Made by a program: the position numbers and the translations under genes
Shown: positions 1 to 64,000 of the stretch, piece by piece
How the letters are laid out: the number at the start of each line of letters is the position of its first letter
Position numbering within the stretch: position 1 is the stretch's first letter
Assembly: GCF_000143415.4 (NCBI RefSeq)
Contig: NW_003314267.1
Span: 3,679,138-3,743,137 of the forward strand
Direction of reading: 5' to 3'
Length of the DNA stretch: 64,000 bases
DNA from: Selaginella moellendorffii
Taxonomy: Eukaryota; Plantae; Lycopodiophyta
Notes under the pieces: generated by a model
What the model was told of the DNA's origin: nothing
What the model saw: the letters and a program-made list of their open reading frames with translations, nothing else
Databases searched by the model: none

Positions 1-439
<439 letters not shown>

Positions 440-676
440 AAACGAAAGATCAAGCTATCAACCAAGAGAAAAAAAAGAAAAATTCTTTGGGATCAAACGA
501 CTCACAAGATAGATAGACTGTTCGTGAATAATTCTTGGCGCTATTCCTCCTGTACAAAGCTTTATCGTGATGGTCTTTCCTTTATCTTTCTTAACCATGT
601 AAAGCAACCGATACTAGCATATTCTGTCACTGGAAGGAACATTTCGTCAGAGTGCCGTAGATGAATATTCTCCCGG

Positions 677-725
677 CAACGGCTACAATTTACTTGTGGC
701 CGTTCACAGTGGTCCGAGCTTATAA
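677..725 (+). promoter_or_regulatory. MSA-like (MYB3R) elements and TATA-like box of cyclin B
   Basis: CAACGGCTA at 677-685 and inverted TGAACGGCCA at 697-706, then TTATAA at 720-725. AACGG-core MSA elements are the established G2/M elements of plant B-type cyclin promoters. Confidence 0.65.
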
Positions 726-819
726 TTCTATTGTGTGTGTTCTAGGGCTCCTCCTCGTTTCTCTCTCTCTCTCTCGCCATAGCCAGGGCTCCCATCCATC
801 GATCGATCAGGCAAAGAAG

Positions 820-2386
820 ATGCAGACGCGAAGCCGGCGAGCTCTTGGCGACATCGGCAATCTCGTGCGGCCTCCGCCGCAGCAAGGCGCGGAGCTGAGC
901 AAGCCGCCGCTCACCAGGCGCCGGGCGCAAGCAATCAAGGCCGCTGGCGCCGGCGCCGCGGCAGTGAAGCCCCCGGTCCCGACGCTGCCTATCCGGAAGG
1001 AAAAGGAGCCAACGCTCACAGCGCAGCTCACTGCTCGTAGCGAGGTATGCTAATTTCCTTTGTCGCATCGTTTCCTTCCATGGATCTTCTTCGTTTCCTT
1101 TCTTCACTGGAATTTTTTCCTTCGTGGTTTTGCTGGATCAATGCTTGATCGATTCTTCGTTTTTCCCTGGCAGGCAGCATGCGGATTCGACGCGGAGATG
1201 GTGGACGCTACCTCTACGCCCGTCGCCGAGGAGCCTCTTCCAAACATCGACGAGCACGACGTGGGGAATCAATTGGCGGTCACGGACTACGTCGAGGATA
1301 TCTACAGCTTCTATCGCAAGGCCGAGGTACAGAGCTGTGCGGCGCCCGAGTATATGAAGCAGCAACCGGAGATCAACGATAAGATGCGCGCGATACTCGT
1401 CGACTGGTTGATCGAGGTGTGTGAAAACTCTACTCTCTCATTTGTTCTTCTTCTTTGTGCTAGAGAGTTCTTATCTGTGATAGAGATCTCATGGCGTGAT
1501 GGCTTTTCTTGTTCTTTCGCAGGTCCATCTCAAGTTTAAGCTCATGCCGGAAACACTCTACCTCACGATCAACATCATCGACCGCTACCTCTCGCTACAG
1601 CAAGTCTCGAGAAAGTATCTCCAGCTCGTCGGAGTGACTTCGATGCTTATCGCGGCCAAGTACGAGGAAGTTTGGGCCCCTGTGGTTGGCGACTTTGTAT
1701 TTATTTCCGATGATGCCTACACCGATGATCAATTACTGTCCATGGTACGTACTCGAGAATTTGGCTTTAGATCTGCTTGCTGAACTCTTCTTTTCTTCTT
1801 TTCTTGTTCTTCATCTCAGGAAAAGAAGATGCTCAACACGCTGCGTTTCAACCTGACTGTTCCGACGCCTTACGTATTCGTGGTGCGTTTTCTCAAAGCA
1901 GCTGCCTCCGACCGACAGGTGAATTGGTCTTTCTTCCAGGCAAACTCAAAAGCTCTGGCTGACTTGCAATGAACAGATGAACTTGCTCGCCTTCTTCTTT
2001 GTGGAGCTCTGCCTTACGGAGTACGTGATGCTCAAGTACCCTCCATCGATGCTAGCTGCCGCTGCCGTGTACGCGGCTCAATGCTGCCTGGAGAAATCCC
2101 CGGCCTGGACCTCAGCGCTCCAGCGTCACTCGGGCTACACAGAGGATCAAATCAGGTACTTCTCTTCGCCCTGCCGGTGTCTCTCTCTTTTCGAGTTCTT
2201 AGAAGTGGTTCTCTGTTTGTTACTTACTACAGGGAATGCGCCACGCATATGGCACGCTTCCACCAGAAAGTCTCCAAGACTCCCGAGGAGCACTTGTCCG
2301 TGGTGGGAAGGAAGTACTTGCACACGAAGTTTGGGACGGTGGCCGCATTGACGCCCCCGAAATCGCTACTGCTGCTCCCGCAATGA
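820..2386 (+). CDS. CYCB: B-type (mitotic) cyclin, multi-exon
   Basis: N-terminal destruction box RRALGDIGN; cyclin box MRAILVDWLIEVH, ETLYLTINIIDRYL, LQLVGVTSMLIAAKYEE across short introns. Confidence 0.95.
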
Positions 2387-2802
2387 GGCTAAGTTAAAGG
2401 AAGGAAATCTCCCCCAGTCACACAAGTGAGGTAACTCTCTCTGGATTTTTTTTGTTAGATCGAAAGACGTTTGAGAGCATTCCTTTTTAACGGTAATGTT
2501 TGCGACAGTGGTGACAGACAACGCTCGAAAAGTCGTCACACGCGAACGAGAGAGGAGGAAAGCTCAAACAAAGAACAAAAGAAAAGAAGAGGAGAAGCCG
2601 CGCTGCTTAAGCTACTGGCTTGCTGCTGTAAGTAGAGAGATAGATCATAGATGATAGAGTGAGAGAAGATCATTGAGAGAAATCTTTACAGTCCCTTGAG
2701 CGCTCGCAAAGAGAGAGAGCATGGAGGCCATCGACATTGATTGTCATTTTTAAAAGCTATTTAAATCTATCTTATTTGTTCGCAAAGAAAGAGAGAGATT
2801 GG

Positions 2803-3452
2803 CTATGGTGGTGGTGGTGGCGCCGCTGGTGGTGGAGGAGGAATAGTGGCGTTGGATGATGAAGGCACCGCCGCTGCTCCCGCCGCTCCTTTGCCGCTGC
2901 TACCGCCGCCTTTCTTCTTGGCAGGAGGAGCTTTGTTCTTGTTTCCAAAGATGTTCTTCTCACGCGCGGCGGCCTCGGCGTACTCTGTGAAGCTGTCCCT
3001 CCGCCGGTGGAACTCGTAGGATTTCTTGTCAAGCTGAAAGATAGACGATGGATCGCACTGGTAAGAAGAGCTTTCGATCGATCGGATCGGATGATTGATC
3101 CAATAGATCGATTGAAAACGAGAAACAAGCTAGGATAATTGGGGGAGAAGTAATCACCAGTTCTGGCTTGTACTGGAAATTCTCGTGCGTGAAGCTGATG
3201 GGTTGCCGCTTGGGGATCACGTAGCCGGCATTATGCTTCTTCCAGAGATTCTGCAAGCGCGAGGATCGATCGATCCGGGAAGGGGATTTCCCGGACGATC
3301 ACTGCTGCAGGGTTTTACAGGGGTTTTGGCGAGAAATCTAGACTTACGATGGAGAGCTCCCTCACGAGCTTGCACGTTGCCTCGTTGCGCGTCGTCCACG
3401 CGTTGGCGATGACGGGCTTGCGCTCCTCGCCCTTCTTCTCATCCCCGGCCAT
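2803..3452 (-). CDS. Uncharacterised 142-aa protein, 3 exons (not recovered as one ORF in the track)
   Basis: Exons 3452-3348, 3250-3158 and 3033-2803 with phase-0 GT-AG introns give MAGDEKKGEERKPVIANAWTTRNEATCKLVRELSI-NLWKKHNAGYVIPKRQPISFTHENFQYKPEL-LDKKSYEFHRRRDSFTEYAEAAAREKNIFGNKNKAPPAKKK...PPPPP*. Confidence 0.8.
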
Positions 3453-3656
3453 CGCGCGGGATTTTAGAGCTGCGAGAAGGCCACATCACGCGCCAACGGT
3501 CGCCACGGCGGCAAAGAGACGTGCCACCTGTATGCCATAAAGCCGTACACGTGGTGGCCTAGCAGCCGTTGGATATCGATAGATTTGCTAGAACCCTAAG
3601 CCGCCGAGAGTGAGGAACCCTAGCGGCGTCGGAGCGAGTAGGCGAGGCGCGATCCC
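3453..3656. promoter_or_regulatory. Short bidirectional promoter between the 142-aa gene and RPL7A
   Basis: About 200 bp between divergent ATGs. CCAACGGTC at 3493-3501, G-box CACGTG at 3548-3553, inverted TCCAACGGCT at 3564-3573, telo-box AACCCTAA at 3592-3599. Confidence 0.55.
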
Positions 3657-4837
3657 ATGGTAAGCTCAGTGCGATCGAATCGGTCCTAGCTCGCATTTCT
3701 TACGCTGGCAATGCAGGCTCCAAAGCGGGCAGGAGGGAAATCGGCCGTGGCGGCGGCGCCTGAGAAGAAGAAGGTGAGTCGAGAGGATGGTGATTTTGCT
3801 GGAGCTGAGGGTTTTCTTCTCGGGCTGTATAGGCGGAGAAGGTTTCAAATCCGCTGTTCGACAGGAGACCGAAGCAATTTGGCATCGGTGGTGCTCTGCC
3901 GCCGAAGAAGGATCTCCACCGCTTCGTCAAATGGCCAAAGTATGTGAGGATCCAGAGGCAGAAGCGTGTCCTCAACCTCCGATTGAAGGTTCCGCCGACG
4001 CTCAACCAGTTCACGAAGACTCTTGACAAGCATATGGGTGAGATTTTACTGCAATCTTCCTCTTTTCTCTAGCTCTCGTGGATTGATCTTCGTTCTTCTG
4101 TTTTGGTCGTCAGCTACCTCACTGTTTAAGATGCTACTGAAGTACAGGCCCGAGGACAAGGCCGCCAAGAAGGAGAGGCTGCTCAAGAGAGCCGAGGCTG
4201 AGAAAGAGGGCAAGGCGATCGATTCGAAGAAGCCTTTGGTCGTCAAGTATGGACTGAATCACGTAACTTACCTCATCGAACAGGTAGGAGTTTTCTCGTT
4301 TTTTATCCTGGATCTGGTTCTTACTCCTCCCTTCACATCGTTCTTCGTTTTTTTCCTCCACAGGGTAAAGCGCAGCTGGTTGTGATCGCCCATGATGTGG
4401 AGCCGATCGAGCTCGTGCTTTGGCTGCCGGCCCTGTGCAGAAAGATGGGCGTTCCATACGCAATTGTCAAGGGCAAGGCTCGGCTCGGTGCGGTGAGTGA
4501 TCTTCTCCCGGTTTCTAGCACTCCAGTTTCTCACACTCTTCCGTCTCAGATCGTTCACTCTAAGACTGCTACCTGCCTGTGCCTCACATCCGTCAAGAAC
4601 GAGGACAAGCACGAGTTCAGCAAGATCGTCGAGAGCGTCAAGGTCTGGATCTTTTTCTCTCGTTTTGCTGTGATCCTCATCACCACTTCTTCGTGCTCCA
4701 AATAGGCCAACTTCAACGATCGCTTCGACGAGTTCCGGAAGCAGTGGGGCGGTGGCGTCATGGGTGTCAAGTCCCAGGCCAAGCTCAAAGCCAAGGAGAG
4801 GCTAATGGCCAAGGAAGCTGCCCAGAGAATGTCCTAG
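3657..4837 (+). CDS. RPL7A: 60S ribosomal protein L7a (eL8)
   Basis: ATG-only first coding exon (3657-3659), then APK..., [77 protein letters not shown]. Confidence 0.97.
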
Positions 4838-4981
4838 AGAAGAAAATATAACTTTGGCACGTACTTTTTTGTCCACCACCTTTTTTGAAGCTTAATCTAA
4901 AGCCCTAATATGGTCTACTATGATTTATGATTAGGGTTCTTCCAAGATTAGGGGTTTGGGAATCTACCACCTTTTCCAACG

Positions 4982-5680
4982 ATGGGAGAACCCAGGAATG
5001 ATGCAGACATCCAGGCTTGGATCGATGCCATGGATGCTGCACTGGAGAGGATTGGGGACAACAAAGGGCCAGTTTTTGTAACGGATGGAGTGCCCAGGGA
5101 TAGATTTCTCAAGATGTACATGGAGACCCGGGCATACAAGCGAAACATGCTGTGGAAGTCTGGATCGCTGTGGATCCAGGCCGATAACACGGATCATCAC
5201 GAACAGGTAAGGTGCTGGCTCTCCGCCAAGCTGCAACTGGAATTCCAGCGGCTGGGGATCGTGTTCCTCGGGAGGAATCGCCAGGTCTCGCTCTCTCAGG
5301 GGGGATTGATGGAGATTGGCGACGATCGCTGCCAGCAAGTGGATGTCTCCGTGCTGGAGAAAGATAGCAGCGAGCGAAAGGTGGTCTTGGCGGCGCAAGT
5401 TGTGTATAAGAACGAGGATCCACGGGCTGTTTTCGATGATATGGAGGTGCTGGTTAGCGAGCGAGGCGGCGCAAAGGTTGCTTTGGGGATTGTTGTGCAC
5501 GAGCGAGATCCTTGCGTTGTGTACTACCGGGACAGGAAGTCGGCCGAGACGCAAGTGATCCAAGCGATCGATGGAACCGTCCTGAGATTCAAGTGGGAAG
5601 AACTTTTTGATAAAGTTCATGTCCAAGGAGAGACTGCTCTAGATCTGGGATTGCTCACGGATCACGCAACTTCCGTCTAG
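4982..5680 (+). CDS. Intronless 232-aa protein, probable degenerate Uma2-like PD-(D/E)XK-fold protein
   Basis: Clean ATG-to-stop ORF preceded by telo-boxes. Motif order GSLWI..HHEQV...QQVDVSV...VVLAAQVVYKNED resembles the Uma2/REase pattern H...PD.S...hhEV.yS. Family call by eye only. Confidence 0.55.
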   Translation: MGEPRNDADIQAWIDAMDAALERIGDNKGPVFVTDGVPRDRFLKMYMETRAYKRNMLWKSGSLWIQADNTDHHEQVRCWLSAKLQLEFQRLGIVFLGRNRQVSLSQGGLMEIGDDRCQQVDVSVLEKDSSERKVVLAAQVVYKNEDPRAVFDDMEVLVSERGGAKVALGIVVHERDPCVVYYRDRKSAETQVIQAIDGTVLRFKWEELFDKVHVQGETALDLGLLTDHATSV

Positions 5681-5877
5681 ATTTCCAATCGAGTTTTAAC
5701 TTTCTTTCTTTGTAGACGCCAACGATCGCTAGATCCATGATCTTCTATAGCAGTTTTCCCGCATAGAATACAATCACTCTTAACACTATCGCTAAAGAGA
5801 GAACGAAGAACTTACGAGATGTTTGATGCTGTATATATTTGGCGGTGGAGATTATTTCTTTCTTGGTACAGTGCTTG

Positions 5878-7601
5878 CTACCTAGTGCGGCCCCGTCTCC
5901 TCAAGAAGCTAGGAATCTCTAGCGTGGCTCCACCATTGTTTCCCAACGGCGATGCGATGGAAGGTTTGCTACGTGGGCTTGGGCGAGTGAGTTGCTGCCA
6001 AAGCTTGAGATATCAGGACACTAGAAAGCAGCAGATGCGAAGAACTTACTTGCACGTCTGGTTCTTCTTGCGACTTGAATCCAGTTGCAATAAGCGTGAT
6101 GCTCACCTGGTCAAAGGATGGAATTATGATACCTATGTTGCACAAGCAAACTTACATGACCGTTGAAGGAATCGTCGACAACAGCACCGAATATAAGATT
6201 TGCATTCGGGTCTACAAGATCGTATATAACCTCTGCTGCCGCGTTCACCTGTTTATGAAATGGTTGCAACATAAAAAGAAGAAAACTAAAGCGTACCTCA
6301 AACAGGGTCATATCGGTTCCTCCAGTGATGTTCCATACAATGCCAGTGGCACGCTCAATTCCCACATCGAGTAACGGCGACTGGATGGCATTCAGAGCGG
6401 CGTCTCTGGCCCTGGACTTCCCTGTAAGTTTGTCTCTAGCTCTAAGAAAGAAAACAGCAATGCATCAAGACGCAGCACCTGTGGCAGTTCCAATTCCCAT
6501 GAGCGACGACCCAGCATTGGCCATGATGGCACGAACATCCGCGAAATCAACATTCACTAGTCCAGGGATCTGAAAAACAAACCAAAAGTTAGCGAGAAAC
6601 CTTTACTTTGGAAAAGTTCAATCACCGTTATAATGTCCGAAATACCACGGACACCTTGCCTCAGGATATCATCCGCAAGGTTGAAAGCCTCGGTCACAGG
6701 CGTGGACTGGGACACGGCAGTCAAGAGCTTGTCGTTTGGAATGGTGATCAGAGTGTCCACATTGTTCTTCAGCAGAGCCGTTGCCTCTTGTGCCTGTATC
6801 GATCTTCGACGGCCCTCAAACGAGAAAGGAGTGGTAACAATACCAACTGTGAGCACTCCCAGCTCCTTGGCCACTCCCGCAATCACTGGAGCCGCTCCAC
6901 TGCCAGTACCACCACCCATCCCAGCCTGAAAAGCTTGACGAAATCAGCACAAGCAGACACAGGAAGAACACACAACTTACAGTGACGAACACCATGTCCG
7001 CTCCACGAACAGCTTCCTCGACTATGGCTTTGCTTTCTTCCGCGGCGCTCATGCCAATCTCCGGGTTTCCACCAGCACCCAATCCTCTCGTGAGCTTCTG
7101 TCCAATCTGTAGCCTGTTTTGCGCTGGAACTGGCGACATCGCCATCGCCTGTGCGTCCGTGTTGACGATCCAAAACTCCACGCCTTTCATCTCGCTCTGC
7201 ACCATCCGGTTGACGGCATTGGATCCACCACCGCCCACTCCAATGACTTTGATCTTGGCCTCGTTAAATCTCTCCATCTCCAAGTTTCCTTCCCAGGAGA
7301 CCGATGTAGAGGAATTCCCCGTGCCGCTGCTGCTGTTCGCGAGCTCGCGCGACGAAAACTCCGACCTGGAGGTCGCCAGAGCACCTCCATCACGATCCCA
7401 CTCCAGATCCCAGCTCGGGGATGCTGCTGCCGACGAATACGAGCATTGGAATGCAGGTCTGCTCCTGCTGGCGATCAAAGACCTACGCCTGGCTCTAGTG
7501 CCGATCGCGAGCTGTGTGCCCTGCTCCCCCAATTTTCTTGGAGAAAGGAGGTCAGTGCCGGGCAGAGAAGACGAGGACGCTGAGATTACCGCAAGAGCCA
7601 T
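5878..7601 (-). CDS. FTSZ2: Plastid division protein FtsZ2
   Basis: Ser-rich transit peptide; [42 protein letters not shown]; C-terminal core peptide [10 protein letters not shown] typical of FtsZ2. Confidence 0.96.
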
Positions 7602-7799
7602 GGCGATCCACCTCTCGAACAAGATTCTAGCCTACAGCAGCGTGATCCCTACCACAATTCGACGAAATGCGGGCGCGTGATCGCCTCCAGCTCCCCGCCA
7701 TCGCCCCAGGAACCCTAAACCTCTTTTCAAGAGGAATCTTTAACTTATCCGCTGGGAATCTATCCTGCCATCGCGATCGTTCATTGATTTAAAAACTCC

Positions 7800-7823
7800 T
7801 GGCCGTCCATCATACAACGGCAA
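7800..7823 (+). promoter_or_regulatory. MSA-like element upstream of kinesin-14 (divergent from FtsZ2)
   Basis: CAACGG at 7815-7820 plus a variant GGCCGTCC, about 140 bp upstream of the ATG. Fits G2/M regulation of mitotic kinesins. Confidence 0.4.
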
Positions 7824-7955
7824 CCTTCCCGCTGGAATTTTGAAAACCAGAGTATCGTTCAAAGAATATTCTCGCCCTAGCAGGAGGCGAGTGTTCTTCG
7901 CTCCCCATGAGCTCTTCATCTTGATCTCGAGGCGGGGAGCTGAAAGATTGGAGGA

Positions 7956-10900
7956 ATGAAGGCGGCGATTCCATCGGCGAGGCTGCGCGAGCGGGATTCG
8001 TCAAATGTATGTGTCGATTTGAATTTCTCGTGTTCCCTGATCGTGGCGCTGTGCTGCAGAAGGAGAATGAGCCGGATGTGCCGGCTGGGAAGAAGCGTAA
8101 GCTCGGAATTTCAAGGGAGCCAGCAGCTAGAGCTCCGCGAGAAACCCTATCGGCGCTCAATGTACCCAGAGAGTCCATCGCTTCCATTCAGGCAAGCAGC
8201 GTTCCAGCAGTCCCATCGACTGTCAGCTCGGGCCAAGTGGAATGGGAAGGAGTGGCTCGTATGGCCAGTGACGAAGTGGAGGCTTTGCTTAATACGAAAA
8301 TGGCTGGGAAATCTAAGTTCGACCTCAAGGTACGATTTTTTCTTCTCTTTTTCTTCGCTTTGTCACACCTATTTTCTGCCGTGTGATCGTCAGGGAAGGA
8401 ACGAGAAAATGATGGAGTACATAAAAAATCTAAGGACGTGCATTCGCCAGTTTTTACAAGTAGAGAGTGTCTATGTAATGCAGCAGGAACAGGCCCAGAA
8501 TCAGATCAAGGAAGAGAAGCAACGGCACGAAGAATCAGGTAAGTCTCTTATGTTGTGTTCCAGAGCAAGCAAGTTGAGATGTTTTCTTTTTAACAGAGCA
8601 AAAGATGTCCGCTAAGTATGGTGAATTGGAGGCTAAACTCGTAGAGGCTCGGCAACAATATGATAGACTTGTAGGACAGTTTCAGAAGCTAGAAACTGAG
8701 AAGCAGGTTGGAATCAATTCACGCTGATTTCTGGTTAATATCATGTTCAATAACTCAGGAACTTTCACTGGCTCACGCAAAGGATGTGGAGGCGCTGGAA
8801 GTAGCTTCAGAAGAACGCACGAAGTTGAATGAAGAGATTGACAAACTTCAAAAAGAAGTCGCCCAGTGTAATCATCAGGTTAGAGATATTTCTTACTCCT
8901 TGGTTGTTGCTAAATAGCAATCTCTGTTCTTTCAGCTGGGAACAGCGCAGGACGTGAACAGGCGATTGCAGGAGTATAACACGAGTTTGCAGCTTTATAA
9001 CAGTAAACTACAAAGTGACGCGGCTTTGGCTACCGAAGAAAACGCTAAGACGCAGAAAGAGAAGGCAGCTATTGTGGAAACCTTGGGCGCCTTGCGTGGA
9101 AATTATGCTGGTTTACAAACTCAACTCGAAACAGCAAAGGTAGGTCCCTTAAGATTGTTAAAGATTTTGCGTTCAACGTGCTTGTTGCAGGATGCTTTGC
9201 AAGCTGAAACGGCCAAGATGAAGTCAATAAATGACGAACTTTCTCTTTTGCGGGCGGAGCTCCTTCGTGTTTCAGAAGAAAGGGACAACTATTACCATCA
9301 GGTTCAGGCATTGTCAGCTGAAAATGCAGCAATCAGGGAAAAAACTTCAACATCTGCCGCTGAGATTATGCGCTTCACGAGCAAGGCAGAAGCGTTGGAG
9401 GTATTTAAGACGTTCTTTTACGTACTTCATAGTAACCCTTTGTTCAGGAAAGCTACGACAAGCAAGCGGAGCAGATCAGACTCCTTCAAAAACAACTCAA
9501 CCGGTCGAAGGAGATGCTAGAGGTAAAATGTATGCTGCTTCTATCTACTTAAGCTGATGGATCAGGTTGCGGAAAAATCATTGTCTTTCGAGAGGATTGG
9601 GAGCAGTGAATATATGTCAAAAATTGAAGCCCTTGAGAACAAACTTGCTGACGCAGAGCAGCAGCTCCGTGAGGGAGAGATGTTGCGGCGCAAGCTTCAT
9701 AACACCATCCAGGTTCGCACTTTTCTGTTTTTATCACCTAAGGCAAACAGTGATGTTACAGGAGCTGAAGGGGAACATTCGTGTATTCTGTAGAGTAAGA
9801 CCACTTTTACCCGATGAAAACGACGAATCATCGACTCTGATCAGCTATCCAGGCGAGGAGGGAATTGAGCTACACCAGGCTCAAGGTAAATTTATCTGTA
9901 TACATGCAGCTGCTTATCTGTTTCTTTAGGCCAAACATACTCGTTTTCTTTTGACAAAACTTTTGGACCCGACGTTTCTCAGAGAGACGTGTTTACTGAG
10001 ATTTCACAGCTCGTTCAAAGCGCCTTGGATGGCTATAAGGTAACACCTTTTCTTTTGTTGGCATTCTCTGTTTACCTTGTCCTTGTAGGTTTGCATATTT
10101 GCGTATGGCCAAACTGGATCGGGCAAGACACACACTATGATTGGACAGCCAGATGACATGGACCAGAAGGGTGTGATTCCCAGGTCTTTAGAGCAGATCT
10201 TTCAGTGCAGCCAAGCACTTCGTTCGCAAGGATGGAGCTTCAAAATGCAGGTCAGCACAAAGTTTGTTTCTTTTCGTAGTGGGGCGATTTATTCGTTCTT
10301 TTTCCAGGCTTCACTTCTTGAGATTTATAATGAAACTATAAGAGATCTTCTTGCGCCGTCAAAAAGCGTGGGTGGGGACACGACCCCAGCAAAGCAGCAC
10401 GCAATAAAGCACGAGCCAACTGGGAATACCGTTGTGACCGAGCTTACTGTCGTGGAAGTTAACAGCTGGGAAGAAGTGTCATCCCTTTTGAGGCAAGCTG
10501 CACAAAGCAGGTAAAAGAAATTTGGTTTGGCAATCTCTCGGTAGCAGACTGACCGAGCTGTATCATTGGCAGGACTGTAGGGAAAACAGCTATGAACGAC
10601 AGGTCCTCTCGAAGCCATTGTGTATTCACGCTGCGGATCATAGGATCGAATGAGGTAGTCATTGTTTTCACTGATACGAAGAATGATTTCTTTCTTTGTG
10701 TGTGTGTGTAGAATACTGAGCAACAGGTACAAGGAGTTCTCAACCTGATCGACTTGGCTGGAAGCGAGCGCCTCTCGAAAAGCGGCTCCACCGGCGAACG
10801 CCTGAAGGAAACACAGGTACTAATCCAAGTTTGCGAGTATTACTCTAACAAGAGCGAATCACTGTCGCGCAGGCCATAAACAAGAGCTTGTCTAGCCTCG

Positions 10901-11197
10901 GAGACGTGATCCTTGCGATTGCAAACAAAGACCCTCACATCCCATATAGAAACTCAAAGCTGACTTATCTTCTCCAGGTAAACTCTTACATACATTTGTG
11001 CAAGTGCTTACTGTGTGATCAAAACGCAGCCTTGCCTTGGTGGCGACTCGAAGACGCTGATGTTCGTGAATATCTCCCCCGACTCCAAATCACTCCATGA
11101 GTCGCTGTGCTCGCTGCGGTTTGCAGCCAAGGTGAATGCATGCGAGATTGGAGTTCCCAGGAGGTACACGAGCAGCAGGCCTCAAATTAGCTGTTGA
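7956..11197 (+). CDS. Kinesin-14A (C-terminal motor; ATK1/ATK5/Ncd-like), multi-exon
   Basis: N-terminal tail with KKRK, long coiled coil, neck [24 protein letters not shown]-loop [46 protein letters not shown]. Confidence 0.95.
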
Positions 11198-11804
11198 AGC
11201 TTTTGGTATTTTGTTGTCAAAGTTTTGCATTGACAAGAAGAAAAATTTATGTGGAACCAAACAAGAATATATATGGAAACCTTTGCCACCTTTTACTTGG
11301 ATTTTTTCAGATGGAGTACAAGCCGGCATGAAAGACTGATTGTAGAACTAACTAACGAAGATCAAGCTGTCAAGTTATTCGCTGTTAAGTTGGAACGGGA
11401 ATATGCTTGGTGGATGAGGAGTCTCTTCCCCAATATGTTACAACATATTGTCCATGAAGATGGAGAGACGCTTCCCAAGCTCACCAGAAAGGTTATGGAA
11501 ATTTATCCTTTGCAAATTCAAGCCAAGAAGCAGCTTGACTTCTCCTGCACGTTTTGCAAAAGATGATGATGAAGAAGACAATACAATTATATTTGAAAGC
11601 GAAGAAGTCTGAGTGTTTTTCTATATTCGATATATAATAAAAACCGATTTTGACTCATATCAGTTGTGTTAGTTGCGAGAACAACACAAGCTGATGTAGT
11701 ATGATTAAGTACCATCATACTACAGCAGATTGACTTGTAGCAACTAATACCGTTGCTCGCTTGCCCAGCATCAAGGCTCAGGCAGAGACTAGGGGGCAGC
11801 CCCT

Positions 11805-11920
11805 TTACCGAGATCCTCCCAGCAGGTCAACCAGGCATGCCAAATGGTATCCCCCAGCCTCCATCCCAAAGTCCTGGACCACTGCTCTTCCCAGCATCCC
11901 GGCATGGCTGCACGCCTTCT
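11805..11920 (-). pseudogene. PLS-PPR gene fragment in the left foldback arm (mirror copy at about 13010-13115, +)
   Basis: ACSHAGML...VQDFGMEAGGYHLACLVDLLG matches the L2/S2 PPR consensus ACSHAGL...M..DYG..P...HY.C.VDLLG. Confidence 0.75.
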
Positions 11921-13170
11921 TCTTATAAAACATCATTGGGATGTTGATCAATCCCTTCTTCTTTGTTTTCTTGGATGGAGCACTGATGAGTTGAGGCAGC
12001 AACATGGAGGTGGTGATCGTCATAGATCTGCTCCAAGGGAAGTGCAGGAATATCCATTGAATATCTAGTGTACACCTAAACTAGGTTCCGAATAGGCACT
12101 GTTGATCAATAGCACATCCAAACCATCTAGATATACCTGTTGTGTAGGAAGGCACATGCAAGCAAGGAGGCAATGGTGTGTGTGGCAGCCGTGTGGTGGC
12201 AGGCAATGAGGCAATGAGTTCTCTAGTGCCAGGCAAGGCAATAGTTTCAAGGCTAGGCAAAATGACCAAATAAGTGATTGCTGGTAACAATTCAAATGTG
12301 CTCACTTAACTTGATAATAGTCTTTCTTTGTCCCAAGCATACAGCGATAGTGCCTTTGCTTACAAGTTAGGCGTTTTGGGGTGGGAGAGGTTGTATCAAG
12401 AATTTCAGTACGTAGAAAAAATCTACACCTTCACCCTAGCTGCTAGTCCACTCTCTTCTAGGTAGCATAGATTTTCTTCAGGTACTAAAATTCTCGAGCC
12501 TCTCCTGCCCCAAGACACCCACTTTGTAGACAAAAACACCATTGCTATATGCTTGGGACAAAGAAGAACCATCATCAAGTCGAATGTGGATTGTTGCCGA
12601 CAATCGCCTACTCAATCTTTTTGCCCAACCCTAGAACCATTGCCTTGTTGTTCTTCTTGCCTAATGCCAAAGGGCTTATCGCCTCCTTACCTACTGCTAC
12701 ACGCCACCATCACCTCCTTGCCTTCACACGCCTTGCTCGATGAACCTCTCCCACCTCTCTTCATCATACCCTATCTAGCCCTAGTTCTTCAGCCGAAGAA
12801 GCAAGAGCCTTGGTATATCTAGACGGCTGGGATGTGCTGTTGATCAACGGTGCTGATTCGATTGGTTTAGGTGTACACTGGATATTTGACAGATATTTCT
12901 GCACTCCCCTTGGAGCACATCTGTGACGATTGCCACCTCCATGCTGCTGCCTCGACCTTCTTTCTCATCAGTGCTCCATCCAAGAAAACAAAGAAGAAGG
13001 GATTGATCGACGCCATGCTCGGATGCTGGGAAGAGCAGTGGTCCAGGATTTTGGGATGGAGGCTGGGGGATACCATTTGGCGTGCCTGGTTGACCTGCTG
13101 GGAGGATCTCGGTAAAGGGGCTGCCCCCCTCGTCTCTGCGTGAGCCTTGATGCTGGGCACACGAGCAACG

Positions 13171-13252
13171 GTATCAGTTGCTACAAGTCAATCTGGTGTA
13201 GTATGATGGTACTTGATCATACTACATCAGGTTGTGTTGTAGCAACTGATAC
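13171..13252. ncRNA. Candidate pre-miRNA-like hairpin (82 nt) nested in the foldback
   Basis: GTATCAGTTGCTACAA-GTC-AATCTGGTGTAGTATGAT, loop GGTACTTG, ATCATACTACATCAGGTT-GTG-TTGTAGCAACTGATAC: a 16-bp perfect stem plus an 18-bp stem with two G:U pairs. Expression unknown. Confidence 0.45.
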
Positions 13253-13929
13253 AAGTTCTCGCAACTGACACAACTGATACGAGTCAAAATCCGTTTTCAT
13301 TATATATCGAATATAGAAAAACGCTCACACTTCTTCGCTTTCAAATATAATTGTATTGTCTTCTTCATCATCATCTTTTGCAAAACGTGCAGGAGAAGTC
13401 AAGCTGCTTCCTGGCTTGAATTTGCAAAGGATAGATTTCCATCCTTTCTAGTGAGCTTGGTAAACATCTCTCCATCTTCATCTTCAAATGCTTGGACAAT
13501 ATGTTGTAACTATTGGGGAAGAGACTCCTACCAGGTGAACAAAGTGGTGATTAGTCTTGTTGCGGGGGGGGCAAGAGTGTGAGCTACTGGATCGCATGAG
13601 GAGTGTGTATGGGGTTGACATAGATTTGCTGCCTTCTCAGCCCAAGAGATACCTGTATTATGATGTAGTCTCGGATGTAGTAATGTGACCGTGATAGTTC
13701 CTAGCCAAAAGGCAAGCCTTTGTAATCTTGTTTTGGAGAAGGGTCCAGTGTTTTGTGTGCAATGATAGCAACTGAGGTTGGCACTGGCAAATCTTGCAAC
13801 ACTTAAACTCAGGAATTATTCCATGAATTTGCAAAGCTGGTGGGATGTTAATGAAGAGCTTAAACTGGTGCAAACTTGGTGATGTTGAAAGAATTGTCTA
13901 CAGCTTGAGCAATTGAGTTTAGTTGCGGG

Positions 13930-14760
13930 GTTCAGGTCCGCTGCTTAGCCCGAGCAACCAGCGATTTTCCAAGATCACCACCTCACCATTGCTGCTATCC
14001 ACTACGTTGGCAAATTTCGAGAGGGCCCTTCTCCAGGTAAAGAGATTTAATGGTCTATCATGTTGTTTCATCCATACAGCCCGGGACTTCTTTCAGTTGA
14101 GAGCTGATAATCTCGTCCATTATATCCTCGAGGCTCTAGGAGACTGCGTTCCAAAGGTGTGAGATACGTATGTTTCTAGCGTTGACAGGGTGATTGATGT
14201 CACAGGATGGACGGTGAAGTTCAGGAAAAGAAACGAGCTTTGAGTTGACCAATTGACTTGGAAGGAGTTCGAGGTGTTCCAGCACACCAAGATCAACAGC
14301 ATGATGGTGGTGGTTCACAACGGATGGGTCTACACCGCTGGGGCTGCTAAGACCAGGGTCGTCATGTCCAGAAGCTTCAAGCCCGTTCAGACACACATGA
14401 AAATCTCAATGCTACGTCACACAGTTCCTGAAGCGAAGAACACATCCGGTACCATTTCCACAAGGTACTAGTGTTTACTTCAAATTAACGAAATGCCAGA
14501 TTCACTAACTATTGTATGAATTCCAGGAACGCATACAGGAGGATGATACGTATGTAGCGCGGTTCAGACCATATATGGACCATCCTCCACTGGAATGACG
14601 CTTTTATACCAGTGTTACAAACCCGGATAGATGAAGTGGTTTGTGTTTTACCAATGTAATTCTTTTGGTTTCTATCAGGATCTGGTGGAGGCTTGGAAGG
14701 CGATACATGGACCACAGCAAAATCATCGTCGTAATCACTCTCTGGAAGAATGCGCATTTA
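13930..14760 (+). pseudogene. Degenerate PP2C-fold gene, copy 1
   Basis: Exon fragments LRADNLVHYILEALG, SMMVVVHNGWVYTAGAAKTRVVMSRSF and DHSKIIVVITL resemble PP2C motifs (V..I....LYVANAGDSRAVLSR; DNITVIVV). Frameshifts and stops are present. Confidence 0.55.
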
Positions 14761-15315
14761 CTCAAGGCTGCCTGAGGTGTTGAAAACAAACTTGACATCA
14801 GTAATGTTATACAACATTAATGTGAAAACCTTTGCATACAAGAGGTTGATGACTGCGGATATTAGTAAGCAAATTACTTATCAGATTCTTTAATTCTTAC
14901 GTTCTTTGACGACAGATTCATTCGGCGAAGGGACTGAACCTCAGATCATCAATGATTTCCTGCGCTTCTTGTTACCGTGGGAGTTCTTTCAGCAAACACT
15001 TTGGCAACGTGCGTGTGCATTCTGTGTGATCAGTGAATGGCAAGCAAACTCCTGAACCCCAAACGTCTTCAAACTATTACTCGTTTGGGATTATATAGAC
15101 GCCCTGTGGAGAGGATGCGCTCCAGGTTTCAACATCTCCCATCTCTGCATGATTAGGCTTTGTAAAGTTACAAGAAAGATAGTCTATGTATGCCAGTAAT
15201 TTAAATCAAGTGCCTGTGAACTATGATTTACCACCGATTGCATGGCTCCATGCATCCTAGATCTTACATAAGACCTCTTCAAGCTCCAAGCACGATTACA
15301 ATTAACTCATTGATC

Positions 15316-15440
15316 ATGAAGGCTGATTTGGTGTTTCTCGTTTTGGTATTTGCCACTTTGCAGATTGTGTCGTCTACTTCGGGTACATTGCCTTTGGATG
15401 CAGATGATATTGATGTTGAGGTCTTTCCAAAGAGACTATT
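15316..15440 (+). pseudogene. Secreted-peptide precursor, 3'-deleted copy
   Basis: MKADLVFLVLVFATLQIVSSTSGTLPLDADDIDVEVFPK: signal peptide plus acidic segment. Paralogous to 21639-21861. Confidence 0.45.
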
Positions 15441-15530
15441 GACTTTGAAGGCGTGGTGCCGTATCGGCAGCAGGAGCCAATCATCCCCTTGTGGCGAAGA
15501 AGTGTTTGAATTGAACCTTCGGAACAAATA

Positions 15531-16874
15531 TTATTTACAAACTGACTTAAGAAATGGATGCTTCAAAGCTTCATCAGGAGTTATTCGCTTACTGGGATCC
15601 AGCGTAAGCATCCTCTCTAACAAGTTCTTGAATCTCGCCATCAGCGCTCCATCTTCCCCTGTAAGATCTGAAATACAACTTGTCTTAACATTGAAGGACG
15701 CCATACTTCTCAGAGTTTCCAGCTTTGTCACGGGATCTAGCTGCCGGAACTCAAAGTTCTCGTTGAAATGCATGCCCGTAAACGCTCCTTTCTTCAACAT
15801 CGCCTTTGGAAACGCCCCCTTGAGCTCCATTTGCTGCTTGAGAAGCCCGTTGTTAGTAGCAACAGGAAAGAGGAACTTGCCCGTGTAGAGCTCATACAAG
15901 CAGCAGCCGGCAGACCACATATCGATTGCGTGGCTGTAGGGAGCCACCCCGAGGATGATCTCCGGTGCCCGGTAGCTCGGACTCACCAGGTATGGGGTCT
16001 CCGCGGACGGGGTTTGATCCCTCGCAAACATGGCCACCCCAAAGTCGCACAGCTTGATCGATCTCCGGGACTTTGTGACCATGATGTTGTCAGGCTTGAT
16101 GTCGCAGTGCAAGATGCCGCAATGGGCCAAGTGCTGGAGGGCAACCATGAGCTGGTGAGCATAGACACAGATGGTTTTGAGATTGATACCTCTGTTTCGC
16201 CCGTACTTGTTTGTGATCTGCCGGAGGTTTAGATCCAGGGACTCCATCACCAGGCACAGATGCTCGCGATACACAAAGCTGTCGAGGAGCTTCACGCAGT
16301 GGTTGTCTTTGTTCGTGGCCTCCGGCTCCGCCACCTTTTTGAGGATCTGGAGCTCCGACTTTGCAGACCGGAGCATGAGATCGTTCTTCCGGGGGATCTT
16401 GATGGCAACCTCCTGCTCGCACTCTGGGAAAAGGGACTTGGCCAGGAAAACCGTGGAGAACATCCCGCTTCCTATGGATGCCTTCACCTGGTATTTGGAG
16501 TTGATTGTCTCGCCAATTCGGGCCTTGTAGTAGAACTCGTGATCGTGCCAATTGTCGGGGTTGTCGTTCCTTAGCCCTTGGACGGAAGCCTCCGGATTTG
16601 TAATTTCTGCGAGTGGCGTCTCCGAGAACATGTCTTGAGCTGGAGGGCTCGATGATTTGTCGCAAGAATTACTGGCGATCTTGGCAGTGTCATGAGGAAC
16701 TGGGTTGCCGAGAGAAACACTCTGCTGTTCTATTATTTGTCCTTCTTCTAGTGCATGCTTCTCCAGGATTGCCTGTCTCCTCTTCCTGCTTTCCTCTCTA
16801 ACTCTTTCCACCATTGCATCTTCGTCCTCTACTACACTTATCTGGCAGTCTTCGCTCCTTCTTTTCCGACCCAT
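15531..16874 (-). CDS. PRP4-type (CMGC/DYRK group) Ser/Thr kinase, intronless, copy 1
   Basis: REESRKRRQAILEK, DNWHDHEFYY (cf. PRP4K DNWDDAEGYY), GSGMFSTV, VAIK, LHCDIKPDN, DFG, TPYLVSPSYRAPE. First ATG at 16874. Confidence 0.9.
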   Translation of the reverse strand: MGRKRRSEDCQISVVEDEDAMVERVREESRKRRQAILEKHALEEGQIIEQQSVSLGNPVPHDTAKIASNSCDKSSSPPAQDMFSETPLAEITNPEASVQGLRNDNPDNWHDHEFYYKARIGETINSKYQVKASIGSGMFSTVFLAKSLFPECEQEVAIKIPRKNDLMLRSAKSELQILKKVAEPEATNKDNHCVKLLDSFVYREHLCLVMESLDLNLRQITNKYGRNRGINLKTICVYAHQLMVALQHLAHCGILHCDIKPDNIMVTKSRRSIKLCDFGVAMFARDQTPSAETPYLVSPSYRAPEIILGVAPYSHAIDMWSAGCCLYELYTGKFLFPVATNNGLLKQQMELKGAFPKAMLKKGAFTGMHFNENFEFRQLDPVTKLETLRSMASFNVKTSCISDLTGEDGALMARFKNLLERMLTLDPSKRITPDEALKHPFLKSVCK

Positions 16875-17518
16875 GTCCAAAGGGTTTTGCCAACCCTATT
16901 TGTAAAGGACAAATTTATACTTGGGCAATGATCCTCCGACTTTGAAATTTAAGCGGGAAAATTTGTGGCCATGTCTAGGGCTATGGCGAGCGCATATCGA
17001 TTGTGCGCCCCCAAATTCTCGAGCTATGGGTATGATCGTGCTTCTTCGCTGTAGAGCTGGATTGCCACGGATCTTGTGTCTTTCTAGGAGGCGCCATAAT
17101 ATCTTTCTCGTGCTTGGTAGATTGGGGGGGATTCCGTGCTGTCCCGGATCTGGAACAAGGAGCTTGAGGTAAACGTCATCTCGCGGTATCGCTACTGGGG
17201 TGAAAGAAATCTCTCGCTCTTGTGTCAGGCTGGGCATACTGCTCGAGGTGTTCTTGCTTTAAACTTATTTTCGTTTTTATGAGCCTCTTACATATATCCT
17301 GGGAAGTCCAGGGCGAAAGCTATACCGATTCGAGGTACGAGTTTATTTTTCAGAAGAAAGAATTTCCTCCCAGAGTTTTTAACGTCTTGGGACTCGCCGT
17401 CTCCAAAGCGGCTAAATCCTCGCGAGTTCTCTTGTCGCCCAGACAGGATCTTTGCTTTGAAAGTCTGCAAAATAATATGGTGAGTGTTTTTACACACTGT
17501 TTGTGGTATGGTGAGAAC

Positions 17519-18643
17519 TTACCTCGAGGACTCCTTGATGCAGGCGTTGAGTTCTTGGTTCTCCGGGACGATTTCGAAGTTCTCACTCTCTTGATCGTAC
17601 GTGACACTTCGAAATGAATCAGCAGTCAAGGAGTAGAAAAAAAGGACCCCGATTCCTGCTCGAATCCCAATGTGACTGCTGCTCAGGTACTTCTCCATGT
17701 CTGGTGGCATTTGGCAAAGCCGGATCCACTTAGACTTCTCCAGGTCGAGCGTGTATATGACGACGTGGGTTTCTGGTCCTGGCTTGCCTTTCTCGAGAAC
17801 GAACTCATCCTCGCATGTTGTGGCAGCCACGAGAGAGCCGGATGAGGAGGAAGCGATGAGCGGACCATGCGAGACGAAGACATGCTCGGAGAAGGCATCG
17901 GTGTTGATCTGCTTGGTGCTCCACTCCAAGGTGTTGGCGTCCAAGGCATAGATGGTCTCGCCAGCGTCTTCAAAGCAAGAGAAATAGAAAGCGCTGGGGC
18001 CGATCGCGCTGGTGAAGACCTCCGGATCGTCCAGCACAGGACCGCCGCCTGGTGTGTTTCCGTCGCCGATTGCAGTCCACGAAGGCCGATCGCAGCCATT
18101 GCGGATCGCCAGAATGCCGCTCAGCCTCCTTCCCGCCTTGTCATCGCTCGTGTCCATCCATTCTTCCGACTCCTGCGAGGCAGCAACCGCGACGAACACT
18201 CCGGGTCCCGGATCCTTGTCACGGTAGGAGATGCTGTTCGGGATAGCCGGGAAGAGTCCGGCCAGGCAGCCGGAGGTCGGAGAGTAGAGCACTGCGAACC
18301 GATTTGGGCGGAGCCACAAGAAGTTGTCCTGGTCCTTGAGACAGCACCCGGGAAGAGCGATGGAGACAGTGGCCGCTTCCGACGCGTCCGGTCCTTCTTT
18401 TTCTTCGTCTCCGGCGACCATTTCCAGCTTGTACCAGGAACGCAGTACCGGATCAAACGCGAAGACACACTGGAAGCTTGGGCCGTGCACTTGCATCCAG
18501 GTTTCACAGGGATTCTTGGGCTTGAAGCTCGAGCTGCGGAGGAGCGACCGGATTCGCCTGGATACTCCGGAGAGTTTCGCCTGTGTCCCAAAGGAAGCGG
18601 ACGAGAAAATCTTGCGGAGAATGTCTCGAGGTAACTCTTCCAT
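17519..18643 (-). CDS. F-box protein with probable kelch/beta-propeller-like C-terminus, intronless
   Basis: N-terminal F-box LPRDILRKIFS...LSGVSRRIRSLL; recurring YxxD...W blades (AFDPVLRSW, YALDANTLEW, YTLDLEKSKW). Confidence 0.8.
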   Translation of the reverse strand: MEELPRDILRKIFSSASFGTQAKLSGVSRRIRSLLRSSSFKPKNPCETWMQVHGPSFQCVFAFDPVLRSWYKLEMVAGDEEKEGPDASEAATVSIALPGCCLKDQDNFLWLRPNRFAVLYSPTSGCLAGLFPAIPNSISYRDKDPGPGVFVAVAASQESEEWMDTSDDKAGRRLSGILAIRNGCDRPSWTAIGDGNTPGGGPVLDDPEVFTSAIGPSAFYFSCFEDAGETIYALDANTLEWSTKQINTDAFSEHVFVSHGPLIASSSSGSLVAATTCEDEFVLEKGKPGPETHVVIYTLDLEKSKWIRLCQMPPDMEKYLSSSHIGIRAGIGVLFFYSLTADSFRSVTYDQESENFEIVPENQELNACIKESSR

Positions 18644-19009
18644 TAAAGGTCGTGCCCTTTTTTTTAACTTTCACTTGACATTTAAACGTTAAGCTCCGGA
18701 GGCGATGACGCTGACCATGAAATGCTGTGCGAGCCAAGCACCTTAGCAGCTTACTCAAGCAGTTATCCAGATGCTTCGTTCGACGATCTCGACGCTGTGA
18801 CAACGAAAGCAACTTGGTCGATGCAAAACGAACACTCGACACTATACTATTAAGAAGACTTTCCTTGCCAGTCTGCTCGCGGCTCTGCCCAGGTACTTTT
18901 CTCATCGACAACTCTCTGTCGCTTATAATGCTTCAGTCTATTTCCAGAAGCTGGGCTCACCTTGAGAAGCTGCGCTCTCGTAGAATCTCTGGCGGTCCAA
19001 GGAGGTTCT

Positions 19010-20508
19010 ATTGACTCTGTTCTGGCTAATATCATGTTCTATAACTCGGGAACTTTTCACTCGCTCACGCAAAGGATGTGGAGGTGCTGAAAGTAGCACG
19101 CACGAAGGTTTGACCAACTTCAGAAAGAAATCGCCAGTGTAATCACCAGGTGAGAGATATTCCTTTTTCCTTGGTTGTTTGCTGAATAACGGAACAAGGC
19201 AGGATATAAACAGGCGATTGCAGTATAACACGAGTTTGTCAGCTTTATAACAGTAAACTACAAAGTGACGCGGCTTTGGCTGCCGAAGAAAGGAAGACGC
19301 AGAAAGGGAAGGTGCTTGCGTGAAAATTATGCAGTTTGTTAAAGATTTATGTTCGACGTGCTTGTTGCAGGATGCTTTGCAAGCTGAAGATGAAGTCAAT
19401 AAATGACGAACTTTCTCTTTTGCGGGCGGAGCTCCTTCGCGTCTCAGAAGAAAAGGACAACTATTACAATCAGGTTCAGGCATTGTCAGCTGAAAATGCA
19501 GCAATCAGGAAAAAACACTTCAACATCTGCCGCTGAAATTATGCGTTTCACGAGCAAGGTAGAAGCGTGGAGGTATTTAAGATTCTTTTACGTACTTAAT
19601 AGTAGCCCTGTGTGCAGGAAAGCTACGAAAATTAAGCGGAGCAGATCAGACTCCTCCAAAAACAACTCAATCGGTCGAAGCAATATGCTGTTTCTATTTA
19701 CTTAAGCTGATGGATCAGGTCGCGGAAAAATCATTGTCTTTCGAGCAGTGAATATATGTAAGCAAACTTGCTGACGCGGAGCAGCAGATCTGGGAGGGAG
19801 AGATGTTACGCCGCAAGCTCCAAAACACCATTCAGGTTGGTACTTTTCTGTGTTGATCTTCTAAGGCACACAGTGGTATTTCAAGAGCTGAAAGGGAACA
19901 TTCGTGTATTCTGTAGAGTGAGACCACTTTTACCCGATGAAAACGACGAAACATCGACGCTGATTCGCTAGGGAATTGTTCAAGGTAAATCTATTTGTCT
20001 GTATTACATGCAGCTGCACTTGTCTCTTTAGGCCAAACATACGCGTTTTCTTTCGAAAAAGTTTTTGGACCCGACGTATGTCAGAGAGACGTGTTTACTG
20101 AGATTTCACAGCTCGTTCAACAAAGCGCCTTGGATGGCTATAATAAGGTAACATCATTTGTTGGCATTCTCTGTTTACCTGTTCCTTGCAGGTTTGCATA
20201 TTTGCGTATGGCCAAATTGTATCCGGCAAGGCACACACTAAGGCTTTTCACTGTATATGAAACCATAAGAGATCTTTCGCCCCAGCAAAGCAGCACGCGA
20301 CCAAGCACGAAGGAATACCGTTGTGTTTGAGCTTACTGTCGTCTGCAGGTAAAGTAATATCCTTTGGCAATCTCTAGACGTTGGCAGGAAAAGAGCTATG
20401 CTTCTCGAAGCCATTCATAGGAAAGAATGAGGTATTCATTGATACGAAGGATTTGTGTGTGTAGAATGCTGAGCAACAGGTACAGGGAGTTCTCAACCTG
20501 ATCGACTT
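19010..20508 (+). pseudogene. Deletion-condensed kinesin-14 pseudogene fragment
   Basis: Collinear with 8717-10756 including introns ([36 protein letters not shown]), with many small deletions, frameshifts and stops. Confidence 0.93.
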
Positions 20509-21240
20509 GTGTTATGTTTGGTTCCATGCAGCGCGTGAGCTATTTGAATTGCGAGCTCACAATCTTGTCCGTTACGTCGTCGATGCTCTAGGGACCAACA
20601 TTGGGCAGGAGGATATCAAGCCCGCTCTAGAGGCTGCGTTCCAAAGGTGGCAAAATCTTGAGATACGTATATGCTTTTGGTTGAATTGAATATATCACAG
20701 GATGGACGATGAAGTTCAGAAAGAGATGCGAGCTTTGCGTGAGTCAATTGAGGTGTTCCAGCACACCAAGATCACTAGCATGGTGGTGTTGGTTCATAAT
20801 GGATGGGTCTTATACGCCGCTGGGGCTGCCAATGCCAGAGTCGTCATGTCCAGAAGCTTCAAGCCCGATGATAATGCGCCAAGTGCGGACAATCGCAATG
20901 CTAAGTTACACAGTTCCTGAAGGCGAAGAACACATCTTGTACCATTTCCACAAGGTACTAGTGGTTACTTTAAATGCTAGATTCACTAACTTTTGTATGA
21001 ATTCCAGGAACGCATACAGGAGGACGAGCGCTCGCTTCGGATCATATATGGACCCTTCTTACGCTTTTATACCAGTGTTACAAAACCGGATAAATGAAGT
21101 GGTTTGCGTTTTAGCACTGTACTGCCATGTAATTTCTTTTGCTTTGTGGAGGCTTGCAAATCTATAGCGGGGCGATACATGGACCACAGCAAAATCAGCA
21201 TCGTAATCACTCTCCAGAAAATGGACATTTACCCAAGGAT
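20509..21240 (+). pseudogene. Degenerate PP2C-fold gene, copy 2
   Basis: Collinear with about 14060-14790; ALEAAFQR/MDDEVQKE, SMVVLVHNGWVLYAAGAANARVVMSRSF. 5'-truncated by fusion to the kinesin fragment. Confidence 0.6.
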
Positions 21241-21638
21241 GAGGGAGGTGTTGAAAGCAAACTTGATATCAGTAAGCTATCTGATTTTGATGTCTATTTT
21301 GCATGTTTGGATATTAGTAAGCAAATTACTAATCAGATTTCTTTAATTCTTGTAACCGCGGGGTAAGCTTCTTATTAGTAAACATTTTCTCAGCGTGCGT
21401 GTGCATTCTGTGTGATCAGTGAATGCCAAGCAAACTCCTGAACCCCAAACGTCTTCAAACTATTGACGCCCCGTGTGCGCTCCAGGTTTCAACATTTAGG
21501 CTTTGTAAAGTTACAAGAAAGATAGTACCTTAAAATAAGTGAACTATGATTTACCACTGACTGCAGGGTTGCATCCATCCTAGATCTTATATAAGACCTC
21601 TCCAAGCTCCAAGAACGATTAAAACTAAGCCATTGATC

Positions 21639-21861
21639 ATGAAGGCTGTCTTGGTGTTTCTCGTTTTTGTATTTGCCACTTTTCAGATTGTGTTGTCTAC
21701 TTCAGGTACAATTGTCTATGGATATTGATGTTGAAGTCTTTCCAAAGATGGATGATGATTATGAGAATGAGCAATGGGGCAAGCATGGGAAGAACACTAA
21801 TAATAATAACAACATCAAGATCAAGATCAATTTCTGCAAGAACCAAGTATATAGATCATAA
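21639..21861 (+). pseudogene. Secreted-peptide precursor, frameshifted copy
   Basis: MKAVLVFLVFVFATFQIVLSTSG, then a frame change to DIDVEVFPKMDDDYENEQWGKHGKNTNNNNNIKIKINFCKNQVYRS*. TATATAA about 50 bp upstream. Confidence 0.45.
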
Positions 21862-22034
21862 AGACAAAATGTACTAATTGCCTGAAACATGAATATTAAT
21901 TGTTTCTTGAGAATCTGACCATTGACTTTGAAGGCGTGGTGCTGTATCTTGGTGGCCTTCGAAGGCGTGGTGCCAATCATTCCCTTGTGGTGAAGAAGTG
22001 TTTGGATTGATCATCACATCCTTTGGAACAAATA

Positions 22035-23378
22035 TTATTTACAAACTGACTTAAGAAATGGATGCTTCAAAGCTTCATCAGGAGTTATTCGCTTACTGGG
22101 ATCTAGAGTAAGCATCCTCTCTAACAAGTTCTTGAATCTCGCCATCAGCGCTCCATCTTCCCCTGTAAGATCTGAAATACAACTTGTCTTAACATTGAAG
22201 GACGCCATACTTCTCAGAGTTTCCAGCTTTGTCACGGGATCTAGCTGCCGGAACTCAAAGTTCTCGTTGAAATGCATGCCCGTAAACGCTCCTTTCTTCA
22301 ACATCGCCTTTGGAAACGCCCCCTTGAGCTCCATTTGCTGCTTGAGAAGCCCGTTGTTAGTAGCAACAGGAAAGAGGAACTTGCCCGTGTAGAGCTCATA
22401 CAAGCAGCAGCCGGCAGACCACATATCGATTGGGTGGCTGTAGGGAGCCACCCCGAGGATGATCTCCGGTGCCCGGTAGCTCGGACTCACCAGGTATGGG
22501 GTCTCCGCGGACGGGGTTTGATCCCTCGCAAACATGGCCACCCCAAAGTCGCACAGCTTGATCGATCTCCGGGACTTTGTGACCATGATGTTGTCAGGCT
22601 TGATGTCGCAGTGCAAGATACCGCAATGGGCCAAGTGCTGGAGGGCAACCATGAGCTGGTGAGCATAGACACAGATGGTTTTGAGATTGATACCTCTGTT
22701 TCGTCCGTACTTGTTTGTGATCTGCCGGAGGTTTAGATCCAGGAACTCCATCACCAGGCACAGATGCTCGCGATACACAAAGCTGTCGAGGAGCTTCACG
22801 CAGTGGTTGTCTTTGTTCGTGGCCTCCGGCTCCGCCACCTTTTTGAGGATCTGGAGCTCCGACTTTGCAGACCGGAGCATGAGATCGTTCTTCCGGGGGA
22901 TCTTGATGGCAACCTCCTGCTGGCACTCTGGCAAAAGGGACTTAGCCAGGAAAACCGTGGAGAACATCCCGCTTCCTATGGATGCCTTCACCTGGTATTT
23001 GGAGTTGATTGTCTCGCCAACCCGGGCCTTGTAGTAGAACTCTTGATCGTGCCAATTGTCGGGGTTGTCGTTCCTTACCCCTTGTCCAGAAGCCTCCGGA
23101 TTTATGATTTCTGCGAGTGGCGTCTCCGTAAACATGTCTTGAGCTGGAGGACTCGATGATTTGTCGCAAGAATTACTGGCGATCTTGGCAGTGTCATGAG
23201 GAACAGGGTTGCCGAGAGAAACACTCTCCTGTTCTACTATTTGTCCTTCTTCTAGTGCATGCTTCTCCAGGATTGCCTGTCTCCTCTTCCTGCTTTCCTC
23301 TCTAACTCTTTCCACCATTGCATCTTCGTCCTCTTCTACTCTTATCTGGTAGTTTTCGCTCCTCTTTCTTCGGCCCAT
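22035..23378 (-). CDS. PRP4-type kinase, intronless, copy 2
   Basis: Near-identical intact paralogue of 15531-16874; most differences are in the N-terminal part. Confidence 0.9.
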   Translation of the reverse strand: MGRRKRSENYQIRVEEDEDAMVERVREESRKRRQAILEKHALEEGQIVEQESVSLGNPVPHDTAKIASNSCDKSSSPPAQDMFTETPLAEIINPEASGQGVRNDNPDNWHDQEFYYKARVGETINSKYQVKASIGSGMFSTVFLAKSLLPECQQEVAIKIPRKNDLMLRSAKSELQILKKVAEPEATNKDNHCVKLLDSFVYREHLCLVMEFLDLNLRQITNKYGRNRGINLKTICVYAHQLMVALQHLAHCGILHCDIKPDNIMVTKSRRSIKLCDFGVAMFARDQTPSAETPYLVSPSYRAPEIILGVAPYSHPIDMWSAGCCLYELYTGKFLFPVATNNGLLKQQMELKGAFPKAMLKKGAFTGMHFNENFEFRQLDPVTKLETLRSMASFNVKTSCISDLTGEDGALMARFKNLLERMLTLDPSKRITPDEALKHPFLKSVCK

Positions 23379-24127
23379 GTCCAAAACCTAGGGCTTTGCT
23401 TCCTTTTATTTTCCTTTTTGTTAAGGACAAGTTTATTCTTTGACATTATATACTACAATGAGCAAGATATCCACCTGATTGGGGAGCTCCTAGGTCACAC
23501 TATTGCAGCTAAATCTGAAGCGTTCGCTCCAGGAAGTTTTGATTGTGTGCAACAGAGTATATGTCAGTTTTCTCAAGAAACTGATAGAATTCATGTGTGC
23601 GAAACACGTGAATATTCCTGCCTGTTATATTTCTCCTTTGAAGTGAGCGAACACTTAAAGATTTGTGTGCAAACAAAGAAACGAAGTAGCTCATAGTCTC
23701 TCACCTGGGGTGGATATCCTGTACACTGCCGAAACCTGACAGGACTTCTCATACGTTCTGGGGCGAAACACAGTGTCAACCGGAGCCACTCGTTCATTGA
23801 TATCCTTTTATTTTTGACAAATTCTCAGGAGAGTAACTTTGTCACGAGTTTCTTGAGGCCAATCTTAGAGGTATATTTCATGTGATCGTTGTCACAGACA
23901 CGAGATCATCGAAACGGAACAGCCAATTATTATTGGCTCACATTCCTGGCGCGAGAGGTTGGGGAACCACGAATAATTTTAAAAATCTTTTAAAGGTCAA
24001 GCCCTAGAAAAGCCCTAAGAATGTACTTTAGGGTTCTTCGTGGCGTGGGCTCGCTCCAGATGATTCGTTTGTGAGGTATTGGCCTAGATCTTCGCTCTCC
24101 AGACGCTAGATCTCGGGGGATCTGGCC

Positions 24128-27100
24128 ATGGCGGCGGCGGACGCTGTCACTGCAGCTGAAGAGCAGGACAAATGGCTCGCGGATGCCATGGCTCTGGTCC
24201 AGCACAATGCCTTCTTCATGCATCGGGCGCTGGTAAGCTTGTAGCATGCATGGAGGATCAAAAGGACATTGATCCATTGGTTTTTCTTCTTCCTCACTGG
24301 TTGCATTTTCGCTCTTCACGCAGGATAACAACAACTTGAGAGATGCTTTGAAGTACTCTGCGCAAATGCTATCGGAGCTTCGCACCTCCAAATTGTCTCC
24401 ACAGAAGTACTACGAGCTGTGTAAGTGTTTTCCTGTCTCTTTGTTTTTCTTTTTTCCTTGCTTGGCTCGACTCACTATACTCACAAATCGAATGCTTCAG
24501 ATATGAAGAGTTTTGACGAGCTTCGGAAGCTCGAGTTCTTCTTCAAGGACGAGACGAAAAGAGGCCGCACGAATGCCGATCTCTACGAGCTTGTTCAGCA
24601 CGCTGGCAACATCTTACCGAGGCTGTATGCTCTTTTTCTTTTTCTACTCTTTCTTTCATTCTCCTGAGACGTCGTTCGTTTCTTTCAGGTACCTGCTTAT
24701 TACAGTAGGCTCGGTGTACATAAATTCCAAGGAAGCTCCCGCAAAGGACGTCCTGAAGGATTTGGTTGAAATGAGCCGTGGTGTCCAGCATCCCATTCGT
24801 GGTTTGTTCCTGAGAAGCTACTTGGCTCAAGTCAGTCGCGACAAGCTACCAGACGTTGGCTCCGAATACGAAGGGTATGTTTTTAAGTTTGCCGTTGCTA
24901 AGCTCACAACGCAATGCAGGGAAGGAGGTAGTGTCAATGATGCCGTGGAGTTTGTGCTTCAGAATTTCACGGAAATGAATAAGCTCTGGGTCCGGATGCA
25001 ACACCAGGTCAGTACACACCATCTCGTGTCAAGAATGTGAGAGAGCATGCACCTTAGCTCATGAAGTGTTCCTGAACGGAGGAAGGCTTGAGAGTCCTGA
25101 ACGTAGTCTTGCGTATGCAGGCTTTTGTTATGAGGGTCAGGATGATTTAAGGCTATTCTGCAGGGACCCGCTCGGGAGAAGGAAAAGCGAGAAAAGGAGA
25201 GGAGACAGCTGCGAGATTTGGTATGTTATGCTAAGCGCCCTGGACAAACTTATACCTCCTCTCTGGCAGGTTGGGAAAAATCTTCACGTTCTAAGTCAGC
25301 TTGAAGGTGTAGATCTTGCAATGTACAGGGATGTGGTCCTCCCAAGAGTGCTCGAACAGGTATGTTTCCATGTTCTTGAGAAATATAAACTCTAAAAGAG
25401 CACCAGGTTGTTAATTGCAAAGACGAAATCGCACAGTACTATTTGATGGACTGTATCATCCAAGTGTTCCCCGATGAGTTTCACCTGCAAACTTTAGAAT
25501 CTCTTCTAGGAGCATGCCCCCAGCTACAGGTTTGTTATTTCTTTTACTATGATTGCTTTACAACTAACTGTGGTATGCAATCTTAGACCACTGTTGATGT
25601 CAAGACGGTAATGGCACAACTTATGGACAGGCTTTCGAACTATGTCGCCTCTACACCAGATGTCCTACCGGAGATTTTACAAGTAGAAGCTTTTGGCAAA
25701 CTCAGCACTGCTACCATGAAGGTACGTAAGACCAGGCTTCTAGAATTTTTTGGAGATTTATTGTTGTTGCAGGTTATAGATGCTCAACCTGACATGCCGC
25801 TTGTAGGTGCTGTTAGTCTTTTTGTGGCTTTGTTAACCTTTACTTTGAGAGTACACGCTGATCGTCTGGACTATGTCGACCAAGTTTTGGTAAGCAACTT
25901 TGTCTGGTTATTACTGAGGTGCTCAAATCATTATTGATCAGGGTGCCTGCTTTAAGAAGCTTGAAGGAAGGGGGAAGGTTAAAGACAGCAAGGCTACTAA
26001 ACAGATTGTGGCCTTGTTGAGTGCACCTCTAGAGAAGTACAATGACGTTGTCACTGTGTTGAAGCTTACGAATTATCCACGGGTTATGGACCACCTGGAT
26101 TATGAAACGAACAAGAGTATGGCAGTGACTATTATCCAGTTCATTATGAAAAACAACACGCTTATATCGAGTGTTGATAAGGTGACGATAAAATCTTTTT
26201 TCAGGCAGTTTTTTAAAATGCAGGCCAGGTGGAGGCACTTTTTGAGCTTTTAAAAGAACTTATCAAAGACAGTGAAGGGAATCCCGCGTTAGACGAGGCA
26301 AGTCCAGCTTATTAAAAAAAGAATCCGTGGCTGACTTTCATGCTCATTCGTAACAGATTGATGAAGAAGACTTTCAAGAGGAGCAAAACCTTGTTGCTAA
26401 ACTAGTACATCTTCTAAAGAACGATGATGACACAGAAATGTTTAAGGTAGTGATTCTTGGAGAAGGTCGTTGCCTGTAATACAAACTTCAAAACCTTTGC
26501 AGATTCTGGAAGCAGCTACAAAACACTTTACAGAAGGAGGTTCAAAGCGTCTCTCCTTGACTCTACCTTCACTCGTATTCTCGGCATTGAAGGTATATAC
26601 AGTTCAGAGTTTATTTGGCTCTAACGTGTTCTCGGTAAAGTTTGTGCGACAATTACAATTCCGAAATGCAACGGACGAAAGCCCGGTTTCTCCAAAGAAA
26701 GTTTTCCAATATCTGCATCAGGTAACTTGGACGCACTAATTTTATCACAACCTTAATTTCTTTTTCACTCAGACGATTGAATCGCTATCAACAGTGCCTG
26801 CTCCGGAGCTGGCATTACGTTTATATCTTCAGTGCGCGGAGGCTGCCAGTGACTGTGACTTGGAGCCTGTTGCCTATGAGTTCTTTACGCAAGCGTTTAT
26901 GCTTTACGAAGAAGAGATCGCTGTGAGTGTCGTGGCGAATTTATTTTCTGAACTTCGTCTTAACATTCATGTGCAGGACTCTAAAGCACAAATCACGGCA
27001 ATGCACCTGATCATCGGGACATTGCAGAGAACTACTGTCTTTGGGGTAGAAAACAGAGACACGCTCACTCACAAAGCTACAGGGGTAAGCTTTGCTCGTA

Positions 27101-27677
27101 CTTTCAGACCGAATCTCACTCTCGCTCTTGCAGTACTCGGCGAAATTGCTAAGAAAACCGGATCAATGTCGTGCCGTGTATGCTTGCTCGCATTTGTTCT
27201 GGAACGACGACGGTGGGACTCAAGACGGGGAGAGGTACGTTTCTCTCGGCACTGGATTAACTCTGTGAATCCCATAACACTGTCAAAACACTCAGGGTGC
27301 TACTGTGCTTAAAGCGAGCTCTCAGAATCGCCAATGCTGCTCAGCAAGTGTCCAGTGCAAGCAGGGGAAGCAGCGGACCAGTCACTCTCTTCGTTGAGAT
27401 ACTGAACAAGTCTGTTTTGCTAGATTTCGTTTCTTTCGTTTGAAACACTAAACTATTTCATTTCAGGTACCTCTACTACTTCGAGAAAGGCGTCCCGGCT
27501 GTAGCGAGCAGCCTTGTCCAGGGACTCCTGGAGCTGATCATGACGGAGACTCAAAGCGAGAAAACATCCAAAGACGCGGCTGTGGATGCTTTCTTCGCAA
27601 GCACGATGAGGTACATACAGTCCCAGAAACAAAAGAGCGATGCGTCTGGAGAGCGGTATGGTACCATTCAGATATAG
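24128..27677 (+). CDS. VPS35: Vacuolar protein sorting 35 (retromer), about 20 exons
   Basis: [104 protein letters not shown]. Confidence 0.97.
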
Positions 27678-27864
27678 CGCGGTGGAAAAAAAAAAAAAAA
27701 GAAGGCTCGTTGTGTATATCCTCCCATTCCAAATAAGCGAAATTTTTTTTAAGCGAATGACTTTAACTTAAAACAGTGACGTGCCATGTATCTCAGCCGT
27801 TAAAACTAGACGAGAAAGGTATGATCCCTTTATATATAAGGTTTATCACTTGGAGAATAGGTTA

Positions 27865-28740
27865 ATGGCGTTTATCAAAGAACACTACGACTGTGTGGCA
27901 AGGGAGACAAGGGACGAGCGTAGAAAGAGTCGCGTGATTCGCCTTCGGCAGCTAAACAACATGGTAAAACAGTGTCTCTTGTCTGAGTTGATCGGTGGCG
28001 CTGGCGACCACAAAGCTTCGAATATCAAGGTCTTGGATCTGGCTTGCGGCAGAGGAGGCGACATCTTCAAGCTGGAGGGGCTGGGAGTGCGCAACTACGT
28101 GGGAGTGGACTTCTCCCCAGAACGAATCAAAGAGGCCGAGGAGAGAGCTCGAGCCCTAAGATCCATGGCAGCCAAGTTTGTGGAGCACGATTGCTTCTCG
28201 TCAAGTTTGCCCCAAGACGTCACGGCGGAGGGACCGTACGACGCTTGCAGCTGCCAACTTGCGATACACTACGCTGCATGCGACGAGGCCACCGCGCGGA
28301 CGGCACTGGAGAACATCTCGGCGTCGCTCAAGCCGGGGGGATTGTTCGTAGGCACCACGGTCGACTCGCGGGTGGTTTTGGAGAAGCTAAAGAGGGTGGC
28401 GGGCAACACGGAGCTGTCCAACAGTGTGTACAAGCTCGCCTTGAAGCAACCCGTCAAGGAGGAGCTAGTGTTTGGCAACGAGTACAACTTTGCGTTGGAG
28501 GGCGTGGTGAACGACTGCCCGGAGTACCTTGTGTTCTTCGATGCCTGGGAGAAGCTTGCGAGGGAGTATGGTCTCAAGCTCGTCATGCACGCAAATTTTA
28601 AAGAGTTTGCTTGGAAGCACAGGCTGGGCAGGAAGATGGGCGAGCTCACAGGGGCGGAGAAGGAGGTTTTCCCTTTGTATTGCGTCTTTGCTTTCGAAAA
28701 GTTGCCCTGTATGAGCAGGAATAAGAAGCTCAAACGATGA
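27865..28740 (+). CDS. mRNA cap guanine-N7 methyltransferase (RNMT/Abd1 family), intronless
   Basis: IKEHYD, LRQLNNMVK, SAM motif VLDLACGRGGD, SCQLAIHY, LKPGGLFVGT, FGNEYNFALEGVVNDCPEYLV. Confidence 0.88.
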   Translation: MAFIKEHYDCVARETRDERRKSRVIRLRQLNNMVKQCLLSELIGGAGDHKASNIKVLDLACGRGGDIFKLEGLGVRNYVGVDFSPERIKEAEERARALRSMAAKFVEHDCFSSSLPQDVTAEGPYDACSCQLAIHYAACDEATARTALENISASLKPGGLFVGTTVDSRVVLEKLKRVAGNTELSNSVYKLALKQPVKEELVFGNEYNFALEGVVNDCPEYLVFFDAWEKLAREYGLKLVMHANFKEFAWKHRLGRKMGELTGAEKEVFPLYCVFAFEKLPCMSRNKKLKR

Positions 28741-28837
28741 AATAAGTTACTATGCTCACTCTGGAGCTTAGATTGTAAGATCAACACTATACCCTTTTTA
28801 AAAAATGTTTCGTTTTTGCTAAGATAAACCAATTTTT

Positions 28838-29417
28838 AGGAGCGCTCGAGCTTTGCAGGCATGGCGCGGATTCGCCAGCGCCTCTGCTGCTTGGATTCGC
28901 AAGCGCCGTCGTTGCCGACGCCTTCTCCTGCCTCCAAGCATTTGATCAGGTATGGATTTTCGAGGCTCTCTCGAGAAATGTAGGCAATGGCCGTGTGGTT
29001 TCGTCGCAGAATGGATAAGAAATCCATCGCCGACGACTGTGACCTGTCTCCACATGCGATTTCCCTTATCAACTTAGAGCTGCTGTTGCGGAGGCAGCTC
29101 CTTCACAGCGCTGATCGATCAGTGCTTTCTAAGCAAAGACAGTTATTTTTCTTTTCTATTTCAGAGGCGAGAGGTGGAATGGATGGGGGAAGTGGTCTCT
29201 CCTGGATGCTCCACAGGACCAAGATCTCTCCCTGGTGTGGTGGTCACGGGAGGAGCTTTTACTGCTGACTCCCAGGGGGATCGAGTAGTTAGTGAAAGGT
29301 GGTTCAAAGGCCTGGGCTTATCTCCGGAGACGCGGAGTTTCTGTATTCGATGCAGCTCCGAGTTCTGGAAAGCATGAGTGTGGGGGATCTCTGAAAGAGC
29401 TGTGCTGTTTTCCGGAA
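28838..29417 (+). pseudogene. Condensed Nup133 5' fragment
   Basis: Patchwork of about 30857-31300, 31855-31990, 32250-32292 and 32470-32535 of the intact gene. Confidence 0.93.
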
Positions 29418-29855
29418 ACGAAGAGATCGTTGTGAGTGTGTGGCATATTAATTTTCTGGACGCTGCAGAGAAGTACTGTTTATGAGAAAACAGAGACACG
29501 CTCACTCACAAAGCTGCAGGGGTAAGCTTTGCCGGTACTTTCAGACCCAGTCTCACTCTCGGACTTGCAGTACTCGGGGAAATTGCTAAGAAAGACGGAT
29601 CAATATCGTGCTGTGTATGCGAGCAAGCATTTGTTCTGGAATGAGCATGGCGGGACTCAAGACGGAAAGAGGTGCATTTCTCTCAGCAGTAGATCTGTCA
29701 AAACTCTCAAGACACTGTCAAAACTCTCAGGGTGCTGCTGCGCTTAAAGCGAGCTCTCAGAATTGCCAATGCTGAAGCAGCGCCTCTCTTCGTTGCAATA
29801 CTGTTCAAACTAAGTTCATTCCAGTTACCTCTACTACTTCGAGAAAGGCGTCCCG
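29418..29855 (+). pseudogene. Condensed VPS35 3' fragment
   Basis: Collinear with about 26907-27497 (GAAAACAGAGACACGCTCACTCACAAAGCT; TACCTCTACTACTTCGAGAAAGGCGTCCCG), introns included. Confidence 0.93.
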
Positions 29856-30108
29856 CTCCCGCTCGCAGCAGGTCCTTGATTGTAGTTAAAGCCGAGTGAT
29901 CCCTCTCAGCGGGAGTGGACTTTATCTTCGAAAGAATCAAAAAGAGACCTCGACCTTGGCAGCGAAGTTGACACGCTTGCAGCTAACTTGCAATACAGTA
30001 CGCTGCCACCGTGGGCAGATGGCTTGTGCGTGGTTTTGGACAGCATCCATGAATTTCTCTCAACACAACTTGACTTGCCTCTCATTTATTTAAAGCATAG
30101 ACAGCATC

Positions 30109-30432
30109 TCATTCTGAACAGGTTATAGAGAAGCTGAGAAATGGAAACCCCCAGTCCTGACATTCTTCGTAAGTTATGGGCTCAGGTAGACCTCCACAAT
30201 TTGGTTGTACGAAAATATCAATGAGATTCCCATCGAAGTGAATCTTGTAACTTTGAACTCCTTCTAGAGTCTGGCACTGACCACAACTAGAATACTTATC
30301 AATTTGCTCATCACAACCTGATGCAGCATACGTAGTGATGGTGGTGTCAGCTCCCACACTCCCAGTAACCAATGCAATCACAACTATGATGAACGGGATC
30401 ACATATACACTAGCCTTGAGCACTCCAGCCAT
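30109..30432 (-). CDS. MiAMP1-like (beta-barrelin) secreted Cys-rich peptide A, 107 aa
   Basis: Signal peptide; six-Cys pattern GC....YSSCGQC...Y...FDG....F....C.G.......C..WGF..SF.I.C like MiAMP1; TATA-like motif upstream. Confidence 0.8.
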   Translation of the reverse strand: MAGVLKASVYVIPFIIVVIALVTGSVGADTTITTYAASGCDEQIDKYSSCGQCQTLEGVQSYKIHFDGNLIDIFVQPNCGGLPEPITYEECQDWGFPFLSFSITCSE

Positions 30433-30836
30433 ATTCACTGCTTGCCATTGATCCAAAGTTTTAGTGTTATATAGCTCAACTCAGCTGCCTGCGTGCAACT
30501 CGTGGGATGATTGTGTGATCTTTTTGGGCATAAGTTAAGCAGCTTTTAAATTTTCATTTCACGTGGGACACAGCTGTGAACAGCTTAGCGTAATTAGTTT
30601 ACCATCAGCAATTATTTATGTTGGAGTGCACATGTGTGGAAATGCTCCAAACTTGGTCCTATTTGGCGTCAAGCGCAAGAGCTTCAGAGCCTCGATAATC
30701 CATGCCATGGATTATCGTCGGCTAGGTATAGGAGATTCCACACGTGAATCATCCTTGTCCAAGAGAGATTGAGGAATATGCCCAGTCATTTCTACAAAAG
30801 TGCTTAAACCCTAGCGTTTTTCTAGGGCTTAACCGG

Positions 30837-33800
30837 ATGTTCTCTCCCGCCTCGCGAGGCGCTCGAGCTCGCAAGGCTCCGCAGCGGCATGGCGCGGATT
30901 CGCCAGCGCCTGCGCTGGGATCTGCTGCCACCGCCTCCAGCTCGCCTCAAGCGCCGCCGATGCCGACGCCTTCTCCTGCCTCCAAGCATTTCAGGTATGG
31001 ATTTTCGAGGCTCTCTCGAGAAATGTAGGCAATGGCCGTGTGCTTTCGTCCTAGGATGGCTCCCATTTTGAAGAGTGGAGACAAGAAATCCATCGCCGAC
31101 GGCTGTGACCCTGTCTTCGTGTGCGATTTCCCTCATCAGCTTAGAGCTGCTGTTACGGAGGCAGCTCCTTCACATCGCTCAGGCAAGTCGATCGATCAGT
31201 GCTTTCTAAGAAAAGACCGATTCTTGTTTTCCTTTTCAGAGGCGAGAGGTGGAATGGATGGCGGAAGTGGTCTCTCTTGGATGCTCCACAGAACCAAGAT
31301 CTTCGTGTGGAGCCATTTGCGCAACCAGGCGTCGTCAGAGTGTAAGATTCTCAACGTCCCACCACAGCTTTGCACGGAAGGCGATGGTCAGAGTATTGAT
31401 TCCAGACATGGAAGTAGCTGGCTCGTCCGGATTGTGAATCGTGGGAAGGAGTCTAGTCTCGTGAAAGGTCGCGTTTCAGCTAGCCTCGTTCTATGCAGTC
31501 AGAAGAGCTTGACGGTGGTTTACTGGCCGGATATTTTTAGGGACACAGAGATCTTGCCTGTGGTGGCTATGCCGGATGACAAGCTTCTTCAGATAGATGA
31601 CAGATATGGTGGAGCTCCCGGACGGAGGTCTTCTTCGTCGTCGTATGGTCCTCAAGCAGATACAAAGCCGGTGAAGTCACTCATTGCCACAGGACTTAGA
31701 AACCTGGAATGCGTAGCCATCGCCAGCTGCTTGGGGAACTTATGGAGGTTTGACTGCTCCGTGTCTGGGATTTCCTGGCGGTCTGTAAATGCTGAGGTTC
31801 GTGGGAAGAGCGACAACTTTGGGCCTTTCGATTTCAACAACAATGGCATAGTCCGCTCCCTGGTGTGGTGGTCACGGGAGGAGCTTTTACTGCTCACTCC
31901 CAGGGGGATCGAGTGCTGGGACGTGCAGTTAGTGAAAGGTGGTCAGCTCTCAAAGGCCTGGGCTTACGATATCTCCGAAGACGCGGAGGTTTTGAAGGAT
32001 CTAACGAGTCAGAAACAAGTGTGGCTTCTCGATTTGCAAGTTACTGCGGAAAAGAACCTGACCGTGCTAGCGGCATCTTTATCCAAGGATCGAGTCACGA
32101 GCTCCAGTTACATGCAGTACTTCATGCTCACTTTTCTGTGTGCACCACCTTCGGGTAGGAGATTCGGCGAATGCTGTGACCCGCAGTTCAGATGCGTCAA
32201 GAAGAAAGCTCCAGCACAAGTTATCTTACCGAAGGCTCGAGTAGAGGTGGAGGAGTTTCTGTATTCGATGCAGCTCCGAGTTGGTGGAAAGCCTGCCGGT
32301 TCAGCCATGGTTCTTGCAGGTGATGGCACCGCAACGATCTCTCATTACTTACACGGCGTTGGTCGGCTATACCAGTTCGATCTTGCATGGGATGCCGGCA
32401 GAGTTTTAGACGCTTCTGTGGTACCTTCGGTTGATGACAGCGACGAAGGCGCTTGGCTTGTTTTGACCGAGAAAGCAGGAGTGTGGGGGATTCCTGAAAG
32501 AGCTGTGCTGCTTGGTGCTGTTGAGCCTCCGGAAAGGAGCCTCTCGCGGAAAGGCAGTGCTAAAGACGAGTCCGTCAAGGAGCAGAGGCGACGATTAGCA
32601 GTCGAAAGCACGGATGGTGTGGGAAAAGTCCTGACAAGGAATTCCACTCAACGTCTTCTCCAAGATGAAGAAGCAGAGGCAACAGTCGGTCAGCTATTTC
32701 AACATTATGTGACTACTCGGCAAGTGATCGCGGTCTTTGAGAAGCTACAGAAGACCGGAGCATTCGATGACGAAGGCGAAATGAATATTTTCGCTCGCTT
32801 CAGCAAGTCAATTGTCGATACAATAGCCAAGCATTGGGCTTCGGGTGGAGCTGGAGGTGCAGCCACGATGGCCATTACTTCGCAACTTACTGAGAAACAA
32901 AAGCGCCATCAACAGTATCTGAATTTTCTCGCAGCTTCTAAATGTCATGAGTTCCTTCGGCACCAACGAAGTAAGTCCGTGTATTAAGTTTCTCTCTCCG
33001 TTTTTGGCTGCTGAACAACGTCTTGACCAGGGAGTAGTCTGCACACGATCCTGGAGCATGGTGAGAAACTTGCTGCGTTGCTAAAGATCAAGGACACGTA
33101 CAACTCTCGAGCTCCTGGCCAGAGCGGTGGTGAAGCAGAAGAAGCTCAGATTACTGGAGCTCTCTGGGATACAATTCAGCTAGTCGGAGAGAAAGCTCGC
33201 AGAAAGAATGTGATGCTCATGGACAAGGAAAAGATGGAGGTGTTTTTTACGCGGGTATCAGACATAGAAGAGCTTTTCGGTTGCATCGATGAACACAGTC
33301 AAGCTATAATCGGGCAGGAGATGTCACTGAAGTCACAAACCGAACGCTTATGCGAGGTTGCCGACGCCTGCTCCTCTGCTGTTAGAGCTGGCATTCAGTA
33401 CAGAGATACACAACAGACATGGTATCCGTCTCCAGAGGGCTTGACGCCCTGGTACTGTAAAGCAACAGTGCGTTCCGGATTATGGCGACTGGCGACCCAT
33501 CTTATGGACGTCCAGACAGAGCTTGACGTCCAGTCAAAGGAAAAGCTGATGGTATCTCTTGCTGATATAGCCGATGTTCTTCTCGAAGGCTATGCCGGTG
33601 CTATTTTGGCCAAGATAGAGCGCGACGAGGAGTACCGAGGCTTGCAACTCGAGTACTGGAGCAGACGTGATAGTCTTCTACTGACTCTTCAACAGCATGA
33701 AAGAGAAGCAGCCGAACTGGCTTCTCAGGTAAAGATCAGTTGTGTGACATACATGGCTCTAACTAACGTCGTATTTGGTGTGTAGCACGCTGAAAGCGCC

Positions 33801-55374: not shown

Positions 55375-56040
55375 CCTGGATGGATCTCTGCTCTTCATCG
55401 CCAGGAACTTCGTGTGGATGCTATCAGTGCGGTCGCCGGACGATCCATTCGCCGGCGGCGATCGGGGGCCTCGTAGGCGCAAGCACTGATGAGAATGTAC
55501 GCGGGATGCAAGAAGGTGAGTCGCGCGAGGAGGGTCTTCGAGGAGATCGCGAGGCCGCGAGGGAAGTACCTGTGGAGCTCGCTCACCCGGGCCAACGCCT
55601 CAACGAGCGAAGATCTATCCTCTCGTTTATGAATACATGAATAAGCATAACTTCTTTTATCTTCCTTCAAATCCGCCTTTGATCGGCTTTGTTTCTCTGG
55701 TTTGCAGCGAATCCAAGGCACCTCAGCTGGAATAAACGCGTTGAGATTGCTCTTGATTCAGCCAAAGGACCTTCACGAACAGAGACATCAAGTCCGGCGG
55801 GAATCTCGAAGCCAAGGTTGCTCACTTCGGTCCGGGAAAGGACGCAGTCAAAGGAACACTGGTAAAGCAAAAACTTTCTTCTTTTTCTCTTCATCTTGAT
55901 TGCTCTCTTCCACGTTCCAGAATACTGTTCGAGGAGATGAAGAGCGATTGCAAGGCGAGGCCAACGCAATAGACTATCTTCGCCATGGCCAGTGCTTCGA
56001 GGAGGTGAAGAGCGTCCGTGGCCGGTGCTGCGCGAGCTGC
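55375..56040 (+). pseudogene. Inverted, condensed fragment of the PPR at 53949-55256, interrupted by unrelated DNA at about 55620-55920
   Basis: Reverse complement of about 54490-54220 and about 54200-54100. Confidence 0.88.
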
Positions 56041-56049
56041 TGATCGTGG

Positions 56050-56790
56050 CAAAAGTTCTTGAGATTGAGCTAACCAAATCAAGTACACAGGACTAGTCAT
56101 GATCCCATGTACAATATGAGGAGTCTGCCGCTATCCGGCAGTTCTTTGAAGCCAAAAGGTCTTGAAGCTCCAACTTTCCTGTGCTATAGCTGAGGGTTCA
56201 GATGTATCATTTTCAGGTCAACTCCGTGCGTGACAAAGGAAAATTATCATGGAATCGGCCTGTAAGGACGTGGATTGTTTTAGCGTCGACAACGCTCTGG
56301 TAAGATTTTGTTTAAATCGGCAATACTTCCTTAGGTTCATAGACCTTCTTTCTTTACAGATTCTGGCCGACATTTGATTTCTTAATATCCAAAGTCACCT
56401 AATATGAGAAAAAGTTAGAGTCTTTGAATGGGGCAATGTAAGATGTGCTTTCTCTTTCCCATGCTTCCAACTCTTCTACTCCTTAAATGTTTTAACTGCA
56501 GTGACGGATGAATTGGAGCAAGACAGCATCATGTCAGTAGGCTCAATTTTTTCATTATGAATGTGTCTTTCTCCTGAGGTTGCAGGTACCATGTTGCTGA
56601 GAAGACAATAATTAGAGCAGTATATAGTCGATGCGTTTCCATATGCTCCATCGGTGGCGATTTCCGAGGTATGCTGGAGTGGTTGCTAGCTAGTTTTCAA
56701 TTTCTTTTTGCAGGTTTTGTAAGAGAGGAAGAAATGCAAGTGGAGTGGACTCGTCAGAATCGGCTCGATTCTAACTATATCAACAGTTTT
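56050..56790 (+). pseudogene. Inverted, condensed UDP-GlcNAc pyrophosphorylase fragment
   Basis: Reverse complement of about 58420-57140, including intron pieces (VDCFSVDNAL, DELEQDS, DAFPYAPSVAISE). Confidence 0.9.
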
Positions 56791-56914
56791 TTTTTTTATT
56801 GCAAAGTTGAGTTTCTAGATGACAAAATTTCTGCCCCCATCGCAGAATATCACGAACGCATTATTCACTCCACAAGAAACTGACCTTCGTTTTTTTTTTA
56901 AAAAAAAAATTCCT

Positions 56915-59159
56915 CTAGCGTATTTCACAAGGGACATGAAAGCTCCGTCCATGACATATCTCTTCGAGATTTTCGCCTGCATACGAGATCAAAGGACTGA
57001 CCTCCACTCCTGCAGGATATTCAAGTTCAAGAGACAAACTAAATACCAGTTAATCCATCCATACCAGTTAAATGTAATGGCACCGAGTGTAGAATGAAAC
57101 CTCCCGCTGCTACCACCCAGCGCATGTGGAGGCGAAGAAGTAACAATCGAGCCGATTCTGGCGAGTCCACTCCACTCGCATTCTTCACCGGAGCAAACTC
57201 TTCCTCTCTTACAACCTGCTAAAACAAGAATTTGAAAACTAGCTAGCAACCAATCCAGCATACCTCGAAAATCGCCACCGATGGAGCATATGGAAACGCA
57301 TCGAATATATACTGCTCTAATTTGATGCCTTGGACAGGCCCGTCCGCGGAAGGTATTGTCTTCTCAGCAACATGATATCTGCAACGTCAGGAGTGAGATC
57401 CAATCATAAAAGAAGAAACTTGAGTTCCAGGAGCTACTTACATGCTGTCTTGCTCCAATTCATCCGTCACTGCAGCCAAAAACTCTAAGGAGTACATTTG
57501 CATACAAATCTGAAAAAATAGAAGAGTTGGAAGCATGCGAAAGAAAAAAGCACGTCTTACATTGCTCCATTTAAAGTTCAATCGTCCTGTCTCTTGGTTG
57601 ACCGAGGAAGCGAGAGCAGGATCCAGCTCACTGTATTCCAAGACGGCCACAGGTCCGTTCTTTGCACGTCTCACGAAGACTCCAACTCTTTCTTGAGGAT
57701 ACAACTATGAAAACACGCATAGGTGACTTTGGAAGAAAGGGGGAAATTTAAAAAATCAAATATATACCTTCTTCACAGCTTTGGCAGCACAGCTGACGTT
57801 TCTATCGATGCAGTAGCCTAGAAAGAGTGGGTCTGCTACCCGAACCTGTAAAGAAAGTCTATGAATCTAACGAAGTTTACTGATTTTTTTTAAACGAAAT
57901 CGTACCAGAGCATTGTCTACACTGAAACAATCCACGTAATGAATGCCTCTCTTGGCCATATCTTCCAAATGGCCCGAGGTCTTCAAAGCTGTAAAAGTAT
58001 ACCCATTAACTTCAGTCGGAGTAAGATAGAAGTCATAACGCGTACCTGCGTAGACTCCACCATTTCCGTCTGGGGCCCTTGAAATCTGCAATGCCAGCTA
58101 TGTGATGAAACACTTAGGCTTTCAACAGCTTATCAACACCTTACAGGCAGATTCCATGATAATTTTCCCTTCCTTCGTCACGCAAGGAAGCGTCCCTTGT
58201 TGAAAGAAGATTACCTGAAATGATACACGGTAAGCATCTTCCCTTTAGCACAGGAAAGTCGGATCAAACCTGTTGTGCTTCAAGACCAAAGTACTTTTTG
58301 GCTTCAAAGAATTGCCGAGTAGCGGTGTCTGTAAATGGACTCGTCATAATGTACCATGGGATCATGACTAGCCTTCCTGTGTATTTGATTTGGTTAGCCC
58401 AGAAGAACAGTTCTCAAGAACTCTTGCATACCTGAGCCAGCCCGATTCGAGGCTAGTTTTTGTATTCTCAAAATTCTCTCTGCCTGGAGCTGAAACAGTG
58501 ACTTTCCCGAAGGCAAACCGATATCTGTTCGAAGTGGAAATGGAAACTCGTAAGAAAAAGCCAGGGAATCGAGCGATAACTTACTAATGCATCCCTTTGG
58601 ATCATTACTACCCAAGCGTGTGCCCTGCAAGAAAATGGCCAAGGTTTCCAGGCAACAAGACAAGGAATTTGAGGATACCTGGCCCCCTGACAATAGCAGC
58701 ACCGCCAGTTTTCCTTCGGAGATCGCCTTCAAGCCCAATCCCCACCATCTTTCCCTTTCCTGGGCAGTCCTTTCTTCAATACAAGACACCGACGCTTCTG
58801 CTAGCGGCACTGGATTTCTCAGAGAATCTCCTGACAAAACAAAGCGTTTAAGCTTGGACCAAAAGCGAGACCGCGAAGAAAAAATTCCTCCTAGATATCT
58901 CACCGCGCTGTAGTGTCTTCCTCGCAATCCGCGAGACGCGAGGAAGATCTACCGCCTGCAAGCAGAGATTTCTCCAGATCAAGCCACAAATTGCCACATT
59001 TCCCACCTCCAATTCGCAGATCAGCTCGTCGCGCTCCACCTCGTTCAGCTCCTTCCAGCGCCCCAGCGTGTGCTCCTGCCCGAAATCCTTGAGCCGCTCC
59101 AGGAACGCCTGTGGCGGGAGCATCGATTCGCCGCCAGCTTCGAGCAACGCCTCTCCCAT
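56915..59159 (-). CDS. UAP1: UDP-N-acetylglucosamine pyrophosphorylase
   Basis: LLSGGQGTRLG..DPKG, IGLPSGKSLFQLQAERI, WYIMTSPFT, APDGNGGVY, VDNALV, LEQYIFDAFPYA, EVSPLISYAGENL. Confidence 0.95.
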
Positions 59160-59458
59160 GGCGCCGTGATCTCTAAAACCCTACCGGTCCTCCAAGGCAC
59201 ACCTTATATATGCGAAGAAAAAAAAACTACTGGCCCGAGAGAAAGCATATTCAATGGATGCTCTCTTACGACAGTGTTAATGAACGGATCTCACTTTGCT
59301 CCACGTACTCCGGATATAGAAAAATTCCAAAAACTCTTTGTTCTAACCATGAGCTTCTTCCGTATTGACAAATCATCGAGTTCTTCACGGAATCATCGAG
59401 TTCTTCCCAGTTCTTCACGGAAAAATCAATGCGAGGAGCTCAGCGTCTTCACTTGCGA

Positions 59459-61370
59459 TTAATCTGGAAGAAGCCAGTCAAAAAATCCCACCTTGGTATA
59501 CTTCCTTCCTTTTCCATACTCGATCAAAACGCTCCAGAGTTCCAGCACGCTCCACTTTTGTTCTAAAATCCAGTCGGCTATTCTCTGGAGCTTCGTGGTA
59601 CGTGGATCTTTGAATGTGTAGTACAACAGGAAGGGGCGGCCAGCCTGCAAAGGTTTCTCATCGTCCCAAAGCATGAATTTTTGCGACATAGAGATGCTTA
59701 CCTCCGAGGCAGCCAGCCACTGGAGCATGCTCTTAACTTCATGGTCCCCGCCAAAGACCCCACATCCCCAGTTGCCGGTGGCTACTCCACGAGCGCTTTC
59801 ACTCGAGCCACCGCATTGAATCGACTGATGGACGAGAAAGCCACAGTATGCCTTGTTAAGTTCCCTGGTACAGTAAAAAGTTCAAGGAAAAAAAAAAGAA
59901 AAGTCACAACGAAAAAGTATCGAAAACGAGAGCCTACCGCAGCATTAGCGCAGCGTCGAATTGTGCTTCTCCCGGAAACGGGAGAGCGTCAATGGCCACA
60001 ATGTGCGTTTCCTTTCGACCCCATGCATCTCTGGCTTTGTTGTCGAAGAACTTTCCAGCAAAACGAAAGCTCGAGGCATATCTATCGGGAAAATGAAATG
60101 GAAAAGAAGTTGGAACGCTTTCGTGGTAAGATAAACTTGGCGTACCCCTCATATCGATTGTAGCACTGCGTCCCGACTATTTCTATTGCTTCATTGTCTT
60201 GCATTGCCGGTAAGAAAAGCCTTCCAGCGATCAGTTCGGGATTGATTACGCATCTAATCTCCTCCTGTCACAATTGTTCACATAACTTTTAAACGTAGAG
60301 AAGTCTACCTGCAAGCATCCGGCGCCGAGTACACCACCACCTAAGACCCTGTTGGCGAAATCCACCTCCAAAACGGGAGTATCACTACCTTCTATAGTGC
60401 CATCTTCCATTACCTGAAAAGAAGAGAACAAGTTAAGGAACTGACAACGCTTGTGACTAAGACCAGTATTTGACACAGCGGTCTCGAGGAACTGCTCCAG
60501 AAAGAGAGAGGATCCTCCATCTCTTGTTCCAAAGACAACACCTTGCGCTCGTAAGAAATCATTCCTTGCGGTACGCTTTCACAAACAATCTGAAAGTAAT
60601 GCAACAAGCATATGATCTTGTGCTTGGCACTCTCTTCTCGATTCTCATCAACCAGTGCCCTGCAAAAAGCAACAGATAAACAGAAAGGAAAAAAAAACAA
60701 AGCCCGGTGTAACTTACATGAAGAGTTTATAGAAGTTTAAGTCGGGAAGATCCAATTTGTTCCTCTCTGCCGAAGGATACAAGCAGAAAAACCCGCACGC
60801 TAGAATCGATGCCACAAGCTCCTGGTGGTGATCTGCTGGCATAAGAGAATGAAGAACTCAAAGAAGAAAATGGATGAAATCTTTTACCTGGCTCAGCAAA
60901 ACCATGCCACTTTGTCCGGCGGGAAGAGCACGCAGCTGCAAAAAATCCAGTTGTGATGGAAAGCGATCGCTCACGCTGCCATCAATGTGATCCTTGACAA
61001 GCGCCGACAGCCTCAAGGCGAGCTGAGCCATCGCTGGCAGCAACGAGCCAAAGAATCCGCGACAGAAATCTTCTGGTACGAGCTGGAAGCCAGATTTTTT
61101 TGCACAACTGGATCAAGAATTTCGGCTTACCTCGCGGAAGAACAAGCCCATTCCTTGCACAGCCCTAGCCGGAAGCTTGGCATCTCTCATCCCGCCCCGG
61201 TGACGCATCTCCACGATGTAATCCAGCAGGGCCTCTCCGGACGAGACGCGGCTGATCGCCGGGCCCTGCGCAAGCTCCGAGAGCGCCATAGAAACGCCGA
61301 TCGGCCATTCCAGGACCTTGGACGCTTCATCCAGTGTGAGAGGCAACAAAGGCGCCATACCCATAGCCAT
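59459..61370 (-). CDS. PARG: Poly(ADP-ribose) glycohydrolase
   Basis: VDFANRVLGGGVLGAGCLQ|EEIR (GGG-X-QEE signature), INPELIAGRLFLP, IVAIDAL, VATGNWGCGVFGGD, LQWLAAS. Confidence 0.96.
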
Positions 61371-61444
61371 TAGGGCAACACACGTTCAACATTTGTTAAT
61401 ATAGAATATTCCCTAGCAATTTAAATTACCTTAGGGCTTGGGCG

Positions 61445-63573
61445 ATGGAGGCAGTGATAGTCGAGCCGCCGCAGGATGCGACTGTACATGCCGTGTGCTT
61501 GCCGGAACTGGGGAGAGTGCAGGAGCGAGTTGTGTTAATTTTCCATGTAGCTTATCCGAGCGTAATAGATATTCACCTCTATTCTGTGCATCTCCAACTT
61601 CTCAAGTTACGCCGATCTCGGCTCATGGATCACATTCGAGCATCTCTGGAGCTGTCAACGTTCGGTACTCCACGAGCTCTGGAGCTCGCATTCACAAAGT
61701 AAGAGTATGTGCATTGTACTTTTTCCAAAACATCGGTGGTTCGTTTGCAGGATGAATGAAGAGCTGCGGGCTGTGGTAGGAACATCAGATTGCTGGGTAT
61801 GTGGTGGTGATTACTGCTGTTGCTGTAAATGTTTGCTTTGGTTCTGGTTATAGGATTGGTGTGCGCAAAACAGGTCCTTGGTGGTGGTGCTTGGAGACGC
61901 GCATGTGTATGTGTTTGGCGAGGCCTTTGCGTCGGTGATGCTGTGCCGAAATGGGAAGGACGAGATGCTGACCCGTCCAAGTTCTCTCTACCGTCTCAAA
62001 AATGCTAGCCCCCCGCAAAGTAGCAGTGAACCTTTTTATTACCACAAGGTACTCACTCTTTTGTTGAAATTTGTTATTCTGGAAGCTTGGTGGACGCAGG
62101 AGCGGGTGACTACAGCAGACACCTATCTTCTCGTTGCATCGGCGCACCTGGGTTGTCACATGGATGGCGATTATACTAGCGTTTTCACCACTCGGATTGA
62201 CGCAATGGTGAGTATTTTATACTTTTGATCCTCAAACGAGCTTGTAATGTGCGAACTAGTACAGGGCCTCGAGGAAGCTTGCCGCCAGATTGCTGCAGGG
62301 ACCGATGAATGCAGGACGTTCGCACTAGTTCCTGTTGGAGAGCTGCTGCGACAGAAAGTGGCCAATGGAGAGGAAGACCCAATCGATTTGAATCCCGAGC
62401 CTGTGGACGAATCTGAATCTGAATCTGAATCTGAATCTGAAGATGAAGATGAGTTCGAAGACGAAACAGCGATGATAGAGTTATATGATGTTACACCCTG
62501 TGGTTTCCGCCCCCTAGGTACGTACAGGACATCAATTATAGCTATATGACCATATTACTGCTTTCAGTCAATGGGAACGCTCAAGTACCCGAACCCTTTA
62601 TCTGTTGCAATCCCGGACCTCCTAGGGACCCCTGCATAAAGGTGATGGACCTCAAGGTAATAATACTTCAAATTTCCCTCTTGTGGTTTTTTTTTCCAGA
62701 GTTCTTGGTTTGAGATTTAGTGGCTTTTGATCAGGAAAAGGACCTCAAGCTTGTTTGTAAAGTCGGCTCTTGCAAGTTTGTGATTAAAAGCGGGGACATA
62801 AAAGAGTGGTTTGTGGACGGAAGGAAGGACGCAATTGTAGTTCCTGTTGGAGGTCAGATACACAGAGGTAACGCAAAGGGGTATTTGGCATTTTGACATG
62901 AGCTTTTGTCTTTTCTTTTCTCTTCAGAAATAGGTTTTGCCACTGGGTCGAGCTTTACTGGCTTGGATATCATGTAAGTGTCTTTCCTTATTTCGTTTTC
63001 CACCTTTTAACTGACTCGTTTCTCAGCCCTTCAGGAGGACTGCCAGCACCTAAAATCATTATTACTAGAGGCCCAAAATACTTCAAAGACATGGAGACGG
63101 AAGCTGCCAAGCAACTTGGTCTCACTTATGAGTATGTCGGAGTGTGTAGCAAATTTGATACATTGTGCTTTTGCTACTACAGGAACGCTATAACATTTGC
63201 TCGCAAGAAAGGCGTGAAGCACATAGCGCTCCCAGCTATCTCGTGCGGATGTGGCGGGTTTGTTGCTCACACTTTACCTCTTGTATACTGAGTTCGCATT
63301 GTGTTTCAGGGTTCCTCTGGATAAAGCGGCACGGATTGCTGTGGAAAGCGTACAAAAGGCACTCAAAAGTGCTAAAGCGTCCATTGAGGTAAGCTGCCCT
63401 GGATTAGACATGCCTTTGTTATTCAGTGTTCGAAATTGTAGGTTCACTTTGTCATAAAGGACGAACCCGCCTGGAGAGTGTGGGTAGCTGCAACAGACCT
63501 CCTTGCATTTTGGAATTATGATCGCTACCTATCTTATCGGTGCAACAGACCTCCCTATCCAGTCCGTGAATGA
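61445..63573 (+). CDS. Fusion protein: degenerate PP2C-fold domain + acidic linker + degenerate MacroD-type macrodomain
   Basis: Phase-consistent GT-AG model with no stops. PP2C-like part: ALELAFTKMNEEL, LVVVLGDAHVYVFGEAFASVMLCRNGK, DTYLLVASAHL. Linker: (ES)5EDEDEFEDE. Macrodomain part: FVIKSGDIKEWFVDGRKDAIV, GGLPAPKIIITRGPKY, YENAITFARKKGVKHIALPAISCG, EVHFVI..W. Confidence 0.8.
62409..62438 (+). repeat. (GAATCT)5 coding microsatellite encoding an ES repeat
   Basis: Five exact hexamers in the acidic linker exon. Confidence 0.9.
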
Positions 63574-63649
63574 GAAGTAGAATAGTTACACCTGGTTTGT
63601 TTTGGCTTAAATTGGATTTAATAGATAAACTAGTCCAGTAAACTTTGCG

Positions 63650-64000
63650 CGTGATGATCTCCGGGCTGGGCTCCCGCGACGCGCAGCGCATCTTCTTGTC
63701 CGTGGATCTCAAGGGGCCGAGGCCGTGATGGCGGCGATGATCGAGTCATGCTGCGACGCCGCCGGGATCGCGAGCGCCCGCGCGACGGCAGCGCGAGAAG
63801 AGCTGGAGGCCAGGTTGAAGGAGAGGGACGAGGCCAACATCAGAAATTTTCGGTGATCTCTCGCGGTGCTTGCAACCACAGGAGAGTGATGGGGGGCTGA
63901 AGGTGGCGAGGGAGATCTCTCACCATTCCTACCTCAAGAAGAGGCAAGACAAGAAGCTGGAGGAGCTCAAGGACACACTCATCGACGAGGAGTTGCTGTT
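63650..64000 (+). pseudogene. Possible decayed PPR-like fragment
   Basis: GC-rich; MISGLGSRDAQRIF and AAMIESCC weakly resemble PPR helices; frames broken; runs to the window edge. Confidence 0.25.

Follow-up and report, generated by a model that had tools for sequence, protein, structure and literature searches.

A MiAMP1-derived fold-back in one haplotype of Selaginella moellendorffii as a candidate proto-MIRNA

Within a 64,000-nt stretch of Selaginella moellendorffii DNA (hereafter the window; host record GL377571.1, GCA_000143415.2), an 82-nt hairpin, referred to here as copy 1, is most probably (about 60% in our estimate) a proto-MIRNA-stage fold-back of gene origin, now silent or almost silent. 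Silence is favored because copy 1 is uncovered in four RNA runs and because both hairpin copies of the window are missing from the other haplotype, scaffold GL377582.1, from which a piece with the peptide cluster (L001) and a piece with the hairpin region (L002) were compared. The locus illustrates how a plant microRNA gene is born, and its source pseudogene, intact potential target, decayed copy, and empty allele all lie within 30 kb. For now, the hairpin counts as material from which a microRNA could form, and not as a demonstrated regulator. The features of the locus are collected in Table 1.

Table 1. Features of the hairpin locus and of the MiAMP1-like gene cluster, in window coordinates.
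Feature	Position	Strand	Description
2.1-kb inverted duplication	11417..13529		arms 11417-12137 and 12812-13529, 83% alike; holds both hairpin copies
Sister hairpin, copy 2	11666..11750		16 nt of the B-matching arm deleted; 4 substitutions
Core hairpin, copy 1	13171..13252 (GL377571.1:3692308-3692389)		82 nt
Other arm	13171..13213	-	sense copy of a pseudogene C-like fragment, loop included
Arm segment	13228..13252	+	24/25 nt identical to the peptide B CDS; candidate guide when read on the minus strand
Upstream DNA	13265..13560	-	about 72-75% alike, in blocks, to DNA upstream of pseudogene C
TATA-like box TATATAA	13300..13306	-	candidate element; the stem begins about 40 nt downstream
Peptide A	30109..30432	-	intact 107-aa MiAMP1-like paralog
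Pseudogene C	about 35530..35740	-	MiAMP1-like copy, 5'-truncated and frameshifted; nearest relative of the hairpin source
Peptide B	41295..41618	+	intact 107-aa MiAMP1-like gene; predicted target
Predicted target site in B	41404..41428	+	same sequence in both haplotypes

The original prediction described an 82-nt stem-loop, and folding agreed with it. The plus strand of the core gives a single stem-loop of -54.7 kcal/mol (z -12.6, with 0/200 shuffles as good), and the minus strand, likewise a single stem-loop, reaches -43.8 kcal/mol (z -11.1). Among 90-nt windows of the 64 kb the hairpin is the most stable, although its GC content is only 39%. The predicted extent holds for the core, but the stem itself continues imperfectly to about 13160-13264. 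Plant MIRNA criteria (PMC12594335) call for a hairpin of 50-300 nt with a 20-24-nt duplex, no more than five mismatches, and no asymmetric bulge above 3 nt. The same criteria call for a single-stranded RNA precursor and, on the side of expression, for at least 10 miR/miR* reads with 2-nt 3' overhangs, at least 75% of them from one duplex; cleavage opposite guide positions 10-11 is optional support. Copy 1 has the structural features on either strand and copy 2 is borderline; the duplex of the guide that starts at 13249 has three mismatched positions and no bulge. As a putative precursor defined by the structural criteria, copy 1 is not filed here as a plant MIRNA. The term proto-miRNA used in the original prediction fits the modeled hairpin, but the accompanying claim that it regulates a defence-peptide family is unsupported.

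The pairing with peptide B on which the prediction was built was reproduced in each of its details. The 24/25 match between the arm segment and B has a BLAST E-value of 6e-6 within the window. Candidate guides were ranked by a position-weighted target score, in which a lower value means better pairing. Against 41408-41428, the plus-strand 21-mer that starts at 13171 has a G:U at position 4 and is mismatched at 17-18 (score 3.0), and the minus-strand 21-mer from 13252 carries the G:U only (score 1.0). Minus-strand 21-mers that start at 13253-13245 score 0-1.5 on both alleles of B with a duplex energy ratio of 1.0, and plus-strand guides score 3.0 or worse. The cut in B is predicted at 41415/41416 for the guide from 13249 or at 41418/41419 for the guides from 13252 or 13171. 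The identity of the target site across the two B alleles says little, given that they differ at only 9 positions in 324 nt (seven non-synonymous and two synonymous codons). A resemblance to the equivalent sites in A and C had also been proposed. The same guides score 3-7 on C and 9-10 on A, which is ruled out as a target. Since A scores this poorly and C is a pseudogene, B is the only credible target among the genes seen.

Both intact peptides belong to the MiAMP1 family by sequence. Peptide B scores 39 bits against PF09117, for which the gathering cut-off is 26, and peptide A is likewise above the cut-off. In this score, in a signal-peptide-like start, and in their six cysteines each, A and B are like the MiAMP1/beta-barrelin peptides, which are antimicrobial; B is a candidate antimicrobial peptide. 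Both genes are open in both haplotypes, yet absent from the gene tables of both. TATA boxes and AATAAA signals accompany A as well as B. Searches with B, with an A/B alignment, and with cluster representatives returned no further MiAMP1 paralog that could be a better source or an additional target, a blank which means only that small MiAMP1-like genes are not in the collections searched.

The source of the hairpin is closest to pseudogene C. The C allele of the other haplotype (L001:14698-14747) aligns with the entire 43-nt arm, loop included (z 11-12). A single 7-nt gap against the C allele is common to both hairpin arms, which are one fragment in opposite orientations; outside the target site, the arm at 13171..13213 equals the C allele at 16/16 positions beside this gap. 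This alignment was invisible to the original prediction because in the C copy of the window the beginning of the aligned stretch is gone. The origin test of PMC1790633 demands that similarity between arms and gene family persist once the miRNA/target part is deleted. With the 25-nt target-like part removed, the arms still align with the C allele at z 8.0 and 5.1 (0/500 shuffles), and the same deletion leaves z under 2 against B or A. Furthermore, in minus-strand reading, the 300-nt flank ahead of the hairpin aligns with the DNA upstream of C with a score of 87 versus 27 ± 4 (0/300 shuffles). Because the arm similarity outlasts deletion of the target site and the upstream DNA is homologous, the hairpin arose by inverted duplication from a C-like fragment, and the proposed birth from the MiAMP1 family has stronger support than the original prediction could give it. 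These alignments show the hairpin locus to be a second copy of the C locus, with the leading ~45 nt of the gene fragment folded back.

The shared upstream DNA and the alignment of the 43-nt arm with the C allele also bear on whether the match to B arose by chance in an unrelated palindrome or a MITE. Apart from the shortness of the match nothing speaks for this, and with an E-value of 6e-6 and the arm homology to the C allele a chance match is excluded. As for a MITE, two hairpin copies occur in the window and none in the allelic loci (two only in ~100 kb examined), and their arms are coding-derived. We give this explanation next to no weight.

At two positions that set C apart, the hairpin carries the bases of B, and where B is the one that deviates it carries the base of C, as expected if it preserves an ancestral B/C sequence. 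In the order of events shown by the comparisons, a segment with the first part of a truncated, MiAMP1-like gene (C lineage) and its upstream DNA was duplicated. An inverted copy of a ~45-nt piece, made about a GTAC centre, next gave the hairpin. Later, the region was redoubled as the 2.1-kb inverted repeat, the second hairpin copy decayed, and the other haplotype lost both. The match to B would then be mostly inherited, with the hairpin keeping the ancestral B/C sequence and C drifting as a pseudogene.

The sister hairpin, which lies in the other arm of the 2.1-kb repeat, had no place in the original prediction. Its core differs from that of copy 1 at 4/66 sites, a rate similar to that of the flanks (4.7%). 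An insertion of 16 nt into copy 1 was considered and rejected; the stem continues beyond these nucleotides, which places the deletion in copy 2. The best copy 2 guide scores 4.0 on B. After the deletion, copy 2 can pair via an upstream repeat, one of its changes is a compensatory C-G to U-A replacement, and two others fall at positions that were already unpaired.

The other haplotype is without the DNA that corresponds to 11333 to about 11765 and to about 12770-14168 of the window, so that both hairpins are absent from it. Short microhomologies mark the junctions. On the right-hand side DNA was deleted, since a paralogous segment still matches 14071-14168, and the left junction is no assembly error, since an RNA contig crosses it.

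The arms of the repeat contain, at 12970-13103 and in the mirror region 11817-11990, short pieces from two or more other expressed genes, and reads and contigs over these regions run on into unrelated sequence; the 2.1-kb repeat is a chimeric, gene-capturing element. Pfam found no match in the pieces of an upstream 'gene X' or in the repeat ORFs. Inverted duplications are frequent in this DNA, which accords with a silent fold-back; two more lie in the window (54095-56020 and 56049-58427), the first in PPR sequence. A tandem segmental duplication at 8714-23440 comprises the 3' part of a kinesin gene and a PRP4-like kinase with an F-box gene between; its copies at 15434-16922 and 21917-23440 are 94% alike.

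Signs of selection were sought in the changes peculiar to the hairpin. The B-matching arm has none in 25 nt and the other arm has three (p 0.12). Between the copies, 3/3 polarisable substitutions and the deletion fall on copy 2 (p about 0.06). Selection on the guide arm or on copy 1 is thus at most weakly suggested by these counts, and neither is significant. The 12-mer at 13185-13196 (minus strand), which carries all three passenger-arm differences, is identical to L001:14790-14801, further along in the C allele. These three changes are possibly a single ectopic conversion event.

To look for transcription, four mRNA-type runs from four studies were mapped on 10700-14300; three of them (X1, X2, and X5) carry this haplotype. 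Copy 1 and its upstream flank (13171-13482) have no coverage in the four runs, a library type which can miss a pri-miRNA. The kinesin exons alongside are covered in 3/4 runs; in X2, a stranded raw run of which the analysis took in 12%, their depth is 11-25. In an index of RNA runs, no run holds the hairpin stretch, and the one match with a small share is the junction of the empty haplotype. An annotated 252-aa model at 13056-14775 (plus strand) was rejected as a host gene; it has no Pfam match, and RNA over 13160-14200 amounts to a read or so. Copy 2 shows a trace of RNA, which consists of one exact 170-nt contig in X5, a run that may hold DNA, and about one minus-strand read in X2.

The centre of the repeat behaves differently from copy 1. 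The segment 12234-12790, the inner palindrome of the repeat, has minus-strand transcripts, with exact contigs in X1 and X5 and a depth of about 18 in the stranded X2. Its minus strand folds to a ~170-bp hairpin with -225 kcal/mol versus -174 kcal/mol on the plus strand, and G:U pairs outnumber A:C oppositions 27 to 14 (p 0.06). A related palindrome is retained in the other haplotype. The segment is a candidate long hairpin RNA that is better supported as RNA than copy 1. One could read the whole 2.1-kb repeat as a long hairpin-RNA or siRNA locus, whose transcript would yield heterogeneous small RNAs, and a few of these, from the intact arm of copy 2 (score 4 on B), could hit B weakly. The minus-strand transcription of the centre (12260-12790), seen in three studies, its ~170-bp fold, and coverage that trails through copy 2 to 11599 agree with this reading. 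However, the RNA covers the left half only, which leaves the long outer arms without a partner, copy 2 has minimal coverage that comes in part from the run that may hold DNA, and copy 2 guides score 4.0 or worse, so we consider such a locus improbable as the explanation of copy 1.

More serious, though still unlikely, is that copy 1 is a working, young, haplotype-specific MIRNA, perhaps limited to a tissue or stress. Pol II would transcribe it from the minus-strand TATA at 13306, DCL1 would process the stem from base to loop, and AGO1 would slice B mRNA with a 21-mer of the 5' arm that starts at about 13249-13245, both ends of which range give a 5'-U. In addition to the structural criteria (PMC12594335) and to scores of 0-1.5 on both B alleles with an energy ratio of 1.0, the lower stem below these guides is 13-17 nt long, near the rule of 15-17 bp for DCL1 (PMC11317159). 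The TATATAA box at 13306-13300 stands on the strand of the near-perfect guides, about 40 nt upstream. It is the sole TATAWAW nearby, against a window rate of 0.46 per kb and strand, and the C locus is without it. The box favors the minus strand as the one that would be transcribed, and is no evidence of transcription in itself. The weak asymmetry of change toward the guide arm and copy 1 points the same way, and miRNA-guided cleavage has been demonstrated in this species (PMC5569507). On the other side, the four runs contain no RNA from copy 1, and one haplotype has lost it. The selection signals are not significant, and the three passenger-arm changes are maybe one conversion event. Nor is the hairpin among the candidates in the accessible part of the PMC5569507 supplements, which cover conserved miRNAs only.

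We therefore prefer the silent or nearly silent fold-back. A minus-strand transcript of it, if made, could be cut by DCL1 to a 21-nt guide, which would slice B mRNA. That an uncatalogued, haplotype-specific young miRNA from a pseudogene of the MiAMP1 cluster already slices the mRNA of its intact paralog B is doubtful. If true, a MIRNA would here be observed while its presence and absence still segregate, and a beta-barrelin defence peptide would be under small-RNA control, of which we found no description. In its wider form, the claim that the hairpin regulates the peptide family went too far; among the genes seen only B has a good site, the other haplotype has no copy of the hairpin, and the four runs contain no RNA of it.

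The hairpin had no counterpart in the resources searched. Rfam 15, at its gathering and E-value thresholds, assigned it to no family, and generic hairpin matches were far below the cut-off. Queries with the guide, passenger, and loop sequences gave nothing relevant in full-text literature and searchable supplements, and a limited literature search found no publication on a miRNA against the MiAMP1 family. Should small RNAs be made from copy 1, antimicrobial peptides would join the defence genes policed by young miRNAs, and the two haplotypes would form a natural plus/minus pair. If none are made, the locus is a further gene-fragment fold-back among the many in the genome.

The mechanism of inverted duplication is long known, and young plant MIRNAs that arose in this manner from target-family genes include MIR161, MIR163, MIR824, and MIR846 of Arabidopsis (PMC1790633). 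Drift and death is perhaps the commonest fate of fold-back loci of this sort (PMC1790633). The hairpin resembles silent gene-fragment repeats and hairpin-siRNA loci in that it sits in a larger, unstable inverted duplication of gene fragments, whereas its core, with a ~45-bp stem and a small loop, is of pre-miRNA size and differs from the long perfect repeats of hairpin-siRNA loci. Unlike the young MIRNAs of Arabidopsis, which have sequenced miR/miR* reads, it is known here from sequence, occurs in one haplotype only, and has a MiAMP1-type peptide gene of a lycophyte as its source. It shares with MIR161, MIR163, MIR824, and MIR846 fold-back arms that resemble a protein family beyond the target site, a low copy number, and restriction to a lineage, and in Arabidopsis, as here, the closest relative of a young MIRNA can be a pseudogene (PMC1790633).

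Follow-up and report, generated by a model that had tools for sequence, protein, structure and literature searches.

In Selaginella moellendorffii, a PARG gene on the minus strand and a macro-domain gene on the plus strand (hereafter the plus gene) start head-to-head, which raises the question of whether the two form a dedicated ADP-ribose module or are neighbours for other reasons. We addressed it in a stretch of 64,000 nucleotides of contig NW_003314267.1 (positions 3,679,138 to 3,743,137; the window), to which all coordinates refer. The preliminary description of this DNA had proposed a co-regulated PAR eraser plus an ADP-ribose reader or decoy. That proposal found little support, since the plus gene belongs to a dispersed family of which only the copy in the window and its presumed allele lie beside PARG. 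We consider it most probable (roughly 0.62) that the pairing is a by-product of family placement in a compact genome, with no dedicated ADP-ribose module.

The two head-to-head genes

The features of the locus are as follows.

59247..59458, minus strand: PARG 3' UTR (unspliced contigs from 59247/59263/59269 to 59628/59643 in runs X5, X1 and X8)
59459..61370, minus strand: PARG coding region (spliced ORF, Pfam, RNA joints), with the catalytic motif GGGVLGAGCLQEE
61370-61131, 61082-60888, 60821-60718, 60659-60464, 60413-60309, 60264-60146, 60081-59938, 59864-59702 and 59644-59459, minus strand: PARG exons
60822..60887, minus strand: PARG intron 2, with two acceptors (joints 60820>60887 and 60832>60888)
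61371..61444: spacer between the start codons, 74 bp with an AT-rich centre, read directly
61429..61444, plus strand: telomere-repeat-like (telo-box-like) element TAGGGCTTGGGCG (line-up of the upstream sequences of nine copies)
61445..63573, plus strand: plus-gene coding region (spliced ORF, RNA joints, annotated model P0001, family list)
61445-61698, 61751-61796, 61854-62048, 62100-62207, 62265-62517 and 62568-62656, plus strand: plus-gene exons 1-6
62735-62867, 62928-62973, 63027-63131, 63183-63257, 63310-63388 and 63442-63573, plus strand: plus-gene exons 7-12
61445..62369, plus strand: PP2C/PPM-like N-domain, a probable pseudo-phosphatase, aa 1-236 (language model, hhalign, dN/dS)
62370..62611, plus strand: acidic linker, aa 237-300 (translation)
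62735..63573, plus strand: macro-domain region, exons 7-12, with the Pfam Macro block at 62966-63340 (aa 373-445)
63574..63606, plus strand: start of the plus-gene 3' UTR (X3 contig 63456-63606, unspliced through the stop codon)

Spliced by hand, the nine exons of PARG form a single open frame of 483 aa, and all eight introns were found as CT..AC joints in spliced RNA contigs from four runs of four studies. The exons are colinear on positions 6-118 of PARG_cat_N and 16-190 of PARG_cat_C, both above the Pfam gathering score, with seven exons scoring 27.9-69.5 bits each. The sequence GGGVLGAGCLQEE is an intact GGG-X7-QEE motif spanning the RNA-confirmed junction of exons 5 and 6, the canonical catalytic motif of PARG being GGG-X6-8-QEE (PMC7050489). 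By these sequence features the minus-strand gene is recognized as the canonical S. moellendorffii PARG: as in other eukaryotic PARGs, e.g., Arabidopsis PARG1 and human PARG, both catalytic regions and the motif are found in a spliced and expressed gene. The sole notable difference from them lies in intron 2, where a second, frame-shifting acceptor is abundantly used. Of the two forms of this intron, the 66-nt one keeps the frame and the 55-nt one, whose acceptor lies 11 nt upstream, shifts it; the 66-nt form alone leaves the Pfam match unbroken across model positions 47/48. The next gene beyond the PARG 3' UTR belongs to the UDPGP family and has its ATG at 59159.

The plus gene was likewise spliced by hand, giving 12 exons and 504 aa, with a PP2C-like domain, an acidic linker and a macro domain in order from the N- to the C-terminus. 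The single open frame announced by the preliminary description was thereby recovered, with all the peptides quoted there. Introns 1, 2, 4, 5, 9 and 10 are supported by RNA joints, intron 8 has the support of a loose end, and all of this comes from two of the four runs only. The annotated model P0001 is 100% identical to the plus gene over the query; its first 60 aa are missing, an intron read-through stands where most of the acidic linker should be, and the model runs on into the next gene by a splice that the unspliced X3 RNA past the plus-gene stop contradicts. Our domain searches used single exons, the model P0001 and the paralogues P0011-P0013 rather than the full spliced protein. Annotated relatives carry the SELMODRAFT name 'Macro domain-containing protein'.

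Both genes are real and transcribed. PARG was complete in all four RNA runs, whereas the plus gene was assembled only as fragments, in two of them; a transcript of the latter had been named as a check, and spliced RNA was indeed seen in these fragments. This RNA evidence consists of assembled contigs, which give neither transcription start sites nor expression levels. The fraction of sampled words found was at most 0.36 in any run, about the share of PARG alone.

Domains of the plus-gene protein

The pseudo-PP2C identity proposed earlier for the N-terminus is most likely right, resting on a weak colinear profile match, a language-model match and the loss of the metal-binding Asp positions. Pfam gave no match of the N-domain to PF00481, PF13672 or PF07228 at E<=1, its family profile had no match among PDB sequences at E<=10, and nothing was found when this profile was compared with a single PP2C sequence. 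A language-model search, on the other hand, placed the N-domain at 0.95-0.96 to PPM-type phosphatase clusters, and hhalign against 120 PP2Cs returned a weak match (P 0.006, score 26.0, 213 colinear columns), a score equalled by one of 150 shuffles (14.8±3.0). In this colinear alignment all core motifs of PP2C/PPM phosphatases occur in the same order, including ...MLCRNGK..., ...LLVAS.. and G(S/T).D/E.... The N-domain differs from these enzymes in being unrecognized by the Pfam PP2C models and the PDB sequence search, and in that, as far as the low-confidence hhalign alignment can be read, the ED, LASDG and DN motifs have other residues in place of their aspartates, the metal-binding positions of ED, DGH, (L)ASDG and DN being occupied, respectively, by T/V, possibly D-x-H, VASAH (ASRH in paralogues) and E-C. 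With a pLDDT of only 37, the AlphaFold2 model of the domain gave no basis for a fold search. The N-domain has a dN/dS of 0.24-0.48, the confidence interval lying below 1 for each of the six pairs, while that of the acidic linker, which holds a GAATCT microsatellite (~62402-62458) encoding (ES)n, is about 1. To judge from sequence, a pseudo-enzyme derived from PP2C is the most likely identity of the N-terminus; mammalian TAB1 is an example of a PPM pseudo-phosphatase. We found no description of a PP2C-like/macro domain fusion in the literature.

The C-terminus had been called MacroD-like, of which the macro domain itself stands and the likeness to MacroD was overstated. The Pfam Macro model (PF01661) matches P0001 at 55.8 bits and P0004 at 51.6 bits (cut-off 22), and the language-model score of the region to Macro clusters is 0.90; among single exons, Pfam gave one weak Macro match (exon 10, 19.8 bits) and none for exon 7. 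However, the Pfam match covers only model positions 46-118 of 118, i.e., the last 60% of the domain, and PDB alignments to YmdB, macroH2A1.1, PARP14 and GDAP2 all begin at this same position, leaving the N-terminal third of the fold uncovered. The C-terminal two thirds, to which the ...PAIS.G..G.P... diphosphate-loop block and the last strand belong, are homologous to the macro domains of E. coli YmdB (5cms/1spv), human MacroD1/2, macroH2A1.1, PARP14 and GDAP2. MacroD enzymes carry a conserved Asn and a Gly-rich catalytic loop before helix alpha-1, within the N-terminal third (PMC7050489), and this third is not detectable in the plus-gene domain: neither Pfam nor the PDB alignments revealed the Gly-rich loop region, the stretch GGQIHREIGFATGS between DAIVVPV and the Pfam-matched block shows neither a GGG run nor an Asn that can be aligned, and ~30 residues separate GDI from the matched block, against ~60 before the block in YmdB. 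The AlphaFold2 model of the region reached a pLDDT of only 37.

The macro part has a dN/dS of 0.6-0.9 with confidence intervals that include 1, and is under weak or no constraint, evolving near-neutrally; binding of ADP-ribose by this truncated domain is still conceivable. When macro relatives of 97-308 aa were searched for, just two further Selaginella fragments came up, and a scan of genome contigs with the macro alignment gave no relative. We rejected an origin of the domain by duplication from the macro fold of the adjacent PARG, as the two have no similarity. Most likely, as far as sequence can indicate, the plus-gene protein is a non-catalytic scaffold of which the PP2C-like domain is the constrained part, and both catalytic activities, PP2C-like and macro, would have been lost. 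Of some value in itself is this lycophyte-specific architecture of a putative PPM-derived pseudo-enzyme and a truncated macro domain, which databases carry only under the names 'hypothetical' or 'Macro domain-containing'.

The plus-gene family and its genomic contexts

The plus-gene family comprises at least 18 gene models and was found in S. moellendorffii only. Among 1.84 billion representatives the N-domain had nine matches, none of them a PP2C, the seven inspected being close paralogues; in a set of 5.8 billion proteins all 13 matches were from S. moellendorffii, with no homologue in other species. The repeated unit of ~2.2 kb, introns included, extends from ~15 bp before the ATG to ~30 bp past the stop, the homology between copies running from 61430-61443 to 63564. 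Identity between copies is 86-90% in exons and 82-86% in introns, and falls to 33-41%, the random level, in the 300-nt flanks. Retroposition was rejected as the route of spread, since all 11 introns are retained; gene conversion rather than insertion could be the source of the sharp homology limits, and the PARG-adjacent copy could be the family founder.

The unit occurs in six distinct genomic contexts with flanks unrelated between loci, and in all six it stands head-to-head with another gene (binomial p ~0.016, a small sample). PARG lies upstream only in the window and at L001, presumably the other haplotype (allele) of the window locus, with which the 461-nt block 61000-61460, spacer included, shares 96% identity. 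The genes facing the other copies are the following.

L002, L006 (twice) and L007: GDSL lipase
L003: aldo-keto reductase
L004/L009: a 356-aa unknown and a RadA-like gene
L008/L010: a FAM32A-like gene

The pairing with PARG was therefore not kept among relatives of the plus gene, being absent at all nine other family loci examined, and no homologue outside S. moellendorffii offers a further comparison. Such an absence had been named in the preliminary description as evidence against its proposal, and it counts here as far as that check applies. Since the plus gene is a dispersed family copy and other copies face unrelated genes, its pairing with PARG is probably incidental, PARG being on this view one of six unrelated hosts. 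Family copies would have almost no promoter of their own, and would either need the 5' region of a neighbouring gene or persist best next to it. A family that shares the gene body only and always faces the start of another gene is a tidy system for the study of promoter acquisition in a compact genome.

The spacing of the start codons was confirmed by direct reading of the 74 bases at 61371-61444, within the limit of <1 kb for divergent head-to-head pairs. Since the start codons are 74 bp apart, PARG and the plus gene must use overlapping 5' regulatory DNA; of the promoter sharing suggested earlier this much stands, while dedicated co-regulation is unsupported. The TAGGGCTTGGGCG element is the sole upstream sequence common to the plus gene and its paralogues, whose homology begins within it, at 61430-61443. 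A 74-bp head-to-head spacing is unremarkable in the S. moellendorffii genome: at ten loci, head-to-head coding-sequence gaps measured 10, 217, 254, 281, 333, 333 and 376 bp, with just two above 1 kb. Function should be read from adjacency in this genome with caution only.

Other explanations of the pairing

The two genes might be pure chance neighbours with independent promoters, the plus gene initiating from the telo-box-like element and PARG from its own core promoter, in which case the head-to-head habit of the family would be accidental. This is unlikely, although plant transcription initiates mostly in one direction (PMC11335568), most copies have a TAGGGCTT(A)GGGC-like element 10-30 bp before the ATG, and gaps in this compact genome go down to 10 bp: two independent core promoters hardly fit in 74 bp, and accident has to account for divergence in six of six contexts.

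It is quite unlikely that this copy or the whole family is a transcribed, functionless relic whose frames persist through youth or gene conversion. Such decay would agree with the dN/dS of the macro part and linker being indistinguishable from 1, with two in-frame stops in L005 and a lost ATG in L007, with the fragmentary state of many annotated family models and with the low RNA level. However, the N-domain is constrained in every pair compared, six of seven copies compared are free of stops over the full aligned frame, the exon-intron structure is retained in all copies examined, and correctly spliced RNA is present.

Very unlikely, in our estimate, is a co-regulated module with one bidirectional promoter, in which PARG would trim PAR and the macro domain would read, shield or mimic the remaining protein-linked ADP-ribose. 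The adjacency of two ADP-ribose-related genes is improbable a priori, the 74-bp spacing is retained in the presumed second haplotype, both genes are transcribed, and the plus gene does hold a macro domain. Against this, PARG occurs in just one of the six family contexts, there is no conserved synteny because the family is absent outside S. moellendorffii, the macro domain evolves near-neutrally and lacks a detectable catalytic and diphosphate-loop region, the plus gene remained unassembled in two of four runs with complete PARG, and head-to-head genes in this genome normally have short spacers. We found nothing relevant on PARG and macrodomains of Selaginella in the literature. Human PARG reportedly shares a short common promoter with TIM23 in the same head-to-head arrangement (Meyer et al. 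2003, Gene 314:181, listed in PMC7050489), the partner there being a mitochondrial translocase unrelated to ADP-ribose; the case shows that a shared promoter need not link PARG functionally to its partner. The macro-domain gene BAL1 (PARP9) is said to form a divergent pair with the functionally linked BBAP over a bidirectional promoter, with co-regulation shown by experiment (Juszczynski et al. 2006, listed in PMC7050489), whereas the Selaginella pair is known here from sequence and RNA contigs. Were the pairing functional, it would give a first case in plants of a PAR eraser tied genetically to a partner with a macro domain; the evidence points the other way, and functional coupling of PARG and the plus gene is probably absent.

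Least plausible, and in our view highly improbable, is that a promoter-less gene-body unit that parks head-to-head and encodes a double pseudo-enzyme (a dead PPM and a crippled macro domain) has, in the PARG-adjacent copy, been co-opted as a PAR/ADP-ribose adaptor or decoy expressed with PARG.

Two points tell against an incidental pairing. The S. moellendorffii genome reportedly has roughly 22,000 genes, and the chance that one of ~8 family loci comes to lie beside the single gene closest to macro-domain biology is small, ~0.1%, a figure that takes no account of how many other pairings would look suggestive. Some degree of shared regulation can, moreover, hardly be avoided when 74 bp separate the start codons.

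Structure and transcription of the divergent genes

The two complete gene models below were obtained by hand splicing.

Features of the window
58848-59159, minus strand: first part of a UDPGP-family gene (UDP-sugar pyrophosphorylase-like), present in the assembled contigs of each of the four RNA runs
61370 to 59459, minus strand: PARG gene, one open frame of 9 exons, 483 aa
60822-60887, minus strand: PARG intron 2, with two acceptors 11 nt apart
61371-61444: the exactly 74 bases between the PARG ATG and the plus-strand ATG
61445 to 63573, plus strand: fusion gene, one open frame of 12 exons, 504 aa
62402-62458: GAATCT hexanucleotide microsatellite, encoding (Glu-Ser)n of the acidic linker

Direct reading of both frames bore out the 74-bp distance between the ATGs given in the preliminary description, and hand splicing together with RNA joints bore out its single open frame for the plus-strand gene. 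Introns across the window genes measure about 50-70 nt. Taken singly, seven of the nine PARG exons match positions 6-118 of PARG_cat_N and 16-190 of PARG_cat_C in Pfam, colinearly and every one above the gathering score, and GGG-X7-QEE, the defining motif of canonical PARGs (PMC7050489), straddles the exon 5/6 junction. About 90 bp lie between the end of the PARG 3' UTR and the ATG of the UDPGP-family gene.

The RNA evidence consists of assembled contigs from four runs, each of a different study (X1, X3, X5 and X8), and thus speaks to presence and splicing, not to transcript starts or expression levels. On the minus strand, these spliced contigs show all eight PARG introns bounded by GT..AG, which identifies the four runs as RNA and shows PARG to be expressed in each of them. 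The 66-nt form of PARG intron 2 leaves the frame intact and the Pfam match unbroken, and the 55-nt form adds 11 nt to the transcript, causing a frameshift and an early stop. Both forms are abundant (each in three of the four runs, with two runs containing both), and the double acceptor may represent regulated unproductive splicing.

RNA of the plus-strand gene is also present, as short fragmentary contigs restricted to X1 and X3 (two of the four runs), which confirm introns 1, 2, 4, 5, 9 and 10 by joints and support intron 8 by a loose end; the gene is absent from the X5 and X8 contigs, although both contain the full PARG. The fraction of sampled words in any of the 20 runs with window sequence is at most 0.36, approximately the contribution of PARG alone. 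The annotated protein models P0001 and P0010 look chimeric, P0001 because an X3 contig is unspliced across the stop at 63573 and extends to 63606. Both models begin at Met61, contain an intron read-through in the linker (which in P0001 takes the place of most of the acidic stretch) and, within 63563-64000, splice over about 320 nt into a downstream DEAH-helicase-like gene. The acidic linker of the window copy is about 16 codons shorter than those of its paralogues.

The N-terminal domain and the macro domain

The plus-strand gene had been described as a pseudo-PP2C/macrodomain fusion with a MacroD-like end. This architecture appears largely right, with a putative pseudo-PP2C, an acidic linker and a macro domain, but the macro domain itself is truncated and its catalytic-loop elements were not found.

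The N-domain had no match in Pfam, nor in PDB with the family profile, and a HMMER search against 1.84 billion representatives returned nine matches, none of them a PP2C, the seven inspected being close paralogues. A language-model search placed residues 1-232 nearest to 'PPM-type phosphatase' clusters (0.95-0.96, 173-182 features in common), a level reached by about 1 in 100 shuffled proteins. Using hhalign, we aligned the N-domain colinearly with a profile of 120 PP2Cs over 213 columns, with all core PP2C motifs paired (P-value 0.006; score 26.0 vs 14.8+-3.0 for column shuffles, reached by 1 of 150). These two results provide weaker, largely independent support for a putative pseudo-PP2C, and the predicted strand/helix order fits the PPM core. 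PP2Cs bind their catalytic metals through aspartates in the ED, LASDG and DN motifs; in the hhalign alignment, with the consensus taken from the PP2C profile, these aspartates are replaced in the N-domain. The domain probably derives from a PP2C and is catalytically dead. AlphaFold2 returned a pLDDT of 37 for the N-domain, and also of 37 for the macro region with a shallow family alignment.

The C-terminal region is, judging by homology, a macro domain: P0001 scores 55.8 bits against Pfam Macro (cut-off 22), covering only model positions 46-118 of 118, and the language-model search found Macro clusters at 0.90. Sequence and family-profile searches of PDB matched YmdB, macroH2A1.1, PARP14, GDAP2 and MacroD1/2, all alignments sharing one start (...TGSSFTGLDIIPSGGLPAPK...) at about residue 63 of YmdB. 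About 30 residues separate the GDI motif from the matched macro block (DAIVVPVGGQIHREIGFATGS), and neither a GGG run nor an alignable Asn was found in them. MacroD enzymes carry both as elements of the catalytic loop (PMC7050489). As neither was recognised before the matched block, the domain fails the active MacroD type on a defining feature.

Nei-Gojobori estimates with bootstrap for six pairs of copies gave dN/dS values of 0.24-0.48 for the N-domain (95% interval below 1 in each pair), about 1 for the linker and 0.60-0.89 for the macro region (95% interval including 1 in both). By these estimates, the part of the protein that carries the ADP-ribose hypothesis, the macro domain, is the least constrained. 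The family shows signs of decay: the L005 copy (10001-12047) is interrupted by two in-frame stops, and the L007 copy (~7820) no longer has its ATG.

The repeated unit and its genomic contexts

All 13 relatives in a set of 5.8 billion proteins are from S. moellendorffii, where the family has at least 18 gene models on at least nine scaffolds of the two-haplotype assembly, including fragments from further searches. We compared ten loci, inspecting about 8-10 kb around the family gene, and these contexts are the decisive point on the PARG pairing.

Genes upstream of the family gene at the ten loci
L001: PARG; order UDPGP - PARG - family gene repeated, 97% identical over 5.6 kb
L002, L006 (twice), L007: GDSL lipase
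L003: aldo-keto reductase
L004/L009: 356-aa unknown, and RadA-like gene
L005: none called; nearby duplicate of the L004 locus
L008/L010: FAM32A-like gene

The upstream gene is head-to-head with the family gene in all six distinct contexts (binomial p about 0.016, small sample), the neighbours being PARG, the GDSL lipase, the aldo-keto reductase, the 356-aa unknown, the RadA-like gene and the FAM32A-like gene. The GDSL-lipase/family gene pair is also duplicated in tandem.

Non-allelic copies are homologous from 2-15 nt ahead of the ATG as far as the vicinity of the stop, or to about 30 nt past it in other paralogues, so that the shared unit spans 61430-63564 of the window, with near-identical limits in every copy (L002-L009). 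In global alignments, exons of these copies are 86-90% identical, introns 82-86%, and the 300-nt flanks on both sides 33-41%, the random level. Retroposition is excluded as the means of spread because the copies keep all 11 introns; the unit may have been spread or homogenised by fixed-end cassette insertion or gene conversion. Upstream, the copies have in common only a telomere-repeat-like TAGGGCTT(A)GGGC element, a telo-box-like motif lying 10-30 nt before the ATG in most copies (window 61429-61444; L004 ~9950-9985; L005 ~9960-9995). Relative to L004/L009, the motif block of L005 stands in reverse complement, a small inversion.

At L003 (10760-17267), three genes lie downstream of the paralogue: a genuine PP2C gene of 313 aa, one for a 751-aa unknown, and one for a DEAH helicase. 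As 13375-14884 of this locus is 78% identical to the window downstream sequence (63651-64000), L003 and the window are in part paralogous segments. That a PP2C gene adjoins the paralogue may be a coincidence.

The PARG pairing

Whichever mechanism applies, the family copies have next to no upstream sequence of their own and lie at the 5' ends of other genes, which makes the pairing with PARG one case of a family-wide habit. PARG stands beside the family gene only in the window and in L001, which we take for the other haplotype of the window locus; the adjacency is absent from the other loci, no PARG being found within 8-10 kb of the family gene in L002-L010. Neighbouring coding sequences at the compared loci are typically 10-400 bp apart; head-to-head gaps measure 10, 217, 254, 281, 333, 333 and 376 bp, with just two longer than 1 kb, and the 74-bp divergent spacer is short, not exceptional in this genome.

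The candidate ADP-ribose module of PARG and a macro-domain partner, put forward in the preliminary description, is not supported, given the family-wide head-to-head habit and a macro domain that is truncated and least constrained; we consider it improbable, at roughly one chance in eight. The sole argument keeping it alive is that a macro-domain gene would, a priori, be unlikely to land beside PARG. Both kinds of arrangement have a precedent: human PARG reportedly shares a short promoter with the unrelated gene TIM23 (as Meyer is said to have described in 2003), and BAL1/BBAP is reportedly a divergent pair in which the partner of the macro-domain gene is functionally linked to it. Our literature search turned up neither a plant PARG/macro pair nor a description of a PP2C-macro fusion; TSS maps exist for S. 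moellendorffii (PMC11335568).

Compared with L001, the family gene of the window is 95.3% identical in exon 1 (61445-61698) and 97.4-100% in the other exons, and about 45 nt found directly after the stop in L001 are missing from the window (63574-63600).

Follow-up and report, generated by a model that had tools for sequence, protein, structure and literature searches.

The window analysed here is a stretch of 64,000 nucleotides of the Selaginella moellendorffii genome (contig NW_003314267.1, positions 3,679,138 to 3,743,137 of the forward strand). It holds a gene of 12 exons whose predicted product has, from the N-terminus on, a domain of about 232 aa, an acidic linker and a macrodomain (Table 1). 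The identity of the macrodomain is certain on sequence grounds, and the N-terminal domain appears, at low confidence, to adopt the PPM/PP2C fold. This fusion gene lies head-to-head with a gene for poly(ADP-ribose) glycohydrolase (PARG), and the spacer between the two start codons is presumably a shared bidirectional promoter region.

Table 1. Features of the fusion gene and its neighbour, in window coordinates.
Feature	Position	Strand	Evidence or remarks
Poly(ADP-ribose) glycohydrolase (PARG), head-to-head neighbour	59459..61370	-	RNA joints, Pfam
AT-rich spacer between divergent start codons, 74 nt	61371..61444	.	Sequence
Whole fusion gene	61445..63573	+	12 exons, 504 codons + TGA
Exons 1, 2, 3	61445-61698; 61751-61796; 61854-62048	+	
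Exons 4, 5, 6	62100-62207; 62265-62517; 62568-62656	+	
Exons 7, 8, 9	62735-62867; 62928-62973; 63027-63131	+	
Exons 10, 11, 12	63183-63257; 63310-63388; 63442-63573	+	
N-terminal domain, putative PPM/PP2C fold, aa 1-232	61445..62357	+	Low-confidence model, fold searches, ESM, omega
SAHL, SDG-equivalent	62139-62150	+	
TDEC, DN-equivalent with retained Asp	near 62301-62312	+	
Acidic linker, probably disordered, and Pro/Cys-rich pre-macro stretch, aa 233-315	62358..62656	+	Interrupted by intron 5
Degenerate MacroD/YmdB-like macrodomain, aa 316-480, exons 7-12	62735..63498	+	Pfam, PDB profiles, Foldseek, BLASTP
GDI; VPVGGQ (shortened loop 1)	62792-62800; 62840-62857	+	
IIITRGP; PAISCGCG (loop 2)	63055-63075; 63232-63255	+	
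C-terminal tail and stop codon	63499..63573	+	3'-end alignment; omega 1.18

The joined coding sequence (1515 nt) contains a single stop, at its end, and translates into 504 aa, while all 11 introns are of the GT-AG type and 50-78 nt long. The multi-exon frame from ATG to TGA that the initial annotation had proposed for this locus was therefore borne out, and every motif quoted there was found. Its exon list was mostly right, but exon 2 ends at 61796 instead of 61775 and exon 6 at 62656 instead of 62657; with the earlier coordinates taken literally, the frame is lost after 62657. Both 61775 and 61796 are in-phase GT donors. The joint 61796>61854 is present in RNA in paralogue-derived records (a contig of the L003 type from run X1 and one read from X17), and the database model for the locus, P0001, which is 100% identical to the fusion gene over exon 3, likewise ends exon 2 at 61796. 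The small intron suspected near 62049 was confirmed (62049-62099; its 51 nt keep the frame), its joint being found in a spliced contig of run X1. The intact frame is far beyond chance, because the allele and two diverged paralogues keep the same 12-exon frame, and because multiples of three are common among exon indels (8 of 10) and rare among intron indels (4 of 25), as counted over the window copy, its allele L001 and the loci L002, L003 and L004. Searches were made exon by exon and with P0001 (which covers aa 61-232 and 286-501 of the locus) and the paralogue proteins, and the joined translation was used for coordinates, for local BLAST against the paralogue loci and for dN/dS.

By sequence comparison, the fusion gene belongs to a young family with several copies, whose detected members all come from S. 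moellendorffii. Relatives are found at no fewer than four loci of this genome. A phmmer search with exon 3 against 1.84 billion representatives returned family members only, and all 13 proteins from a word search for relatives belong to S. moellendorffii; tblastn found no second copy in the window. The reading frame is uninterrupted in the window copy and in L001, L002 and L003, is broken in L005 and L006a, and has suffered an 11-nt deletion in exon 1 of L004. Both haplotypes of the window copy, whose introns differ by about 13% from those of the nearest paralogue, keep every one of the 22 splice sites and the whole 504-codon frame. In the family tree, which has no outgroup and is unrooted, four locus lineages form a near-star. 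Public annotation describes the family as 'Macro domain-containing' (UniProt) or 'uncharacterized', and the PPM-like domain is missing there; annotations of the paralogues, among them two RefSeq models (507 and 475 aa), retain the fusion, and database models of the fusion-gene locus omit the linker. The literature searched for a Selaginella macrodomain and for a PP2C with a macro domain, or a fusion of them, held nothing relevant, and the pairing of a PPM-like domain with a macrodomain seems undescribed. The architecture seems novel, as had been proposed, but the gene is not unique, being multi-copy in S. moellendorffii.

The assignment of the N-terminal domain to the PPM/PP2C fold comes from modelling, without a significant sequence match, and is of low confidence. 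The AF2 model is that of a paralogue (P0012:1-238, about 84% identical to the window copy over the domain) and has a pLDDT of 45.9 and a pTM of 0.49. When this model was compared with the PDB by Foldseek, nearly all of the top 50 rows were PPM structures. In the wide VIA search, the top 35 rows were all of the PPM fold (Z 6.0-9.7, 156-201 residues aligned), below which the matches drop to unrelated folds. An ESM feature search with the domain reached 0.95 to PPM-type clusters and an Atlas shape search gave PP2C clusters at TM 0.52-0.56; exon 3 alone scored no higher than 0.79 in the ESM Atlas, which is uninformative. At the level of sequence profiles, the Pfam PP2C families (PF00481, PF13672, PF07228) gave no match at E <= 1 with exon 3 and the full-length paralogues, and the family profile of the domain gave 0 matches to PDB sequences at E <= 10. 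Weak colinear matches to PP2C profiles exist, with ASRHL or ASAHL opposite ASDG and GS/T-D-D/E opposite GS-DN: hhalign against a 20-sequence PP2C alignment (A3) is colinear over motifs 8 and 11 with a probability of only 8.8%, and hmmsearch (Z=1) gives E 0.0025-0.011. The PP2C half proposed earlier is hence supported as a fold, by the model of pLDDT 46 and the embedding search, but Pfam and PDB sequence profiles returned nothing significant for it. As had been anticipated, AlphaFold models searched with Foldseek led to PPM folds for the N-terminal half and to macro folds for the other, both models being of low confidence. Descent of the domain from the canonical PP2C encoded beside paralogue P0011 (L003:6760-7701) was considered and rejected (hhalign probability 0.1%).

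Most of the residues that serve catalysis in a PP2C are missing from the domain. No DGHGG motif can be read in the translation of aa 1-100, and IFHVAYP, on the predicted second strand, may occupy its expected place, as judged by eye from the secondary structure. In the hhalign alignment LASDG stands opposite VASRH, which reads VASAH in the window copy; the Asp of SDG is Arg or Ala, and its Gly is His, in all family members. Further on, GSSDN is weakly aligned with G(S/T)D(D/E)C, GTDEC in the window copy, with the Asp at aa 215. Of the claim that the metal-binding Asp residues are lost, the absence of DGHGG and the replacement of the SDG Asp therefore hold, but the DN Asp of the last motif is kept. 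At the SDG position, a His/Asp cluster (H-x3-H-x-D-x-D) is conserved in the family, and H181, H185, D187, D189 and D215 are nearly invariant. That the domain is catalytically dead is likely rather than certain, given the kept DN Asp and the conserved cluster at the SDG place. The invariant positions in turn say little, since the family is shallow, with a mean column identity of 63%.

The macrodomain is detected much more directly. Pfam Macro (PF01661) matches residues 273-345 of P0001 with 55.8 bits (cut-off 22, E 5.3e-15), this match covering profile positions 46-118 of 118 only, and in the exon-by-exon search it matches the 24 aa of exon 10 (E 8e-4), exon 3 giving nothing. The PDB profile search yielded 55 macro chains, the best of them macroH2A1.1 (4.8e-9), together with DR_2288 and MacroD types. 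Foldseek returned macro folds over about 100 residues for this half, whose AF2 model has a pLDDT of 44 and falls below 50 in its first half. BLASTP against a YmdB-type protein of the Planctomycetota (P0149, 180 aa) gave 34% identity over 173 columns (E 5e-20), query positions 9-163 aligning with subject positions 4-174 with 20 gap positions, so that the match is colinear over nearly the full length; the first half of the macrodomain is about 20 residues shorter than that of P0149. The GDI, on the strand with the adenine-contacting Asp, lines up with that of P0149 and does not vary among the family members. In loop 1, where MacroD/YmdB-type hydrolases carry N-A-A-N ... G-G-G-G-V-D-G-A-I-H, the aligned stretch FVDGRKDAIV--VPVGGQIHR has neither the Asn pair of NAAN, nor the Gly run, nor the Asp before IH(R), and its register is ambiguous, as BLASTP and MAFFT differ; the helix that follows is shortened by 7-11 residues relative to P0149. 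In loop 2, which binds phosphate and in these hydrolases follows the pattern S-x-G-(V/I)-(Y/F)-G-x-P, ISCGCGGVP stands opposite ISTGVYRFP, with the Gly-rich character kept and the aromatic residue gone, and some paralogues read ILCRYGGFP. The reduction of the NxAN..GGGG.D loop to VPVGGQ had been noticed beforehand and is confirmed, as is the presence of GDI, IIITRGP and PAISCG.

Between both domains, a (GAATCT)5 repeat at about 62409-62438 encodes Glu-Ser repeats of the linker, for which the sole Pfam match is the low-complexity Trypan_PARP (E 0.007). Relative to the paralogues, the window copy and its allele share an in-frame 48-nt deletion at 62368, and across the copies every linker indel (48, 57, 33, 6, 3 and 24 nt) preserves the frame.

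Selection keeps the N-terminal domain and the first part of the macrodomain, and the linker and the second half of the macrodomain are near neutral. For independent pairs of copies that include the window copy, omega is 0.38 in the N-terminal domain (P 5.5e-6), and it is 0.33 in aa 316-375 of the macrodomain (P 0.01), 0.90 in the linker, 0.88 in aa 376-480 and 1.18 in the C-terminal tail. Between the window copy and its allele omega is 0.46, a value indistinguishable from 1 as it comes from 28 changes only. The dN/dS comparison suggested earlier as a check thus has a divided outcome, with the N-terminal domain and the first part of the macrodomain well below 1, but the linker and the second half of the macrodomain at about 1 and some copies broken. 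The macro module may be vestigial, because its second half, the linker and the tail all show omega values of 0.9-1.2.

On balance, the evidence leans modestly towards a product in which neither module is a conventional enzyme: a PPM-like binding or scaffold fusion protein that arose in a burst of duplication and came to lie beside PARG. Such a protein would act, if at all, without catalysis. The PPM-like domain, which is under selection, would probably offer a surface that binds proteins or phosphoproteins, as in the pseudophosphatase TAB1, and the macro-like module would retain at most a weakened contact with a nucleotide or ADP-ribose through the GDI strand and the Gly-rich loop 2. The window copy would stem from a burst of duplication at the DNA level and would have landed 74 nt from the PARG start codon. 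The roles suggested earlier, an effector decoy and a link between phospho- and ADP-ribose signalling, found no support in the analysis.

It is unlikely, though an option of some weight, that the window copy is instead a functionless young duplicate of a birth-and-death family, intact but neutral, nearly silent and on the path to pseudogenization. The window copy is transcribed weakly. In run X1, spliced contigs bear letters unique to the window haplotype (61660G with 61662T; 62318G, 62325C) and also the allele-specific 61898T, and the depth over the fusion gene is 4-5, against 18.6 over PARG. Raw reads on the fusion gene from three runs (X15-X17) all carry paralogue letters; they were rejected as proof of expression of the window copy, since their variants match L002/L006 at 15 of 16 positions, and the loose end of these reads at 62370 encodes a linker insert confined to the paralogues. 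Locus-specific reads are absent from X15-X17. This near silence favours a functionless duplicate, as do the omega values near 1 in the linker, the second half of the macrodomain and the tail, the broken or damaged copies (L005, L006a, L004), the allelic omega that does not differ measurably from 1, and the 3' end of the window copy, which is truncated (homology to the paralogues stops about 9 nt 5' of the TGA in the 3'-end alignment, the other copies being about 10 codons longer) and comes with the 48-nt linker deletion. However, splice sites and frame have survived in both haplotypes despite the intron divergence, the constraint on the N-terminal domain was measured on independent pairs that include the window copy, and exon indels preserve the frame.

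Distinctly less probable is a remodelled active enzyme, in which a new His/Asp metal site, by analogy with the PPM-fold enzymes SidD and Lem3 that remove AMP and phosphocholine, would work together with the macro module to strip an ADP-ribose or AMP-type modification. The nearly invariant His and Asp residues and the retained last-motif Asp fit this proposal; in the structural comparison SidD ranks near the top (Z 8.9 over 201 aligned residues, at an rmsd of 3.7), the constrained parts are precisely the N-terminal domain and the first part of the macrodomain, and PARG adjoins the gene. On the other hand, invariance weighs little in so shallow a family, the ligands of motif 1, motif 2 and SDG are absent, the AF2 model is too poor for side chains to be placed, the macrodomain has a truncated loop 1, the loop that places the distal ribose, and the adjacency to PARG is absent at the paralogue loci.

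That adjacency is also the basis of a third alternative, which is highly unlikely: an ADP-ribose module with a common promoter, in which PARG would be the eraser and the fusion protein its reader or regulator. The neighbour itself is a canonical PARG, of 483 aa if the intron 60822-60887 is spliced out, with the motifs GGG..QEE and GNWGCGVFGGD and Pfam matches on single exons to PARG_cat_C (3.8e-19) and PARG_cat_N (3.1e-6). The two start codons on opposite strands are close together, the arrangement is retained in the second haplotype, both proteins have macro-type folds, and a landing beside PARG by chance is unlikely a priori (a rough estimate, with few dispersed copies). Against this, PARG adjoins the fusion gene only at the window locus and its allele and not at L002-L006, where the neighbours are different (a GDSL lipase, an aldo-keto reductase/PP2C, an isochorismatase/RMI1), so that PARG was rejected as a conserved partner. 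In the same raw-read libraries, PARG reaches a depth of about 10, with joints, and the fusion gene a locus-specific depth of about 0, and the macro half resembles YmdB rather than PARG. The depth of RNA in the spacer bin is about 0.5 or less. The promoter did not come along with the gene, because in the upstream alignment similarity to the paralogues sets in no more than about 5 nt 5' of the ATG. The adjacency is probably incidental.

There is a very small chance that no fusion protein exists and that both halves come from different transcripts or from intron retention. RNA joints were found for introns 1, 2, 3, 4, 7, 8 and 9, but the junctions between exons 5 and 6 and between exons 6 and 7 were not seen in RNA, the depth being 0 across 62507-62734 in four runs; read placement left out 62402-62458 as a repeat. 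Retention of intron 5 would lead to a stop 10 codons past exon 5 (ORF 62247-62549), an in-frame Met at aa 311 stands just ahead of the macrodomain, and the linker is what the database models of the locus omit. Nevertheless, the spliced frame has no stop between the halves, exon 5 itself carries the final PPM strand together with linker sequence, the phases match and the linker indels of all copies keep the frame, independent paralogue annotations retain the fusion, and contigs of the N-terminal and macro halves have similar depth in X1. Equally improbable is the idea of the N-terminal domain as a live PPM with a rebuilt His/Asp site that would form, with the trimmed macrodomain recognising the substrate, a new type of ADP-ribosyl or nucleotidyl eraser sharing its promoter region with PARG.

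For the favoured binding or scaffold protein, the closest known parallel of the N-terminal domain is TAB1, which likewise has the α-β-β-α sandwich of the PPM fold but no working metal centre, serves as a binding scaffold, and is found among the matches of the model (2j4o with Z 8.1 and 5nzz with Z 7.9 in VIA; 2pop in Foldseek). Unlike the fusion protein, TAB1 is an animal protein of about 370 aa without a macrodomain and is found by PP2C sequence profiles, whereas the spikemoss domain has about 230 aa, is without the flap region and is missed by Pfam. With the canonical plant and bacterial PP2C/PPM phosphatases (such as PPM1K, ABI1, TAP38, SpoIIE and tPphA) the model shares the order of elements and the fold, besides weak colinear matches at the GsTa/GDSR block, motif 8 and motif 11. 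It differs from them in having no DGHGG, in the change of the motif-8 Asp to Arg/Ala and in that of the GDSR-block Asp to Glu (hmmsearch alignment).

The closest sequence relatives of the macro half are the O-acetyl-ADP-ribose deacetylases of the MacroD/YmdB type (E. coli YmdB, human MacroD1/2), with which it shares the GDI strand, the strand equivalent to HTVGP and the C-terminal helices, and in part the loop 2 pattern ISxGxxG-P, Gly-rich but without the aromatic residue. In contrast to these, it misses about 20 residues between GDI and the third strand region, no longer has the Asn of NAAN, the GGGG loop or the catalytic Asp, and is fused behind a PPM-like domain. The top PDB profile and Foldseek matches are the macrodomains of macroH2A1.1 and GDAP2 (7ny6, 4.8e-9; 1yd9, 9.4e-5; 4uml), macro modules without hydrolase activity that act as binding domains in larger proteins. 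Their fusion partners differ (a histone fold and CRAL-TRIO), and macroH2A1.1, which binds ADP-ribose, keeps loop 1 at full length, in contrast to the truncated loop 1 of the spikemoss protein.

The reach of these findings is limited to a family detected in one species, with weak expression and several decayed copies. Provided that the spikemoss plant makes the fusion protein, this would represent an undescribed pairing of a PPM module, known from phospho-signalling, with a macro module, known from ADP-ribose signalling, both seemingly pseudo-enzymes. The family would have arisen and expanded within one lycophyte lineage, and may offer a natural case of the birth of a multidomain protein, in which selection holds one module while the other drifts.

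The gene at 61445-63573 is real. Rebuilt from the sequence, it consists of 12 exons with GT-AG borders throughout and a CDS of 1515 nt with a single terminal stop. The initial annotation correctly described an in-phase multi-exon gene, and every motif it quoted is found in the gene sequence, but its exon coordinates, with exon 6 one base over-long, lose the frame when joined literally. The frame is restored by the exon 6 end listed in the table and by removal of a 51-nt in-frame intron, which had been suspected near 62049. The in-phase alternative donor proposed at 61775 for exon 2 is unsupported; both P0001, the database model of this locus, and an RNA joint from paralogue-derived records use 61796 instead. 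The introns are short (44-78 nt), which explains why the gene is hidden from a bacterial-style ORF list. The length of the acidic linker varies among copies through in-frame indels of 3-57 nt. Downstream, P0001 and another database model, P0010, erroneously join the first DEAH helicase exons onto the macrodomain gene.

Features at the locus and at two paralogue loci (window positions unless a locus is named)
Feature	Coordinates	Strand	Details
Exon 2/3 joint	61796>61854		donor 61796
Small intron	62049-62099		51 nt, in frame
Exon 6 end	62656
Microsatellite	62409-62438		(GAATCT)5 within exon 5; Glu-Ser repeat of the acidic linker
Similarity edge, 5'	61440-61445		abrupt
Similarity edge, 3'	63561-63573		at or just after the stop codon
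DEAH helicase	63640-64000	+	beginning of a DHX16/PRP2-like gene
PARG exon 3/intron	60718-60887	-	two acceptor-side variants
PARG 66-nt intron form	60822-60887	-	3 reads in run X16; full 483-aa PARG
PARG 55-nt intron form	60833-60887	-	6 reads and a 1179-nt contig of run X1; frameshift, stop at codon 155
PARG second 11-nt alternative	60254/60265-60308	-
Partial extra copy	L002:6296-6970		3' part (exons 9-12, 84% identical), immediately following the full paralogue of the GDSL-lipase array
Intronless PP2C	L003:6760-7701	+	canonical, 313 aa, 590 nt downstream of paralogue protein P0011
Helicase start copy	L003:9375-9528		same DHX16/PRP2-like start, 78.6% identical, downstream of P0011

The C-terminal half is placed in the macro superfamily by profile score. 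Exon 10 by itself matches Pfam Macro, and P0001 reaches 55.8 bits, with only the final 73 of the 118 positions of the profile matched. Against the PDB, the family profile retrieves 55 macrodomain chains, with macroH2A1.1 as the best (4.8e-9), through the second half of the domain only; the confidence of the AF2 model is limited to this same half, and a Foldseek search with that model finds macro folds spanning about 100 residues. P0149, a canonical bacterial YmdB-type protein retrieved by word search, aligns by BLASTP to nearly the whole domain (34% identity, E 5e-20), which indicates that the macrodomain is complete in extent. Compared with P0149, the stretch from the GDI strand to the IIITRGP-bearing strand is about 20 residues shorter, and the NAAN/GGGG/Asp loop is lost, in agreement with the eroded catalytic loop reported initially; the glycines of loop 2 are retained. 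Judged by motif, the protein is not a MacroD-type hydrolase.

The N-terminal half had been described as PP2C-like, a proposal that stands for its fold in structure and feature searches but without a significant match in sequence profiles. The N-domain has no match in Pfam, its family profile has none among PDB sequences, and phmmer against 1.84 billion representatives finds family members only. The AF2 model, built on residues 1-238 of P0012, the closest full-length paralogue, with an alignment of 10 family sequences (pLDDT 45.9, pTM 0.49), shows the strand-helix order of PPM phosphatases. Foldseek against the PDB lists almost exclusively PP2C/PPM entries, at marginal E-values. In VIA-align, which is independent of Foldseek and covered 48,161 representative chains, the best 35 are PPM-fold proteins with 156-201 residues aligned, including PPM1H (Z 9.7), TAP38 (9.0), SidD (8.9), PPM1K, PP2CA, SpoIIE, and TAB1, and unrelated folds first appear at Z <6. 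An ESM Atlas feature search with residues 1-240 of P0011 scores 0.95 to PPM-type phosphatase clusters, and the shape search leads to plant PP2C clusters (TM 0.52-0.56). There is a good probability that the fold is PPM.

Homology to PPM phosphatases is remote or strongly eroded. Against an alignment of 20 PP2C sequences, relatives of the canonical PP2C adjoining P0011, hhalign gives a non-significant probability of 8.8%, pairing motif 8 (ASDG/ASRH) and motif 11 (GSxDN/GS/T-D-D/E-C) in order, and hmmsearch adds a colinear helix/GsTa/GDSR block (E 0.0025-0.011 in a one-sequence search space). The reported loss of metal-binding Asp residues is borne out, as motifs 2 and 8 lack their canonical ligands; the Asp of the last motif is retained, and a conserved H-x3-H-x-D-x-D cluster occupies the expected SDG position in the family. 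The adjoining PP2C at L003 has all metal-binding motifs, a hydrophobic, signal-peptide-like N-terminus and an intronless state unusual for this intron-rich genome; no specific resemblance to the family N-domain emerges (hhalign probability 0.1%).

All 13 family proteins retrieved by word search, and every database protein matching the gene, come from S. moellendorffii, the spikemoss to whose nuclear DNA the window belongs, and cluster look-ups reveal further tandem copies. Six loci were compared with the window. The allele is L001 (public assembly GCA_000143415.2; 97.9% identical across the whole gene), where PARG is likewise head-to-head with the gene. Among the paralogue loci, L002 and L006 form a tandem array interspersed with GDSL lipase genes, L003 lies between an aldo-keto reductase upstream and the intronless PP2C and a DEAH helicase downstream, and L004 and L005 are close to RMI1. 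When the window exons were projected onto the genomic alignment, the window copy, L001, L002, and L003 retained 12/12 exons, all splice sites, and an intact frame. In L004, exon 1 has lost 11 nt and the ATG reads ACG; L005 carries several indels that break the frame and has lost splice sites, and in the L006a copy 8 nt of exon 1 are deleted. Synonymous and intron divergence of 0.13-0.24 among loci indicates a young family, whose tree is near-star with four lineages.

Selection was estimated from pooled Nei-Gojobori counts for two phylogenetically independent pairs, window/L002 and L003/L004. Omega (dN/dS) is 0.38 in the N-domain (P 5.5e-6) and 0.33 in residues 316-375 of the macrodomain (P 0.01), so this first part is constrained as well as the N-domain; values for the linker (0.90), residues 376-480 (0.88), and the tail (1.18) are not significant. 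A dN/dS near 1 with disruptions, named beforehand as evidence against the initial proposal, is found for part of the macro module and some copies, but not for the N-domain or the frame of the window copy.

RNA records, consisting of Logan contigs of run X1 and three raw-read runs, were placed on window 59000-64000. PARG is well covered (depth about 10) and fixes the library orientation; reads on the gene run opposite to the PARG reads, indicating plus-strand RNA. Most reads placed on the gene are paralogue-derived: raw reads, with a depth of about 1 in each run, match the L002/L006 type at almost every variant position, and a loose end at 62370 codes for a linker insert present only in paralogues. 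They therefore attest to paralogue expression and splicing, and are ruled out as proof for the window copy. X1 contigs, on the other hand, carry letters unique to the window copy or common to its allele (61660G+61662T, 62318G+62325C) and one unique to L001 (61898T), and include spliced joints of introns 1 and 4. The contigs with the joints of introns 3, 8, and 9 match the window at 95% identity or more, and for introns 8 and 9 the known paralogues stay below 90% there. Transcription and splicing are thus shown for the window locus and its allele, with a depth of 4-5 versus 18.6 for PARG. The exon 5/6 and 6/7 junctions, which join the protein halves, were not seen, and 62507-62734 has no RNA record. 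A 2013 run labelled as another organism (X5) contains 10% of the gene's 31-mers and could come from a close relative or from an S. moellendorffii sample under a different label.

The PARG gene upstream on the minus strand is canonical, with intact signature motifs, and its ATG lies 74 nt from that of the window gene. Its better covered 55-nt intron form is frameshifted, so the apparently more frequent isoform is unproductive. Functional coupling of the two genes has a small probability, and their adjacency is probably incidental: among L001-L006 the pairing is restricted to the window locus and L001, and paralogue similarity, which covers only about 5 nt ahead of the ATG and stops some 9 nt short of the window copy's stop codon, shows that this copy did not carry its own promoter along. 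Dispersed paralogues are about 85% identical including introns; their similarity sets in abruptly on the 5' side and ceases at or just after the stop codon, so what was duplicated or homogenised corresponds almost exactly to the coding region. This may reflect gene-restricted conversion or the unit's capture and transposition.

The literature searched contains no description of a PP2C-macro fusion, and public names for the family proteins are limited to 'Macro domain-containing protein' and 'uncharacterized protein'. The pairing of the two domains is real and has apparently not been described before. The protein probably shares the PPM fold of PP2Cs, but gives no significant match to their sequence profiles and lacks the metal ligands of motifs 2 and 8. 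In its proposed working mode, the pseudophosphatase scaffold TAB1 would be the closest known system, and the macro module may be of the reader type, as in macroH2A and GDAP2, or vestigial. The family, detected in a single species only, is weakly expressed and partly decaying.
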